Assembly: GCA_965178125.1 (NCBI GenBank)
Contig: OZ237739.1
Location: forward strand, 1,054,001 to 1,118,000
Direction: 5' to 3'
DNA length: 64,000 bases
From: Bilabrum cf. latius
Taxonomy: Eukaryota
The translations under genes were made by a program, and so were the position numbers. Positions 1-64,000 of this stretch are shown one piece after another. How positions within the stretch are numbered: the stretch's first letter is position 1; the number at the start of each line of letters is the position of its first letter. The notes under the pieces are model-generated. The model was not told the origin of the DNA. It saw only the letters and a program-made list of their open reading frames with translations, and did not search any database.

Positions 1-1261
1 CTACGCCATTGGTACCGTGCATAGGCCCGGTCTAGATGCTCACATCGCCATCGATCCGCATGGTGCTACCGCCCTCCAGGAGAGAGACCTGAGCCTGGGA
101 CCCGGAGTAGGTTCCGCTACGCTTCTGCGCGGCGCCGGCGGCACCGTCATCCTCGAACCAGGGCAGGGGCAGAGAGGTGCACAGCACGAGGAGAAGCAGG
201 GGGATCAGGCACCAGGGGAGTGCCCTCTCGGCGGAAGGAGAGAGCGAGCCCGCGTGGTGCAGCACCACCACGACCGTCACGAAGATTGCGGTCAGGATGA
301 CGAGTGCGTACCCTGTGGTGAGCCGGCAGGTGCCACCTGGGCCCACCTGAAGGGAGGAGGCCTCTCCCTGCCCCGCATCCTTGGCTCTGGCTTCGGCCTC
401 CTCCTCGGTGGCGCCTTGAGAGAGGGCCTGTGCCTTTGCCACGGTCGATGCCTGGCCCCCCACTAGGGCCTGGCACGCGGTTGCAAGCGCGATGAGGGCG
501 GGGGTGGAGATGGAGAGGAACCGGAGGAGGCCCGGAGCGTCGCCCTCGAAGTACCCGGCGTACACGACCGCGATCATGATGGCGGATAGGCCAAAGAAAG
601 CTTTCAGGACGCCCATAACAAGGCCGCGGTCTCGGGGGAAATTCCTGACCTGCGACATGCGAGCAGTTCGAAGCGAAGATCCAACAACAAGGTGGTGCCG
701 GTCGGGTGGCAGCAAGGGGACGCGAGTTGCGCCCGGAAGGAAGGCACCTATGTAGCGACATCACACCAATCTTTAGTTCGGTACCATCCGCCGTGTCCAT
801 CAGCTCACCTGCGTACTGATGGCGACCGTGTCGCCGCTCGACGACGCGTTTTGCCAGATGTAGGCAAAGATTGCCATGGCCACCCAGGAGTGCGAAATCC
901 CGGGGAGCTCGCTTGCTCCAGCAAACATCAAGAAGTACCCCAGGAAGGAGAACACTGTCGCATAGGCCCCTGCCACCCAGGGGCCGAATGCGTCGAAAAG
1001 CGGACCTCCTGTGAACGCAGAGGTGTAGAAGCCAACATTTCCGATGGATCCGATCGACTGAAGCTAGTGCTATGTCAGTCCTAGCTTAATTTTCAAGTCG
1101 TTGGAGTATAGCCCAAAGGCGTACGCGGATCCCGCTGCCGCTTGCATGAGGATCCCGGCCACCAGACTCAACCACCGCCTGTCGCCGCATGGTCCGGTGC
1201 GATCGCTGTAGAACCATGGTCTATACTGCTGAATTGAACTGGTCAGAGGCAAGCTGCTCAT
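1..1261 (-). CDS. Nodulin-like (NFD4/Mch1-type) MFS transporter, runs off window; exons 1261-809 and 649-<1
   Basis: Motifs RWLSLVAGILMQAAAGSAYAFGLYSNDLKIKLGLT*H*LQSIGSIGNVG and VRNFPRDRGLVMGVLKAFFGLSA; GTGAG..CAG intron 808-650; in-frame TAG at 1072-1070, 1066-1064 and 34-32. Confidence 0.85.
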
Positions 1262-1932
1262 TCGAAGCCAGTGTCTGCGATGAAGCTGAATGGAGTCACT
1301 GAGACGAATCTTGATGTTCAACACAGAAAGCAACTACTAGTTTTGGGACACTGCAGCGTCAGACTCTTACCAGACAAGACAACTTCTTGAGTAAAAGCTC
1401 GGGACGGGTCCGAAAAGGATACTGCACTGACCAGATCCGCAACAAATGGACACGGGATCGTGCAATTGTCGTCACATCGAAATGCAACACGCGCAACAGT
1501 TCTGATCCGATCGACTCGGATCTGTCGCTGTCTATGGATGCGTGAGCGGTTCGACGACACCCATGATACAAGCAAGAGCCCGTGCCTCGCTTGGGGACTC
1601 ACCGCCTGCTCGCCTTACACACACCACATACTCCGTTTACAGACTGGCACCTCCAGTTCGAACCCATATAGGCGTTAACCTGAGGTCGCGGTGGTCCCCT
1701 GTTCCCTTCCCCCTTCGCCGGTCGCAAACACCAAAGCAAAGTTGGGCCACCACTTGAACGTGCAGCAGGACAAAGAACTGGTACTAGTCTGGTGGACACC
1801 GATGTTTGCGGGGCCCACTGAGGGCATGTTGACTGCTTGAGGCCATTGCAGCAGGACTGTGAGAAGCCTGCTGGGATCAGTGCTTTCGTTCTTTCGTATC
1901 AGCGTTCGCTTATTGAATCGTTCATTTAAAGA

Positions 1933-3853
1933 TCACCACCCGAACCCGCTGCCGGCAGCCGTCGCTGCCACACCAGACACCCCCGTCGGCCGCGCTGCAT
2001 CCCCATACCCACCCCCAGCGACCCCGAAGCCCCCTCCAGCCGACCCCCCGGCACCACCCCCCGCCATGGACACCCGCACCGTAGCGGCCCCCATCTCGCC
2101 CACCTGGGCCCGGTCCTGATGACCCCCCGCGTGCGCGTCTCCGTAGAGCTTCTCCAGACACTGCCTCAAAGACTCGTCCGATCTGCCGTTGTACACGTAC
2201 TGCATCCTCAGCTTGGGGTCCTTCGTGGTCGCACAACGGATGTACTCATTGCCGGGCAGGTGCGTCTTGTGGTCGCACATGAAGCCGATGGCGGCGGGCC
2301 CCACGGCGGGCCTTCCCGCCTGCATGCACGCGAAGCACTCCACCTTGAGGTGCTTGAGGTCCATCCAGCCCGTCCTGGCCTCGTCAAAGCCAGAGCCCGC
2401 TACGTACATGCACTGCTCCGCCTGCGCCAGACCGGCAGCCGACCCGCCCGAGCTGGCCAGGCAGCTCGCGCACAGTGGTCTGTGCACGAAGCTGGTGCCC
2501 GCCGCGTGGCATGTGCTGCAGTTGCCTGTAGCGAAGCCGCCGATGGCACCCTCGGGCGGGGGCCACACTTTGCCCATGACCAGATGCACGCATGACCCGC
2601 TCGACATGCCCAGGGACCGGATGACGGTGGCATCATCCTGAGTCCTACCCCGGTACAGGATCTTCTGCCTCCAGGCAGGCATGCCCTGCGATCTCTCCAT
2701 GGCGACCTTGAGGTCCCCGATGGTGTTGTCGAGATGCACGTGCACTGTGACGGAGGCGCCGCTGAGCAGCTTGACCACGATGGACAGCATACCCGGCCCG
2801 GCCGGCCCAAGGCCTGCACCAGCACCTGCATGCCCTGCACCTGCGCCAGCCCCGAGACCGCCACTGGATGCGCCAGCTGCTGGCGCGGGTGCCGGTGCTG
2901 GCGCGGGTGCGGGTGCTGGAGCAGATGCTGGCGCAGGTGCTGGCGCTGGTGCTGGTGCGGACGTTGCAGAGTACCCGAATGCAGTGTTTGAACCGCCCAC
3001 GGTGCCGTACCCGCCAGCTCCATAGCCCCCCCCGTAGCCCACCCCGCTGCCCCCGGAGCTCCAGCCATCACCCGCCTACGCGTGCGTTCCTGCGGCGGGC
3101 GGTGCCGGCGCCGGCGAAGAAGACTTCGGTGGAGCTGTTGCCCCGTAGGTTGGCGAACTCAAAGATGGCGGACCAGATGGCGCCGAGCCGCCGTAGCCAC
3201 TGGCAGTGGCTGGCGGACCAGACGGCGCTGCTCCGCGCGAGGCGCCGCCAGTCGCGGCTGAATGCCCCGAGGCAGCCCCGAAACCAGAAGCAGAGCTACT
3301 GCCTGTAGCAGGCGTCGAGTCAGGTGCAGCGCCGCCAGTAGCAGGTGCAGCAGACGTCATCTGCGAGAACGACGGCCCGTCCTCGCCTATCTTGTCCCAG
3401 GCAGGCACAGCTCCAGAGCCGGAGTACAAGGGCTTGCCGTCACCAGCGATAGCCATGAGCGAGGAGCCCCGATGGATGCCGAGCTCTTTAAGCTTAGCCG
3501 AATCGCCGAGCTCTTTGCTGGCGAATATGAGCTTGATGTTGACATCTCTGCCGATTGCTCGCTGCGGTGTTGGGTGGAGCTACTAAATGGAGAACCCAGT
3601 GTGAGAACACGCACCTCAGCCATAAGCTTTCTTTCTTCAATAGCAGAGCCACCGCATAGACCCTGTCGTTCGCGTGAGGCTTCAGGCGGGCATGAAGTCT
3701 CCCGGTCAAACATCTTGTACCACCTGGCAAGAACGCCGCCTTGCTCACCTGTATTGCCCTTTTCAAGCCACCCGCGGTCCCATCCTCAAAATACTCGAAT
3801 GTGAATGGACTGCCACCGATGCTTTTCACCACAAGATGAGAGGTCGATGCCAT
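1933..3853 (-). CDS. Double ubiquitin-like domain protein with C-terminal Cys-rich (Parkin RING0-like) domain, copy A, ~584 aa
   Basis: Exon 1 3853-3749 (MASTSHLVVKSIGG..), intron 3748-3583, exon 2 with IKLIFASKELGDSAKLKELGI (UBL1), TAG at 3078-3076, UBL2 (IVVKLLSG..QKILYRGRTQDD..VHLV), then CxxC..CxxC..W..CxxC..CxH; ends TGA. Confidence 0.8.
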
Positions 3854-4123
3854 GCTTGATCACTGTGGATTATCCACCCTGAGCTATTTCATATCCAGAC
3901 CTTTATAACTGTACGCAACCTCAACACCAGTTCTGATAGCGTGCGCTTTTGAGGAGCATGTTGACCGCCCAGTAGGGGCTAGGAGATGCATGATTCCTCG
4001 GAGGGGTGCTTAGGTGGTTTGAGGCCATTTCTTTTATAACGGCAGGACTGTGAGAAGTCTGGCGGAATCAGTGCCTTCGTCCTTTCGCATCAGCGTGCAC
4101 TCATCCAAACCAATCTTCATGTA

Positions 4124-6040
4124 TCACCTCCCAAACCCGCTGCCGGCAGCCGTCGCTGCCACACCCGACACCCCCGTCGGCCGCGCTGCACCCCCATGCC
4201 CACCCCCAGCGACCCCGAAGCCCCCTCCAGCCGACCCCCCGGCACCACCCCCTGCCATGGACACCCGCACCGTAGCGGCCCCCATCTCGCCCACCTGGGC
4301 CCGGTCCTGATGACCCCCCGCGTGCGCGTCCCCGTAGAGCTTCTCCAGACACTGCCTCAAAGACTCGTCCGATCTGCCGTCGTACACGTACTGCATCCTC
4401 AGCTTGGGGTCCTTCGTGGTCGCACAACGGATATACTCATTGCCGGGCAGGTGCGTCTTGTGGTCGCACATGAAGCCGATGGCGGCGGGCCCCACGGCGG
4501 GCCTTCCCGCCTGCATGCACGCGAAGCACTCCACCTTGAGGTGCTTGAGGTCCATCCAGCCCGTCCTGGCCTCGTCAAAGCCAGAGCCCGCTACGTACAT
4601 GCACTGCTCCGCCTGTGCCAGACCGGCGGCCGACCCGCCCGAGCTGGCCAGGCAGCTCGCACACAGTGGTCTGTGTACGAAGCTGGTGCCCGCCGCGTGG
4701 CATGTGCTGCAGTTGCCTGTAGCGAAGCCGCCGATGGCACCCTCGGGCGGGGGCCACACTTTGCCCATGACCAGATGCACGCATGACCCGCTCGACATGC
4801 CCAGGGACCGAATGACGGTGGCATCATCCTGAGTCCTGCCCCGGTACAGGATCTTCTGCCTCCAGGCAGGCATGCCCTGCGATCTCTCCATGGCGACCTT
4901 GAGGTCCCCGATGGTGTTGTCGAGATGCACGTGCACTGTGACGGAGGCGCCGCTGAGCAGCTTGACCACAATGGACAGCATACCCGGCCCGGCCGGCCCA
5001 AGGCCTGCACCAGCACCTGCATGCCCTGCACCTGCGCCAGCCCCAAGACCGCCACTGGATGCGCCAGCTGCTGGCGCGGGTGCCGGTGCTGGCGCGGGTG
5101 CGGGTGCTGGCGCAGGTGCTGGCGCAGGTGCTGGCGCTGGTGCAGGTGCTGGTGCGGACGTTGCAGAGTACCCGAATGCAGTGTTTGAACCGCCCACGGT
5201 GCCGTACCCGCCAGCTCCATAGCCCCCCCCGTAGCCCACCCCGCTGCCCCCGGAGCTCCAGCCATCACCCGCCTACGCGTGCGTTCCTGCGGCGGGCGGT
5301 GCCGGCGCCGGCGAAGAAGACTTCGGTGGAGCTGTTGCCCCGTAGGTTGGCGAACTCAAAGATGGCGGACCAGATGGCGCCGAGCCGCCGTAGCCACTGG
5401 CAGTGGCTGGCGGACCAGACGGCGCTGCTCCGCGCGAGGCGCCGCCAGTCGCGGCTGAATGCCCCGAGGCAGCCCCGAAACCAGAAGCAGAGCTACTGCC
5501 TGTAGCAGGCGTCGAGTCAGGTGCAGCGCCGCCAGTAGCAGGTGCAGCAGACGTCATCTGCGAGAACGACGGCCCGTCCTCGCCTATCTTGTCCCAGGCA
5601 GGCACAGCTCCAGAGCCGGAGTACAAGGGCTTGCCGTCACCAGCGATAGCCATGAGCGAGGAGCCCCGATGGATGCCGAGCTCTTTAAGCTTGGCCGAAT
5701 CGCCGAGCTCTTTGCTGGCGAATATGAGCTTGACATTTGCGTCCCTGCCGATTGCTCGCTGCGGTGTTGGGTGGAGCTACTAAATGGAGAACCCAGTGTG
5801 AGAACACGCACCTCAGCCATAAGCTTTCTTTCTTCAATAGCAGAGCCACCGCATAGATCCTGTCGTTCGCGTGAGGCTTCAGGCGGGCATGAAGTCTCTC
5901 GGTCAAATACCTCGCAAGAACGTCGCCTTGCTCACCTGTATTGCCCTTTTCAAGCCACCCGCGGTCCCATCAACAAGGTACTCGAATGTGAATGGACTTC
6001 CACCGATGCTTTTCACCACAAGATGAGAGGTCGATGCCAT
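4124..6040 (-). CDS. Double ubiquitin-like domain protein, copy B
   Basis: Near-identical to copy A; exon 1 6040-5936, intron 5935-5780, TAG at 5275-5273, ends TGA. Confidence 0.8.
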
Positions 6041-6155
6041 GCTCAATCAGATCAGGGTGTAGTGGCCCGAGATCCTAGAGGTGGCTAGATCAAATAACTA
6101 GACCCTTTAATATATTGCGTATTCTAAATATACAAAGATCGACCTACTTGGTATT

Positions 6156-6237
6156 GACAGCATGCCAGAGTGGTTATTGGGATTGACTCGAAATCAATTG
6201 GGCTTCGCCCGCGCAGGTTCGAATCCTGCTGCTGTCG
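6156..6237 (+). tRNA. tRNA-Ser(CGA)
   Basis: Acceptor GACAGCA/TGCTGTC with discriminator G; anticodon stem ATTGA/TCAAT with CGA at 6189-6191; long variable arm GGGCTTCGCCC; T-loop GTTCGAATC; followed by T5 Pol III terminator at 6239-6243. Confidence 0.95.
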
Positions 6238-6380
6238 CTTTTTAGCCTTCTGCCCCCCAACCCCTTCGGCACTCATTTATGCCGATCCGTCGATCCAATA
6301 TGATCCAGGGGTGTATTCTTGCGAAGTTTGAGTCGATCAGTAGTAACTTTTGAACTAGTCGAAGCTTGTGGGTGTGAATT

Positions 6381-8881
6381 ATGCGACGGATTCCACCGTC
6401 AGATGACAGAATTCGATCGATTGCCGTTTCAGCCCTTTCGAAGAATCACGATCGTGCGAGTGGTGGGCGGCAGATCAACCCCCAACATGTGCGTTAGTTT
6501 AAAAAATCTACGCTCAAATCTCCAGGCGGCGAGGACGCCGCCCACCTGCGATTGAGCCATGTCCCAGGAACCACCAGTCGAAGCCTGCCGAGGCTTCCTG
6601 GTGATGGACAGCATCCGAGAGATGCCAAGTCCAAGCACGCAGCCAATGCATTTACCACGGGCCGTTCAGTCATCGCTGCGACTTTTGGGGGGCGTAACAG
6701 CACCGACGGCTGGAACCGCACGAACCGACCACGCACTGCTGGCACAGTTGGAAGACGGGATCAATCGAAAGGCAAGCAGCGATATGTTCTGCGTGGGCGC
6801 CGCGGCTCTACAGCAGGAGAGCAAGCCGCGATGGGAGTGCTGCTTGGCGGTGCCGTGCGGTCGTATCGCGGGCGAGCACTGCAGCTGGGAGCAGGTGCTT
6901 AGGATAAATCGAGAATAGACAGCTTGGAGGAGCTGGGGCCCGTGTTGCCGCTGAATGGCCACCCAAACCGGGCGGGCCGGGAGCAGGAAGGGCATGGTGC
7001 ACGCGGCTCAGGCGTGTCTCCGACAAAGGAAGGCGATCTCCTCCACTCGCAGCCCGTTGGCCGACATGATGCGGGCGCCGAGATGCCGGGAGGTGCGCGA
7101 CACGCTGCCCCCCCTCACCTCTCGCAACGCGAGGACCCGCCAGTGACGCTACGACGCTCTCACTCGGAATCAAAATGGAGCGCCAGCGAGCGGCAGGCAC
7201 TGGTTGCAACCCGTCAGCGCCGTGCCACAGGGGGCGATAGCTGGGCTGCTGGTCAACACGCCTCCTCTCGCGCCACATCTGCAAGCACTCCGCGCCTTCA
7301 TAGCCATGCCATGCCAGGCTATGCCACCACTACTGATGCTGCCACCAGGGCCAGGTCAGGGCTTCCCCCCATGTCCCCGCTGCGACGAGGGGAATTCCCC
7401 TCCCCGGTGCGGGGGGCATACCGGGGGGCTCTCCAAGTGGGCGGCGTGCGGGCGGCGGCGAGGGACGCCCGCGCCATCCTGGGCGAGCTGGCATACCTAT
7501 TCACCTCAGCGGGCGCAGAGGGCCAGAGGCGAGACCAGGCGGCGCGAGTGGTGCAGCGGGCGATCAGGAGTGCGCTGGACCGGTGGAAGCTGGAGGAGAA
7601 GGCGGGGGGCCTGCTCGCCGTGATCGGCAAGACATCCAAGGTGATAAGGAGGCTGCAGCAGATCCGAAGACACGCGGCGAGGTGGCACGACAGGTGGCTT
7701 CAGGCCGACACGTTCTAGAGGTGGGCGGAAGCAGCGGGTACCAACCAGACGAGGCGCCGCGCGCAGAGGAGGGAGGCCACCAGGATGTTCCGCAGGGCGG
7801 TCGGGCGCGGGATCGGATCGGCTGCCTTGCGCGCCTGGCTCGCCGTCGCGACAGGCCCACGGTCGCGCCGGGCCGTGCAGGCACGGCATGCGGCCGCGCT
7901 GGAAGAGGCGCGCGAGGAACTCACCGCGGAGAGGAAAGCCGCCCTGCAGGCAGTGGCGAGAGCGGAGGAACAGCAGAGGCTAGAGGCGTCGGAGCTCGCC
8001 CAGGAAGTGGAGAAAGCCAGGCAAATGGCGGTGGTGGCCAGGGCCGCTGTCCGGACGGCGGGAGGGTCGGGCGCGCGCTCACCCCCTTCTTCTTCTCCTT
8101 CTCCCCCCTCGTCGGTGTTGTTGCCATCCCTGCCAGCATCAACCTCCTAGACGTAGGCTGGTAGTCAGGTGGCCGGGAAAGGAAGGAACTGGGCTTCCAC
8201 AGAGGGGTTCGGTGTGGGTCCTCCCGCAGCCGCGAGCAGCAGCGGGGGAGGGCGAGGAGGAGGAAGCTCGCCCGGTGTGTCGACACCCGTGTCGCCCACC
8301 CGCCTGCAGAACCTCGACAGCGCCATGGACGCATTTGACGCGGCCAAGGCCAGGGCGAGGGCATACCGGCTGTCATCCAGGGCCGCTGTGGATCGGTTGA
8401 GGGCGAGCGTGCCAGTGGTGGACAACGAGTCAGTGAGGCGGCGCTGGGCACTCCGCACAGAGGCCGCGGCACGGGTGCAACTGGCGCAGGCAACACTAAG
8501 GAAACCACTCGCCGCCTGGTTCCATTGTACCGTGCAGTTTCGCAGGGGGTAGGCAGATCGTGCAAGGAGGCATCACGAGCGGGTGATGATGTCCCGCACC
8601 CTGCACCGCATGGCGGAATGGACGCGCAGGCGGACTGCACTGCCAACCGTGGCGGCGGCGGTGGCCGACAGCCACTCCCGGGCCCGGTCCCGCGCGAACG
8701 TGTCTAGGTTCCTGCGACAGTCGGATGCCGCGGCGCGCATCATGCGCAGCGACGATGAGGCGGCTCAGTACCTTCTCGGCCTGCCCCGTGCAGTGCGCCA
8801 GGAGGTGGCTCAGCACTGGGCCCAGTCAAGTGGGAGCAGGGCTTTGGTGAGGGCTGCCATGCGGGTGATGGCAGGCGTGGG

Positions 8882-8913
<32 letters not shown>

Positions 8914-11900
8914 CTGGTGAGGGGGTGTCGGGTGAGGGATACGATGGTGTGGAGGGAGAAGGTGCAGGCACGCAAAGCACTGGCACTGGCACAGGCCCAC
9001 GATCCACGCGAGGTGGTGCGCCCGGGCCCCCTGGCAAGAAGCCAGTGAAGCCCATGAAGCCAGGCGAGCGCAGTGGCAGGAGGAGGCCCCGCAGGATGTC
9101 CCAGGTCAAGGCAGCAGAAGCGGCGCGGCTCGCTGCACTGCGACGGCCGGGTGCTGCCAGAGGCACGCACCCAGGAAACCAAGGTGGCAAGAGTGGAGCT
9201 GGAACTGTGGGTGGTTCGGATCCATAGTCCACGTTCGGCACGGGCGTGTTCACTCCCGGGATCAATCCCCGGCTAGCTCTGGCCTTCCGGCAGTGGCGCC
9301 TGCAGATGCGGTGCTTCTTGCCTTGGAAGCTGCACGCCAGGAAGTGCCGAGCTGCCCGGCGGTTGCGTGCCAGGGTCATGCACAGGTGCGGGCTCCGGGC
9401 CATCGCAGGGTGGCGCATGGTGGCCGCTGAGCAGCGGCAGAAGAGGGTCGCGGCGGTGAAGCTGTGGAGATCCATCAGCCACAACATTCGGGTGGCGCCG
9501 TTCCGGGCCTGGGCAAAGTACACACAGCAAAGGAGGCTTGTCAAGGCCAGGCTGAACGGGCGGCAGGCCATGGCTATCGCCTTCCTGCGTCGGTCTAAGC
9601 AGCGACGGCTGTTCCGAGGGTGGCTCAATGCCATCCAGGATGTCCGCAGGCGGCGGGAAGACGAGAGGCAGCGACGCGCCGAGCAGGGAGCAGCAGCGGC
9701 GGGCGCGGGCGATACCCGAGCTGGTGACGGTCGAGATGGTGGCAGTGTGCCCGCCCATGGGACGACCGATGATCAGCTGCTGGGTCGTACCACAGCCGGG
9801 GGAAGCCCATCGGGTACATCTGCCCAGGATCTTTGGAAACACAACGGAGAGGAGAACGCGCTCCAGCGGAACCCAGCCGGGCACCCGAAGGGAAGAAAGT
9901 CGAGGCGCCACAGCCTCGCAGCGACTGGGATGCCCGCGGTCATGGACGAAGTCACGTCGGGGGGATGGAGCGAGGCATTCCACCGCGACATGGATGCAGT
10001 GCTCGACGGCCCATTGGGCAGCGGCGACGGCAGCGCATCGCGCAGAAATGGCGCTCGGAGGCTGTCTTGGGCGGAATCGAGGGACGCCAACGAAGGCATG
10101 CGCAAGTCAGACATCCTGGCCATCCATCGCCGGCTGAAGAAATCGTCCAAGCTGCTGGCAGAGGCCGCTCGGGGGCTCAAGGAGCAGTGCAGCGACCTTG
10201 AAGCTGGGCTCGACACTGCCACCAAGGGATGGCGACTGGCCGCCAAGCGATCCAGGTCTAAGGACGTGTCGGTGATTGTCGGAGCGCTGGAGAATGCGCA
10301 CCTGCGCGCCGCAGTGGTGCACCTGAGCCGGGTGCTGGAGGAGGTGGGGAGGGTGCATCCTGGCACGGTGCGGCGGCTGAAGGAGTTGGTGTGGGAAGAA
10401 GCGCAGGCAGAGGCGCGTGAGATGGAGTTGAAGGCAGCTTAGGAACGACAGCGAATGCAGGGCACCACAGGGAAAGGCTCTTTGGCAGTGGCAGGCAGAG
10501 AGAGGGGCGTGAATCGATCTAGCGCGGGCATGGGTGAGCCATTGGCTGTCGGCCTGCAGCCAGACCCGCGATGGATCGAGGCAGAGATCGGCGGAGGTAG
10601 TCCTTCTCGTGGGCACAGCTCCAGGCCCATGCAAGACATTGGGGACAGCGGAAGTGAGGGGGATGAGCACGGCAGCGGGGCTCGTCCCTCTGAGGGGTCT
10701 GCTGGCTCGGGCGCTGCGCTCGTCCATCTGGGTCAGGCCGCGCGTGACTTGGCCGCGGGCGGACTGCAGGTGAGAGAATATGGTCCTCGAGACAAGCGAC
10801 GAGCTGGAAGGAATGTTAAGCATGGTGTGTCGGTCGGCAGCTTGGTGGGCGGCGAGCCAATGGCATCTAGGGGGGCGCTGACGGCTGCTGCTGGTGCTCT
10901 GGTCCGCAGGCTGCACCTTGCGACTCACCACACTGCAGGTGCCATGAGCGTGGGAGACGATGCGTTCGGAGACATCGAGGAGCTGCTCGAGGATGAACTA
11001 GAGGCCGGGATGCAATCGGGCGGCGATGATGCTGGCGCATTGGATGGCGCAGCGACGACGGCTTCCAAAGCTCCTGCCTCTACTCGAAGGGCTCGCACTT
11101 CGGCAGAGGAGGTACAGAGACTGACTGCTGCCGCTAGAGAACAAGCCAGGCGACTGCGGGAAGCTCTGGCGAAGCTGTCCATCGAGCTGCCCCAAGCAGG
11201 GAAGAAACCATCGGGGGACGACAGCGGCAATGGAATCGCCACTGGAACCGCGAGTTCGGGGAATATCTCCAAGGACAACGCATTGCCAGAACCAGCTGAT
11301 GGCAAGGCGCATGGATTCGAGGACGACGGCCGGGCCGGGCTAGACCCGGCCTCCCTGGAGCAAATCGCCGCTGCACTCAGGACTGGCCGCCTCGCTGCAC
11401 GGCCCGCGCCCATGGCCGGGCTGGCTGGGACACTTGCCCGCTCGCAGCAGTGGGAATGGCTCGCAGTGGCCAAGGCCGGGCCGCTCCTGCTGGGCGGGTG
11501 GGACGAGGGGGGTCGATTCGGAGCCGGAATGCACGAGCCGGCACCCGCCGCCCTTCGGACGGCCATGGAGCTGGTCCGTGGTGTGCAAGGAGGAGACAGC
11601 GCGCGTGATGGTGATGATGCTGGTGCTGTTGGGAGGGGCTCAGCTGGAGAGGCTCGAGAGGATGCATCAGGGAACAATCCAGGGAACAAATTAGGAGCTG
11701 GTGTTGGACACGCGCCCACGGTGCTAGGTGCGATCGGGCCTCGAGCGGGCTTTGCTGAGGAGGGAGCCAGCGGCAGGGGCGGAGGGATCGGTAGGGGTGC
11801 GTTTGCGTGTGCTGGGTCTGCTCGTGATGCGCAATTGGGGGCGAGGTAGGAGCCTGGTGCGGGTGCGGGTGCGGCCAGGAGCAGGAGCAGGAGCAGGCTG

Positions 11901-12314
11901 GCCTCTGGGGATTCCCGAGGGTGGCGGCAGGAAGAGGACGATGGGGATGCCGTGCATAGAGCGGGTGAATGGGGAGGTGGCGATGTATCGCACGGTGGTG
12001 CATCGAGGCGGGCTCTCTCGAAGCTGTACCGCATCAGTGGCGGGGGCCGGCTGGACCTATCCGGGAGGACGGCACGGGCAGATGCCGACTTTTCAGAAAT
12101 GGGTCTCGGCGATGGTGAAGGCGATACTAACGGTGATGATGACAGGGCTGGTGCTGGCGCAGCGAAACTGAGCGGCAAGGCCAACTCGGGCGGTCGTCGG
12201 TTGCTGCCAGCTGACGGGACGCAGCGTGGTCGAGGCAGGCACAAGCGGGTCCGACCGAACGATATCGCGGGGGTGAAGCCAGTCGACGTGCTGATGGGAC
12301 GGGCTAGGCATTGA
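6381..12314 (+). CDS. SFI1-like (putative centrin-binding) repeat protein, ~1977 aa
   Basis: Single frame joined over 9 TAGs (6495, 6900, 7716, 8148, 8154, 8550, 9225, 10440, 11847), ends TGA; periodic basic F/L-x-x-W motifs (F*RW, LRAW, LAAW, FRQW, IAGW, FRAW, FRGW). Confidence 0.6.
8883..8912 (+). repeat. (GAT)10 microsatellite encoding poly-Asp
   Basis: Read directly; in frame within the SFI1-like CDS. Confidence 0.9.
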
Positions 12315-12452
12315 GCTACATGATACGGCGCGGCTGAATCATTTTCGCCTACATTCGCATTCGTCCGTCCACTCGCGGGTGCGTGCCGGTGGCATTTGCA
12401 TGTGACGAGCTGGACACTTACCAACATTACTGAGCATTTTCAGCCGTTTGCT

Positions 12453-12857
12453 ATGGCCAGTGCGAAAAAAGATCCACGCATTTTATTTGTTGGTGGAATA
12501 CCTAGCGATCCAGCGTCGAGCGGTATCGCGGTTGACCCAGAGATCTCTCCAGGCGTGATTTTGGAGAAGCTTCTTGCGCAGCTATTTGCACCGTTTGGGC
12601 CTGTGTCATCCACCCAGGTTCCGATGGATAGTTCGACAGGAAAGCCTAGAGGATTTGGGTTTGTGACATTCGAGGAGGAAGAGGATGCGGAGGATGCCGT
12701 CGAGAACATGGAAGGTGCTGAGTTCTATGGTAGGACCTTGCATGTCGGCGTGGCGCGGCCTAATCAGGCTGGTATGGGGGATGATACCGACACATATTCG
12801 AAAGGAGGGGCTCTTGATGCGGCACGCAAGGGCAGTGCGGACGGAAAGGGCAGATAA
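12453..12857 (+). CDS. Stand-alone RRM protein resembling the cyclophilin E (PPIE) RRM
   Basis: RNP2 ILFVGGI, RNP1 RGFGFVTF, PFG..QVPMD..TGKPRG..AVENMEGAEFYGRTLHV; ends TAA. Confidence 0.85.
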   Translation: MASAKKDPRILFVGGIPSDPASSGIAVDPEISPGVILEKLLAQLFAPFGPVSSTQVPMDSSTGKPRGFGFVTFEEEEDAEDAVENMEGAEFYGRTLHVGVARPNQAGMGDDTDTYSKGGALDAARKGSADGKGR

Positions 12858-12882
12858 CGCGCACTTTAGCGACAAATGTACT

Positions 12883-14175
12883 TCATGTTCCGGCGCGGGG
12901 CTTGCTCGCCCCGATAGCTTCCAGACACTGCTCCAGAGAGCCACCATACTTCTTGCATATACTTGATGCAAGCTATGCCAAGCTATGCATACCACGGGCC
13001 AGTGCCTCTTCCTCGACTGCATCGATCGTCCTGTCGATTGCTGCTTCCAGACAAGCGCCATCGGCTTCTGCTGCAGCAGCACCACTGACGGCAGCAGTCT
13101 CCCGCTAGGCACCCTGCCCACCCCGAGCTTTAGTCAGGTCGGATACCTTGCTATGATCCGCGTCATCAGCACCGCTACTTGAGGCTCTGCCGCTCGCCTG
13201 GCCGTCCTGCTGTGCCGCCCGTTCGACCGAGCCATCAGCCGGTGACTGTGCTGGTTTCAGCCCGCCGGGGAGCATTACTGCCCCGGACGATTCGACTGTC
13301 TCTATATCACTTTTTGGGTCCGTACGTAATCGTTTGGCGCTTCCCGCGGCGTCACTGGCTGCGCTGTGCATTCCCCGAGCACCTGCTCCCGGTCTTGCTC
13401 GCTTTTGCCCCGGCCGAGCAGCGCCGTGTGGTGCGCTCGGATTATGGCTTGAGGAGCAGCCGCACTCGCGCTTGGAGCAGCAAGATGAATGAAGCCCCAG
13501 ACCAAGCACTGCACCGCTCGCCTTGCTGTTGCTACTAGTAGTGGGCATGCCGCCCGCTCCGCGGTGCTCGCTCTTGGGCTGCTCGTGTTCCGCCGGCACC
13601 ACCGTGAGCGGGTGGAAGTGTATGCTAGGAGTGTTTGCCACTTCTTCCACTGAAAACGGGCGGTACTCGCTATCAGTTTCTCCTTTTCTTCTGCTCAATA
13701 CGGCTCGACGAACCCTGTCTCTTATTTCCGTGCGCCACCGTAGCCGTGCTGCTTCGGCGTCTAGCATGTCAGCCCCCGCTTCGCCTACAAGATCGCTCTT
13801 GTCTGCGTCTGTGCTATGGCCTTGATTGGTGATTTGTTTAAGCAACCATATTCCCATCAGTACCTCGCCCATGCCCAAGTGCGACCGCGCGAGAGAGAGG
13901 ATCGTATCGGTGCGTGGCATACGAGCTAGAGCGCCCAATGCATGGCCAGCGGAGTCAAACGTTAGGCCAATATTTAGCTCTACTTGCGATAACATGTCCA
14001 ACGACTCCCAGTCCGCACCGTTGGATTGTATGTATCGAATGAATAGCCCCCTTGCATCGTTGAAGCGCCCGGCGTTTGCCGCAGCAACCGCCAGCTTCTT
14101 GACGTCTGTGGCAGTCATCTCGACAGGCTCACCATCATTGCTATTGGCCAGGCCAAACACAGTTGCTGGTTCCAT
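12883..14175 (-). CDS. TPR-containing protein (TTC33-like)
   Basis: N-terminal TPR-like helices (ANAGRFNDARGLF; LSLARSHLGMGEV); continues through two TAGs to TGA at 12885-12883. Confidence 0.55.
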
Positions 14176-14297
14176 ATCGACTGGCGCACACAGTGGACCG
14201 CAGGCGGCTCAGGCCGCCAGTGCGAGGCTCCGAATTGTACAAGAGTAGACGCAGTTTTGCTGAATTTGTCGCAGTATTTGACCGACATCACTCCAGT

Positions 14298-15408
14298 ATG
14301 TCGTAGCGAGCTGCAGTATTTCCCACAAGAATGGCTCTCACGACCTGGGAGGCCAAGGAGAAGGGGGCCGCGAATGGTGAGGCGCCCTGAGTGTTCGTGG
14401 ATCGAAGAGTTGTCGGGCTTGCTGCTTAAAGCGACTCCTAGAATACCGCCCACCACCCTCCCCGCAGGTTATGACTTGCTTAAGAAGAAACGGGATGCTC
14501 TGAAGAAAAGGTTTCACGGTCTCTGCCACGACTTAGCTTCTGTGAGACCAGCTCCAGCCAATCCTGCACCACGCGTTGTGCTTCTTGGTTGCGTACTCTT
14601 TACCCATTTACTGTGATCTTTATGTCTACCAATGCAGAAAAAGACGGCCACTCTGTCCAAGTTGACCGATGCGCACAGATCAATGGATCGGGCCTCTTGG
14701 GCGGTGTCTGATATTCAGCGAAAGTTGATCGGCGCATCGAAATTGTAGCCGGCGATCCGCGCTCGTGTTACCGAATAGAATGTTGCCGGTGTGCGGCTTC
14801 CAATGATGCGTGCTGTTCGCGCCAGCGGAGGCACAGATTGCCGCGCCCTCCTTGGCGGCCTGACTGGTGGAGGCCACGAGGTCTCGGTGGCACAGCGAAA
14901 ATGGCAAGAGGTGGCAGCGGGAGTCATCGAAGTGGCTGGTCTGCAGACCGCATTCGTAGCTCTGGACGAGGCAATGCGTCTCACCAGCAGGCGAGTGAAC
15001 GCCCTCGAAAACGTGCTGCTCCCCCGCATCCGTGCGACCATCTCGTACATCAGGAGTGAGCTGGACGAGATGGAGCGGGAGGAGGTCTACAGAATCAAAA
15101 AGGTGCTAGAGGTCAAGGCCAAGCACAAGGCGGCAGAGGATGCGGCCACCAAGAAAACAATGGCGGCCATCGCTGCCTCTGAATCGAAGGAATCGGGCGG
15201 CAGCGGGGCGGCCGCTGGAGGGTCGTACTCAGGGGGGGCTGGGGCCGCCAAGCCGAGAAGTACCACCGCGCGAGTGCCCGGCGGGGTGGTTGCAACCGGC
15301 GGGGGCGACGCCGGTGGAATTCTATCAGGGGGTGTTGACTCAGCCCATTCCGTAGCGGAGCGGGTGCTTGCCGGCTTGGACGCGTCGCAAAAGAGACGAG
15401 GGAAATGA
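14298..15408 (+). CDS. ATP6V1D: V-type ATPase subunit D; join(14298..14376,14468..14541,14638..15408)
   Basis: MS*RAAVFPTRMAL, GYDLLKKKRDAL, E*NVAGVRLP, LTSRRVNALENVLLPRI, ISYIRSELDEMEREE; TAG at 14304, 14746, 14776; ends TGA. Confidence 0.92.
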
Positions 15409-15530
15409 CGCGCAAATCGGAATTATGCTTGCCAATGAACTCAAAAGCAGTTGGACATCGTAGCAGTACTCAGATGAGATGCAATCAGAATCACTGCACT
15501 GCGGCAGACCAGCTAGCATCCGAGTTGCTA

Positions 15531-18500
15531 TCACATGGGCCCGCCGCCCAGCTCACGCGAGGCTCCTGCCAGCAGGTCAGCAAGCGCCGCGCCCTCCCCC
15601 GACGAATCAAGCACAGCGGCAGCTGACGCGAACGGCCGGCCGCCCCGCCGCGCCATCCCCTTGCCAGCCCGCGACGCCTCCACGGCGGGTCTGCTGGATG
15701 CGTACCCTGCGTGTCGCAGCGCTGCACCGCACTCGTCCACCACCCCGACCAGCACGTCCTCACACGAGGCCACCCATGCACCATGAGCATCAGAAGGCAT
15801 GGTCTGGGTGGCGGCGAGCACACGGAGGGCGTAGCATCGCAGCATGCGGGCAAAGTCCACCGCGCCCGCTCCGGTCACCATGCCCTGTCCCTGCCACACG
15901 CACGCCTGTAGCACCCGGCACAGCCCCAGCGCCCTGCACGTGGCAACCGCAGGAAGCAGCACGCTCTCATGCGTGCCCTCACAAACGAGCGGCTCGCTTA
16001 GCCACGACGCGCCCACCGCCCCCTCATCATCCCCACCGCCATCACCACCCGACCGAAGCTCGGCAACACAGGCAGCGGCCGCTATGGCCTCCTCCGCTCT
16101 GACAGCAGGCGTGCTCACCACTGGTGCAGCGGACGGCAAGGGGCTGTCCCCGCGGGGACTGGTCCCCGCCCCAGGCGATGCCTATACAGACTGCTTACCT
16201 CCCGCGTGCCTCCACGGAGCCGCATCCGGCGAGGCAGGCGCCTGCGCCGCGGGGTGCCAGCTAGGCAGTCTCGTCACCGGCCTGCACCCCATGACCCTCC
16301 TCACCCCGAGCAGGAGCCTCGCTGGGGTCCAGCCCTCGAGATCTGCGTTGCTCTCCGGCAGGGATCGCCGCGGTGCCTGCTGCCCTTGGGAGTCACCGCC
16401 CTCGGGGACGGTCTGGCCCGGCCTGATCCTGGCAGCGAGCCCTGCCATCAGCGGCCCTACCCTGGATGCTTGCCTGGACCTCCCACGCTTGAGCCAGGCG
16501 CCCACGCCCCCGTGCACCGCCTCCGCCTCTGCAGCGTCTAGCAGAAGCACCTGCGGCAAGATGGCACCGTCGAGGAGCCTGCCCGCGAGGCCAGCGGCCT
16601 CCTCGGCGGCATGCAGCGTCACTGCCTCCAGCATGCGACCCCTCCCCGCGGGGTCCTCGTCTGTGTACGCCGGCTGGAACGCGCCCGGGATTGCGAGGAG
16701 TGCCTGTGCCTCGGAGACGCACGCCAGCAGGCACCGGCACACAGCCGCCGACTGCCCCCCGTGGCATGCCCTAGCGCAGTGCCACGCACCAGACCTGGTG
16801 GCCAGCAGCCTTCGCGCAGCCGCAAGCGGCATCCATGGCTCTGGCACCGAGGCGGCCAGTGGAACTTCCTGGTGTCCCGACAGGACTGGACTCGCTAGCA
16901 TCCCTTTGGTGCTGGCGTACAGCTTTGGCTGCTCGAATCGATCTGGGATGCACCTGTCAAGCACTTCGCGCGCGTCCCGGATCCACAGGGCGCGAGACAC
17001 GTCCTGCTGAGCCGCGATGTGCTCGGCCTGGCTCCCATGGCCCGACGCGGGCGAGAAACTGGGGAGAACTGCCCTGGGTATGGTCCCGGTGGACGCTCGA
17101 GTGGGACCGCAAGGGGCTGCGAGGGCTGCGCGCATCAGCACCGCCACAGCCCAAGGCCACTGTCCATCCGCCTCTAGCTGTGCAGCGAACCCACGCACGG
17201 TGCTGCAAGCTGCCCGCCGTGCCGCCCCGTGCATCAGAGAGTGCCTCGCAATCGATTCGTTCGTGCTCTGCGCCAGCTGGATCCCGCGATACCTGCCATC
17301 GTCGCCGTCTTCCTCGTCTTCATCCTCGTCTTCGAAGCTTGGCTCAGCCCCGCGAGCTGCATCCATCGCCTCCTCATACCCGGTCACGTGCCCGCTGCTC
17401 AAGAGGGTCCACAGAACGAGAAAGGACAGCCGGCAGTCTGCTGGGTCTGGCGTGCTTCCAGAAGGCCGCAGGACGTTAGCCAGGTGCACGGGTGCCAGCC
17501 CAGCCTGGGGTCCTCTGCCTGGTGCTCGCGGCGTGGATGCCATGCGCAGCAAGGCCCAGCAGGCGTCCGCGTGCGCGGACAGGGACCAGTCCACCGCTGC
17601 ACCCGAATCCCTGCCGGACGCAGCACCGCCCGAGCCAGAGACCCACCTCTCTCTCGCCTTTTCTACCGCATCACCTGGGTTGGGCAGAGCCACTGCACCG
17701 CCAGCACCGGCGCCCTCGCTGCCATCTTCGGACGGCTCGCTCATTCCTATCGCCTCGATCTCAGGGGCCGTCAGTGGGCCATCGGCTCGCTCGAGCCACC
17801 ACGGCTGGGGGTGCGTGGCTGCGCCCTCGCGCACTACGCAGGCGTACGCTCGCACAGCGGCGTCGACAGTAAGCTCTCCTAGAGGCCTCGAGTCTTGCGA
17901 TTGCCCCGCGTCGCCGCTACCCGCTGCAGCCCCAGAGGCATGCCCGTCGGAGTCGCCGAACAGCCCGCCGGCGCTGCTCCCGTGGACGAGCCACTGCCCC
18001 GCTACTGCAAGCAGGGCCACTGGCCATGATCTCGCCTGCATGGCACACTCAGGCGCCTCGATCGAGCCGCTCGCGAGGGCCAGGGCCGCGCGCCCCGCCC
18101 CGCCCGGGCCAAGCAGCCTCTTCGCTCGCTTCCCCGCCGGCGAATCTCCATCGGCTGGGATACCCATCTCCATCCAGCCGTCTGCCGCGCTGGCCTCGCT
18201 CCCTACAGCGGCAGACGAGGGCCCGCCGAAGCTGTCGTCGAAGGCGGACGACCCCAGCCCTAGCCCTGCCCCTAGCTGCTGCCTCCTCACCCAGCGAGCC
18301 ACCCGACGAGCCGCTCGCGCGCTGCCGCTGGACGCAGTCGCGACCGCAACGCTCAGCCACGGTAGCCCCGCTCTCTCCGCGGCAGCCGCACAGCCTTCCC
18401 AGTCCCCTGCCAGAGCCGCCCTCCTGATCCCGCTGGCCAGCGCATCGTCCTCCGCCTCAGCATCCAGCGCGTCCAGCACACCCTGCGCAGCGCCGCCGTC

Positions 18501-19586
18501 CCCAGGCAGCCTCCTCACGTGCACTCCTTGCGCTACGTGCCTCCTCGCCGCGGCCCTGAGCCACTCCAAAAGCGCCTGTCGGCGCCAGGCCGCAGCGGCT
18601 GACGTGTCCCGGGCCCCGACCTTGTCGGGCGCGGGGCCCACCAGTGCAGTAAGAAGCGAGATGAGCTCAGCGGCATGCCGCGCGCTGCCCGGAAGGAACC
18701 AGGACGAGGGCGCGGAGAGCGGATTGGCAGCTTCTCGGCCTCTGATCTGCAACCCACGCAGTCCTCGGTGGACCGCTGGCCCCGGCTAGGCCAGTTGGTG
18801 TGCCCTCTGCAGCCGCCTGTCCTCCGCAGCGTCCGCAGAGGCAGAGGCGGCCTGCTCCTCCGCCTACTGGCCCGCCGCCCGGAGGAGTGCCTCACCACCG
18901 TCCCCCGCCGCACCATACCTCCCCCAAGCCAGCAGCAGCGGCCTCGTGAATCGAGCACGCTGCGAGGACAGGGCAGCTCTAGAGGCAGGGCCTCCTGCCG
19001 CCGGCAATCCCACCCCCGATTCTCCACGAAACAGCCCACCGGCTGGCACGACGCGTTCGACGTGCACGCAATGGGCCGCCGAGAGGGCTGGATCCGCCGT
19101 GCTCTGGCAAGGGACTGTCTGCAGCTGGGACGAAGTCTGTTGCTGCTGCTGCCTCCTTGAGTGAGAACTGCGAGTGAAGCTGTGGTTTCCCTTGTTCTCA
19201 TTTACATGAACCCTCACCCCGCTGGATGGGGCACCCGAATGAGCGAACAGGCCGCCGGCGGTCCACCCTACGCGGAAGCGTCTCCGTTGGGCAACGTCTG
19301 GCATCTCGAACGGAGCGATGCGGGTCGAGTTCGGGCCAGAAGGCGTCGAAGCCACACCCTAGCTCTGCATATGGGCTGCATAACTAGCTGCTCCCATCGC
19401 GATCACCGCCTCGCTCGGAGACGCGCCGTGTCCCAGGCCAGGCAAAGAGGGAGCCATAATCGTCTCGGCTGCGATTCTGTCTTCGATGTTCACGGAATTG
19501 CGCTCTTCGTCGGAACGTGATGCGGCCTGAGCTCGCAAAGCAGCTGCTTCGTGAGCATCTGCAAGCTCCGCACCTGCATCAGACAT
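15531..19586 (-). CDS. NUP96: Nucleoporin Nup96-like, separately encoded, ~1351 aa
   Basis: RRFRVGWTAGGLFAHSG and FAAQLEADGQWPWAVAVL match Nup96 motifs (RSFRVGWGP; QLESxGLWxWAIFVL); four TAGs (19359, 18864, 18786, 16182); ends TGA. Confidence 0.75.
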
Positions 19587-20040
19587 GGCTAGCCGAGGCA
19601 GCACCCGGGGCACTTCCGAGCCTGGCGGGTGTAGCTGCTACAGCCAAAACTGGCGCGGCTCTTGCGAAGAGCACATCATTTTCGTTTCATACAAGAATGA
19701 CTTTCGCTGGGACCGAGCATCTCTACCTGCGCTACTTGCACTAGCGGTGGGGGGCTGCCTTGGTCGGATCGGAGCTGATGAGCGCAAAGGCCTTGGTTCA
19801 GAAGAAGCCAGCGCTCTCGCAATAAGAGGCTCCGGCGGGCTGAGTAAATCTTGTATGTGCGCATCATCCGATGCTTGCATGCTGCGCACCCCTCGTGTGA
19901 ATACTCAATCGGGCGTTTGAAGCGAAATGTGGTTTGTGTAATTTCACTCGCAACAAAAAGATTGGGCGCAGATTGGTGAGTTTGGGATTGGTTTGCAACG
20001 TGCCAGTGACACTGCTATGCACTGCCTCAATGAGTAAAGT

Positions 20041-21447
20041 TCACTCGTGGATCAGCCTGACTCGAACCTTCCGTGCTAGCTGCACGTGTGGCACAAGAGG
20101 AACAGAGGGGCCCGCGCCACCGCGCCACTGATCCTCTCTCTCCTTCGCCTCGGCCTCCTCCTCCTCTTGCTTGCTCTCTTCTGCGGCGGATCCTGCGCGT
20201 CCCTGTGGCCTAGCCCGGGCTGTGGTCCCAAGCTCGATTTCTTCAAAGGTCAGCAAGCTGCCTGGCTGCAGCTCGAGGGACCGCACCGTGTCGCTGTCCT
20301 GTGCGGGCTTGCCCCCTTTGCACAGAACCCTCACTCGATCGGCGGGGAGCGCCAAATGACCGCGCCTCTCCATGTATCGCTTGACGTCCAACATTGTAAT
20401 CCCTGGTGCCGCATTCGCCGAAACGCGGCTTCCGTCTGCAGCTTGCAGAAGCACCGGAATAATATGTGAGGCAGGCCCCTTTGGCTTGCTCTCGCTGTGC
20501 CGCCCACTTGTGCTGCTGCTGCTGCCGTTGCTGCTTCGGTCACCTCGTGTGTGGTCATGGGCCCGAGCTCGCGCTTCTGCGTGCATGGCAAGTGCACGGG
20601 CTTGCAACTCCGCGGCTCGAGCCTCTGCCTCCACTGCTCTTGCATGTGATTCAGCCGCCCTCTGGCTGGCTGCTGCCTCTGCCGCCCTGGCTTCCGCAAC
20701 AGCTGCGCTAGTCCTATCCCAGCCCGATATCGCCCGCGCCAAAGCATCTGTACCCCTAGCACTCGCTCTTCCAGGCCCAAAGCTGCTATACCTGGATCTG
20801 TACCTGCTTGCGTAGGCTGGACACTACCTGGACTCTGCTCCTTCGGTGCTGGTTCTTGGTGCAGCAGATCGAGAAGAGCTTTCGCCAGCCCGGGCCGATC
20901 CAGATCCGCCGGCGACACGGCTTGCGCCTTCTGCAGCATCTGGAGCATCTGGAGCATCTGGAGCTGCCTCTGCCCCCTCTTCGTCTGACGAGTCGGCCTC
21001 GCTTGCATTGTCTGCTGCTTCTGCCCCGTCATCACCCGAGTATGGTGGGCCGTCCTCGCCAACCTGATCCCAAATTGGGGGCTCCCCTCCCATGCAAATT
21101 GGAATTTCATCCGATGGAATCGCGGTTACGGTTGCACCTACTTCGATCCCCGCGAGTGGGAAGAACGACGGCCATCTTTGCCCGTCCATGACCAAACTGA
21201 TGTTGCAGTCACGGCGGATGGACCTCTGCGACCAAGAATCCTAGCAGGTGAGCGAACTTGAATAAATATCTCTCTCGCTTGGGAAAGCTTGCGGATAGCA
21301 CGACTCTGCACTGATCATTCCAGGTGGCAATTGCGGCCTCACCGATAGAGCACGTACCAGCCCCCCAACGGTGCCTTCTGCAGGGTACTCAAAGCAAAAG
21401 CGCGATCCAAACATGCATTTGATAGCAAAGTACCTCGTGCTTGCCAT
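20041..21447 (-). CDS. Third, divergent double-UBL paralog without the Cys-rich domain
   Basis: 105-nt exon 1 (MASTRYFAIKCMFGSRFCFEY..) with intron 21342-21241 at the same position as in copies A/B; shared W-D-x-[IV]-GEDGP motif; TAG at 20826-20824; second UBL (RVRVLCKGGKPAQDSDTVRSLEL); ends TGA. Confidence 0.75.
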
Positions 21448-21679
21448 TCTAAATGAATTGTTTGCTTCGCAGTGAAGTTGTACTGTGCTACAAGTGGTGT
21501 CCAGACGCACCGCATGATTGTCCAGGCTCCGAATTGATCCATGGATTCATCGTAGTGCCGTGGGTGGAGAATGCGGTCCCCGTTTCAGAGGCCCCTGTTG
21601 CTCGGAGATGGTGCAACGCTCCTGAGGAGCCATATGAAAGTCGCAAAAAAAAAAGAGCAAAACAATAGGAGCTTTGGAT

Positions 21680-23635
21680 TCAAGCAGCCGCAGAAATCAT
21701 GAGCCTCCCTACGAACACGCCGACGATGGGCACCCCACAGTCCATCAGGGCGGCCTGCACATCGACCACAGATAGCAGGCTCGATGAGCCCGCAGCCCAG
21801 GCATACGCCGCCACTGCCGCAATTCGCACGGCAAAGCAGACTGCAGAGCCGAGCAGCACTGACTGGATGCCGTGCTCTCGGACGAAGTACGACTGCCAAA
21901 TGTCTGCGAACATTCGATCCCACCAGCGACGAACCCGAGCCGCGATATCCCTATGCAGCCCCGTCCACCCCACCCACATCGCTACACCGAGTATGCACAG
22001 CCCCAATAGCATCAGCTATGTTGACTGCATCAGCTCGGGCTGGAGGCTGAAGACCCACCACACCCCGAAAGTGCCCCAGCGCCACAGCAAAGCAACAACA
22101 TGAAGCATGGCGCAGGCCACCGCGAAAAGAAACTTGCGCTGGCAGATGAATGAAGCAATCACAACCCAGCCCGCTAATATGCCCGCAAGTAGTGCACGCA
22201 GTGTGCCGATGGCTCCTGTCCCGGCACCTCTCCTGCTTCGCTCGGCTATCGTGAACGCCAGGGCTGCGAAGCTGAACCACAGCCCTACCTGCCAGCATGA
22301 AGTCATGAGCGCAGTATACAGGTCAGCGAGTCCCTCGAACCCCTGGTGCGATACTTCCACGGACCCGATCCCATTCTGCATGCTGCTTGCGCTGGCGCCC
22401 ATAGCGGTGTTGCCGCCCCACATGGCCATGCAGAACGTTGCGAAAGCAGTCCCGATCTGCGCTAACGCTGTCCATAAGATAGATAGAGTTCTGATGCCCA
22501 CTATCATCTCTAGGATCTCCTGAAGCAGAACAGATTCTCGGGACCAATTCGGCTTGCGAGGCCACTTGATGGGCACTTGCTTGGCAAGCTTTTTCCGGTT
22601 TAGTCTCCGAAGCACCCATCTAGCGGGACGAAATCCAAGTGACAGTACCACGGCAGCTTGATACGCTAGCCAGTTGAATATATCCTCGCAAAACGGAAGG
22701 TCGCTGAGCTTGGGCAGCCGGCACTTGGAGAGGACGGCAGATGCCCCAGCGAGCAGAAACATTGGCGCGAGACCAGTCGCCATGCCCAGAGAGCAACCAA
22801 TTGCCAGCGATATCGCGAAAGGGATCAGTGGAATGCTTAACCATCCAGCTGTATATGCGCAGGCCGCTCTGGCGAACCTTCGATACGGCTTCGAGTGGGA
22901 TTGAAACTGCTTGCACGCAAACGCCTCCGGGCTATCGTCGGTTTGATAGTGCTCCGTGATGCAGTGATCTATCTCCAGGCCACATTCCCAGCAGAACTCG
23001 CATCCGCACGGGCACGTCATGTGGTTGCAGCCGGCACTGCGGTTGACCAATGCCCCGCAGTGATGGCACTCGATTGCCTGCTCTCGCGCACGGCGCTCGC
23101 TCGCTTTGTCCGCTTCGCTCACGTGGTTCATGTAGGCAGCACAGCTAATCTCGTCAGGGTTGTGTGCACAGCCATGGATTCGGCAGCTGACTTTATCGCA
23201 GCTGTCGCATCGAATCGCGGTCTCTGCTGCACTGGGCAATCGCACCAACTCGTCGCACCAGGGACACGCCGTCGAAGAGCCTTCCTGTATCTTTTTTGTG
23301 CGGTGATACAGGCTCCATAACGACTCGCCAGTGGCATCAGAGTCATCTTCTCCCTCCTGCTGCCAGCTTCGCACGGAATCGCTTAAGTGGCGAATTAACG
23401 TTTCGTCCACCTTCCCAGCGCACGGCGAGTCTACTGCTGCCCCAGGGCAATCGATCTCTTTTATAGGTTTCCGATCCAGCAAATGCTGGCGAACGTAGCC
23501 CGATGTACAGCGTTTGCATACTGCATGGCTACCGTTCGAGCATCCGGCGGCGAAACATCTGCTATGGGCTCCACTCGCACTGTCCAGCTCTGAAAAGCAT
23601 ATAGTGCACAACTCAATAGCTACTGATTTTGGCAT
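21680..23635 (-). CDS. RBR (RING1-IBR-RING2) E3 ubiquitin ligase with multi-pass membrane C-terminus
   Basis: CTICFSEL..HAVCKRC..CPG; CPWCD..CDSC; CHHCGALVNRSAGCNHMTCPCGCEFCWEC; many hydrophobic helices; TAG at 22018-22016; ends TGA. Confidence 0.85.
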
Positions 23636-23841
23636 GATAGCGCCAATATATACTCGATAAGTTCTATTGATGTAAATTTGTGTTTCGTAAATTTGTGCCA
23701 ACTGCCGTTCTCGGAACTTGCAAGGAACCTTCCGGAGTCCGCAAAGAACCCCAACGAGCTTACGTGTTAACGGCCTATCCAGACTTGCTTTGCCGTACTC
23801 GTACCTTTCAAATTCAGACGCGCTGGGTGACCAAGCCACTT

Positions 23842-26800
23842 TCAGATGCTGTCAAGGCCTGAAATCCAAGGGTCGGCCCTGCACGCCTGCTTGATCCCAG
23901 CCAAGTCCAGCCCCCCAGCATGAAGCACCTGCCGCAGGAATGCCAAATCGCGGCCGCGCCCAAGCCCCTGCTCGTCTCCACCCAGCCTCTAGCCCGAAGC
24001 ATACGCCTCTGCATCATCATGATGAAACGTGCTACCTCCTGCATCCATGCCAAGACTACATGCCGTCGACAAGTTGAGCCTCTCTGGTTGGAGGCGAGCA
24101 GATGCTGCGGTCTGCACCCCACCGCAGCCTTCCCTTCCGTCACCCATGCAAGCCCCGCCAGGCACAGCGGCAACCACGTCTACGTGAATATCGTCTGTTT
24201 CGAGGCAGGAGGCCTGACAGGACGCCACCAGGACCTCACCAACTATGTCAAGCCCCTCAAGACTTGGAGGGAGCAGATGCCCGGCCAGATGCGCCAGGAG
24301 GATCTCGGCTCTCCTTGCCCGCATCCAGAACGACACCTGAGAGCGCCCCAAGGTGCACGCAGGGGCGGGTTTGGAAGACGGCAGCCACGTTTCATTCGTT
24401 GAATCAGGCCAGGCTGCCATCTGCGGGCCCAGCAGGTCGTTCGCAGAGGCTAGCAGCGATTCGTGCTGCTGCAGCACGGACCCGTAGGCCTACAGCTTCA
24501 ACTGGTGCCTCGGCCGCACATGTGCATGCAAGAACGGACCATCAGTGCGCTCGGTATCGTCCAAATCCTATGCGGTGTCTCTCGGCTGCAGTGCAGCTCG
24601 GCGAATGGCCCGCCGTATGCGGCCAGCGACGGCCTTCCCTCGTGGTGCGATGCTGCCCTCGCACAGATCCGCCAGCTCGATCGAGAGCTGCGATCCTAGC
24701 AGGCACTTAAGCGCGGGCCCAGAGGCATCGATTACCTGCGTCGTCGTCTAGTGGAGCTGGTGGTTGGTGCTGCTGCGGATTCGGCCAGCCATGACCCGTT
24801 CCAGCTCCACCAGCAAGTTGGTTTCCTGCTCGGTGAACCTCTCGATGGCATCCGTTCCATGTATTCGAATCAGCTCGGCCCGGAGAAGCACGCAGCCTGC
24901 AGCAATCGCTGTGACGCAGATCAATGCCACGATGGCGAAAGCAGCCAGCAGCCTCCAAGAGGTTGGATGTGCTGGAATCATCTGAAAGCTACCCAGCACC
25001 ATCGTCGGAACACGGTAGCGAGTCCCGGCGAGCATGAGCAATGCAACAGCATGCGCACCCGCAAGGACCAGTAGGGAAACGTCTGGTGAGTTCGTGTCAA
25101 GGCTCGCTAGCGAGCTCATCTTGACGGAATTCAGAATCTGTGCCCCAGACACGACCCCGAAGGCAACCAAGAACCCGTAGTGGGCGTCGTTGCCCAGGAC
25201 CGCCGATGCTTCGGCCAGGCAGAACGAACCGAGAAGCAGAAATAGATGCAGAAACGGCCAGCAAGCTTGCATCGTGATGAGCCTGCCAAGCTTCGTTGCT
25301 TTGGGCTGGATCCACTGGTCGTACTCGTTGTGCAGACAGAGGACTTCGCGGATAGGATCGAGAAATCGCCAAAAGGCTCCCAATCGCAAGGCCACCCACC
25401 CGCAGAGGACGAAGCACGCACACGCCAGAACCAGTAGCCATGCTGTCCGTGCCCATCCTCCTTGAAGCAAGTATGGAGCAGCACAGTGCAAGCTAAACTG
25501 CAGAGCAGCGAGAGGCGCTAGCAGTCCTTGCACGAATTCCCACCGAGCACGAATCCACACGCGCTCGCGGCTAGTGCTCGCGCGCACATCAAATTCTTGC
25601 TGAAGCTCAGACGGTAGTGCGGGGTACATGGAATCTGGCGGCAGGCTGCAGAGCGCCTCGATAGCAGCCCGCCTTGACTCAGTCCACCCGGCGCACAGGC
25701 ACCGGCATCGCGTCTTGCCCCGATTGATCTGCTCAGCGACGCAGCACGACCACGGCATCGAGCCGAATAGCACAAGAACCAAAGCAAGCAAGCGGACATA
25801 GAACATCCACCCGTGCTTGTCAAGCACCATAGATGATTCGACGCCGATCAGGCCGCCGAGCTTCTCTGAAGATAGTCCGGAGGCATACGAGAGCAATGGC
25901 ATGCCGCAGTGCGCCGAGCTGTTGGCAAGGGCATCGTACAATGTAGTCGTTTCGTTGGGGTGTACCTCGGAAGCCGCTCGGTCCATGAGTGTGCCCCAAC
26001 CTCCCTCTACGTCTGGTGGTGGGTGCATCTAGAGGCAGATTGGGTACAGCTCGTGTAGAGTCCCGTGCCACGTCCCCCACAACAGCAGGACAGCTGGCAG
26101 CAGAACACGCATTGTCACATGCAGTACCACCTATGCACAACCAGTAATAGGGGGAGGCAATGAAACTTCTTCTCCAATAGAGCCTTGGACCGCTCGTACA
26201 CGATGATTGATGTTTCTTGCCGCTTTAGCTAGCAGCCATCGCAATTTCTCCCTGTGCTCGTGGGCTTGGCACCACCTGACAGCCTAACACATGACTGGGA
26301 GGCTGGAAATACCCCGGGGCATCTAGCTTCCACCTTGCGCGATGGTTTCCGGGCAGGCTTCTGTGCTCCTTGGCTCGATAGTGTCACCCGATTCTTCGAT
26401 TGATCTAGTCCGTGGTGTAGACGGGGCGCTCCACCAGCGAGAGTCTGGCGACACAGAATTGTTTCGACCCAGGCCAGTTGACCCACGTGGATCCATTGAA
26501 GTTGGCTGTTGGCAAACACCTTCGTGTTTTCTGTTATGTTGCGTCTACCGTCGCCTAGCGGTCGGGTGGACGCGGTCAGAGCTGCCAATCAGCACTGCGT
26601 CCTGCCTCGTAGGCAGATCTACGACTGTGGCTGGCTAGGCCGAAGAGCCCGGCGATTCCGGCGTTGCAAACGTCTCCCGCATACGCGCAGCGACAGAACC
26701 GCGGGAAAAAGCCTCTCCCTTGGTCGCGCAAGCAGCCTGCTCCATCTCGTCAGCACGATCGATCTTGGCAGCAGGCGGGCACGCGGGCAAATTCGACAGC

Positions 26801-27336
26801 AGCACATCGACCCTGCTCCTGTCTGCCCTGCCTACAGTCGAATCCTAGGCAATATGAAATAGGCCATTCAACGACATGTCTTGGATCGTGCTAGCCAGCG
26901 GGCTAGGGAGGCCGCTGCTGGCAGGAAAGGCAGCTGTGGTGACTCGGACAGCAAGGCAGCGCTGAGCTGTCTGTGCCTGGATCGCTGCCGTGCACTGCAT
27001 CGGCAGGTGGGCCGCGACTAGTGCCACTGCAGACAGCAAATCTTTACACAGGTTACGCCTGACAGTTCCTACGTCGCGCCTCCTTCTGTTTGAAGCGTTG
27101 ATGGCAGTGCCGAACGCCACCGGGCGGATGTTCGCAGAATCTATGATGGCCTTCGATTCGACAGCGCTGCTGTGAAGCAATTCACGCCCCCGGCGCATAT
27201 ACCAGAAGCATAAAGCTACTTGACACAGCAGAAAGTGGTCGGACGCGAGCCAGAATCCAAGTATCCTAGGTATATCGTCAACCTAGCCGGCATTGACCGC
27301 CCGGGTAAGCCTCAATATGGCATGCTGCAACACCAT
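23842..27336 (-). CDS. Hypothetical multi-pass membrane protein, ~1160 aa, start uncertain
   Basis: One frame open from 27570 to 23842 with about 12 TAGs and no TAA/TGA; hydrophobic cluster at 24850-25830; ends TGA. Confidence 0.55.
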
Positions 27337-28045
27337 CGTTCGACGAACCCCAGTTGGAAACACATGTACACAACCTGATAGACCGTGGATCCAAGCAGGC
27401 TCGCATACGCTAGAGCGGGAAAGCGAATGGGCAGCCGAACAAGTGCTGCTCAGCCGAGTTGCATCTGACACAGACAGTGATGAAACGATTCTTGCGAATA
27501 TTACTGCAGTTAGAATGGTCCAATAAAAACAACTAGCGGGCAAAATCCGTTGGAGAACTTTTCGGTTGGCTCAACGCTTGCAAACGTTGCTCACTTGGCT
27601 ACCCCCTCAGTATCTTCTCCATCTAGTGCCCTTGCTAGACGGGAAAATTGCACCCTGTTGCCTGCATGAAGACAAATAGAGCTACTTACTAAAGATGGGG
27701 CTTTTCATATAGCTCAGTGGCAGCAAACATCTACAAAAACGCACGTGGGGATTCGCACACAGGTTTGGCCTCACGTCAATAATGGTACAATGGAGACAAA
27801 CGGACAAAGTTACAAGGACAGACGAGTTAATTCATGAAATATTAATAGTTCGAGCAAGGTATCTAGCCAAACGATTGCTTCATGTGCCGGCATTTCCTGC
27901 AGTTAACTTATCCGATTCGTATACCAATATCAACACTGTATAATTGATTCAAGGGTGGCAACACCAAATCAGAAATCGCCGTTCTTGGAGCTCCCACAGC
28001 CTCCACTGCAGTGTTTTTGGGCTTAAACTAATAGTATTAGATACA

Positions 28046-31000
28046 ATGTCCGGATGGGGGAATGATTCTAGCGTGAGAAGGTCTTTTTGTTCCATGTGTG
28101 TGCATTGTGGCTTGCACGTGATTCTCTCATCCTCCTGCCTACGTTCCTGCTCAACTACATATGTTTGGAGATGCTTATGTATCTTTCTAGTAATAGTTAC
28201 TGCTATGATGTGGATTTAGGGATGGGTGTGCTCGGTTTCGCTCGTGCCGCAACATTGTTGCCATTGCATATCCTGTCGTGCAAAATGAATCGCAGTACGG
28301 AGGCGGCGGCGATGGCTGGGGTAATAGCGGCGGTGGTGGCACGTCTGGTGGATGGGGCAACCAAGGAGGCGGTGCTGGTGATGCTTGGGGCAACTAGGGG
28401 GGCGGCGGGCAGTCCGGCGGTTGGGGCAACAGTGGTGGCGGCAACAGCGGCGGCAGCGGCGGTGGGTGGGGCAACTAGGGGGGTGGTGGTGGCACGTCTG
28501 GTGGATGGGGCAACCAAGGAGGCGGTGCTGGTGATGCTTGGGGCAACTAGGGGGGCGGCGGGCAGTCCGGCGGCTGGGGCAACAGTGGTGGCGGCAACAG
28601 CGGCGGCGATGGTGGGTGGGGCAACTAGGGGGGTGGTGGTGGCACGTCTGGTGGATGGGGCAACCAAGGAGGCGGTGCTGGTGATGCTTGGGGCAACTAG
28701 GGGGGCGGCGGGCAGTCCGGTGGCTGGGGCAACAGTGGTGGCGGCAACAGCGGCGGCAGCGGCGGCGGCTGGGGCAACTAGGGGGGCGGTGGAGGCAGCG
28801 GCGGTGGCACATGGCAGAGCAACTTTCCCATCGGCACACAGCGAATCCAGCCGGAGGCATCGAGACACGATCAGAAGAGCAGGCGCGGAAAGGTCACGAG
28901 CAGCTTCATCCACAGCTGCTCGGCCATGCGCGCCTATGCTGCCAAGTCTGTGGACGAGCTCAGGCTGGAGGACTACGTCAACGGGAAAAGGACCAACCCG
29001 GCGGTACTCGTGCATGGGCATGCGGGCGTGCTGCCCGGCATGCCACCGCCTCAACAGGGAGGGGGTGGTGGTGGTGGTGGGTGGGGCTCCAGTGGTGGGG
29101 GCGCGCAGTCTGGTGGCTGGGGCAACGGTGGAGGAGGCAACAGCGGCGGCGGTGGCTGGGGCGACTCGGGGGGTGGGTAGTCGGGCGGTTGGGGCAACTA
29201 GGGGGGTGGCGGGCAGTCCGGCGGATGGGGTAATTCTGGGGGCGGGCAGTCTGGTGGCTGGGGCAACGGTGGAGCAGGCAACAGCGGCGGCGGTGGCTGG
29301 GGCGACTCGGGGGGTGGGTAGTCGGGCGGTTGGGGCAACTAGGGGGGCGGCGGGCAGTCCGGCGGATGGGGTAATTCTGGGGGCGGGCAGTCTGGTGGCT
29401 GGGGCAACGGTGGAGGAGGCAACAGCGGCGGCGGTGGCTGGGGCGACTCGGGGGGTGGGTAGTCGGGCGGTTGGGGCAACTAGGGGGGCGGCGGGCAGTC
29501 CGGCGGATGGGGTAATTCTGGGGGCGGGCAGTCTGGTGGCTGGGGCAACGGTGGAGGAGGCAACAGCGGCGGTGGAGGCTGGGGCTCTTCTGGCGGTGGT
29601 GGATCGTCTGGAGGATGGGGCAGCAGCGGTGGAGGTGATGGTGGTTGGGGATCTTCTGGCGGCAATAGCGGTGGTGGCTGGGGCTCGTCTGGCGGAGGTG
29701 GGTCATCGGGCGGATGGGGCGACTCTGGCGGCGGCTGGGGATCTTCTGGCGGTGGTGGATCGTCTGGAGGATGGGGCAGCAGCGGTGGAGGCTGGGGCTC
29801 GTCTGGTGGTGGCGGGTCATCCGGAGGATGGGGCTCGTCTGGCGGCAGTGGTTCGTCCGGTGGTTGGGGCAGCAGCGGCGGGGGCTGGGGCAGCAGCGGC
29901 GGTGGGAATCAGGGCAACGGCTAGAATAACAGCATGGCGGTGTACGGTCCCGCTGTGGTGGACCAGTCGGAGGGCTACAACGAGCGGCTGCGGACCATGG
30001 TGGCGCGAGCGACTCTAGAAGGTGCAGAGGCCTCCATGCAACAGGAGAAGTCTGCGATCGAGAGGGAGCGCAAGAACATGAAGGACCTGGTCAATGCCAG
30101 GGTTCAGAGGATCCGACCGGCCCCGGGACTGGCGCTCACTGGCGGGATTGCCGGTGGGGGCGTTGCCTCACGCCCGCGAGCCACTGCCCTGATGTCCGGC
30201 TCGTCCAACGCGGCCCTCGTGGGTACGAGCGGCAGCAGCATAGCGGGCAGTCGCCTTGGCACTCCGTCCGGGAGGGCATCTTTGGTGCTTGGTGCCGCCA
30301 CGATGGCCAGCGGCATGATGGGGATGGGCCGGTCGGGTTCCATCGGGGGCGCCTCGTTCGTCTCGGGTATGTCTGGGTACTCAGGGTCTGCGTCCGTGGG
30401 AGGGTCTGGGCTCCGGGCGCGGCTAGCCGCGTCTGCTCTGTCGGGCGGGCGCCTCTCGCACGCCGGCGGGGGCAGCATGGCGGGCAGGGAACGGATCAAG
30501 GCGCTTCTGCGGGACTCGGCGCGGTCCAGCTCTGCCTCCTAGAGGGGTGCGCTTGGGCAGGACCTGTACAGGCAGGAACCGAAAGACTACTCTGACGACG
30601 AAGACGACGGGTAGGATGGGCGAGGGGCGTCCCAGATGCATGGTTCCTAGTCCGCCATGCCGAGAATGGCCTCATCGCAACCAGCCGCGGCCATCCCGCC
30701 CAGGTCGGTGCGGGGTGCCGCGGCCAGGGCACTGGTCATCGGCAATGCGATGGTGCCGGGGGATGACGGCCGCATCGAGGCGCAGGTAGCCTGGGTGCCG
30801 GAGCGGGTGGACCCCCTGGATTCGACGCTGCTGGAGGCACCCGTGGCCAGGACGGGGTTCTCTCGAGTCCTCGTCGTGATGGCCACCTCGGCAGGTGTCT
30901 CTGCGGAGAGCAGGAAGGCCGCCCTGGGCCAGGCAGCCGTTCGGACGGACGCGATCGTGGACGCTACCCTCCGGCACGAGCGCCAGGAGCTGGAGGAGGT

Positions 31001-32294
31001 GGCCAGGACGCACGCCGGCGTGCCCTCGGCCAACACGCTCACCGACCCGGGCATGCTTGGAGGCGCGGGCAGGGCTTCTTTCGCTCGGCCCGGCCACCTG
31101 CTGGCCTGGGTGGTGGTACCCACCGCCGGTTTGACCACGTCTCACGTCCTGGACGCAGCGGCCAAAGCCAGGGACGCGTGGTCCATCGTCCCCGCCAAGT
31201 CGGACGACGGCTTCACGGATCTCCCTGACGACGACGAGGCAGACGCTCTGGAGGACGGCACAGACCCAGCTGCTGCTGCTGCTGCTGCTGCTGCCGGGGA
31301 TGAGGAGGAGTCCAAGCACGGCGACTCTGCGCGCCCCGGTGCCTCCAAGAGGCCCAGGCCGAGCATCATGCTGCCCTGCCAGATGCTGTGCCCGCTGACT
31401 TCGAGGGAGCTGCAGGCGGCCTCGGACAGCATGGTGCACGTGAGGCCAGCCAGCCGAGCGGTGCTGCTGCCGCGAGGGGAAGCTCTGCACGGGCACGGGG
31501 TTCGCGACGGGGACTGCGTGGAGGTCGTGTGCGACGTGAGGGGCAGGCCAGCATACGAATACGAGCCTGTGCGCGCCGACGTGGCTGCACGCAGGGAGCA
31601 AGAGGCGGCTGCGAAGCAAGCGGCAGCGTCAAGGGGCGCCGGGTCATCGTCCAAGCGAGCGGGGGCCGCAGGGAGCGAGAGCAAATCCGGCGAAGCGGAC
31701 ACAGGGCCAGGCTCAGCTGCTGCCACGCGAGCCGATGCCGGGGCCCGGGGACCCTCCCGCCAGGTATCAGCGGCAGAGAAAGCCCTTAGGGCTGAGATGC
31801 TGCGGGACGAGGCATGGTACGAGCAGCAGCGCGCCTCTAGGCACGGCAGGAGGCTGCCCCGGCTGCCCTCCGTGAACGATGGGTTCTTCGTGCAGCCGGG
31901 GCACAGGGCCCTGGCGGCCATGACCGAGGAGCAGCTCTCGAGGGTGGAGGGCTTCAGCGTGGGGGTGCCCGGGATCGGCGAGCTCAAGTGCCTGGCTCCC
32001 GTGGACTTGAGGGGAGAGGACGTTGCCGCCATGCTCGTGTTCGAACAGGACACGGTGGAGGTGCGAAGGTTCCTTGAGGGTTCGGAGCAGGGCAGCAACC
32101 GGCTGCCCGATGTTCCCGCGGTGGTGTCGATGCAGCTGTTCGGCGACGGGAAGCTGCTCGGCCCGTCCCAGATGGAGGAGGTCGAGAGGGCCCTGCGGCA
32201 GGACGACGGGGCAGCCTCGGGGCAGCCGAAGCGGTTCCGCGATTTCTCCAAGGAATCCGGGGTGTATTCGTTCACGGTGGAGCGATGGGCCTGA
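28046..32294 (+). CDS. NUP98: Nucleoporin Nup98-like (WG repeats, GLEBS, peptidase S59-like domain); join(28046..28072,28296..32294)
   Basis: GLEBS-like CSAMRAYAAKSVDELRLEDY; C-terminal LSRVEGFSVGVPGIGELKCLAPVDLRG..GVYSFTVERWA; about 16 in-frame TAGs; ends TGA. Confidence 0.8.
28296..29910 (+). repeat. Coding minisatellite encoding GGWG/WGN repeats (units of ~150 nt and 141 nt)
   Basis: Recurring anchors at 28395/28548/28698 and at 29178/29319/29460. Confidence 0.9.
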
Positions 32295-32413
32295 TGTGGC
32301 GTTGGTGGGCAAGTTTCGTCGCGCTTGCAATTGCGCGCAGTTTCACGCAATGCTGAAAATCCGATATCTTCTGGATCGCTTCATGCAGTTGCAGTAGTAG
32401 CTCTCGAGCATCA

Positions 32414-35400
32414 ATGAGGTTTCTTTATCCCGCAGGTTTCGTATTATGCCTGCATATCATGCATGTCGTAGGATACTCGATGGGTTGGCAGCCCCAGCCG
32501 CGGCAGGATGCCGTCGTTTCATGGCCGGTGACGGGAGATGAATTCGAGTACAGAGTCACAGTGATAAGCGATGCAGTGTTTCGCATCGAGCTCATCAGTT
32601 CGGGATCCGATGGTGACGACAGGCCCACATTGCGCGTCAAGAATCGCGATTTGGGCGCGACACCGACGTATACGACTACGCCCGATGGCAACGGGGCGAT
32701 CACTGTTTCGACCGCCCGAGCATCGATTCGAATCGACGGAAGCAAGCCAATTCCCAGCTCTTGCGCCAAAACCACGGATGGAATCGATCAGGTAGGAGGG
32801 CAGCGCGTGCCATCGTATCCCCAGGGTCTGCCGAATGTATCTTTGGAGCAGTGCTGCGCTGCCTGCGATAACGCGACAGGCTGCACCACGTTCGTCTGGG
32901 CGAGCGACTCCAAGATGTGCTACTTGATGAAAGGTGTTCAATCCACAAAGTCGGCCTCGAACCGAACGCTGGGAAGCAGGGTTCCGACCGGCTCGGCGTC
33001 CGGGAGCAGCTGCCTGCCGGCTGGGTCCGTAACAGCGACGTTCCAGCTCGTTGCCGGGCCGCCGCTGCCCCCTGCAAATTGGACCGGCAAGTGGACCGAC
33101 GCTTCGTCTGCAGCGGGCAACCTGGGCGGCGTCTGGGAGAAGCTGGACTGCTACAGCAACCCCAGCGAGTGCTTCGACACGTACGTGGCGGGCGAGCACA
33201 CTGGCATCTTGTCCAGGGACGGTTGGGCCGTGCTGGACGAGACGACGACGGCGCGGCTCTCTGGTACGCAGTCCGACGATGGCGTGTTTGGGCCCTGGTG
33301 GGCGGTAACGTCGACGGATCCTCCTATCGCAGCTTCTACCGACGTGTGCGACGTGCTGGTCTTGCTGGAGGGCAGAGACTACGCCACTGCGGCGCGCGAC
33401 TGGCAAGAGGTCAGCGGCCCCATCCAGCTGCTGGACGAGGAAATGTATGACGTGTGGTGGAGCAGGCACGACCCGTGGAACGCGAGCTAGCTGCACGACT
33501 TGCTGCAAGGGTACGCCGATAACAACCTCCCCATGCGAACCATTAGCATCGACATGCAGTGGCACACGCTGGGGTACATGGACAACCCGCCGAACGTGAA
33601 CGGGCCCGGAGACACTTGCACCATCGATGATGATGATGGGGTGCCTGCGCTGCAGAGCCACGGCGCATCGTCACGCAATCGCCTAGACAGCGTCCACCGC
33701 AGCATCGGCGGCAGTACCGAGCTCACAGTTGGCGACACCAAGTGCAAGGGCTGGGGCGGGTTCGACTGGAACACCACCGCCTATCCCAATCCCAAGGACT
33801 TCGTGGACAGCTATTTCCACAGCCCAACTGGGAATCCGCTCAAGAACCCCATCAACGTGCTGCTCAACGTTCACCCGCAGGACGGGATCGACCACTGCCA
33901 GGCCAAGTACCCAGAGTTCGCCGCATTCACCGGTGTGGACCCGGCCTCGAACGAGACCATCACGATGGACAACGGAAACCGAACTCTGATGCTGAAATTC
34001 TTCACCGACTACCTCGGTGCAGACCCCCTCTCTGCGGTCGATGCATGGTGGACGGACTACTACGGCTCCAAGGGCCCCAACGACCCGAGGCAGTCGAGCT
34101 CGCAGCTGCTGTGGTCCAACTACATGTATGGCACGTCATAGCTGGTGCAAAGGGGCAGGCGACCCATGGTGCTCACCAGGAGGGGAGGCCTGGGTGACCA
34201 CGCGTTCTCGCCCGCCTTTAGTGGCGACGTGTTCCAATCGTGGGACATCCTGACCTATGAGGTGAATTTCACCGCCAGGGCTGCTTCGGGCGCTCTGCAA
34301 GCGTGGTCGCACGACATCGGTGGATTCCATCGTTTTGGAAGCACGCCCGGAGCCTGCGTGCGCGGCGATGGCAACGTGACCGATCCGCTGGCAGCCGAGC
34401 TCTATATGCGCTGGATCCAAGCCGCCGTGTTCTGGCCGCACATGCGAACCCACTGCCGATTCTGCGAGAGAAGAGTGTGGATGTTCACGGGCTTCGCGGG
34501 TGCCATGGGGGACGCATTCCGCCTGAGGCATGCCATGGTGCCGCACCTCTACAGCGCCATCGCTACCGCGGCCGAGACCTCTGCCCCGTACCCCATTCGC
34601 AGCCTATTCGTGGACTACCCCGAGGAGCCGCTCGCCATGTAGTTTGCAGACACTCAGTTCATCTACTGCGACAACATTACGGTGGCACCGATCGCCAGGC
34701 CTGGTCTTGTATCCACAGATGCCGATGAGGCCATGGGCACTAGCAGTGCCATCACCGCTTCGGCATCGAATGTCACAGCGCCTTTGGCCATGACGCAGCA
34801 GCTGTTCGTCCCACCTGGGGAGTGGGTGACGTGGGAGGCGGCGCGGGCGTTCAGGGGACCCTCCACTGCCACGCTTGAGCTAAGCTCGGTGGCCTCCCTG
34901 CCAGCACTGGTCAAAGGCGGGTCCGTGGTGTTCACGCGACCGTGGAACGCCTCCAGCGCAGAACCGATGGTAAAGCGACCGCTGACTGCTGTGGTATTTC
35001 CGTCGTCCACGTGGATGTCGACGTCGGGCGCATCGCACGGTCGCGCGGCAGACGGCATGGTTCGCATGGACAGCAGGCGGGTGGAGCTTTATGAGGACGA
35101 CGGCAAGTCGGCTCCGGCGTCAGGCACGGTGGGCGCTCCGCTTCGGGCTCGGCAGCTGGCCGGTGGATTTAGGGCGTCTTGCCGCACGCCGGTGGCGTAC
35201 GCGGTGGTCCGCTCTGCCGAGACCGGCAGGGTGTCCATCCGAGGCACAGTGGGACCGTCGATCGGAGCAGCTTGCAGCCCTGTGGGTACTACTCGCGCTG
35301 TCAGGGTGGAGCTGCGTGGGGCTGGCATTCGAGATGGTCCGCTGGGGCAGGCCCGGGGACTGTTGGGACTGGCTGAGCCAGCGGATGGCCTGTGCCCTTC

Positions 35401-35491
35401 CTGCCGACCAGGCGGCACAGTGCTTCTGCTCGATGCAGAGGCAGATACGTCCGTTCCCGGTGGCGTCAAGTTTGAAATGCCACTGAACTGA
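32414..35491 (+). CDS. Secreted glycoside hydrolase family 31 with inserted PAN/Apple domain, ~1025 aa
   Basis: Hydrophobic N-terminus; CCAACDNATGCTTFVW..CYL (PAN); WWSRH, IDMQWH, LNVHP, VDAWWTDY, FSGD, WSHDIGGF, ELYMRWIQ; TAG at 33488, 34139, 34640; ends TGA. Confidence 0.9.
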
Positions 35492-35681
35492 AGCTCATTC
35501 ATGCTCATGATCCCGGATCATTGATCCGATCCGATGGCGCGTGCGTTCATCACATCATGGCACCTTGCCACCGTCGCTCCGGCAAGAATCGATACAGATT
35601 CACGTTCACGATGTCTCCGTTTCCAAGAAAGTGGCTATGATTCCAAGAAGCACCTACCGGTTCTCAAGACTGTCGCTTGGC

Positions 35682-36758
35682 ATGTTCCGTGTGGCAATCT
35701 CTTCTGTGCGTTCGAGAGCTCCCGCTGTCGACGCCACGCAAGGCGCTAGGTGGCTCGTGGGGCGCCCAAGCTTGCCCTCAGGCTGCAGCACACCTTCAAA
35801 AGCAGTTCCAAGGAGCGTGAAGCCGGATAAAAGGAAGCAGTAGCCTGATGAGCAAGGCATAAGCTCCTTGCTAGCGGCTGTGGTCGGTCTCGTCTTCCTC
35901 AAGAGCTACGTCTTTGATTTTCACGATACGATGGGGCCATCCATGCTGCCAACCATCATGATAGCTGACGATGTTGTAGCTATTGACAATATATCCGTGC
36001 AGCTGCCAGGCGGTAAGAGCAAAATTAGGAGGAACGAAGTCGTGATTGCGTGCAAGCCGTCTGGAGACACCAAATCTTCGACCGTGTGCAAAAGGGCGAT
36101 CGCTTTTGAAGGGGATGTAGTTGTTACCCGTATGGGCATTGCGACCCGCATTCCTCCCGGCCATGTGTGGCTGGAGGGAGACAACCCCGAGAATTCCAAG
36201 GACTCCAGGCACTACGGGCCTGTCCCTCTGGCGGCAATTCAAGGGAGGGTCGTCGGCATCGTGTCGCCGCCTTGGCGCGCCCAATGGATCGAGCCAACAA
36301 AGGAAAGACCCGCCGTATCCAAGTGGCCGGGCTCCGGGAAGGCGGTGCGGGTGTTTCGAGCCGAGGAGTGGGAGCAGGTCGCCGTCCTGGAGCACTTGCT
36401 CTCCGGTCTCGCGGCCCTCGACATGTTCGAGAGGGTGAGGGAGGGATACGATGAAATGGAGAGGGAGCGTGCTAGGAGGAAGGAAGCAGGCGAGGCTTTG
36501 CAAGCCGCACCATCGGATGACAAGGTGCTACACAATGAGGGAAAGCGAGAGGAGGGTGAGGGCGCGGGCCAGCCATGGACGGCCGGTGCCGAGCAGGCCC
36601 ACCTCCGGCAGATGAGGAGGAGGGACGCGCTCGCCCGGGCGATCTGCAGGGAGGTGCTCAGCGGTGACACTATTGGCGGGTCCGCCGGGGCATTGGCGAG
36701 ACGGACCACCTGGGGTGGGGCAGAGACTGCCAGTGGCACGGTCGATGGGCGGCAATGA
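35682..36758 (+). CDS. IMP1: Mitochondrial inner membrane peptidase subunit 1-like (S26)
   Basis: GPSMLPT, VCKRAIAFEGD, IPPGHVWLEGDNPENSKDSRHYGPVP; ATG 35682 joined through TAG at 35841; ends TGA. Confidence 0.85.
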
Positions 36759-37141
36759 AAAATGAGTCGTCTTGGCCTATACACAATCCATGGAGCTCCA
36801 AATCAATTCACTATCGCGACTCGGAAGCAGCCTCGTCTGCTATCAACTTCTGCAAAGAACTTGCCGATGCTATCTCGCTACCGGCCATGCTACCGACGAT
36901 GGCACCGTCGCTCCCGTGCGCCGCTACGGTACAATGATCGGCGTCGTCATTCGTGCGAATCGTGACCTACAAGTCTGGATTGAAAAACTTAATCGCTGGC
37001 AACTGCTACCGCACGAATTCATCCACAATGCTTTGTTCGCTCGCCTTCTTTAGGGGGTACTCTATAGCAACCGATGCCACCCCCTCTTTGGACACTAGTG
37101 GCGATCCAGACTAGAATTGGAAGGTTCCGAGCACAGCTTTC

Positions 37142-38212
37142 ATGATCTACCTTTTGTTTACAGCCTTCTTCATGCTTTTTGGGAGCGGCATCGCCTTGAT
37201 ATTGCAAAGAGTTGCAGTCGGCGTGTTCAATAATAAAACAGATCGCAACAAGCTTGAAAATGCATATTTTCGAAGGTTCCGTAGCCGGTAGCGAACTTGC
37301 ACCAGAACGCGCGACAAGCAAAGGTTCCCGTGTCCCATGGCTGCACCTGTCGACCCTGGGGCAATCAAAGAACCTCCCAGAATAACAACATTTGTACCAG
37401 ATGCCTCGCATACCGAAGGCTCGATTCTAAACCCTCGTCCAGGGTTGGCAAAGGATCTGGGTCTTGAGGTCGACATGGAAGGATGGGTGACAAAGGCCAC
37501 TACAGAGAACGGAAAGCCGACTTCTTTCACTTTCTTTTGGCAAAAACGTTATCTAGTACTGTACTCGGCAGAATGCGAGCTGCGCTACTACGCGGGCGTG
37601 CGAGAGTCGCGGTTTGGTAACGTACCTCTGGACGAGCGGGCATGCATCCCGATTGAGAGCATTTCACACATCACTACGCCCCCGAGAGACGACCCTCTTT
37701 CATTTGATAATAAGGCCTTTAACATTCATTTCAAGCGATGGGGCAAAGGAAGGGGGGCAAAGATGCCGAGGGCGCAGTACAAGGACCAGGCGGGCCAGCG
37801 GGACACCGAGCACCCTGGCGTGCTGAGCGTGATCGCCACCGATCCGACCAACAAATTCGAGTGGATCGCTAGAATATCATCTTATTTGCCTGGCGGCAGC
37901 GGACAGGCGTTCCAGGGGCAGGAGGCGAACCAGTTCGGGGCGCCTCAGGGGGGCGGGCTTGGGCGGGGCTCGAGCGGGGTGAGCGCCGGCATGCTGGGTG
38001 CTGGGGGCAGGGCTGGAGCTGGAGCAGGAGCTGGTGCTGGGGCGGCTCCTCTTGGGGCATCTGGCGGGCAGGGGCCAGCAGGCCCCGCGGCCAGTGGGGG
38101 GAGGGCAGGCGGGGACCAAGGCAAGGGCAGCGGGGCTGGTGGGGGCGCTGCTGCTGCTTCTGGCGCTGGGCAGCAAGCTGGCGGGTCAGCGAGTGGAGCT
38201 TCTGGATTGTAA
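37142..38212 (+). CDS. PH-domain protein with probable N-terminal transmembrane helix; start uncertain
   Basis: MEGWVTK..WQKRYLVL..LRYY..EWIARI; upstream MIYLLFTAFFMLFGSGIALIL is in frame through TAG at 37289; ends TAA. Confidence 0.7.
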
Positions 38213-38412
38213 ATATAGCATGTTCTTTTGATTATTTGTGCGTATGCAGCCCCGGTGCACAAGGTCATCATTCGTCACACTTGCTCGACTCTGCCAACAG
38301 TGCAGCCGTTTCACCCACTTGTGCCGGAGGATCACGGAGGCCTGTTCAGGCATTTGCTTTACCTGATCTATAGTTCGGGGCAGGCTATATAGCCGTGCAT
38401 CGCCATTGCGCG

Positions 38413-39417
38413 ATGTAGAGGGGGTAGGACTGCAGTGGGTGTTGCTCGTGTTGCTGCACGCGGTTCGGAAATACCCAGCGATTCTTTTTGCTGGGGTGTT
38501 GCTTTCGAGAACCGAAGGATAGAGACGACGGGGATGCTTCCAGAGATGAGCTGCTGGGCTCGTTGATTTCTGCTGGTTTGGTTATTGACGATTTGCCGCC
38601 GGATTCTGAAGTTTTTGGCCTACCTGCTTCTGAATGCAGTGCCACCGTGCCACCTGTGCAGTTGAATCCAGGTTCTACAGGTGCCAGTGCACCGACCATC
38701 CAGCAGAACGCCGGTGGCTCGGAAGTTGGAGGCGAATCATCAACCGCCACGCCTACGCCTACGCCATCGAAGGAGTCCGGGGTGCCAGCAGCCGCAGCGC
38801 CCGGCACAAAACCGAGCATGTCGCGAGAAGAGCGAAGTCAAATACTGCGCTCGAGGGAATATCGTATGGGCCACTTGTCCGGGCTACCGAGGTTTCGATG
38901 TCCCCTGTTTCCTTGCACGATCCATTGCATGGCGAAGGAAGGGTACCCGTGGGTTACCGCCGCTCTGTACATTCTGAGCATTGCGGCCAGCGTAACAACC
39001 CTATCTCTAGTTAGCTGGAGGCTGCATATGGCCGTGTTCTGGGTGCAAGCCGCGCTGATTGCTGCCCTCTTGGCCAGCGCGCTGTGCACGTCGGTATCGG
39101 ACCCCGGCATTATTATCCGACAGAGCGAGCGAAGATGCAACCAACAGAGAGCATTCCTAGAGCGAGAGGGCCTCTTGGACCTGCACACGTACTGCGACAA
39201 ATGCAAGGCCTGGAGGCCCAGCTGGACCACACACTGCGAATGGTGCGACTGCTGCGTCACTAGCAGTGACCACCACTGCCCCGTCTCGGGGAACCACATT
39301 GGAGGTCTTAATATGCTGCAATTTCAGTGCATGGGCGGTTTCTCTCAGTTGATGTGCTACTTTGTGCTGGGCCAGCTAGTGGCTCTGGCCGTCGTCGGCA
39401 TACGGGCTGCACTATGA
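38413..39417 (+). CDS. DHHC-type protein S-palmitoyltransferase
   Basis: SDPGII, YCDKCKAWRPSWTTHCEWCDCCVTSSDHHCPVSGNHIG; the only in-frame ATG near the 5' end gives M*RG*DCSGCCSCCC; ends TGA. Confidence 0.88.
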
Positions 39418-39645
39418 CCTTGTTGACACCCACAGATTGGGAGACTGGGGGACTGATTTTGTCTACCGAAAATGCTTTTATGTAGCCCGTTGACTTCTCT
39501 CAAGTGCTGTGAGCACGCACACACATACGCATGACCCACACGGCACGCCCTCGCAACTATGGCCCCCCGTCCCAGCACCGCAATGCGCTGCAAGGACAGC
39601 CGGCAGAGCGCGGGGCACGCCAGCACACGCATCGTACTCCATCAG

Positions 39646-42600
39646 TCAGCCCCTTGGGCCGTGCTTGTACACCCCTCCACCCGCTGGATCCCTGTCCCTG
39701 GTCCTTCCCGGCACCACCCCCGGCCGGCTCGATCTTGTCGGACCCCCCATGTCGCCGCTGCCATAGCCAGACCGGCGCTTGTGGTGGTGCGAATGCGCGC
39801 CGCCTCCCATTTCGTACGATACAGACTCACCCACTGCCCCGCTTCCACCGGTGGACCGCCTGTGTCCACTGCGGCTACCACTGCGGCTACCCGCTCTGCT
39901 GCCTGCCCGGCTCCCTGCTCGGCTACCCACCTGTGCGGTAGTCATACCAGGCATGCCTCCCCTTCCAAGCATCATCGAGGGGTGCTGCGCCAGAGGTCTT
40001 GCACCCCCCATGCCCCCGGCTCCCATCCCTCCCCCCATACCTGGGTGCATGCTGCCCCCCATTGGGGACATGCCAGGGACACCACCCCCACCACCCATCA
40101 TCATCCCGCCGCCCATCGTGGGTGACCGCTGCATGCCGCCCTGCCCCATCATCTGCATCTGTTGCTGCTGCCTCCGCCACATCATAATCTGCTACTACTG
40201 CTGCATCTGCAGCTGCTGGATCGTCTGCGTCGGGACCTGCTGCGGCAGCACAATCTATCCGTTGGGCAGCCTGATCCTGACGCCCTGCGGGGTCTGGAAC
40301 GGACCAACCAGAACTGGGGGCTGCATCACCCGGCCGCCCATTGTACCCACAGGAATCGACTGGCCCCTCGACATCCCCGATGGATCCATGCGCCCATCGC
40401 CCATCACAAAGCTGCCAGCCATCGCCATGGGGCTACGACCAGCTGGGGGAACACCGCCCATCCCGCTGCCAGGCCGACGGTTCGCAGCCGGTGAAACCGG
40501 ACCTGATCCATGCATGCCCATCCCCATCCCCGCCCCCCTGCCGCTGCCACCGCTGCCACCTGACTGCATGTGCATCCTTTGCTCTGCTGCCGCTCGGTCC
40601 AACGCGTCACCACCAGTGGGACCACCCTGACGCGCAGCCGCTTCCGCTTCCGCTTTGGCTTTCTTGGCGTCGATCCTATCCTGCGCCAACCTCTTTGCAA
40701 TCTCGATCTGCTGCCGCCTGGCCATTTCCTCCGCGCTTGCTTCAGCGGCCGCAGCTGGTGCTGGAGCCGGAACCGGTGCGGGAGCAGGCCCCGCAGCAGG
40801 CGAGCGCGCGTGCGCATTGGACTGCATGGGAGACACTGGTGGCTCCTTTCCAACGGCCACTGTGGATGGAACAGACCCTGCGGCGCTACTTGCACCCGAT
40901 GGCAGGCCTTTCGCGGTTTCATTGCCATCGTTTGGCGCGGGTGCAAGTTTCCGCGGAGTGATCCGCTCACCCGTTGCGATGCCCCCGCTGCCAACCGACG
41001 AGAACGAAGTGGCCTTGTGCAGAGGCAGGTTCCCAGCTTCTCTTGGCGAGATCCGATTTGAATCAGCAATCGTGAGTGGCTGCATGCCTGCGGCCTTGCC
41101 CCCAGGGCCACTACCGGGAGTGCTCCCCGGAGGTTTCTCGTCGTGGCCGTAGCGCTCTTCGAGTGGCTGAGCGAGCAGCTGTGCGCGACTCATTGGCGCA
41201 GCGCCGCTGAAATCGCCGTCCTTCTGGTTCGCCATGGCGAGGGCAGCCGCAGCGGCAAGCTTTCTCTGCTCGTCCGTCTTGAGATCTCTGTCGGCGTCGA
41301 AGAACTCAGATGCACCGCCCCGGCGCGCGGCAAACGAGCCTGTCTTGCGGAGCCCGATCCCTGCCTGCTTGAGACCCTCCCGCTCGGCCTTGCTGAGGTC
41401 AGTTTCACCCGCCTTGAGGCGACGAGTTGCCTCGCCCGGTGCAATGAGGCCAGTTTTGGAGGTCTCTGGGTCGTCGATCCCAGTGGCAAAGCTCCCCATG
41501 GACGGCTGCAGCAAGCTCGCTCGACGGCCTCGGACATCCGCGGCGCTCGCCTGCCGCTTGAGCGTCTGCTGCTTCTTGCTCGTCATCTGAACGATGATCT
41601 CAGCCTTCCGCAGGCGGTTCTCAAACCCGAGCACACCGATCCCGGCATTCCTCACCTTCTGCTCGAAGTCTTCCAGGAAAGCCCTGCTCAGCTTGAGCTT
41701 GAAGCGGTCCTCGATGCCTGGCAGCAGGTCATCCGCGTCATCCATGGCACCATTGCTCTTCTCCAGAGCCTTCTCGATCGGCTTGCCCACCTTTGCCGGC
41801 AGCACACCCATGTTCTTTGCCCTGACTCGGTCGATGAGACCTTCATACGAGATGGTCGTGCCCTTGAGGCGGGTCAAGTAGATCCCAAACAGCCTGCGAA
41901 GTGCAGCGGCGCCGCCCAGCTTGGCCTCAGCAGCGTCAAACCCCTCGCCCTCATTGCCTTGTGCCTCCAGCAGCCTCGGCTCCACGATGGCTTGCACGGC
42001 CTGGCTGATGCCCTGCTCGTCCATGGCCTGCTTTGCCCTTGCCTGCATCGAGCGAGCCTGCGTGCCGGGGTCCGTCAGTGCAGCGGCGAGGCTGCGGCTG
42101 CCCTTGGTTTCCTCCAGAGCGCTGAGCTGGGGTCGCTCCGTGGCAGCAAGCAAGTGTGCCATGTCAGCTGGCATTTCCACCCGCCCGCCCCGAAGTTTGG
42201 CCTGAGCCGCTGCCTCTTCCAGTCGCTTCATCGCGCGATCTGCCGCCCGCTTGCGCTGGGCCAAGTTCCGTCGCTCCTTGGTCGCCGCTGTGACTGCTTG
42301 CAGCGCCTGGGCCGCAGCGAGCATGAAATCCGACACGATGGGCTCGCACAGCCAGTCCGACTGCCCGGGCACCTCCCACCAATGAGCCGCAAGGCTTCCG
42401 GGACGATCTGAGGTCGAGTGGCTCTTCTAGATTGTGCCAGAGTCCTCCTCACCATCGTCGTTCCCCACATTATCGAGCACCGCCGCTGGCACACCGTGGT
42501 GCCTCACCCGCCTGCCTGTCGTCTCTGCAGCCTTGATGGCACCCTCGGCGTGCTCAAGAGCCGCCTCCATGGCAGCTGCCTCCCTGGTGCCCCTCTGGAA

Positions 42601-45600
42601 CACATGGCCCTCCGTGGACTCCTCCTTTACGTCTTCCTGCAGGCTCTCCAGCCGTCCCTTGGCTTGTTCCAGACGAGCCTAAGCATCCCTTTCTCGGCTG
42701 AGCAGCTTGTCGATCTTGGACTTGTGAGTTGTGTTGTAGGTTCCAACTGCAGCACGCAGCTTCTTGACGGCGTCGTCTGCCTCCTGGGCCTGCACTTCGG
42801 CTGAGGACACGCCCCTTTCTGCCCTCTTCAGTGCCTTGCCTCGGTCTTCAGGCCCGCGCGCTGCCTCTAGCATCGGTCCGAGCATGCGGTTACCGTCTTT
42901 GCACGCGCGGATCGCTGCATCCACCGCTGCTTCGGCCTCGTGCTCTGCCTCCTCGACGTCTCGGGATGGGGCATTCAGCACCCTGCGAGCCTGCGGCGAT
43001 TCGGCGCCAGCACCGCTAGAAGCTCCACCGGCAGCCAGCATGCTAGCTGGCTTGGTGCCCTGGAACTGAGCCGCGAGTCGCTTCCATTCGTCCTCTGCCC
43101 GCTTTGTCTGCTCGTCCGCCTAGTCGAGTCTTCGTCTGAATTCATCCTCCTGCGTGCCGAGCTGCTACAGCTGCCTTTGCACCTCTGCAGACCACTCTGC
43201 GATGGCCTACTCGGCCTCCTCCGTTTGTCCCTTGGCTGTATCAGCAGCAGGCAAGAGCTTCTTGACGAGGGCGGCCACGCCAGCACTGGCGGCATCACGG
43301 GTGTCCTTCAGGCGCTGGGCCTCCTCAGGCCCCACGGTGGGAGCAACGCCCTCCTCTGCGTATTCGTCCTCGTCCACGTCCGCCAAATCGCAGCTTGTCT
43401 TGGCCTCCTCTTCGGCGCCACGAGCGTCCGCCAGCGCGCTACTGAGCTCATCGCCGACTCGGATGGCGGCTTCTGCGGCCGCAAGCTTCCCGTCGATCTC
43501 GGTGCTCGGCGCCCCCAGATCGTCGTACTTGCCACGAGCTTTGGCTGCCCTCTCCCGCAGCTGGTGGAGCGCCTGCGCCGCGGCCAAGATGGGCGCCCCG
43601 TTCTCCTATTCATTCAGCAGCTTGCGGACGGCACGATCGGCCATGTTGACCTTGAGCTGTGCCGGGGGCACGGAGTCCACGAATTCTCTCTGCAGGTGCG
43701 GGGGCGCGTCAGTCCTCGGCACAAAGGAGGTGCCTGCAGCCAGCGAGGGCGAGGGCGACATCAAGGTGCCGGAAGGGGACTCTGCGGCGCCGCTCGCCTT
43801 GATGCTTGCCTCATCGTCATCGGGCTTGAAGAAAGCCTGCTTGCTCCGAACCGTGCTTGGATCCGTCGTGCCAAGCGTGGACCCTGACTTGGCACCGACC
43901 ATGTCCCGCAGTGTGGCAGACGTACCGACGGTGTGCTGCGCCTCAGCCACCAGCTCGGCGGCGTGATCCACCCTGCGCTGATCCGCCACAATAGCTGCAC
44001 CTGCTCGCAGTTTCTCCGTGGCGTCCATGGCGATTCCAGTCCCCTCCATCTCCGGGTCTTCTAGCCCCTTGCGCTTGCTCCGGGCACTCTTGAGTGCGGT
44101 GAGCCTTGCACCCACCGTGCGCAGTCGTACCTGGGCCCGAGACAGGGCCGCAGACGCCTCGGCGACGTCTAGGAGCCGCTGCTGGTTCAGAGCCTCCTTT
44201 GCCTGGGCTTCATCGGCAAGTGTTGCTTTGGCTGCACGACGCAGAGCGTCCGATGCTCGCGGCAGCAACTTCTCTGCAAACTCGCGGATGGCAGCAGCGG
44301 CCGCGGGCGTGAACGCAGGGAGGCGCTCGTTGTCTGCTGCCTCCCCCAACTCCGCAACAGTCGCGTGCGTGTCGCCTGCCGCTCCCGAGGCACCCACCGA
44401 AACGGCCCCACCTCCTGCCACAAAGCCAGTCAGGGCACCAGCGCCGTCGTGTTGGCCAGAGGCAGCATCCAAAAGGGCCTGCTCGGCGTCTGCGGCCTCC
44501 TCTGGCTCCTGCAAGATCATGCTGATGCGCTTGCCTCTCCGAGTACGCCTACGCCTCGGCTGTCCCGCCTCTCCGCTAGGATCGGCAGACACGGAACTGC
44601 CAGAAGGCGAGGCAGTCTGCGAAGCCGCCACGCTTGCCGCGCCCGAGAGTTCTTTATCCAAGGCAGCATCCGCCAGAGCGGCCGCTCCAGCGGCAGAGGG
44701 TCCGTTTGGCGAGAACACGATGCCTGCGGGGTCTCCAGCCGATGACTTGCCCCGCACATGACGACCGACAGATCCAGAGCCATTCGCAGGTGAGGGCAGG
44801 ACATCACTGGGGTCACCTCCATCGAAAAAACCGGCGATTTCGAGCGACTGGCTGACTTCTGGCATTCCCATTGCCTTTGATCGGGCCTTGGTGGCAGCAA
44901 GTACCGTCGAGGAGGCCTCCTGCATTGCATCAGCAGAGGCACTCGAGACGGCAGACCGAACTGCCACCGGTGAGGCAGACAGCGATGATCTCCTCCTCTT
45001 CCTGCGTATGTTCTTGGACAGCTTAACTGCCTCTTTCTGCTTGCTCCAAAGCAGCTCCAGCGCGTCTTGCGACTCTCGCAATCGCTTGCTGGCCTTTGCG
45101 AGCAGCCGCAGCAGCCTCTTTGCAGCGCTCAGTTTGAGCTGCTCGTCGTGAGACTCCACCTCGCGCTCCGCTTCTGCCACCGAGCCGCCAGCAGTAGTGA
45201 TCGAGCCCTCGTAGCGCCTCAGCAGCCGCTGATCCGGGATGACCCTGCCGTCCTCTGAGAGCTTCTGCACCTCTTCTTCGCCAACATCGTCGTCGTCCTC
45301 GCTCTCTAGCGTGGTCTTCAGGGCCTTGGCAGCAGCGACAGACTGCTGGGCGCCGCTGACAGCCTTGGCCAGCTTGGCTGCAGCCACTATGTCCGCGGGT
45401 CCTCGCACATGAGAAGCCCGCGGGTCCACGTGGATGTCCAGCTTGAGCGGCGAGCGGATGGGCACGATGGTCTTCTCCAAGCCACCACCGGACTCCTCCT
45501 TCTTGCCTTTGCCTCCCATTGCGCCACCAAGCCTGGACCCGTCATCGGACACGGCCAGATCCGTGTCGCGGGCAGCACCAGTGACCATGTGGCTGTCGCC

Positions 45601-48600
45601 AAGCGGCGTGTCGTCTGCTTCGCGATCGTCACCTACCGCACCTTCATAGGTACTGCCAAGAGTACCGGCGAGCGAGGCATCCGGTTCCCGCCCACCACGG
45701 TTCTTCGCCCCTGCGCTCTGCGCCTTCTGGAACCAGTCCTCCACGGCGGTCATCCTCTCTACCAAGCCCTTCAGCTGCCTATCGCAGTTGTCCTTGCGGT
45801 CCAAAAGCGCGTTCTAGGCCGCCGTATTTTCGTCCTTTGCAGCCTTTCTGGCATGCTGCACGGCCGACTGCAGCGCACCGACCCTTTCCGCAAGTGAGGG
45901 AACTGATTTCACGAAGATATCTTGGTCGGTAGGCTCGCCGCTCCTTGCCTTGGCTGCCAGTTCACTGGTTGTGTCCACCTCTCCCAGTACATGCTGCCAG
46001 GCAGCTAGCAGAGGCACCGACTCGGTAGCTCCAGCAACAGCACCTCCTGCCGTTCTGTCACCGCCATCGCCAGCCCCGCCGTCGACAAGCGATTCAAGTG
46101 CGCGGGCGCTCAGCGGCAGATCAACCTTGGTCTCCTTCCAACGGGCCATCTCAATGTCTGTGGGCCCCGACACGGTGCCCAGTGCTGCCTTGATGCGGGC
46201 GAAACGAGCAATGGCATCGGCAACCGCCGAGGCAAGGGCGGCGGCCTGCTCGGCCTCTTGCTTCGATTCGCGATCCTGCAGCACTTTTGCGGCGTCTGCG
46301 GTGGCAGCATCAGCACGCGCTACAGCAGCAAAGAAACGCTGAGAATCAGCGGCGGCGGACGGATCGTCAGCAGCCGCATTCAAGCTGACCGAGCCCTCGC
46401 CCAGGGCCGCCTAGACGATCGAGCTGCGCCTCCTCTACCTCCTGGACATCGACTTGCCGCTGGTAGACCTGCCGCCTGCCTTCTCTCTGGCACGACTCGC
46501 AGCGGCCTCCTCGAAAGTGGTTTCCTCCTCGTCACTCTCCCCCTCGTCGTCCTCCTCTATCTCCACGCCGACGCCCTTGGCTTGCTCCAGGGCGGCTGAC
46601 TCGGCATCTGCAAGCACCTTTGGCTTGGTATTGTCGGCCTCCTTCAGGCGCTGTCCAGCAACGCCTACGGCCGCACTGGCGCTGTCTGGGCCTTCCTCCG
46701 GTCTAGACTCGCGTTCGCGCTGCCTGATTCCCTTGAGACGGTTCCGAATTCCCGTGAGACTGGCAATGGCTGCCTGCATGCGGGACACGAGTGCCGCTCG
46801 CCGGCCGCCCGTGTCCGCCGCTTCACGGCTGTGCACTGCGTCTCCAGCGCGATCTAGGGCACGCTTGAGCTTATCCAGTGCCTCATCAAGCGATCGAACC
46901 GCTGCGTGTGCGTCGTGTGGGCCTGTTTCACCGTCCAACCACGCTTGCGACTACATGTCATTCGGCTGCAGAGCGTCGCGCAGGCGATCGCACTCGCGGG
47001 CTGCTAGCCTTGCTTCGTCCAATGCCTCGGCCACGACTGCGTCCTCCTCGGCCTGGGCGCGCCTGCGGGCTTCCTCTCGGGCACGGGCAGCCTCCGCCTT
47101 GACGGCCGCAAGCCTGTCTGCCCTCGCTGCCGCGTCGCCTCCAGCACCAGACGCAGCACCAGCAGCGCTCAAAGGCTTGCTCTCAATGGCACCAAGTCGC
47201 CCAATTTCGTCTCGTGAAGCTGCGTCCGCCTCATCGAGCGCCTCTCGCTTCCTCCTAAATGCCTTGTCAGCATCTGACAGCTCATCCACCTTGCCCGAAG
47301 CAGACTTGAGCGTGTCCATGAGCGGTTTCGCCAGCTCGAGAGCTTCGCCTCTCTGCTTCCGTTTCGCTTCCAGCCTCTCCGCGGCTTCCTGCTGGTTGCG
47401 GCGGTCTCGCGCCTGCACGGCCCGCTCCGCCTCGCCTGCCTTCGACTCGGCGTCGCTGGCAGCTGCGGCGAATCGAGCCACGAGGGATTCATCTAGCGTG
47501 TTCTCCAGCTCATCGTCATCCTCCTCAGCCCTGCCGTCGGCTTCCGCCTCTCCATCGGCAGCAGCGCTATCTCCCGCTGGCTTGCCTGCCCGAGCATCCG
47601 CGATCTGACGCTTCAGGGCAGCTGCCCTGGCCTCGTCTCGACGCGCTTGCTCTTCCGCAGCTTGCTTGGCCTCGTCCTTAGCCTTTCCTACCGATCGCGC
47701 GAGCGCCTGCGCCTGGGCCAAACTGGAAGTGGCAGTGTCGACAGCCGTGGTGGCATCGTCGGCGGGAGCACCCGCCTCCTCGTTCTGCCTCTGTGCGCGC
47801 GCGACCCTTGGCTCCACGGCCCCCAGCTGTGCCTCTGCCCTCTCTGCCTCCGCCACTAACCGCTGCAGCCTCTCTCGTCTCTTGCGCCGCTTCCGCCTGA
47901 GCTTGGCAGATTTCTCCTCTGCTTCGATCATCCTCTCGGCATTGGCCACCGCAGCGTCCAGCCGCGCCCCCGCAGCAAGCACCTTCCTCTCGGCTTCCTC
48001 CCTCTCCTTGGACCCTACAGGCTTGTCGTCCATCTCTTTGAGCGTGTGCTTCAGCTGCGCCAGCAATGCCTCCAGGTCGGAGAGCTCGGGAAGCGCAGCC
48101 TTGAGCCACTCGTCATCCCCTTGCGCATCCTCGCCGTCTTCGTCACCAGCACGCTCGGCCTTGACTGCGCGCAGCGCGCGTGGCTTCAGGTGCTTGACAT
48201 GATCGTCGGCAGCCACGGTTCTGGCCTGCAGGTCAGAGACGGCTTCAAGTCTGTGACGGCGGTCCCGGGCCTGAGCTCGCGCCTGGAGGGCCTGCTGGGC
48301 CGCATCCGCTGACTCGGTGGCCTTCCTAGTGGCCTCGTGCACCAAGGGAGCTAGCCGCGCCACAGTGTCTGCCGCCTCCTCGGCTGTACCCGGCAGGCCA
48401 GTATTCGGATCCCCTGCCGCCTTGCGGGCTGCCAGCAAAGCCTGTTGCAGCAACATCATGGCCTAAGCTTCTTTCTGGGCCGCGTCAGCGACTGCATCCG
48501 AGGCCTCCTTCTCGGCCTCGGACCACTCTCCCGTGCCTGACCCGTCTGAGGCGCTAGCCTGGGCGGCGGCCTGATCCTCTGCATCTCTCGCCTGCATGGC

Positions 48601-51600
48601 TTCCACTGTCTTGTGCAGACCGTCTAGCTTCGCGGCTTTGTCCTGCAGCTGCGATCGGAGAGCATCTTTGGCCGCCTGGGCTGCCTTCTGACGGGCTTGG
48701 GAAAGCCCATTCTATCGGCCGGCGAAGCGGCGGAGGCCCGCAGCCGTAGCTGGATCGGACGAAGATAACGAGGAGCCACCAAGGTCCCTACGCTCCCGCC
48801 GGGCGTCTTGCGCCTACTCCTCCAGTTGCTGCAGCTCTCGCGGGATGGGCGCCCCAGCGGCCTCGAGCAGCTTCTTCAGCCCCGCAATGTCTTCTTCTGC
48901 TGCATGCAGCTCGTCATCGGCCACTTGAACCTCACGTCCCAGAGATGCCGCCTCCTTGTTCTGAGAAAGGGACGCCTTGTGCCTCTGGATCTGGTCCGTG
49001 GCTGCCTTGGCCTCAGCTAGGGCTCGCACGGCCAAGTCGGCCCGCTCGCTCGCAGGAAGCGGCTCGCCCATCTCTCCAGTCTCCTCATCTACGCCGTCGA
49101 TTGCATCCCGCTGCTTTTCCATGCGCTTCACGGCCTCGTTAGCCCGCTACAGCTCCTGTCGCGCTGCCGCCAGCGAGGCCCCACCGGGGTCCTGGTCCCA
49201 GGCCCGCCCCTGTATGGTCGCTTCGGCCTCGGCCTCGTTGAGTTCCTGCTCCATGTCGTCCACATGCTTCTTTGCGTCCTCGATACGGGCGTCCAGCGCA
49301 CGTCGCAAAGCCACCGCTGACATTTCCTCGGCTTCTGCTACCTTGCGCCGCGCATCAGACACGCCGGACCCGAGCTGCCTGGCGAAATCTTCGTTCACTT
49401 CGTTCTCTTCTAAATCGCTGTCACCGTCCTCACTGGCACCGCTCGCGGCTCCCACGTTACCCAGCATGGATCGGATCGTTTCCGCCGCCACGACGGCCCT
49501 CCCAGCCTCGTCCAGCGGTCCCCTTGCCGTGCCCTCATCGTCATGGCCCAGCTTGCCCGCCGCATGCTGCGCTTTTTGAAGCCTTTCGCGAAGCAATCCT
49601 AGCTCCTTGGAGTCAGCCACCGCCTTGTCGCGCACCTCCTTGCGACGCCTGGCCTCCCTCGCCTCCTCGTCCCGCCTCTGGGCCTCCTGCGTGGCAGCTG
49701 CCACCGTTCTGGCTGCGCTTCCGACAGCGGCAGGCAGGTTGGGAAGAGTCTCGAGGAGCTGCCGCAGCGCCGTCATGCGAGCCTGACTGCCCTCTGCAGA
49801 CGAATCAATGCCGTCGAGCAAGTCGCGGATCCTGCCCGCCTCCTGCTTCGCCTTTGCCACGGAGGAAGGCACACCGCCCTCGTCAGCCACCGCCGGATGC
49901 GACCCCTGCAGGGAGGCCGCGGCAGGCAGCACGTCGTCGTCCAGCTGCCGGATGGCTTCCATGGCGGTGCGCTTGGCATTGGCAAGATCTGCCTCTGCTT
50001 GCTCCCTGTCGCGCTGCACAGCCCGCGCTCGCAGAGCACCAGATGCCCGCTCCACCGCTTCTTTGGCCTTGCGAGCGGTGCGCAACACCCTCGGCACCGT
50101 GAGGTGCAGGTTCTGCTCGCTAGGTCGCTGGGCGACCTTGAGCAGCATGGCAGCTGCAGCTAGCGCCGCTTCCGCCTGAGAGATAGCTTCTTGTGCGGCG
50201 TCCTGCGGCGAGCCGTCGACCTTGTCTCTAGCCTGCACCGCCTTCATTCTCGCTCGTAATCCGGCCAATTCGCCCAGCGACTCGCTCAGCATGGATCGAA
50301 GCTTGGCTTCCGTGGCTTCGGAAGCCTCACGCACGGCTTGCGCCACCTTGCCCTGCTGCTTGATGTAACGCCGCAGCGCAGGCTGCTATGCTGGGTCCGT
50401 GTACGATAGGCCGGCCATCTGCTACCTGGCAGACTCAGCCTCTCGGATGGCCTGCAACGCGTCCGCTAGCTCCTGCGGGTGGTCACTACGTGCCTCCCTG
50501 GTGCCCGGCATCACGCCTCTCTCGGCATTGATCGGCGCCATGGCACCATCCAGGTGCTGTTGCAGCCTTCGGACCTCTGATTCGCCCTCGCGAAGGGCCT
50601 GGTCAGTGCGGAGCACCTCTCGGCCAAGCCGGGCACTCTCCCTAGTCTGCCTCACTTCGTCCAGAGTGCGCTCACTGGCCTGCTTGGCGTGCTCCGAGGT
50701 GGCCAGCGATGCGTCTGCGCGAGTGCGGGCATCATGGGCGGAATCCAGCACCTAGATGGCCTTCGCAGCCCTCGCCCGGCGCGCCAGCAGGAGAGCCTCT
50801 GTGGCGGCGGCATCTCTGGATTCGTCATCACCGTCCTCGTCCTCGCCTGCCCCGGCTCCGCTGGCAGCACCTGCCGCGCCAGCGCCCTGCTGTTCCAGAG
50901 CCGCTCGCTCAGCCTCGGCAGCAGCCTGCTCGGCCTCCTTGAGTACCTGGGAGGCTTGCATGTGTTCCCTGGCAGCCTCCTCCACGCTCACCCTGGCTGC
51001 TCCTACAGCCTGCCTCATGGGTCTGAGGATCGTCTCGTAGTTGCCGCCGTTGGACTCCTCTTTCTCTTCAGCCTCGGTGGCTTCAACCTCCTCGTTGGCC
51101 TTCCGCACAGCCTCCTCACCGGCCTGCAGCCGCTGCGCGCCGCGCGCGAGGGCGGCCTTGCCGATCGCGTTCTCTGCTTGCCTGCCCGCATCCAGCGCAC
51201 TGTGCGCTGCAATGGCCACACGAGATGCCAGCGGCTCGGAAATGTGCTGCGGGGCGAGAACACCGCCCTGCGCCTGCGAGGCACTGAATCCCATGGAGCC
51301 GCGACGGGCGCGAATGCTCCCACGCCTGCTCCCTCCAGTCGGAGACCCATCGTCCTCATCGTCGTCGTCCCCGGCCTGCCTGCTGGCAGCGGCGGCATCT
51401 ACGGCGGCAGACCTCAGAGCCCGCATGGAGGACTCTGCCTCTACCACCGCGCGATCGAAGGCCTGGGCTCTCTGCGAAGCCTCCACTTCTGCGGCTGCGC
51501 TCAGCTCCTGTGAGGGATCCTCGCTGGCAGCCTCGCCGTCGCCGGATTCTGTTTGGCTGCCCTTGCCACGGTCTCTGCGACGGCTACCCTGCAGGGCAAG

Positions 51601-54600
51601 CAGTTCATCCGCCCGCTGACGAAGCTATTGGATCGTCTGGTCATCCGACTGCACGGCATCCGCCACCATCTGCTGCCTGCGTCTCTTTTCTCTCGCGATT
51701 TTCCTCCTCTTTGCAAGGTCATACCCGTTTGCAATCGCCTGATCTGCCGCACTGACCGCAGACACCACCTGTGGGGCTGCAGCGATGAGCTGGCGGGCGG
51801 CAGCGTCTCTGGTGGGCGACCCCTTGGGAGTCTTCTGCACCTGAACTACCATGCCAGACAGCTGCGCGATCGTCTCACCCACAACAGCCATGGCGCGGGG
51901 CACCTTGGCTGTGTCGTAGGCAGTGGCGTCCTGCTTGCGAAGAGCCTCAGCAGAGGGCCGCAGCTCTCGCAGCCTCCTGGCCGACTGGGCCACCTTTTTC
52001 GTGGCTTCTTGTAGCTCTGCTTCGGTCCTAGATCTGTCCCTGGCCAGCGCCCGTGCCTTGAGAGCTCCCTCCGCATTCGCGAGTCGGTCGCTTGAGCCCC
52101 TGGCAGACCGAATCAGCCTGACAAGGGCATCTGCCAGCTGCTTCTCGGATAGCTCGCCACCCGGGCCAGCAGGCACCAGCGCCTTCTCGCCCGCCGACCC
52201 GCCCTCGGCGTCATCTGCCTCGCCACTGGCAGCTTTCAGCAGGTACTGCGTGGCAGCGAGCGCCTCTGCAGCCGAGCGGATGGCGGTGTTAGCTGCATCC
52301 GGAGGCCGCCCATCCTTCTCGTCCTGCCGCTGCGCCGCGTCCAGCCGGGGAATCAGCGTGTGCACGAACCCCGCCACCTCGCCCAACCGCTCGTCCAGTG
52401 CAGCCCTGACGCCCTCCTCGGCTCTTTCTGCCGCCTGTCCCAGCCGCATCTTCTGCGCGACGTACGACCGCAGGGCTGACTGATGCTCCACCGAGGAGGT
52501 GCTGACGTTCTCTAGGCCGCCCCTAATGTGCCTGGCGTCCTTGCACGCCTGCTCGCAGGACGTCATGGACGGGGGCTTGGCAAGCGCGCTAGTCTTCTCG
52601 CCGTCGCGCAAGGGTGCAGCGGCCGACCGAAGGTGGCCAGACAGCCTATTCAGCAGCCGCTCCGTCTTGTACAGAACCGCATCCGTGGCGGATACGTCGC
52701 GCCCCACTCGAGTGGCGTCGGCGACCTTCTCTATGTTGGCACGATTCTGCTCGGCTCGGCGAGCCGCCGCCTCGAGCGCCTGCTTGGCCTCTGCCGCCAG
52801 CTGTGCCTTCTTGATCGGGTCCGTCTCGCGCTCGGCTCGCTCGGCGAGGTCCCTGGCCTCTTCTGCCAGCTGCTTGGCCGACTCGACTTGGCCCTGGATC
52901 GCCTGCAGCACGGCGTCTGATGCTGCTTGCGCTGCCGTGTTCTTCCGCATCAGCGCCGAATTCCGCCTCTGTCCCTTGCCAGCAGCAGTCGTGGATGGCC
53001 TCGCTGCCTCCTGCGCTGCGGCCATGGCGGCTGCCACTGCCACCCTCTCTTCCTCCTCTGCCGCTTCCGCCGCCCTATCTAGCGATTTGATCGCCTCATC
53101 AATGCCCCTTGCTGCCCTCCTCGCCTCATCCACGGCAGCCTGTGCCTTGCGCTCATTGCCCCTCCGCTTCCGCTCCTCTAGGCCGGAATCGGCCTCGGTA
53201 GCCGTCTCCTTCGCCTTCACGAGGCCCTTCACGCCCTGCTGCATGGCGGCCACCACGCGGTCCATCGCCTCGAGGCCACGCTCTGTGTGCGGCAACTGCT
53301 CGGCACTCGACTCAATCTCATCCCTGACCCTGTCTGTGCTGGACCCCACAGCAGTGGTGGCCTGCCCAAGGTCATCCAGCGACCGAGTCGCCCTGTCGGA
53401 GCCCCCAGCGGCGGGAATCTGACGCGACTTGCCCTTTAGAGCATCCTGGAGCTCAAAAATTGCCTCGGTTTCGTCATCCATGTCGTCAGCAACGCCCTCC
53501 AGCTCGGACCGCAGTGCCTCCGCAGCCTCCCTTGCCGCGGCACGGGCTTCCGCCGCAGCGGCGTGGTACGCCTCGGCTGCTCCCCCCACCCGCTTAAGCA
53601 GTTCGGGATCTTCTTTTCCCTATTCTCCCTCCTTGGATTCCACCGCTCCGGCCCCGCCTCGGCCTCGCCTGCCTCTGGAAGCGCCTCCTCGCGCCTTCTC
53701 CAGGTCTCGCATCCCCGCCAGGGCATATCGCCTCGCCTCCTCTGCTGCCTTGTGAGCGTCCCTGGCCGTCTGCAGCTTGCCTATCCTACGGCGGGAAACT
53801 TCCACCCTCGCGGGCGGAGGGTTCCTCTGCCCGCCTGGCAGGGCAGGCGAAGCCGTACTGTGCGGAAGAAATGGCTTCATCTGGCCGTGGAGCACCTGCA
53901 GCCGCGCGACGAGGTTCCCAGCTTCGTGGGTGGCGGCATCGCTCTCCTCCACCGACTACCCCACTGCCTGGCGACGGGCCCGCTGGGCCGCATTGAGTCT
54001 CCTCTCCTAGGCCTTGCGCGCGTCATCCACTTTACCGGCGGCGCTTCTTGCTGCCTGCCGCAAGCGATCCATGGCTGCTTGGGTGGGAGGCGGGGGCAGC
54101 TGCCTGGCCTGGCCCTGTGCCGTGGCAATGCCGTGCAGCGCATCGGCTCCGGATCCCTTCGGGGTGACCATGTGCGCGAGCTGCTTGGCCTGCTCGATGG
54201 CTTGCTCAGCCTCCACCAGCTCCCTGGGGATGATGGGCGCCCCGCTGCCACCGTCGGCACGATGCGCTGCCTCGAGTCTTCGCCTGATGGCACCCAACGA
54301 CATCTGCGCAACCGCCAGTGCAGACGCTGCTTCATCTGCCTCTGCCTGTGCGCGAGCGTGGGCCATGCCCCGGTCAAACTGCTTGGCTGCCTGGAGGGCC
54401 TCCCGAGCGGCGTCCAAGGCGCGATCGGCTGCCTCCCTCGAGTGAGGGTTGGAGACCGCGGCTGCCTGCAGGGCGGCTGCACGCTCCTGCGCGGCCTCTG
54501 CCCTGCGGCGAAGGGCATCCACAGCCGGTGGCGGGCGGGCGCCCCGACTGCCGATGCCGCTGTCTTCGTCAGCACCGGGCAGAGGCGCATCGGTCGCTCG

Positions 54601-55866
54601 GGCCTTGGCCTCGTTCCAGCGATCGTCTGCGCCGTCCATGCGTCGCTTTGCGTCGGCCAGCGTGACTTTTGCATCAGCCACACGCTGCAGGACGTCTTCG
54701 TCAGGAATGGCCGACTGCCCCATTCCGAACTCGTCTTCGTCCCCATCGCTCCCCTCGGAATCGAAGAGCCCCTCTCCCTCCTCCTGCCCCGCGCCCGGTC
54801 TAGACTGCCGCGTGCCTTCATGGGACAGCGGCGAATCGGCGGCGGCGTGATCCTCAGCGCCCGGTGTTCCCAGCATGGGGCTCTTCCGTGGGTGTTTCTC
54901 CCCCCCTTCGCCTTCTCCACCGTCTTCATCGCCCCCCTTTCGACCGTAACGCCTGGCTCTCGAGTCGCGGATCTTTCTAGGGGTACGGCCCTTGACCCGA
55001 TCCACCGGTGGCTTGGGCACGTGGCGATGCGCGAAATCAAGATCTTCCTCATCCATGGCCGGCTTGTCCAGCGCTTGGTAGTCCCCCACCCTGGGGACTG
55101 CCCCCGTGTCTGCGTCCACCTCCGATGGGCTAGGCAGGCGGTCGGGGGGCTCCTGTACGCCGCCATCGTCCTCATCCTCTTCCTGTACCGTCTGCTCGCG
55201 AAAAGGGTCGTAATCGCTGACCAGTTTAGGTCCGTTGAGTCCGTGCGCTGCGACGACGGTCTTGTCTGTGGCCTTGGCCTTCAGGCCCCGCTTGAAGGGC
55301 CCCTGTATGCTACGCTCTAGGCCCCGGCGGCGAAGGAAACTGGCCGTGCGCTTGGGTCCCTTGCCTTCCTCACTCAAAGGACCGTCGGCAGCATTGGGTC
55401 CTTCCCGCCCCCTGCCCCTGCCTCTGCCTCTGCCTCGGCCCCGCCCTCTGCCCCTTCCCCTGCCGCCATCCGCACCGCCACCGTTCCACCGACCGGCATC
55501 CTAACGCGAGCCGGCTCCCGATGGGTGCTTAGATTCCGCGCTCGGATGATCGTTTCCAGCACCATGCAGGCTTTGTTTGCTCTGTTTACGGCGGTAGGCG
55601 CGCCCAGTGTAGTGCAAGTCTCTGGATCCGTAGCCGGCTCTCGCGCGTCCTGCATCGTCAAGCAGCTCTCCGGCAACGCTGCCCTGGTGGCTCTTCAGGC
55701 CAGATTGCGATGCAGCTGGGGCAGAGTCAGACGGCAGGCTTCCATCATTGGCGCCATCAAGCTTTCTGCGAGAACCGTGCCGTCTCCCGATCGCACCGCG
55801 ACCGCGTCCACGCTCAACCCCATACCGAGCCGATGTTGGTCTGTGAGCAGAAGAAGAAGGGTGCAT
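39646..55866 (-). CDS. Giant Ala/Glu/Arg-rich coiled-coil protein, ~5400 aa; 5' end uncertain
   Basis: One frame for 16.2 kb with 25 TAGs and no TAA/TGA; (RG)n tract near N-terminus, Gln/Met/Gly-rich C-terminus; ends TGA. Confidence 0.8.
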
Positions 55867-56542
55867 CAATGCTACTTATGTGCACAAAATACCAGCCTAA
55901 ACAAATTTCTACATCAGAGACGCCAAGTACTTACACGGCCGAATCGTCTACTACAGCCAAGAGAGGGTGGCTTGGCTGTCCCCTTGCGGAAGCTGCTGGC
56001 TTTGAGCCCCGACGAATATCTGGAGCATCACTCGATCCAAATGCTATCCTGGATGAAGAATAGTCCTGCGGTTAGAGAACGTGCAGAACAGCCAAGAAAC
56101 CGAAGCATGTTCCGTTAACACAGGGCGTTCTGGATCAGCGCTCTTCGTGCCTCACAATCGCTATTGGGGGGACGTTACCATTCCCAGCCATTACGTGTGC
56201 TACTGGGCAGATGATCAAGTGGATTGGCCCCTACTGTGGATGCTATGCCGGTTATCCTCAAACGCGATTCCGCCACGCCGCGGCGGTCGCAACCCAACAA
56301 GAACGTGCCACCGGGATTGTTGGTCGCAGATTCAGACATCACTCATGCTGTGCATCGCAGGGGGGCATGCTAGTGCTAGCGCATGGGTCATAAATCGTGC
56401 CTCACGGGCCCATTAATGCTACTCCCAGCGCAGCGCTGCATGTGAGAAGCTGATTTCTCCTGGACTTGTGCTGGTGAGGCATCACCGAATGTGATCGGAG
56501 GCCAATAGGGCTTCGTCCAGCCTCCCTTGGCAACTATCGGAG

Positions 56543-58708
56543 ATGCCACGTCGATCAGGGAGCACCCAGCCACATGAAGATGATATGAGTCGATCGTAGG
56601 CGAAAAATCTAGTACAGGGACTGCGAGACGCCGAGGATGTCCCAGTTCCAGATTCAGATGAGAGGCGTGGCCCCAGCCTGCCATCAACAGTCACAAAGAG
56701 CGGTTCCAAAGGTATCTCGTCGTTAGGAAGTAAGCAGATGAGTTTAGGCACCTCTGGTGCTTCATTGTCCAGTTCATCGACTGCTGTCGCTTCGGGGCAA
56801 CCTAATCCGGAAGCAACACGTGATGATCGTATCAGTGATGAAGACCCATTGCAGGGAATATTTGGTGAAGTCGAAAGGCGTAACAGGGACTTCGAACGGA
56901 TGCGCTAGGAGCGCCGCCGGTAGCTGCTCGGGTCGGCGGCTCGAAGCGGGCATGGACCACCTGGTCCAGTTCCGTAGGCAACTGCTGCGGGGTCTAGCGC
57001 TTCCGAGGAGATACAAGGACCAGCCCAAGACGGTACAAATAGCGTATCTGACCAGTCTGGCTCGGACGACGAGTTCGACATGTTCTCAGCGGACGACGAG
57101 GACGTAGCCAGGGAAGCCAAAGAAGCGGCGGAGGCAGCTGCCGCGGCGAAGGCGGCCGGGGGCGAGCAGAAGCAAGGGCTCCGAGTCGACGAGCTCAGCG
57201 ACGCCGAGGGGTACCTCGTGGCCCGGGTGGGTACGCTGCTGGGAAGCGACAGTAGGTACGAGGTACAGGGCGAGCTGGGGCGGGGCGTGTTCTCGTCTGT
57301 GTTTATGTGCATCGACAGGCAGTCCGCTGCAGAGCTGGGTATCGGTGGGGGTGGGGATGCAGGGGAGCTGCCCAATGCGGCGGATGGCTCTTCTGTGCCC
57401 CCAATAGTGCCCAAACCAGACGGCATGGGACTTGGACTTGGATCTGCATCGGGGACAGGCGTCGCCGGTGGAGCCTAGGCATCCACAGAGGCCGTCGAGG
57501 CCGGGGGGCCTTCCGCCGCCCCCGCCGGCACCCAGGACTGGAACGGATTCATCGAGAGGTGGGGCCCCGCCGCTGTTGCCGTCAAGGTGTTGCGAGACAA
57601 TGACAGGATGCGGCTGGAGGGCCAGCGGGAGCTGGCGGCTCTCAAAACCGTCAAGGAAGCGGACAGGAAAGACAGGCACTTCTTGGTGCGGCTGCGCGAG
57701 TCCTTCAAGCACGGTCAGCACCTATGTATCTGTTTTGAAGCGATGGGAGGATCGTTGAAGGAGGCCTAGGACAAGTTCGGCAGGACGGTGGGCATCGCGC
57801 TGGACGCGGTAAGGCAGTACGCCGTGCACCTGTTCAGGGCGCTGGCGCTGCTACACAAGGTGGGCTTCGTGCACGCAGATCTGAAGCCCCAGAACGTCCT
57901 GGTCGCGGCGGACTACTCGCACTGCAGGCTCGGTGACTTGGGGTCTGCCTTTCGGGTGGAGGCGGCGGAGCCCACGGCCTACCTGGTTACTCCCTACTAC
58001 CGTGCCCCCGAGATCATGCTGGGCCTGCCGCACACCACTGCCATAGACGTGTGGTCCTTGGGTTGCGTGCTGTTCGAGGCGTTTACGGGAGAGCTGGCGT
58101 TCACTGGGCGGGACAACAATGAGATGCTCCTCCGCTTCCAGCAGGCGCTGGGACCATTTCCGCTCCGGATCGCCCGGAGCCACGTGCTGGCGTGCCGCAG
58201 GGCCGCCGATGCCGCCCTGGAGGCGGGGGCCGTGCCAGTGAGCGATGCAGACCCCAGCGACGTGTCTGCTGGGACGGTGCAGGTGGTGGGCGACATGGCT
58301 TCTGGTTTGTCCACCGGTGGACTCAAGTGCCATTTCTCCGAAGACGGGTCCCATTTCTTGCACCGCGACACGGACCCGGCCTCCATGCGCGCGTGCGTGC
58401 GCAGCCTAAGGCTGGTCAGGCCAGTGCCCGAAGAAACGATACAGAGGCGGGTGCAGCGCAAGGCAGGCCCTCGGGACTCGCGCGCCAGCGTGCAGCAGCT
58501 CGTGGATCTGCTGCTGCGATGCTTCACTCTCGATCCGAGGAGGCGCATCACGGCTGCAGAGGCTCTCCAGCACCCCTTCTTGCACCCGCCCGTGGCAGTG
58601 CCCGAAGGGGGCGAGCTGGTGGACCGAGATGGGGGGCAGGCCGATGGCAGTTATCAAGAGGGTGGTGCTGGTGCCCACGTCGGCGGCGGCAGCAGCTTGC
58701 GAGGGTGA
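56543..58708 (+). CDS. PRP4K: PRP4-like CMGC serine/threonine kinase; start uncertain
   Basis: DDEFDMF, DAEGY, GRGVFSSV, AVKVLRDND, HLCICFE, HADLKPQN, YLVTPYYRAPEIMLG; six TAGs (56597, 56906, 56921, 56975, 57476, 57767); ends TGA. Confidence 0.88.
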
Positions 58709-58987
58709 ATTGAAAGAGATTGGGCGCGTTGGGTCGTGTAGGGGTGAGGGGCGGGGTAGACGCACGATTTTGCCAGCGTGGGTGCTGGATGTATGCAAGG
58801 CTGCACGGTTGAGAGACTTTCCAGCTGTTTGATCATGCTGTGTTCCAAATCAGTCAAGAGCGGCCGCCGGCCCACGGCAAAATTAATAGAGCGTGGCACA
58901 CCGACCTCCATGGCCCCCTGCCCGACAGGAACGGATTCATGCTTCCTTGGGAGTGGTAGGGTCGTGAGACAGAACCAGAGGGCGGGC

Positions 58988-59856
58988 TTAGTCCGTGTCC
59001 TCGAAGCTCTCGATGCCCTCGGCCGCGGCCTCGTCCTCGTCCTTGACCTCCTCGCCGTCCACCTTGGAACGCTGGGCGTCGGTCAGGCAGGGCTTGATGC
59101 CGGGCATCAGGTCGGCAATCTTCTTCTCCTGGGCGGAGCCGCGCACGACGTACGTGTTTGACTGCACGCTGGCATCCACGCGAGGCGACCTGAAGAACAG
59201 CACGCTCTCGTCGTCCTCCTTGAACATGTGCACCTCCTCCACGCCGGGGATCTCCTGCATGCCGAGGCGCTTCAAGGCACCCATGAGCTTCTTGTCGTCA
59301 CCGGACGAAGCGCGCGCCTTCACTGGCAACTTGCGGCGCATGGTTCCCTTTCCGCCAATTCGTCGGCCGCCCTTGCGGGACGCCAAGAACTTAGCCCTGC
59401 GAACAACGAGTGCTCAAGATGATGAGGACAAGCTTCCGGTTGACAGAGAGATAAAATGAGACGCAGCATTCCACAAACCAAAAGACTATCTTGCAATACA
59501 TCGTGAGGATAGACGAGAAGGGCCGCTTGGATATCCATCGCTTTCCGTAATCAAGAAACATGAGAGAACTGGTTCGATTCGACTGGGCAGATCGATCAAC
59601 AAGAACCTAGGTGCGCCATCTATTAGATGGGACCAAATCATTCTAATACGTTTCATAGTCCATTCTGTCGAGAGCCCGGCGCGTTAACTAGCCTAGTATG
59701 ACCCATCAAGACGGCAGACTTCAGTTGCCGACTGCCATTTTGGCAGCCCAGCACCGCGTCAAACAACCGTTTTTCCTATCGATGTGCCGATCAAGATTTC
59801 GAATCAGATATGATTGAGCATTCGTCTCACTTTCCACTCTTTGCCGTGCCGCTCAT
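58988..59856 (-). CDS. BTF3: Nascent polypeptide-associated complex subunit beta; probable join(59856..59831,59396..58988)
   Basis: [49 protein letters not shown]; exon 1 inferred from phase-compatible GTGAG/CAG sites; ends TAA. Confidence 0.85.
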
Positions 59857-60013
59857 GGCCAAATTCACCGTATATCTTCCTTGGCGAATCGATGGTGAAC
59901 TACCAATATGTGACGAGTACTTTGGTAGGAATCCGATATTAATCTGAGTTGGTGTAATGACACTGCTCAACAAAAAGAGGAACAGCAACTGCAAGTTTGG
60001 GCTTAAATTCAGC

Positions 60014-62415
60014 ATGCAAGGTAGATCTAAAGCAGGTAGAAAGAGAAGTAGAAGCTAGATTTCTGCATCTAGAACCGATGGCGAGGGAGCAGGTGGAAAG
60101 TTACACTCATCCGGGGGCAACGCGCCGCGGGATGAGGGTCTTGCAGATGAGAGTGTGGCCAAGTACTACCGTAGCGCTGCGGGTGAAGACCACAAGGGGC
60201 GTATGCCTGCCTCTGATCCACGACTAGGTAGCAAAAAGAACATAGCGAATGCTGCGAGAGATAAGAAGGTCAGACAGCGGGTTAAAAAGGAAATGGAGCG
60301 GGCGCGACGAGCTGCAGTTGCAGCTGCGCGTGCAGAAGTGCTGTTGGAGCATGAGGCGGGGTGAGGAGTCGTTTGTAGGTATATCTATTGCCGATCACCC
60401 CATTCCTGTAGTTTGCAGCCACAACGTACGGAAACGTCCGCCCTACTCAACGCTCTTGATCAACAATCCATCTTGTCAATTGTCGCAGTGGCGTGGAAAT
60501 GGATGAGGAGGAGACTCCGTTTTCGTCAAAGACGTACAAGGCCACCCAGGAAGCAATCGCATCGTCAGAAGGGGTCGGAAAGGCGTACGCTAAGAAGCTA
60601 GCGTTCAACCTCCACCTGCCCACCTACGGGCCATACAAGGTCAACTGGTCCAGGAATGGCCGGTACGCCCTCCTGTGCGGACAGAAGGGCCATCTGTCCG
60701 TCTTGGACGCGCAGGTACCCGCCATTCGGAGCGAGACTCACCTGGAGGAGCACTGCAGGGATGCGTGCTTCCTGCACGACGCTACCTTTTTCGCCGTTGC
60801 TTAGAGGCGATACACGCACATCTACGACGGGTCCGGCGCGGAGGTGCACGTGATGAGAGACCACAAGAGGCCGCTCGCGCTTGATTTTCTGCCGCACCAC
60901 TTCCTCCTCGCGACTGTCGGCGAGGATGGGTTCCTCCGGTACAGGGACACGTCCACTGGCGCACTCGTGGCATCCATCCGCACGGGGCTGGGGCCGTGCC
61001 ACGTGCTGCGGCAGGACCCCTGGACGGGAGTGGTTGGTCTGGGGCACCGTGACGGCGGTGTCACTCTCAGGACGCCCTCCATGACTAGGCCTCTCATGCG
61101 GATTGCTGCGCACAGGGGGCCGGTAACCGCCGTTGCCTTCGACGGGCCGGGCAGGCTCATGGTGACGGCAGGGAGCGATTCCAGGGTGCGCGTCTGGGAC
61201 CTGCGCAAGACCGCGGAGAACGTTGTGGATTACTTCACCCCGGGTGCCGCTGGCAGCCTGGACGTGTCGCAGAGGGGCCACCTGGCCGTGGTGGCGGGCA
61301 GGAACGTGCAAGTGTGGGGGGAGGGCTGCATGCGAGAGAAGCACAAGGCGCCTTTCTTGAGGCACACGCTGGATGCGGGGCCCGGAGTGGTGGGTGCCGG
61401 GCCCGTGCGGGCGGAGAGCGCTAGGTTCAGGCCGTTTGAGGACGCCCTGCTGGTGGGACACAACTTTGGGGTCAGGGGGCTACTGGCACCAGGGTCGGGC
61501 GAGCCGAACTACGACGCGCTGGAGTCGAATCCCTACGAGAACAATCGTTCCAGGAGAGAGCGCGAGGTCCGTAGTCTGATGGACAAGATTCCTGCCGAGC
61601 TGATTTCCCTTGACACCGATGCGATCACCAAGGTCAGGCCAGGTGCTTCGACAGCATCTTCGTCCAGTAGCAGCAGCAGCAGCAGCAGCAGCAGCTCGGC
61701 ATCGGCATCGGCTTCCGGTGGCTCCACTGGGGGTGGTGGCAGTGGAAAAGCGCTGCGGATGGATTGGCTAGCAGGCGGTGCCGAGGCAAGCAGTGGCAAG
61801 AAATCTGGGTCCTCGAGCTCAGGAGCGCTGGACGTTGGAAACGACGGCGCCGACACGGGCGGCAGGCGGGCTGCGGACGAAAGTGACACGGATAGCAGCA
61901 GCGATGATGACGAAAGCGATGGCGAGGATGAGAAAGAGATCGTGGCTTCAAAGGGCAAGGGCAAGGGCGCGGCTGCATCCGGCGCGGGTGCCGGCGATGA
62001 CGACGAGGACGAGGATGACCCGTTAGAAGGCCTCTCAGGTGCCGAGAGGCGGAAGGCAAGGTAGAAGCTTCGGAAGAGGGCCAGAAAGAAGCAGCGTGGT
62101 CGCAGCAAGACCTCTCGTCTCGCTGCCAAGAGGCAGGGCAATATCTGGGATGAAAACAAAGCCAAGCTCAGGCAGGAGAGGCAGCGGAAGGAAGCCGAGA
62201 AGAAAGCCAGGGATGAAGCCAAGGCAGCATCCATCGAGAAAGCCAGGGCGAAAATCAAGGCGCAGCGGGATGCAGCGGTGGCAGCAGCTGGTGGGAGCGA
62301 GGCCATGGGCCCGTCTTCGACAAAAGCAACTGCTCGGATGGTGGATACGAGCACTGCATTGGCTCGTTTTGCCAAGGAAAAGCAGCCCGTGTACCTTGGT
62401 AGGCAAGGGAAATAA
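60014..62415 (+). CDS. UTP7: U3 snoRNP WD40 protein Utp7/WDR46; join(60014..60360,60489..62415)
   Basis: YGPYKVNWSRNGR, FAVA*RRYTHIYD, FLPHHFLLAT, PGSGEPNYDALESNPYE, REREVRSLMDKIP; TAG at 60056, 60802, 62062; ends TAA. Confidence 0.92.
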
Positions 62416-62475
62416 ATAATTACCACGAACTTCTATGTATTTCCACCTGTTCATCCTGTGCACCGCCAGCAAGGA

Positions 62476-64000
62476 TCACTCGCGACCACCCAACTGCCGC
62501 TCTTCGCTAGCATCGTCCTGCGAAGTTGCCTGGCCAGCCACAACTTCATGGCACCGCTGGCAAATCGGTACCAGGGAATCCGCCCCTTCCGCTTGCGCTT
62601 GGCTGTCGTCGGACAGGGGCACAACGGTTGGCTCGTACCGCCAGCATCGACCGCATCGGTGACCGTCTGCCGAGGCCAGCTGCACCGATATCTGCACGCT
62701 ACCGAGCGCACCCTATCTCTTGGAAACAGTCTTGAATGATGCGTCAAGGTGTAGCTCAGACAAGGGGTCCGCTGTTGCCGGATCCTTTCCGTCGCCCAGC
62801 AGCAGCTCCTGCTCATCCACAATTCTCACTGTCAAATCCAGCGGATGGTCCATGCGGCCCCCCAAGGAACCCGGCCCTGCCACAGACGCAGACTCCGCCA
62901 TGGTTTGCAATGCACCATCGATCTCAGCCGCATCCCCAACGCAAGCCACCTTCACGCCCGACACCTTGAGTGCATCAGACAGGTCGCATCTCCCTCGAGC
63001 CGAGAAGCTCAAGCTACCACTGGTGGCCCCCTGCTCCTAGCCGGCAAACCACGCCAAATATGCCGCCACCGCCGGCGCATCGGTCCCCGAAACGACAATC
63101 CTGGCATCAACCTCTTCGTCCGAGCCCACAAGACCATCGGTCCTGGCCCTCGCACGGAGGCTGTCCACGAGGCCACGCACAGCTCGTACAGCCTCATGCG
63201 CATCCTCGAGGAGCATGCAGCCGTCATTCGGCACACCTAGGGCAGCCGCAAGGGCTGGCACCTCGTGCGGCATCAGAGCTTCCCACCACCCGGGAAAGTC
63301 TGCGTGCGACCAGGACGAATCCATGCTGCTGATGCCGCTGACAAGAGGATCCGCCAGCAGATCCCTGCCCTTGCCGGTTCCAGTGCCTCCTGCGGCAGCA
63401 TCCACAATCTCGATCGAGTGCTGGAATATATCCTCTGCCGTGTAAGGTGCCACCGGTGCCAGGCTGGTGACCATGCCGCGCAAGCTGGCCCACAGCACGG
63501 CTCGGCAGCTCCGGCTCCTGGGATGCTCGAGCGGATCCGCATACAGACGGTCTTTGCACGCGTCCAGATAGCCAGCAGACATGTCTTGCGCCGCAAACTC
63601 GCCGAGCGCGGTGACGGCTCCCTTTGTCCCCAGGCCACCGTACGCAAGCCTTGCCTGATGCGTCATGCGACGCAGCGATGCAAGAGCCACTCTGTCGAGA
63701 GGGGTGTAGGCGGACAGTCCAGAGGGGCCGCCAGATGCGGGTGCGGGAGGCTGCGTCCAACTAGCGATAGCTGCAGCCTCGAGATCACCAGAAGCATCGT
63801 TTGCTACGCCCAGCTCTGCCGCGGTGCTTCCTTCGAGTGCTCCCAGGATAAACCGAGCGGTATTGCGCAACCTCCTCAGCTGCTCGAACGACTGCGCCAC
63901 GGAATCCTGCGAGATGGCCACGTCCGATTTCCAATCACTGCTAGCCACCCACATGCGCGCCACGTCCACTCCGTACGCTGGCGAGCCTTTGGCGCCGCCC
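62476..64000 (-). CDS. IARS2: Isoleucyl-tRNA synthetase, organellar/bacterial type, C-terminal part
   Basis: YGVDVARMWVASSD, RLRNTARFILG, YLDACKDRLY, LAPVAPYTAEDIF, C-terminal Zn finger CGRCWRY..ICQRC reached through TAG at 63039-63037 and 62715-62713; ends TGA. Confidence 0.88.

What the first reader, a model, noticed from the sequence alone, without database searches (positions are those of the whole stretch)
28296..29910. Nup98 with WG repeats in place of FG/GLFG repeats
The repeat domains flanking the GLEBS motif are dozens of GGWG/WGN/WGS units, with essentially no FG. Known: Nup98 FG repeats form the nuclear pore permeability barrier, while WG/GW repeats are Argonaute hooks. Inference: either a Trp-based pore phase or a nucleoporin that recruits Argonaute.
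Basis: partly seen in the sequence, partly recalled or inferred. Interest (0 to 1): 0.7.

Follow-up and report, generated by a model that had tools for sequence, protein, structure and literature searches.

The report
Nup98 pore protein with tryptophan repeats
A transcribed gene for the nuclear-pore barrier protein Nup98 has all of its usual phenylalanine-glycine repeats replaced by tryptophan-glycine repeats, in a microbe that reads the stop codon TAG as glutamine; this breaks a rule thought to hold for all eukaryotes.

Summary
The gene has two exons (28046-28072 and 28296-32294) and encodes a 1341-residue Nup98-type nucleoporin. It has a GLEBS motif and a C-terminal S59/autoproteolytic-domain fold, supported by Pfam, PDB alignments and an AlphaFold model with Foldseek matches.

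The 552-residue N-terminal domain holds 39 WG motifs (34 of them GGWG) and no FG. Motif number, spacing (11.7 +/- 1.8 residues) and domain length match the published norms for Nup98 FG domains (43 +/- 6 motifs, one per 12.5 residues, 549 +/- 87 residues). Only the aromatic residue has changed.

It is open only because the organism reads TAG as glutamine, and several lines of evidence across the window support that.

A spliced contig in a public run confirms the intron and the start codon. Nup96 is a separate gene nearby, and the catalytic His-Phe-Ser is replaced by Arg-Trp-Ala followed by the stop codon.

One unrelated metagenomic Nup98 homologue mixes FG and WG motifs, which suggests that the two are interchangeable.

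My best reading is a Trp-based cohesive pore domain. This is untested. An Argonaute hook or a specialised paralogue cannot be excluded, because no genome was available. No published report of a WG nucleoporin was found.

The parts
27984..28045 (+). 5' untranslated region (minimum extent)
   Evidence: The spliced contig of run X5 starts at 27984 (table 8, record 9). There is no ATG between 27984 and 28046 (sequence read).
28046..28072 (+). Exon 1 coding part: MSGWGNDSS. It already contains a GWGN unit.
   Evidence: First ATG of the transcript, 27 nt, phase 0. The joint 28072->28296 is seen in one contig of run X5 (table 5).
28073..28295 (+). Intron, 223 nt, GT..AG
   Evidence: table 5: 'skips 223, GT..AG', depth 9.56, 89 nt on the shorter side. 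DNA run X1 is contiguous across it (record 1). The ATG of the rival +1-frame ORF (28286) lies inside this intron.
28296..32294 (+). Exon 2: the rest of the coding sequence, ending in stop codon TGA at 32292-32294
   Evidence: A single open frame of 1361 codons if TAG is sense. The terminator is TGA.
28296..28808 (+). N-terminal WG repeat block (protein residues 10-180; with exon 1 it holds 14 WG)
   Evidence: Tandem 153-nt unit x 3.1.
28809..29057 (+). GLEBS linker (residues 181-263). The GLEBS core lies at 28911-28976.
   Evidence: Pfam PF21240, E 1.5e-5, 25.4 bits. Aligned to 4owr_B, 7byf_B and 3mmy_B.
29058..29924 (+). C-terminal WG repeat block (residues 264-552; 25 WG)
   Evidence: Tandem 141-nt unit x 3.5 at 98% match.
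28395..30650 (+). 16 in-frame TAG codons read as Gln. Their first bases are at 28395, 28476, 28548, 28626, 28698, 28779, 29178, 29199, 29319, 29340, 29460, 29481, 29922, 30540, 30612 and 30648.
   Evidence: Six of them (28395, 28779, 29922, 30540, 30612, 30648) lie in contigs of run X5 with no differing letter (table 8).
29925..31877 (+). Middle region of about 650 residues without a Pfam family. Its C-terminal part is conserved in a relative.
   Evidence: No Pfam match even at E <= 10. 60-62% identity to P0002/L001. dN/dS about 0.21 over 405 codons.
31878..32291 (+). Nup98 autoproteolytic (S59) domain. It ends ...FTVERWA where canonical proteins have ...VEHF|S.
15531..19904 (-). Separate Nup96 gene, transcribed away from Nup98 and 8.1 kb from its start
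   Evidence: Pfam PF12110, E 3.2e-13. The ORF is open only with 5 TAG read as sense and ends in TGA.

Best explanation
This is the functional, transcribed Nup98 orthologue of a GC-rich eukaryote that decodes TAG as glutamine.

By homology, its C-terminal S59-fold domain anchors it to the pore scaffold. That domain no longer needs to cleave itself, because Nup96 is now a separate gene and the protein stops one residue after the old cleavage site. By homology again, its GLEBS motif docks the mRNA-export factor Rae1/Gle2.

The disordered N-terminal domain, which in all described Nup98 proteins is a GLFG/FG repeat domain, has been rebuilt from tandemly amplified GGWG units. It keeps the conserved design values of a Nup98 FG domain: about 40 aromatic-Gly motifs, one per roughly 12 residues, about 550 residues in all, no basic residues, very few acidic ones, and G/S/N/Q spacers.

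The most likely function is therefore the same one. The domain would be a cohesive, phase-forming barrier that transport receptors dissolve into, with tryptophan instead of phenylalanine as the sticky residue. That would require receptors adapted to Trp.

Shown: the gene model, the domains, the composition, the TAG=Gln code and transcription/splicing. Inferred: pore localisation, phase behaviour and receptor binding.
For: Gene and frame.
- One contig of run X5 joins 28072 to 28296 (GT..AG). Contigs of that run cover exon parts only and stop at 27984 and 32364, while DNA run X1 runs on.
- The first AUG then reads MSGWGNDSS|YGGGGDGWGN. GLEBS and S59 lie in the same frame.

TAG = Gln.
- With TAG as sense the window yields ORFs of 5409, 1978, 1457, 1361 and 1242 codons, against a maximum of 867 under the standard code.
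- 9 of the 10 long ORFs checked end in TGA.
- A TAG in UTP7 aligns with a Gln conserved in the yeast and Chaetomium proteins. A TAG in the GH31 gene aligns with Gln.
- Two adjacent TAGs sit inside a poly-Q run.
- Within the repeats, TAG and CAG/CAA occupy equivalent positions.
- The relative L001 also has 2 in-frame TAGs and ends in TGA.

Nup98 identity.

Design values.
- Here: 39 WG / 40 Trp in 552 residues, spacing 11.7 +/- 1.8; in the 469 repeat residues, 11 Asp and no Glu, Lys or Arg.
- Published norms from 666 Nup98 FG domains: 43 +/- 6 FG, one per 12.5 +/- 0.7 residues, length 549 +/- 87 (PMC4283134, passage read).

Interchangeability of F and W.
- P0024 is an unrelated metagenomic Nup98 homologue (S59 E 1e-27). 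It interleaves 8 FG with 9 WG and 6 GW at similar spacing, and has HW|T at the cleavage site.
- The window protein itself has Trp where the cleavage-site Phe should be.

Precedent and selection.
- Engineered Nup98 repeats with Tyr in place of Phe still form a selective phase (PMC9918544, passages and section 19 read).
- The C-terminal half is under purifying selection against a 60%-identical relative, dN/dS about 0.21.
Against: - No experiment or localisation data exists for this protein.
- No whole genome is held. I could not count FG versus WG in the other nucleoporins, could not look for a second, canonical GLFG Nup98, and could not inspect the transport receptors.
- PMC9918544 reports strong selection against Trp in Nup98 FG domains of all clades. 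It also shows that the Tyr variant essentially excludes native importin-beta, transportin and Xpo1. A WG phase would therefore work only with co-adapted receptors, which are not shown here.
- The repeats lack Leu, so each motif has one large hydrophobic residue where GLFG has two. Phase behaviour could differ.
- The repeat copies are 94-98% identical at the DNA level, so they are young. The 39 motifs are not 39 independent observations of selection.
- The splice evidence is a single 243-nt contig, in a run that the tool only guesses to be RNA (it adds 'probably DNA').
- The GLEBS score is just below Pfam's cut-off.
- The repeat domain of the only close relative could not be retrieved, because L001 is too short.
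- In that relative the two TAGs align with Trp and Ser of the window protein, which says nothing about Gln.
Confidence: 0.58

Rival explanations
1. The WG domain is an Argonaute hook. Multiple Trp residues in a Gly/Ser/Asn-rich disordered chain would bind the Trp pockets of Argonaute/PIWI proteins and tether small-RNA silencing complexes to the pore. This could replace the barrier role or add to it.
For: The composition of the repeats (G 58%, S 16%, W 8%, N 7%, some D; almost no F, Y, H, C, M) fits the published composition of AGO-binding WG/GW domains. Those are rich in G, S and W, then E, D and N, and poor in C, F, H, M and Y (PMC2910046, passages read).
Against: - Nothing in the Ago-hook model predicts that motif number, density and domain length should match the Nup98 FG-domain norm.
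- It also does not predict that FG and WG should interleave in another Nup98 homologue.
- PMC2910046 itself warns that glycine-rich proteins are common false positives of composition-based detection.
- No paper linking GW/WG repeats to a nucleoporin was found.
- Whether the organism has Argonaute at all could not be checked, because no genome is held.
Confidence: 0.1
2. It is a specialised Nup98 paralogue, or a variant not needed for the barrier. A canonical FG Nup98 and other FG nucleoporins would make the barrier. The WG version would tune selectivity for a subset of pores, stages or cargoes, or would be a drifting, mutation-driven expansion of a G-rich minisatellite that is tolerated.
For: - Repeat units are young tandem copies (94-98% identity) on a strongly G-skewed strand (GC skew +0.38).
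- TGG is the aromatic codon one step away from the Gly codon GGG, so expansion of a GGN/TGG satellite is mutationally easy (inference).
- The library search returned many Nup98-type domains of unknown origin at about 30% identity, for example P0005 with 12 FG. I cannot exclude that one of them comes from the same organism.
- From memory, not checked here: the Tetrahymena micronuclear Nup98 paralogues use non-GLFG repeats.
Against: - Only one gene type above 35% identity was found: P0001 (the same gene at 96%) and the 62-66% relative.
- The gene keeps GLEBS, the anchor domain, linkage to Nup96 and the canonical design values, and it appears to be spliced and transcribed.
- A neutral satellite would not be expected to hold the spacing at 11.7 +/- 1.8 residues with no stop other than the sense TAG.
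Confidence: 0.25
3. It is not a real protein feature: a pseudogene broken by TAG stops, a wrong reading frame (the +1 frame is open under the standard code), or an assembly artefact of a G-rich repeat.
For: - Under the standard code the WG frame has 13 stops in the repeats, and the +1 frame is open for 648 codons.
- Public gene calls kept only the C-terminal 541 residues (P0001).
- Contigs of all four laid runs break inside the repeats.
Against: - TAG is a sense codon throughout the window.
- The ATG of the +1-frame ORF lies in the intron that is spliced out.
- Exon 1, GLEBS and S59 are all in the WG frame.
- Every laid piece of the four runs that is longer than about 55 bases matches the window with no differing letter (table 8).
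- The only stop-type codon in the frame is TAG.
Confidence: 0.03

Closest known systems
Canonical Nup98 / Nup145N / Nup100 / Nup116 GLFG nucleoporins
   Same: - Architecture: disordered repeat block, GLEBS, repeat block, linker, then a C-terminal S59-fold anchor domain.
- Repeat-domain length, motif number and density, and charge depletion.
   Different: - 0 FG and 0 GLFG; every motif is WG (39).
- No Leu in the repeats; spacers are 58% Gly.
- The catalytic His-Phe-Ser is replaced by Arg-Trp-Ala followed by the stop codon.
- An unusually long middle region of about 650 residues.
- 16 TAG codons encode Gln.
Engineered GLYG ('YG phase') and other non-FG variants of the Nup98 repeat (Ng et al. 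2023, PMC9918544)
   Same: The aromatic residue of every repeat is swapped while spacing and spacers are kept. Those variants still phase-separate and exclude inert protein.
   Different: - Those variants are synthetic, and a Trp variant does not appear in the passages I read ('GLWG' occurs 0 times).
- Native receptors were essentially excluded from the YG phase.
- This is a natural protein that must work with its own receptors.
P0024, an unnamed metagenomic Nup98 homologue with mixed FG/WG repeats
   Same: S59 domain (E 1e-27). Trp-Gly motifs in the N-terminal repeat domain. Trp at the cleavage-site Phe position (HW|T).
   Different: - Only a partial replacement (8 FG, 9 WG, 6 GW) in a domain of about 270 residues that is Ser-rich rather than Gly-rich.
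- No GLEBS detected by Pfam.
- Not specially related to the window protein: 40% identity over 60 residues only.
AGO-binding WG/GW domains (GW182/TNRC6, NRPE1, SPT5L)
   Same: Many WG/GW motifs in a Gly/Ser/Asn/Asp-rich disordered region that is poor in Phe and Tyr.
   Different: Those proteins are not nucleoporins. Their motifs are irregularly spaced (from memory). Here the motifs sit exactly where a Nup98 FG domain sits and follow its metrics.
Split Nup98 and Nup96 genes (land plants, from memory; Cyanidiales, in earlier scan note e1-552228)
   Same: Nup98 ends at the old cleavage site, Nup96 is a separate gene nearby and divergently oriented, and the catalytic residues have been lost.
   Different: Here two other genes lie between the two halves (21680-27570, minus strand). 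The protein keeps one residue (Ala) after the Trp.
NCBI translation table 15 type codes (TAG = Gln; known from some ciliates and Iotanema: PMC11687900 and PMC5304391, search listings only)
   Same: TAG is used as a Gln codon and TGA as the terminator.
   Different: - The genome is GC-rich (54-70% per 2 kb) and intron-poor, from an unidentified eukaryote.
- The status of TAA is unresolved: one gene, UTP7, ends at TAA.

Membership tests
Nup98 / Nup145N family | C-terminal autoproteolytic (peptidase S59) domain fold | tested here: met
   - PF04096: 34 bits against a cut-off of 28.4, E 3.9e-8.
- Aligned over its full length to 5hb6_A.
- AlphaFold model at pLDDT 84.7.
- Its Foldseek matches at E <= 0.001 (E 1e-8 to 2e-4, TM 0.58-0.74) are all Nup98/Nup145N/Nup116 domains; the next hit has E 0.2.
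Nup98 / Nup145N family | GLEBS (Gle2/Rae1-binding) motif embedded between two repeat blocks | tested here: met
   - PF21240: E 1.5e-5, but 25.4 bits, just under the cut-off of 27.
- All 7 PDB matches (E <= 1; the best three about 2e-3) are Nup98 GLEBS peptides or Nup98 chains. The aligned core reads SAMRAYAAKSVDELRLEDY against TAMKEYESKSLEELRLEDY.
- The position between the two blocks is canonical.
- Rae1 binding itself was not tested.
Nup98 / Nup145N family | FG repeats with a prevalence of GLFG | tested here: not met
   0 FG and 0 GLFG in residues 1-552, against 39 WG. Of the 12 library homologues of 500 residues or more, 11 have 5-68 FG and 0-2 WG; the exception is P0024.
Nup98 / Nup145N family | Repeat-domain metrics: about 43 motifs, one per about 12.5 residues, about 549 residues, charge-depleted | tested here: met
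   - 39-40 motifs in 552 residues.
- One Trp per 12.0 residues inside the blocks (13.8 if the GLEBS linker is counted).
- 11 Asp and no Glu, Lys or Arg in the 469 repeat residues.
- Compared with PMC4283134 and PMC9918544.
Nup98 / Nup145N family | Catalytic His-Phe-Ser/Thr at the Nup98|Nup96 junction | tested here: not met
   The protein ends ...VERWA and then the stop codon, where homologues have ...VEHF|S. Nup96 is a separate gene. Cleavage is not needed.
Nup98 / Nup145N family | Localisation at the nuclear pore and contribution to the permeability barrier | not testable with these tools
   Needs microscopy, proteomics or phase assays.
AGO-hook WG/GW proteins | Multiple WG/GW motifs in a G/S/W-rich region poor in F, Y, H, C and M | tested here: met
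   Composition compared with the description in PMC2910046. This feature is not specific; the paper lists glycine-rich false positives.
AGO-hook WG/GW proteins | Binding to an Argonaute/PIWI protein of the same organism | not testable with these tools
   No genome is held, so I could not even check whether an AGO gene is present.
Genetic code with TAG = Gln (table 15 type) | In-frame TAG in conserved genes, aligned with Gln | tested here: met
   TAG alternates with CAG/CAA at equivalent repeat positions.
Genetic code with TAG = Gln (table 15 type) | TAA and TGA remain stops; a tRNA-Gln with anticodon CUA is present | tested here: inconclusive
   - TGA ends 9 of the 10 long ORFs checked, and TAA ends one, UTP7.
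- Allowing TAA as sense barely changes ORF lengths.
- The only tRNA in the window is tRNA-Ser(CGA).

The most novel reading that the evidence does not exclude
The whole permeability barrier of this organism's nuclear pores is tryptophan-based. Under this reading the other FG nucleoporins have also switched to WG, and the importins and exportins have co-evolved Trp-accepting pockets. That would make a natural transport system orthogonal to the FG system of all other studied eukaryotes, in a lineage that has also changed its genetic code (TAG = Gln). The mixed FG/WG homologue P0024 would then be an evolutionary intermediate in another lineage.
Probability: 0.3. Interest if true: 0.92.

Novelty: new variant of a known kind. 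Interest (0 to 1): 0.78.

Why it matters
The Nup98 FG domain is regarded as the main barrier-forming element of nuclear pores. Published surveys of hundreds of orthologues describe FG/GLFG motifs, and selection against tryptophan, as conserved in all eukaryotic clades (PMC4283134, PMC9918544).

A natural orthologue that keeps every design value but swaps Phe for Trp is a ready-made natural experiment. It can address two long-standing questions:
- Is the barrier defined by generic cohesive 'stickers' or specifically by phenylalanine?
- How tightly have transport receptors co-evolved with FG motifs?

It also shows how a non-standard code hides proteins. Public gene calls for this locus kept only the C-terminal 541 residues, so the WG domain is absent from protein databases.

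The host organism is a cellular eukaryote that reads TAG as Gln. That is of interest for genetic-code evolution in its own right.

Tried and rejected
Searches that returned nothing useful:
- The whole genome of the window is not held, so no census of other nucleoporins, receptors, AGO or tRNA genes was possible.
- The search for homologous proteins found nothing with residues 545-1332 or with the GLEBS-containing standard-code ORF. With a TAG-free WG stretch against longer proteins it returned one irrelevant hit, P0042, a TIGR03000-family protein. These word-based searches are swamped by low-complexity sequence and are weak evidence of absence.
- The search for related loci failed with alignment A1, which has no conserved stretch. 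With A2 it found one metagenome contig, L001, which is too short (2174 nt) to reach the repeats. Nothing was found in genome contigs or viral contigs.
- Earlier scan notes hold nothing on this genome or this sequence.
- Rfam found only the tRNA.
- Four literature searches for WG/GW nucleoporins found none.

Weak or unusable results:
- The first AlphaFold run, on a 5-sequence alignment, gave pLDDT 47.7 and was unusable.
A query with the unexplained middle region gave only sub-threshold 'ubiquitin-like' look-alikes at 0.76-0.80. BLASTP of that region against the oomycete protein P0008 was not significant, and Pfam found nothing even at E <= 10.
- No listed run is on record as RNA. Parts of the repeats have no contig cover in the RNA-like runs. 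That is expected for repeats and is not evidence either way.

Readings considered and rejected:
- Translation in the +1 frame.
- A pseudogene.
- TAG as a real stop codon with several short genes.

Not attempted: the organism's lineage could not be placed with the remaining tools.
Full report
**What is in the sequence.**
In the frame that starts at 28296, the stretch 28296-29924 encodes two blocks of Gly-rich repeats built on GGWG. The blocks are separated by an 83-residue non-repeat linker.

The first 552 residues of the spliced protein hold 39 WG, 34 GGWG, 24 WGN, 11 WGS and 4 WGD. There is no FG and no GLFG. The only two Phe residues are in the linker.

Trp residues are spaced 11.7 +/- 1.8 residues apart inside the blocks. 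None of 2000 residue shuffles was as regular, and shuffles gave 22.6 WG on average (maximum 32). No other ORF in the window has such an array.

At the DNA level the blocks are young tandem arrays: a 153-nt unit x 3.1 at 94% match and a 141-nt unit x 3.5 at 98% match. They lie on a strongly G-skewed strand.

**The frame depends on the genetic code.**
The WG frame carries 13 in-frame TAG codons inside the repeats and 16 in the gene. It has no TAA or TGA before the terminal TGA at 32292. Under the standard code it is closed, and the +1 frame (28072-30018, 648 codons, Ala/Gly/Val-rich) is open.

Evidence that TAG is a sense codon here:
- With TAG as sense the window gives ORFs of 5409, 1978, 1457, 1361 and 1242 codons. 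The standard-code maximum is 867. Making TAA sense instead changes almost nothing.
- 9 of the 10 long ORFs checked end in TGA. One, UTP7, ends in TAA.

Evidence that TAG means Gln:
- The TAG at residue 115 of the UTP7 homologue aligns with the Gln of the conserved FFAVAQKKY motif in the yeast and Chaetomium proteins.
- A TAG in the GH31 gene aligns with Gln in an alpha-xylosidase.
- Two adjacent TAGs lie inside a poly-Q run, QQLQMQQxxQIMMW.
- Within the Nup98 repeats, TAG sits where sister units have CAG or CAA: GGGQSGGWGN against GGG-TAG-SGGWGN, and WGNQGGG against WGN-TAG-GGG.
- A 60-65% identical relative from a metagenome, L001, also has two in-frame TAGs and ends in TGA. These two align with Trp and Ser in the window, so they are uninformative about meaning.

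The status of TAA is unresolved. No suppressor tRNA lies in the window.

**Gene model and expression.**
The long TAG-sense frame has no Met near its start. An ATG at 28046 opens a 27-nt exon (MSGWGNDSS). It is followed by GTGAGA, and 223 nt later by ...CAG|TAC at 28296.

Laying contigs of four public runs on 27900-32400 showed the following:
- One contig of run X5 joins 28072 directly to 28296 (GT..AG, 89 nt on the shorter side).
- DNA run X1 is contiguous across the intron.
- X5 has no cover inside the intron. Its contigs begin at 27984 and end at 32364, 70 nt past the stop codon.
- X5 contigs carry 6 of the 16 TAG codons unchanged.

The tool only guesses X5 to be RNA (it adds 'probably DNA'), and the splice rests on a single contig. 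This is good evidence but not conclusive.

After splicing, the first AUG is in the WG frame. The ATG of the rival +1 ORF (28286) is removed with the intron. The C-terminal 405 codons compared with L001 give dN/dS of about 0.21, with dS near saturation.

**What the protein is.**
- S59 domain: Pfam finds the Nup98-96 autopeptidase S59 domain at the C-terminus (PF04096, 34 bits against a cut-off of 28.4).
- GLEBS: Pfam finds the Nup98 GLEBS motif in the linker (PF21240, 25.4 bits against 27, E 1.5e-5). The linker aligns to the human Nup98 GLEBS peptides solved with Rae1 (4owr_B, 3mmy_B; E about 2e-3).
- Alignment of the last 136 residues: they align end to end with the Chaetomium Nup145N domain...GVYSFTVERWA against ...GVWAFSVEHFA.
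- Structure: a first model from 5 sequences was unusable (pLDDT 47.7). With 22 homologues the model reached pLDDT 84.7. Its Foldseek matches at E <= 0.001 (E 1e-8 to 2e-4) are all Nup98/Nup145N/Nup116 autoproteolytic domains; the next match has E 0.2.

Where homologues have VEHF|S, this protein has VERWA and then stops. The catalytic His and Ser are gone, and Trp replaces the Phe.

A Nup96 gene (PF12110, E 3e-13) lies on the other strand at 15531-19904. The Nup98-Nup96 precursor has therefore been split here, as in land plants (from memory) and in the red algae of earlier scan note e1-552228.

**Comparison with the Nup98 norm.**
Schmidt and Goerlich compiled 666 Nup98 FG domains. They report 43 +/- 6 FG per domain, one FG per 12.5 +/- 0.7 residues, a length of 549 +/- 87 residues, and spacers biased to G, T, S, A, N, Q and P (PMC4283134, passage read).

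Ng et al. list the features conserved in all clades: 500-700 residues; extreme selection against charge and against Tyr, His, Cys, Trp, Val and Ile; one FG per 12 residues; and GLFG prevalence (PMC9918544, section 19 read).

The window protein has 39-40 motifs and 552 residues. It has one Trp per 12.0 residues inside the blocks, or 13.8 if the linker is counted. In the 469 repeat residues it has 11 Asp and no Glu, Lys or Arg. Its spacers are made of G, S, N and Q. It meets every metric except the identity of the aromatic residue, and that is exactly the residue said to be selected against.

**Relatives.**
A full HMMER scan of 1.84 billion representative proteins with the C-terminal 547 residues gave 32 hits:
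- The same gene at 96% identity (P0001). It was called only from the first Met after the last TAG and is 541 residues long.
- Fragments of a 62-66% relative (P0002, P0003).
- About 30%-identical Nup98 domains, including the oomycete Bremia lactucae Nup98-96.

Twelve hits are 500 residues or longer. Eleven of them have 5-68 FG and 0-2 WG. The exception is P0024, which comes from an unnamed metagenome contig:
- Its S59 domain is strong (E 1e-27).
- Its N-terminal domain of about 270 residues interleaves 8 FG with 9 WG and 6 GW at comparable spacing.
- Its cleavage site reads HW|T.
- It is not specially close to the window protein.

This is independent evidence that, in Nup98 repeats, WG can stand where FG stands.

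The repeat domain of the close relative could not be reached. L001 is only 2174 nt, and the other collections gave nothing.

**How it most likely works.**
Shown: the gene, its splicing, the code, the domains and the composition.

Inferred by homology: the C-terminal domain anchors the protein to the pore scaffold without self-cleavage, and the GLEBS docks Rae1/Gle2.

Inferred from the preserved design values, from P0024, and from the experiments of Ng et al. (Tyr-for-Phe repeats still form a selective phase): the WG domain is a cohesive barrier domain with Trp as the sticker.

In those experiments native importin-beta, transportin and Xpo1 were essentially excluded from the YG phase. A working WG barrier therefore implies co-adapted receptors in this organism. 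This is a prediction, not a finding.

A plausible origin, by inference, is replacement of the ancestral repeats by amplification of a GGN/TGG-rich unit. The units are young, and TGG is one step away from the Gly codon GGG.

**Rivals.**
- Argonaute hook. The composition also fits the published Ago-hook profile (PMC2910046). That profile is unspecific, and it does not explain the Nup98 metrics or the FG/WG interleaving. No paper linking WG/GW repeats to a nucleoporin was found.
- Specialised paralogue beside a canonical GLFG Nup98. This cannot be excluded without the genome.
- Artefact, pseudogene or wrong frame. These are largely excluded by the evidence above.

**Verdict.**
This is a new variant of a known kind. 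It is a bona fide Nup98 whose FG domain is fully converted to WG, hidden from standard annotation by a TAG = Gln code. I found no report of it in print, within the limits of the searchable library and with supplementary files closed. The functional reading is the best-supported inference but is untested.

Noticed in passing
whole window 1-64000: The organism reads TAG as glutamine, and TGA is the usual terminator. Every long ORF needs TAG as a sense codon; the 5409-codon ORF at 39646-55875 (minus strand) holds 25 TAG. The window is GC-rich (54-70% per 2 kb) and nearly intron-free. The lineage was not identified. Whether this code is already described for this organism is unknown.
   Followed up: partly
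window 28072-30018 (+1 frame) and protein P0001: Under the standard code the +1 frame is open for 648 codons across the repeat. The public protein collection holds only a 541-residue C-terminal fragment of this gene. Standard annotation therefore misses the WG domain entirely.
   Followed up: yes
window 15531-19904 (-): The Nup96 gene is separate from Nup98, divergently oriented and 8.1 kb away, with two genes in between. The Nup98-Nup96 precursor has been split, and the catalytic His-Phe-Ser is replaced by Arg-Trp-Ala.
   Followed up: partly
protein P0024 (unnamed metagenome contig, 808 aa): Another Nup98 homologue has interleaved FG and WG/GW motifs and an HW|T cleavage site. It may be an intermediate, or an independent case of Trp entering Nup98 repeats. 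P0004 and P0021 also have Trp near the cleavage-site position.
   Followed up: partly
window 39646-55875 (-): A single 5409-codon ORF encodes an Ala/Glu/Arg-rich, coiled-coil-like protein with a Met/Gly/Gln-rich tail and no Pfam family. Two adjacent TAG codons sit in its poly-Q run.
   Followed up: no
window 30651-31740 (+): The middle region of the Nup98 protein is conserved in the relative (about 60% identity) but matches no Pfam family. The protein atlas gave only sub-threshold 'ubiquitin-like domain' look-alikes (0.76-0.80). Some oomycete Nup98-96 proteins seem, by eye, to have a ubiquitin-like stretch at a similar place. No significant alignment was found.
   Followed up: partly
earlier scan notes e1-5306704, e1-5483507 and others (other genomes): Several giant viruses in this scan read TAG as Gln and have unknown hosts. 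This window shows that a cellular, GC-rich eukaryote with a TAG = Gln code exists in public data. No link between the two was tested.
   Followed up: no
window 60460-62415 (+): The UTP7 homologue is the only confident gene in the window that ends in TAA, and no further in-frame stop follows within 50 codons. It is therefore not settled whether TAA is a stop codon.
   Followed up: partly
window 32357-35491 (+); L001 1435-2172 (-): A GH31 glycosidase with an N-terminal PAN/apple domain lies directly downstream of Nup98. In the relative L001 the homologous gene is on the opposite strand, so a local inversion has occurred between the two organisms.
   Followed up: no

Follow-up and report, generated by a model that had tools for sequence, protein, structure and literature searches.

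The stretch of DNA analysed here (the window, 64,000 nucleotides) is C5:1054001-1118000 of a eukaryotic assembly of 48.6 Mb in 111 contigs, and its GC content is about 62%. With TAG read as a sense codon, long open reading frames appear in the window, the longest of 5,407 codons. Judged by its domains, the repeat-bearing ORF at 28278-32294 on the forward strand (TAG read as Gln) is Nup98. Its main exon (28296..32294, stop codon TGA) has 16 in-frame TAGs and is open solely if TAG is sense. A probable first exon (28046..28072, MSGWGNDSS) would be joined to it in phase 0 across a putative intron of 223 bases (28073-28295, GT..CGCAG), both predicted from the sequence; the acceptor CGCAG is also that of the first two eRF1 introns. 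The main exon starts with a block of WG repeats (28296..28811; 13 Trp, no Phe, 6 TAGs), in which repeat detection found a 153-bp tandem array of 3.1 copies (28332-28797). A GLEBS (Rae1/Gle2-binding) motif at 28911..28976 separates it from a second WG block (29061..29927; 25 Trp, no Phe, 7 TAGs), made up of a 141-bp array of 3.5 copies (29096-29585) and then degenerate GGWGSS units. The C terminus is an autopeptidase (S59) domain (31878..32294).

The S59 domain matched PF04096 with 34 bits (cut-off 28.4); this was the single PF04096 locus found in the assembly, and the library matches of this Nup98 include named oomycete Nup98-Nup96 proteins. The GLEBS motif, which lies in the TAG-bearing frame, matched PF21240 (E 1.5e-5) with 25.4 bits, just under the cut-off of 27, and all seven PDB matches at E ≤ 1 were Nup98/peptidase S59 chains (best E 0.0018). 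A word-based homologue search with the Nup98 C terminus gave no match. In an alignment with 28 Nup98 matches the cleavage motif HF/S is replaced by RWA followed by the stop codon, and therefore no Nup96 is fused to this Nup98. Indeed, Nup96 has a gene of its own on the opposite strand, at a distance of about 8 kb (15531..19889, PF12110, E 3.2e-13), with 5 TAGs. Elsewhere in the window, two duplicated ubiquitin-like genes (1933-3456 and 4124-5653) have one TAG each at the same place, which is uninformative on the meaning of the codon.

The repeat frame over 28296-29921 contains 12 TAGs but neither TAA nor TGA. Read as Gln, these codons are at 28395, 28476, 28548, 28626, 28698 and 28779 and at 29178, 29199, 29319, 29340, 29460 and 29481, all on the forward strand. 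An earlier note on this DNA had claimed that TAG toggles with CAA and CAG between repeat units and had taken this as homology-free evidence for Gln. The codons it cited exist and share one frame (CAA at 28362; TAG at 28395, 28476 and 28548, and at 29178, 29319 and 29460), but the toggling was not found: in all eight in-register slots with TAG, CAA or CAG, the codon was identical across the three copies compared. The 12 TAGs thus go back to four amplified sites. Inspection of the slots out of register does not single out Gln either. In the 38 WG[N/D/S]x motifs the last position is Ser in 22, TAG in 9, Gly in 4 and CAA in 3, and in the 23 WGNx motifs alone TAG occurs 9 times, Ser 7, Gly 4 and CAA 3 times; the variable position of 20 GxSGGW motifs is CAG (9), TAG, ACG and TCG (3 each) or TCA (2). 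TAG is one base change away from TCG and two from CAA. Since there is no in-register swap and the WGx slot most often contains Ser, the repeat demonstrates that TAG is read through but cannot separate Gln from Ser, which fits equally well. As evidence for Gln the repeat is therefore weak; the assignment itself stood, on dynein paralogues and other homologous proteins.

For the dyneins, 24 DHC_N2 matches in 19 loci were taken as 10-kb stretches. With TAG as sense, 17 of the 19 are open end to end, one ends at a true TGA and one is broken by TGA. The 19 paralogues comprise 62,553 codons with 274 TAGs and 405 CAAs, and TAG occurs in every one of them; the complete lack of TAA and TGA in these frames is partly by construction, because frames were picked as open. 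At 25 TAG sites the column reaches a conservation of at least 70% in the remaining paralogues, and the consensus is Q at 18 of these, R at 3, E at 2, V and I at one each, and never Y, S, L, W or K. In the same test genuine Gln codons face Q at 22/23 CAA and 205/269 CAG sites. The log-likelihood, summed over the 200 of 274 TAG sites with at least 12 aligned paralogues, was +64 for Q, as compared to −103 for E, −180 for S, −276 for L, −387 for Y and −394 for W. Columns with TAG are enriched in CAG (4.16), CAA (3.59) and, to a lesser extent, GAG (1.66), and depleted in TTG (0.69), TCG (0.55), TGG (0.54) and TAC (0.53). An interchange of TAG with GAG, TTG, TAC or TGG as frequent as that with Gln codons, which the earlier note had named as the pattern that speaks against Gln, was thus not seen in the dyneins.

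Comparison with proteins from other organisms points in the same direction. Nine TAG sites in 1,000 residues of one dynein (L057) face Q five times in PDB chain 9fqr_Xz, five times in 9d2f_T and three times in 8glv_Fm; the other residues facing them are E, K, A, L, R, T and D, and one site is L in all three chains. The eRF1 gene also has TAGs. At position 48, 107 of 109 homologues have Q, and a second TAG is at the site equivalent to Leu69, at which 104 of the 109 have L and three have Q. Relatives of the organism seem to share the sense TAG. A relative that is 64% identical (L081) has two in-frame TAGs within the conserved C terminus, at variable columns, where they face W and S of the Nup98 described here, and a library protein with 93% identity (P0252) begins just after the last TAG. 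A metagenome scan with Nup98 yielded one locus of 2,174 bases that ends short of the repeat. From these alignments we regard it as virtually certain that nuclear TAG encodes Gln.

TAA and TGA, with near certainty, are stop codons. Sixteen of the 19 dyneins could be traced to their conserved C terminus, and they end on TGA (13) or TAA (3); the other three had no end within 15 kb. eRF1 ends on TAA, and HSP90 and Nup98 end on TGA. TAG was found at none of these 19 conserved ends (16 dyneins, eRF1, HSP90 and Nup98), and at locus L071 several TAGs are present in the last 70 codons and reading continues past them to the conserved end.

A single nuclear tRNA gene with the anticodon CUA was found at C23:907607-907679 (69.8 bits). 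Its D arm is like that of Gln and Glu tRNAs, but its acceptor stem has 6 of 7 pairs, including C1-G72, in common with tRNA-Tyr(GUA), which was also the closest overall (50/73 identical positions) of the 34 tRNA predictions compared, followed by Gln(UUG) with 48/73 and Gln(CUG) with 44/73. The tRNA survey was partial (63 of 780 candidates scored), and nuclear His, Asp, Trp and Leu tRNAs are absent from the scored set. The Tyr determinants A73 and G34, as given in the available part of PMC9976931, are missing from tRNA(CUA). GlnRS loci are present in the assembly, and the alignments described above suggest that the tRNA is charged with Gln. A pattern search for the tRNA-Gln anticodon arm gave a single match, which was not a tRNA. 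eRF1 has kept the motifs GTS, NIKS and YxCxxxF. TASNIKS, however, is changed to TAVNIKS (S60V), with V at this position in none of 109 homologues, and RGNGTS to KADGTS. With regard to the TAG-encoded Gln at the Leu69-equivalent site, it is described in the accessible text of PMC5304391 that L69A in eRF1 gives more UAG readthrough. It is tempting to speculate that these changes in eRF1 are the cause of the recoding. The nuclear code would then read TAG as Gln throughout and keep TAA and TGA as stops: tRNA(CUA) would decode UAG but not, by wobble, UAA, and UAG is probably no longer well recognised by eRF1.

Three other readings of TAG have to be weighed against this. TAG could be Gln inside genes and a stop near the 3′ end of the mRNA, comparable to Condylostoma and Blastocrithidia; the eRF1 motifs retained would be in line with this, and the gene ends anchored by homology number only 19. 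However, none of them is a TAG, and several TAGs shortly before the end of L071 are read through, so that we consider such a dual use improbable. Even less probable is a residue other than Gln at TAG (Ser, Tyr, Leu, Glu or Trp) or, by way of the Tyr-like acceptor stem of its tRNA, an ambiguous reading as Gln and Tyr. Codes with UAG as Ser and UAG as Leu are known (PMC11687900, available part), and the preponderance of Ser in the WGx slots would agree with the former, but the dynein likelihoods, the depletion of TAC, TCG, TTG and TGG in TAG columns and the missing Tyr determinants speak against the reading as another residue. The least credible is a standard code in which TAG is edited to CAG in the mRNA or results from errors, pseudogene stops or a wrong frame; we give it next to no weight. 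A TAG-free frame of 643 aa (28087-30018) is indeed open across the repeat under table 11, but it has no Pfam domain match, whereas GLEBS and S59 are both in the frame with TAG. Contigs from four public runs of three studies, none confirmed as RNA, cover 29900-49800 without a single differing letter, and the TAGs downstream of the repeat are not assembly errors. Moreover, every one of the 19 dyneins contains TAG, as does eRF1, and a dedicated tRNA(CUA) is present.

The organism is probably a bicosoecid, that is a stramenopile, as judged from a gene tree, HSP90 matches and the mitochondrial code. In an eRF1 tree (FastTree) it falls into a clade of 10 that includes Bicosoecida sp. CB-2014 (support 0.999), on a long branch, with few named sequences and an approximate boundary of the third intron of the query. 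Named HSP90 matches are nearly all from stramenopiles (64-67%). The mitochondrial contig (38,401 bp) uses code 4 and has no tRNA-Thr among the 10 tRNAs found; according to the available part of PMC6723347, the bicosoecids described there likewise use code 4 in their mitochondria.

In the UAR = Gln code (NCBI table 6) of Tetrahymena, hexamitins and ulvophytes, TAG is Gln as it is here, but TAA is a stop here. TAA as Gln was not borne out, since eRF1 and three dyneins end on it and the 17 open dynein stretches have no TAA in frame. Nuclear codes in which UAG alone is Gln are described, in the parts of the papers available, for Iotanema spirale (PMC5304391) and for the ciliates Hartmannula sinica, Trochilia petrani and Protocruzia tuzeti (PMC11687900, PMC10553269). 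The system described here resembles them in UAG as Gln, UAA kept as stop, a predicted CUA tRNA and an altered eRF1. It differs in the host, which is probably a stramenopile, in the GC content of the window (about 62%) and in the predominance of TGA among the stop codons (13 of 16 dynein ends). The gene for tRNA(CUA) was found here, whereas, by the accessible text of the same papers, it went undetected in H. sinica and T. petrani, and for Iotanema a genome was still needed. Unlike the prediction in PMC5304391, as far as its available part goes, the tRNA is not a one-base derivative of the organism's own tRNA-Gln(CUG), and the eRF1 changes are S60V and the Leu69 site instead of T32G as in Iotanema. 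In the literature searched, which leaves most subscription papers outside so that an earlier report is possible, we found no nuclear UAG = Gln case in a stramenopile; the Halocafeteria genome preprint has no mention of "genetic code" or "stop codon" in its available part, and the accessible portion of PMC13768787 adds nothing on the code question. The code is thus of a known type in a lineage for which it is probably new.

The second peculiarity of the locus, which the earlier note had overlooked along with the identity of the protein, is in the repeat itself. The Nup98 described here shares with known Nup98 proteins the layout of repeat, GLEBS, repeat, linker and S59 domain, spacers of Gly, Ser, Asn and Gln and roughly one aromatic motif per 12 residues, but it has Trp in place of Phe, RWA and a stop in place of HF/S and Nup96 as a separate gene. 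Its repeat blocks contain 38 Trp (7-9 per 100 residues), no Phe and hence no GLFG or FG repeats, and they are nearly uncharged. Nup54 and Nup62, found via their coiled-coil domains (Nup54 and, as in Nup62/Nsp1, Nsp1_C), have N termini of WG/WD type without FG: residues 1-160 of Nup54 contain 14 W and one F, residues 1-110 of Nup62 five W and no F. All three FG nucleoporins identified by Pfam (Nup98, Nup54, Nup62) are therefore of the WG type. A further protein, encoded on contig C19, carries aromatic-Gly repeats in its C-terminal part and has a basic tail, which is a layout that we take to be Nup153/Nup1-like; without a Pfam match, it carries 17 FG and 9 WG, and DAFG changes to DAWG or DPWG towards its end within one repeat. 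Profile searches of the assembly for Nup58/49 (PF15967, PF21121) and Nup214 (PF16755) gave no match, PF00638 found only a RanBP1-like gene, and PF13634 found one SAFG-repeat ORF with basic spacers on C13. FG-rich ORFs at 20 inspected loci, among the matches listed for two tight patterns, look unrelated except for the C19 protein; they include a DEAD-box helicase, a kinase and a La-like protein (by eye) and MINDY (Pfam). A loose WG pattern search was uninformative, and a metagenome scan with Nup54 gave no relative.

Among 61 Nup98 matches from a library clustered at 50%, many of them fragments, 20 have 12-73 FG and none has more than 8 WG; one of them (P0295) mixes 19 FG with 8 WG, and another (P0260) uses Leu-Gly. 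The available part of PMC9918544 reports that tryptophan is strongly selected against in the FG domain of Nup98 throughout the eukaryotic clades, that Nup98 has one FG per 12 residues and that native receptors are kept out of YG phases. We consider it likely that the WG repeats perform the job of FG repeats here. The repeat would form the disordered barrier of Nup98, its hydrophobic motif being WG instead of FG as in Nup54 and Nup62, and TAG-encoded Gln would be an ordinary polar spacer spread by tandem duplication. Since WG is found in Nup98, Nup54 and Nup62 alike, the central channel of the pore most likely builds its selective phase from Trp-Gly motifs, to which the transport receptors may have adapted.

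WG/GW repeats are the textbook Argonaute hook (PMC3774778, available part), and like GW182, NRPE1 and SPT5L the repeats described here are disordered, with spacers of G, S, N and D. They could therefore be Argonaute hooks, another interaction module or, as the WG nucleoporins and NTF2 are very divergent, the result of neutral drift in a degenerate pore, and not a working barrier. Unlike in Argonaute-hook proteins, however, they are in nucleoporins at the canonical positions of FG, flanking GLEBS and at the N termini of Nup54 and Nup62. No Piwi domain was found in the assembly while two control genomes were positive, which makes a hook somewhat less likely; a search for PAZ, run without a positive control, gave no match either. 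The Trp density in Nup98 is near that of one FG per 12 residues, the spacers are almost without charge, and F to W, which takes two base changes, recurs in three unlinked genes. Apparently, a function other than in the barrier is unlikely, although of all the alternatives it carries the most weight. The best explanation overall, and a very likely one, is the combination of a TAG = Gln code with a barrier domain of Nup98 built on WG.

We would go one step further, on slightly better than even terms. The barrier may have been rebuilt on WG, fully in Nup98, Nup54 and Nup62 and partly in the Nup153-like protein, together with co-adapted receptors, and the same organism may represent the first nuclear stop codon recoding in a stramenopile, brought about by a Gln-charged suppressor tRNA of non-Gln, possibly Tyr, origin. 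A causal link between the change of the code and the switch to WG was not seen. In the literature searched, again with most subscription papers outside and an earlier report possible, no WG nucleoporin was found; WG was mentioned there for Argonaute-binding proteins only (PMC3774778 and PMC4622936, parts available).

Earlier cases of UAG-only = Gln codes come from transcriptomes and partial assemblies. The 48.6-Mb assembly brings together tRNA, eRF1 and synthetase from one GC-rich genome, which makes it possible to study where the suppressor came from and how UAG became uncoupled from UAA. As illustrated by P0252, which starts after the last TAG, most genes of this lineage are cut short when annotated with the standard code. 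The WG nucleoporin set would be new and surprising to pore specialists. The reason why pores rely on FG and on no other aromatic motif is an open question; a switch of motif is proposed to be hindered by co-evolution with the receptors (PMC9918544, available part). A living WG pore, if true, would be the natural exception to the FG rule, and the question could be tested directly.

The replacement of FG by WG repeats recurs in other nucleoporins of the 48.6-Mb assembly. Homologues of Nup54 (positions 652-2118, plus strand, of L077, a stretch of contig C3) and of Nup62/Nsp1 (L073:1144-2160, minus strand, contig C18) carry WG/WD in place of FG repeats. In a third, putative Nup153/Nup1-like protein (L195:3153-7241, minus strand, contig C19), assigned to this type by its layout, the repeats shift from FG to WG and the C-terminal tail is basic. 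Nup96 is encoded separately from Nup98, about 8 kb off on the other strand (window 15531-19889, minus strand). A metagenome relative (L081:1-2174) also has a Nup98 with in-frame TAG, and the adjoining GH31-like gene is inverted compared to the window. Among the Nup98 matches in the 50%-cluster library, two repeat domains are non-canonical, with Leu-Gly repeats in P0260 and mixed FG and WG in P0295.

Long reading frames also contain TAG. An ORF of 5,407 codons (window 39646-55869, minus strand) has 25 TAG and no Pfam match; by eye it looks coiled-coil-like and is rich in Ala, Glu, Gln and Arg. Three dynein heavy chains (L065, L066 and L068), very long, insertion-rich and not closed by 15 kb, have 32-44 TAG apiece. 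The window further holds a ubiquitin-like-domain gene as near-identical tandem duplicates (1933-3456 and 4124-5653, minus strand).

The assembly contains two 18S types, identical in 1,411 of 1,811 columns. One lies on contig C95, which also bears (GGGGTTT)n repeats and is probably from a second eukaryote; the other, on C12, is 1,700 bp long with an unusual 5' end. The mitochondrial genome (contig C111, 38.4 kb) uses code 4 with TAA as stop, and just 10 tRNAs were found on it by ARAGORN.

Nuclear tRNA genes include a tRNA-Ser(CGA) (window 6156-6238, plus strand) and tRNA-Ile with a GAU anticodon (L008 and L047); AAU is the usual tRNA-Ile anticodon of eukaryotes. Four more CAU tRNAs have an atypical sequence in common (L039, L043 and L022 inspected).

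A single tRNA(CUA) gene (L002:1501-1573, contig C23:907607-907679, minus strand) combines a Gln-like D arm with a Tyr-like acceptor stem. The eRF1 gene (L031:1068-2941, plus strand, contig C35) has S60V in TASNIKS and two TAG codons within the stop-recognition domain, and UAG read-through is therefore required to make the release factor itself.

Follow-up and report, generated by a model that had tools for sequence, protein, structure and literature searches.

Glutamine at UAG, with UGA and UAA kept as stops, in the nuclear code of a bicosoecid stramenopile

The window, a stretch of 64,000 nucleotides of DNA, contains a gene whose reading frame is crossed by TAG triplets, which raises the question of whether TAG is a sense codon there and, if so, for which residue and by which machinery. 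An earlier note had read positions 60781-60830 as ATFFAVA-TAG-RRYTHIYD and placed the TAG at the conserved Gln of the AVAQ motif of Utp7/WDR46; this reading was confirmed, and the triplet lies in frame of that gene. WD40 repeats and a BING4CT domain (PF08149, 94.5 bits in Pfam) identify the gene as a member of the Utp7/WDR46 family. The frame stays open upstream of the ATG taken as its start, and the spliced contigs begin at 60020 and 60054. Exon 2 encodes, in order, the WD40 propeller, the BING4CT domain (approximately 61411-61614), a low-complexity tail and the stop codon, a TAA at 62413-62415. The coordinates are collected in Table 1.

Table 1. Positions of the features discussed (window coordinates, except for the tRNA gene)
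Feature	Position	Strand	Evidence
Protein-kinase gene exon beside Utp7/WDR46, ending with TGA at 58706-58708	56856..58708	+	Domain match, X5 contig
Utp7/WDR46 coding exon 1	60203..60360	+	Start inferred as first in-frame ATG, 60203
Utp7/WDR46 intron, 128 nt, GT..AG	60361..60488	+	Joint in X5 and X6 contigs
Utp7/WDR46 exon 2	60489..62415	+	Pfam, homologs; one X5 contig ends at 62427
First in-frame TAG, Utp7/WDR46 (invariant AVAQ Gln)	60802..60804	+	Homolog column, X5/X6 contigs
Second in-frame TAG, Utp7/WDR46	62062..62064	+	Q in P0001; 0 differences in X5/X6 contigs
Nuclear tRNA with anticodon CUA, full cloverleaf	G000:C23:907607-907679	minus	Rfam search

For the alignment with the best 120 of 461 homologs, the TAG in the protein was written as X; the column of the first TAG is Q in 120/120 of them. 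The nearby columns L92, A99 and Y109 are likewise constant (120/120), and the yeast-type motif is present among the homologs, for example in Candida boidinii P0071. The query of the homolog search carried Q for TAG; because this is only one residue of 384, it does not explain the invariant column. The second TAG lies in a region that is gapped in 102/120 homologs, and the 90%-identical relative P0001 has Q at this site as well as at the first (at the protein level). The earlier description of the AVAQ column as the best single evidence for UAG as Gln held in part: the column is strong, yet it is one among many equally strong columns.

Contigs of two further runs, X5 and X6, have the intron spliced out and match 60488-61656 and 61724-62416 with 0 differing letters. 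The expectation that UAG itself stands in the mRNA was borne out by these spliced contigs, which keep TAG, not CAG, at 60802-60804. The nature of the runs was guessed by a tool, which labelled X5 'probably DNA'. That X5 and X6 are RNA is supported by their splice joints and by a poly-T end found at the gene next to Utp7/WDR46. The neighbouring protein-kinase exon has five in-frame TAGs, at 56906, 56921, 56975, 57476 and 57767, and an X5 contig covers 56855-58667 with 0 differences. Runs X8 and X12 contain DNA that is approximately 91-94% identical and spans TAG sites; a weak hint that close relatives may share the code is that no difference falls at TAG 57767 among the 40 of 489 differences listed. 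Elsewhere in the window, the minus strand carries near-identical tandem ORF duplicates at 1933-3615 and 4124-5812, with three in-frame TAGs each and what looks like a ubiquitin-like domain, and an open frame with two TAGs at 62476-64000, which we take to resemble the C-terminal part of isoleucyl-tRNA synthetase.

The meaning UAG=Gln was supported not only at the Utp7 column but genome-wide, in an assembly of 48.6 Mb in 111 contigs that is near chromosome-scale. Ten dynein heavy-chain genes, taken as 20 stretches of genome, have frames that remain open over thousands of codons only when TAG is a sense codon, and their 47,129 codons include 137 TAG, 1820 CAG and 214 CAA. With up to 40 of 120 homologs aligned per query, the columns conserved to at least 70% face Q at 24/45 TAG, 312/675 CAG and 34/73 CAA codons. 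For the 98 TAG columns that had sufficient rows, the summed log-odds were +33 for Gln and −102 for Lys, the next residue. Tyr is absent among the eight residues listed facing TAG at conserved dynein columns, and in the dynein columns 61/61 sense codons have their standard meaning. The readings of TAG as Tyr, Leu, Glu or Lys were rejected by the column log-odds.

Other gene families gave the same picture. The switch-II Gln of small GTPases is catalytic, and this residue of the DTAGQ motif is encoded by TAG in 8/30 loci (30 of 65 matches examined). Among Gln codons, TAG accounts for 2/117 in HSP70, 6/125 in chaperonins, 6/71 in proteasome subunits and 29/139 in GTPases. Its share mostly tracks that of CAA across gene classes and drops as GC3 increases, which fits a minor synonymous codon. 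By these counts, TAG behaves as an ordinary minor Gln codon, with a frequency approximately that of CAA and little use in high-GC3 genes. Many genes carry an in-frame UAG where Gln is conserved, as in NCBI translation table 15. A GlnRS-like gene (G000:C33:558064-561330, L182) has 0 TAG in the approximately 750 codons seen, and a GluRS-like gene (L183) has two.

Stop usage was sampled at the 49 gene ends that could be judged, 41 of which are TGA, 8 TAA and 0 TAG. Proteasome-family and chaperonin genes end at TGA in 23/23 cases (23 of 25, two that run into introns having been dropped), GTPase loci ending in a Cys prenylation motif have 16 TGA and 4 TAA (20 of 30 loci), HSP70 genes have 2 TGA and 1 TAA (3 of 7 loci), and eRF1, Utp7 and a NAC-beta-like neighbour all end at TAA. 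Family matches covering 13,812 codons contain 0 internal TAA and 1 internal TGA, the latter in a probable intron. UAA and UGA therefore remain stops, and the absence of UAG as a terminator (0/49) corresponds to table 15. Dual use of UAG, inside genes and at true ends, was not seen at these 49 ends, one chaperonin end being ambiguous: there, a TAG six codons ahead of the TGA is read as Gln, and the true end may lie at it. Table 6, in which both UAA and UAG are Gln, was rejected, as genes for eRF1, Utp7, HSP70 and GTPases terminate at TAA and the anticodon pattern search yielded no UUA tRNA. At the proteasome and chaperonin loci (L097-L130), TGA is often followed by GC or GG, with TGAGC at 12/25 listed ends, and this is possibly a termination context.

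The tRNA gene with anticodon CUA lies on a 999-kb contig, surrounded by nuclear genes, and provides the cognate tRNA of a table 15 code. The Rfam tRNA search scored 63 of 780 candidates and returned 48 matches. A pattern search of the genome for CUA, UUA, CUG and UUG anticodons, dependent on the D and T loops, found one CUA, two CUG and one nuclear UUG tRNA and none with UUA. From the codon columns, we infer that tRNA-CUA is charged with Gln. The 'Pyl' label given by ARAGORN derives from the CUA anticodon only, and the TAG columns are Gln.

The stems of tRNA-CUA were compared with those of 28 other distinct nuclear tRNAs (Phe, Trp, Leu, Asp and His lie outside this set), and the identical stem pairs numbered 14/21 for Tyr(GUA), 11/21 for Gln(CUG) and 10/21 for Gln(UUG); tRNA-CUA thus does not resemble a recent duplicate of either own tRNA-Gln. 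It shares 6/7 acceptor-stem and 4/5 anticodon-stem pairs with the organism's own tRNA-Tyr(GUA), and its D stem and G73 match the own Gln(UUG). In its D and anticodon arms it is also similar to canonical eukaryotic tRNA-Gln, and the tRNA-Gln genes of this genome may simply have diverged. In Table 1 of PMC9976931, as far as its text is accessible, C1-G72, A73 and G34 are given as determinants of eukaryotic TyrRS, and the table contains no tested eukaryotic Gln determinants; tRNA-CUA has C1-G72 and is without A73 and G34. The differences from the own tRNA-Tyr, namely G73, G2-C71, A37 and C34, are in the direction of the Gln identity set of E. coli given in the available portion of PMC1483225, where E. 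coli GlnRS is also reported to charge amber variants of yeast tRNA-Tyr slightly with Gln. A tRNA-Tyr origin with a Tyr-to-Gln identity switch would thus be a lead, and one that we hold to be rather doubtful. A metagenome scan with the acceptor/D-arm pattern of tRNA-CUA returned 14 loci, which are uninformative on its origin or spread because none has CUA or similar flanks.

Several further tRNA genes were recorded. A tRNA-Ser(CGA) gene in the window (6156-6238, plus strand) has a T arm identical to that of tRNA-CUA in all 5 pairs. A multi-copy family with a CAU anticodon (L022, L083, L087 and L094-L096, on contigs C5, C7, C3, C9 and C25) is like tRNA-Pro(UGG), found in an adjacent copy at L087, in acceptor stem, D stem and variable loop, and is unlike tRNA-Met L030; it may be another instance of tRNA remoulding, or else a repeat derived from a tRNA, and ATG still scores as Met. 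Two different nuclear tRNA-Ile(GAU) genes, L008 (C32) and L091 (C4), were found, with no AAU among the scored subset. Eukaryotic tRNA-Ile normally has AAU (inosine), and the tRNA-Ala and tRNA-Thr of this genome have A34.

The family search of the genome for release factors identified one eRF1 gene and one pelota-like gene. The eRF1 gene has four exons by GT-AG borders (splicing predicted), encodes 438 amino acids and ends at TAA. Two in-frame TAGs are located at human positions 44 and 69, so that full-length protein from the only eRF1 found requires UAG read-through. In the comparison with 118 homologs, from which two long fused matches were dropped, position 44 is Gln in 116/118 and position 69 is Leu in 117/118. 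The GTS (within exon 2), NIKS and YxCxxxF motifs are intact. Four N-domain substitutions, S60V, K130H, G29A and N30D, each occur in 0/118 homologs, G29A and N30D falling at the predicted exon 1-2 junction, and none of the homologs found is more than 77% identical.

One solved eRF1 structure, PDB 8ip8, which we take to be wheat eRF1 from a standard-code organism, has Gln69. In yeast eRF1, according to the accessible text of PMC4381064, L69A raised read-through slightly more at UAG, and N30A left termination unaffected, which weakens N30D as a cause. L69A is present in the eRF1 of the rhizarian exLh, in which UAG=Leu, and position 69 is described as not well conserved in the part of PMC5304391 available. 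Because of that description and of Gln69 in 8ip8, L69Q carries less weight as a convergent explanation for the loss of UAG recognition. Nonsense mutants of yeast eRF1 are on record (PMC2039749, available in part), and it is a speculation that the UAGs in eRF1 act as feedback on the release-factor level.

Dynein sequences also indicate the lineage. The best named dynein match is Cafeteria roenbergensis (65% identity), and in a tree of 31 sequences of this one gene family (2 own and 29 of 120 homologs, midpoint root), each of the two paralogs of this genome branches as sister to a Cafeteria clade, with support of 0.998 and 1.000. The 38.4-kb mitochondrial contig (G000:C111, L057-L060) has TGA inside 20/20 listed ORFs, all 20 of which end with TAA and none with TAG, and it carries tRNA-UCA. 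Mitochondrial UGA=Trp with tRNA-UCA is described for Cafeteria and Cafileria in the accessible sections of PMC6972860 and PMC6723347. The dynein trees and mitochondrial code 4 place the organism, on sequence evidence, as a bicosoecid stramenopile beside Cafeteria. Two Cafeteria dyneins, of 4656 and 4851 amino acids, run without interruption and contain 194 and 185 Gln, and the text available of the Cafeteria genome paper names a non-standard code for the mitochondrion only; the nuclear code of Cafeteria roenbergensis thus appears to be standard, which would place the change on the branch of the studied organism. ARAGORN found only 10 tRNA genes on the mitochondrial contig, so many tRNAs must be imported. 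A 17.9-kb contig carries a second SSU rRNA gene (G000:C95:6099-7900, L034), which is identical to the rDNA array of C12 in 1406/1810 columns. It looks dinoflagellate-like and probably derives from a contaminant or a co-cultured organism in the assembly.

We consider it highly probable that these data reflect a table 15 nuclear code, with UAG as Gln and UGA (the main stop) and UAA as terminators. Conservation shows the meaning of the codon, and the UAG in transcripts, the stop usage of the sample and the tRNA gene itself are likewise observed. The single nuclear tRNA-CUA would carry Gln and read UAG, not UAA, and eRF1, in which the N domain has several substitutions absent in 118 homologs, would have lost or weakened its recognition of UAG. 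The change is now locked in, as UAG must be read through in essential genes, Utp7 and the sole eRF1 found among them. A more far-reaching joint reading, which we put forward tentatively and regard as unlikely in its entirety, is that this is the first stramenopile nuclear code change and that it took a new eukaryotic route. An amber suppressor would have arisen from tRNA-Tyr by a change of G34 to C34; Gln identity would have followed through loss of the TyrRS determinant A73, with G73, G2-C71 and A37 gained along with a D arm of the Gln type; and UAGs within eRF1, one at the stop-recognition residue 69, would then have fixed the change, possibly with feedback on the release-factor level.

Three other explanations were weighed against the table 15 code. 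UAG might be ambiguous, being Gln inside genes and a stop near mRNA 3' ends as in Condylostoma, or subject to leaky competition between tRNA and eRF1. The retained GTS, NIKS and YxCxxxF motifs, the finding of only one tRNA-CUA gene, the rarity of TAG in HSP70 and the chaperonin TAG that could be a true end are compatible with this, but no gene end of the 49 is TAG, the small GTPase L173 needs read-through of a TAG 12 codons ahead of its Cys-motif end, and the TAG share tracks that of CAA over the gene classes, so that we judge ambiguity very improbable. Even less credible is UAG as Tyr or another residue, partly or wholly, through a tRNA-Tyr-derived tRNA-CUA that keeps C1-G72. The acceptor and anticodon stems are indeed largely those of the own tRNA-Tyr(GUA), but the mean log-odds for Tyr is −1.89 where the codon is TAG, no different from CAG (−1.94), against +1.42 for TAC, and the tRNA is without two of the TyrRS determinants in the accessible part of PMC9976931. 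For the Utp7 TAG, the likelihood of a sequencing error, of a pseudogene lesion or of editing to CAG in the mRNA is negligible. Nothing beyond the standard-code reading favours it, and error, an intron and editing are made unlikely by the spliced contigs of two further runs, which carry the same TAG with 0 differences; the 137 dynein TAGs and those of proteasome, chaperonin, GTPase and eRF1 genes likewise lie on Gln-like columns.

A nuclear table 15 code in this organism indicates that a change to UAG=Gln can occur in a GC-rich genome with UGA as the main stop. When the lineage is annotated under the standard code, many of its genes are cut short, and its proteins are therefore likely to be under-represented in databases. 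Giant viruses and virophages of bicosoecids may also be constrained by the altered codon. Only a few eukaryotic lineages are known to have codes in which UAG is split from UAA. As far as the accessible reports go, the decoding tRNA had gone undetected in the three earlier UAG=Gln cases, and it is present here. The tRNA, eRF1 and GlnRS, together with Cafeteria as a relative with an apparently standard code, make the origin of the tRNA, the eRF1 residues that tell UAG from UAA and the order of steps testable. No nuclear code variant of a stramenopile was found in the literature covered, which lay mostly outside subscription journals and included a stramenopile review, the P10K paper and a culturing guide, and the portion available of the Halocafeteria genome preprint mentions neither codon nor code.

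The known UAG=Gln systems differ from this one in several respects, as far as the available texts of the two main sources describe them. Iotanema spirale (Fornicata; Panek et al. 2017, PMC5304391), of a lineage unrelated to the studied organism, also has UAG=Gln with UAA still a stop. Its dominant stop is UAA, whereas UGA is dominant here (41/49); its eRF1 has T32G in GTS, a motif intact here; and its tRNA is only predicted, as a mutated copy of tRNA-Gln(CUG), whereas the tRNA found here is not close to the own Gln(CUG). McGowan et al. (2024, PMC11687900) list UAG=Gln cases together with Leu, Ser and Glu variants. Among them, the phyllopharyngeans Hartmannula sinica and Trochilia petrani use the same code (NCBI table 15), with 58-70% of UAGs on conserved Gln, compared with 53% at the conserved dynein columns here; they are ciliates with UAA as the main stop and no suppressor tRNA detected, in contrast to a GC-rich stramenopile with tRNA-CUA. 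In the rhizarian exLh (UAG=Leu) and Scotinosphaera (UAG=Ser), UAG is split from UAA as here with a different amino acid (PMC5304391, PMC11687900, both in part); exLh is also non-Leu at eRF1 position 69 (L69A), a residue that is itself TAG-encoded (Gln) here. Table 6 organisms (ciliates, hexamitids and ulvophytes) have in common with this one a tRNA-CUA for UAG=Gln, but UAA, Gln in their code, is a real stop here (8/49 ends, including eRF1 and Utp7). Cafeteria roenbergensis is sister in two dynein paralog trees and, in the accessible reports, has the same mitochondrial UGA=Trp with tRNA-UCA, yet it is only 65% identical in dynein and appears to keep the standard nuclear code, in contrast to UAG=Gln here. 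The type of code is thus known; its occurrence in a stramenopile is one for which we found no report, the decoding tRNA is in hand, and parts of the system are unlike the mechanism proposed, in the text available, for Iotanema.
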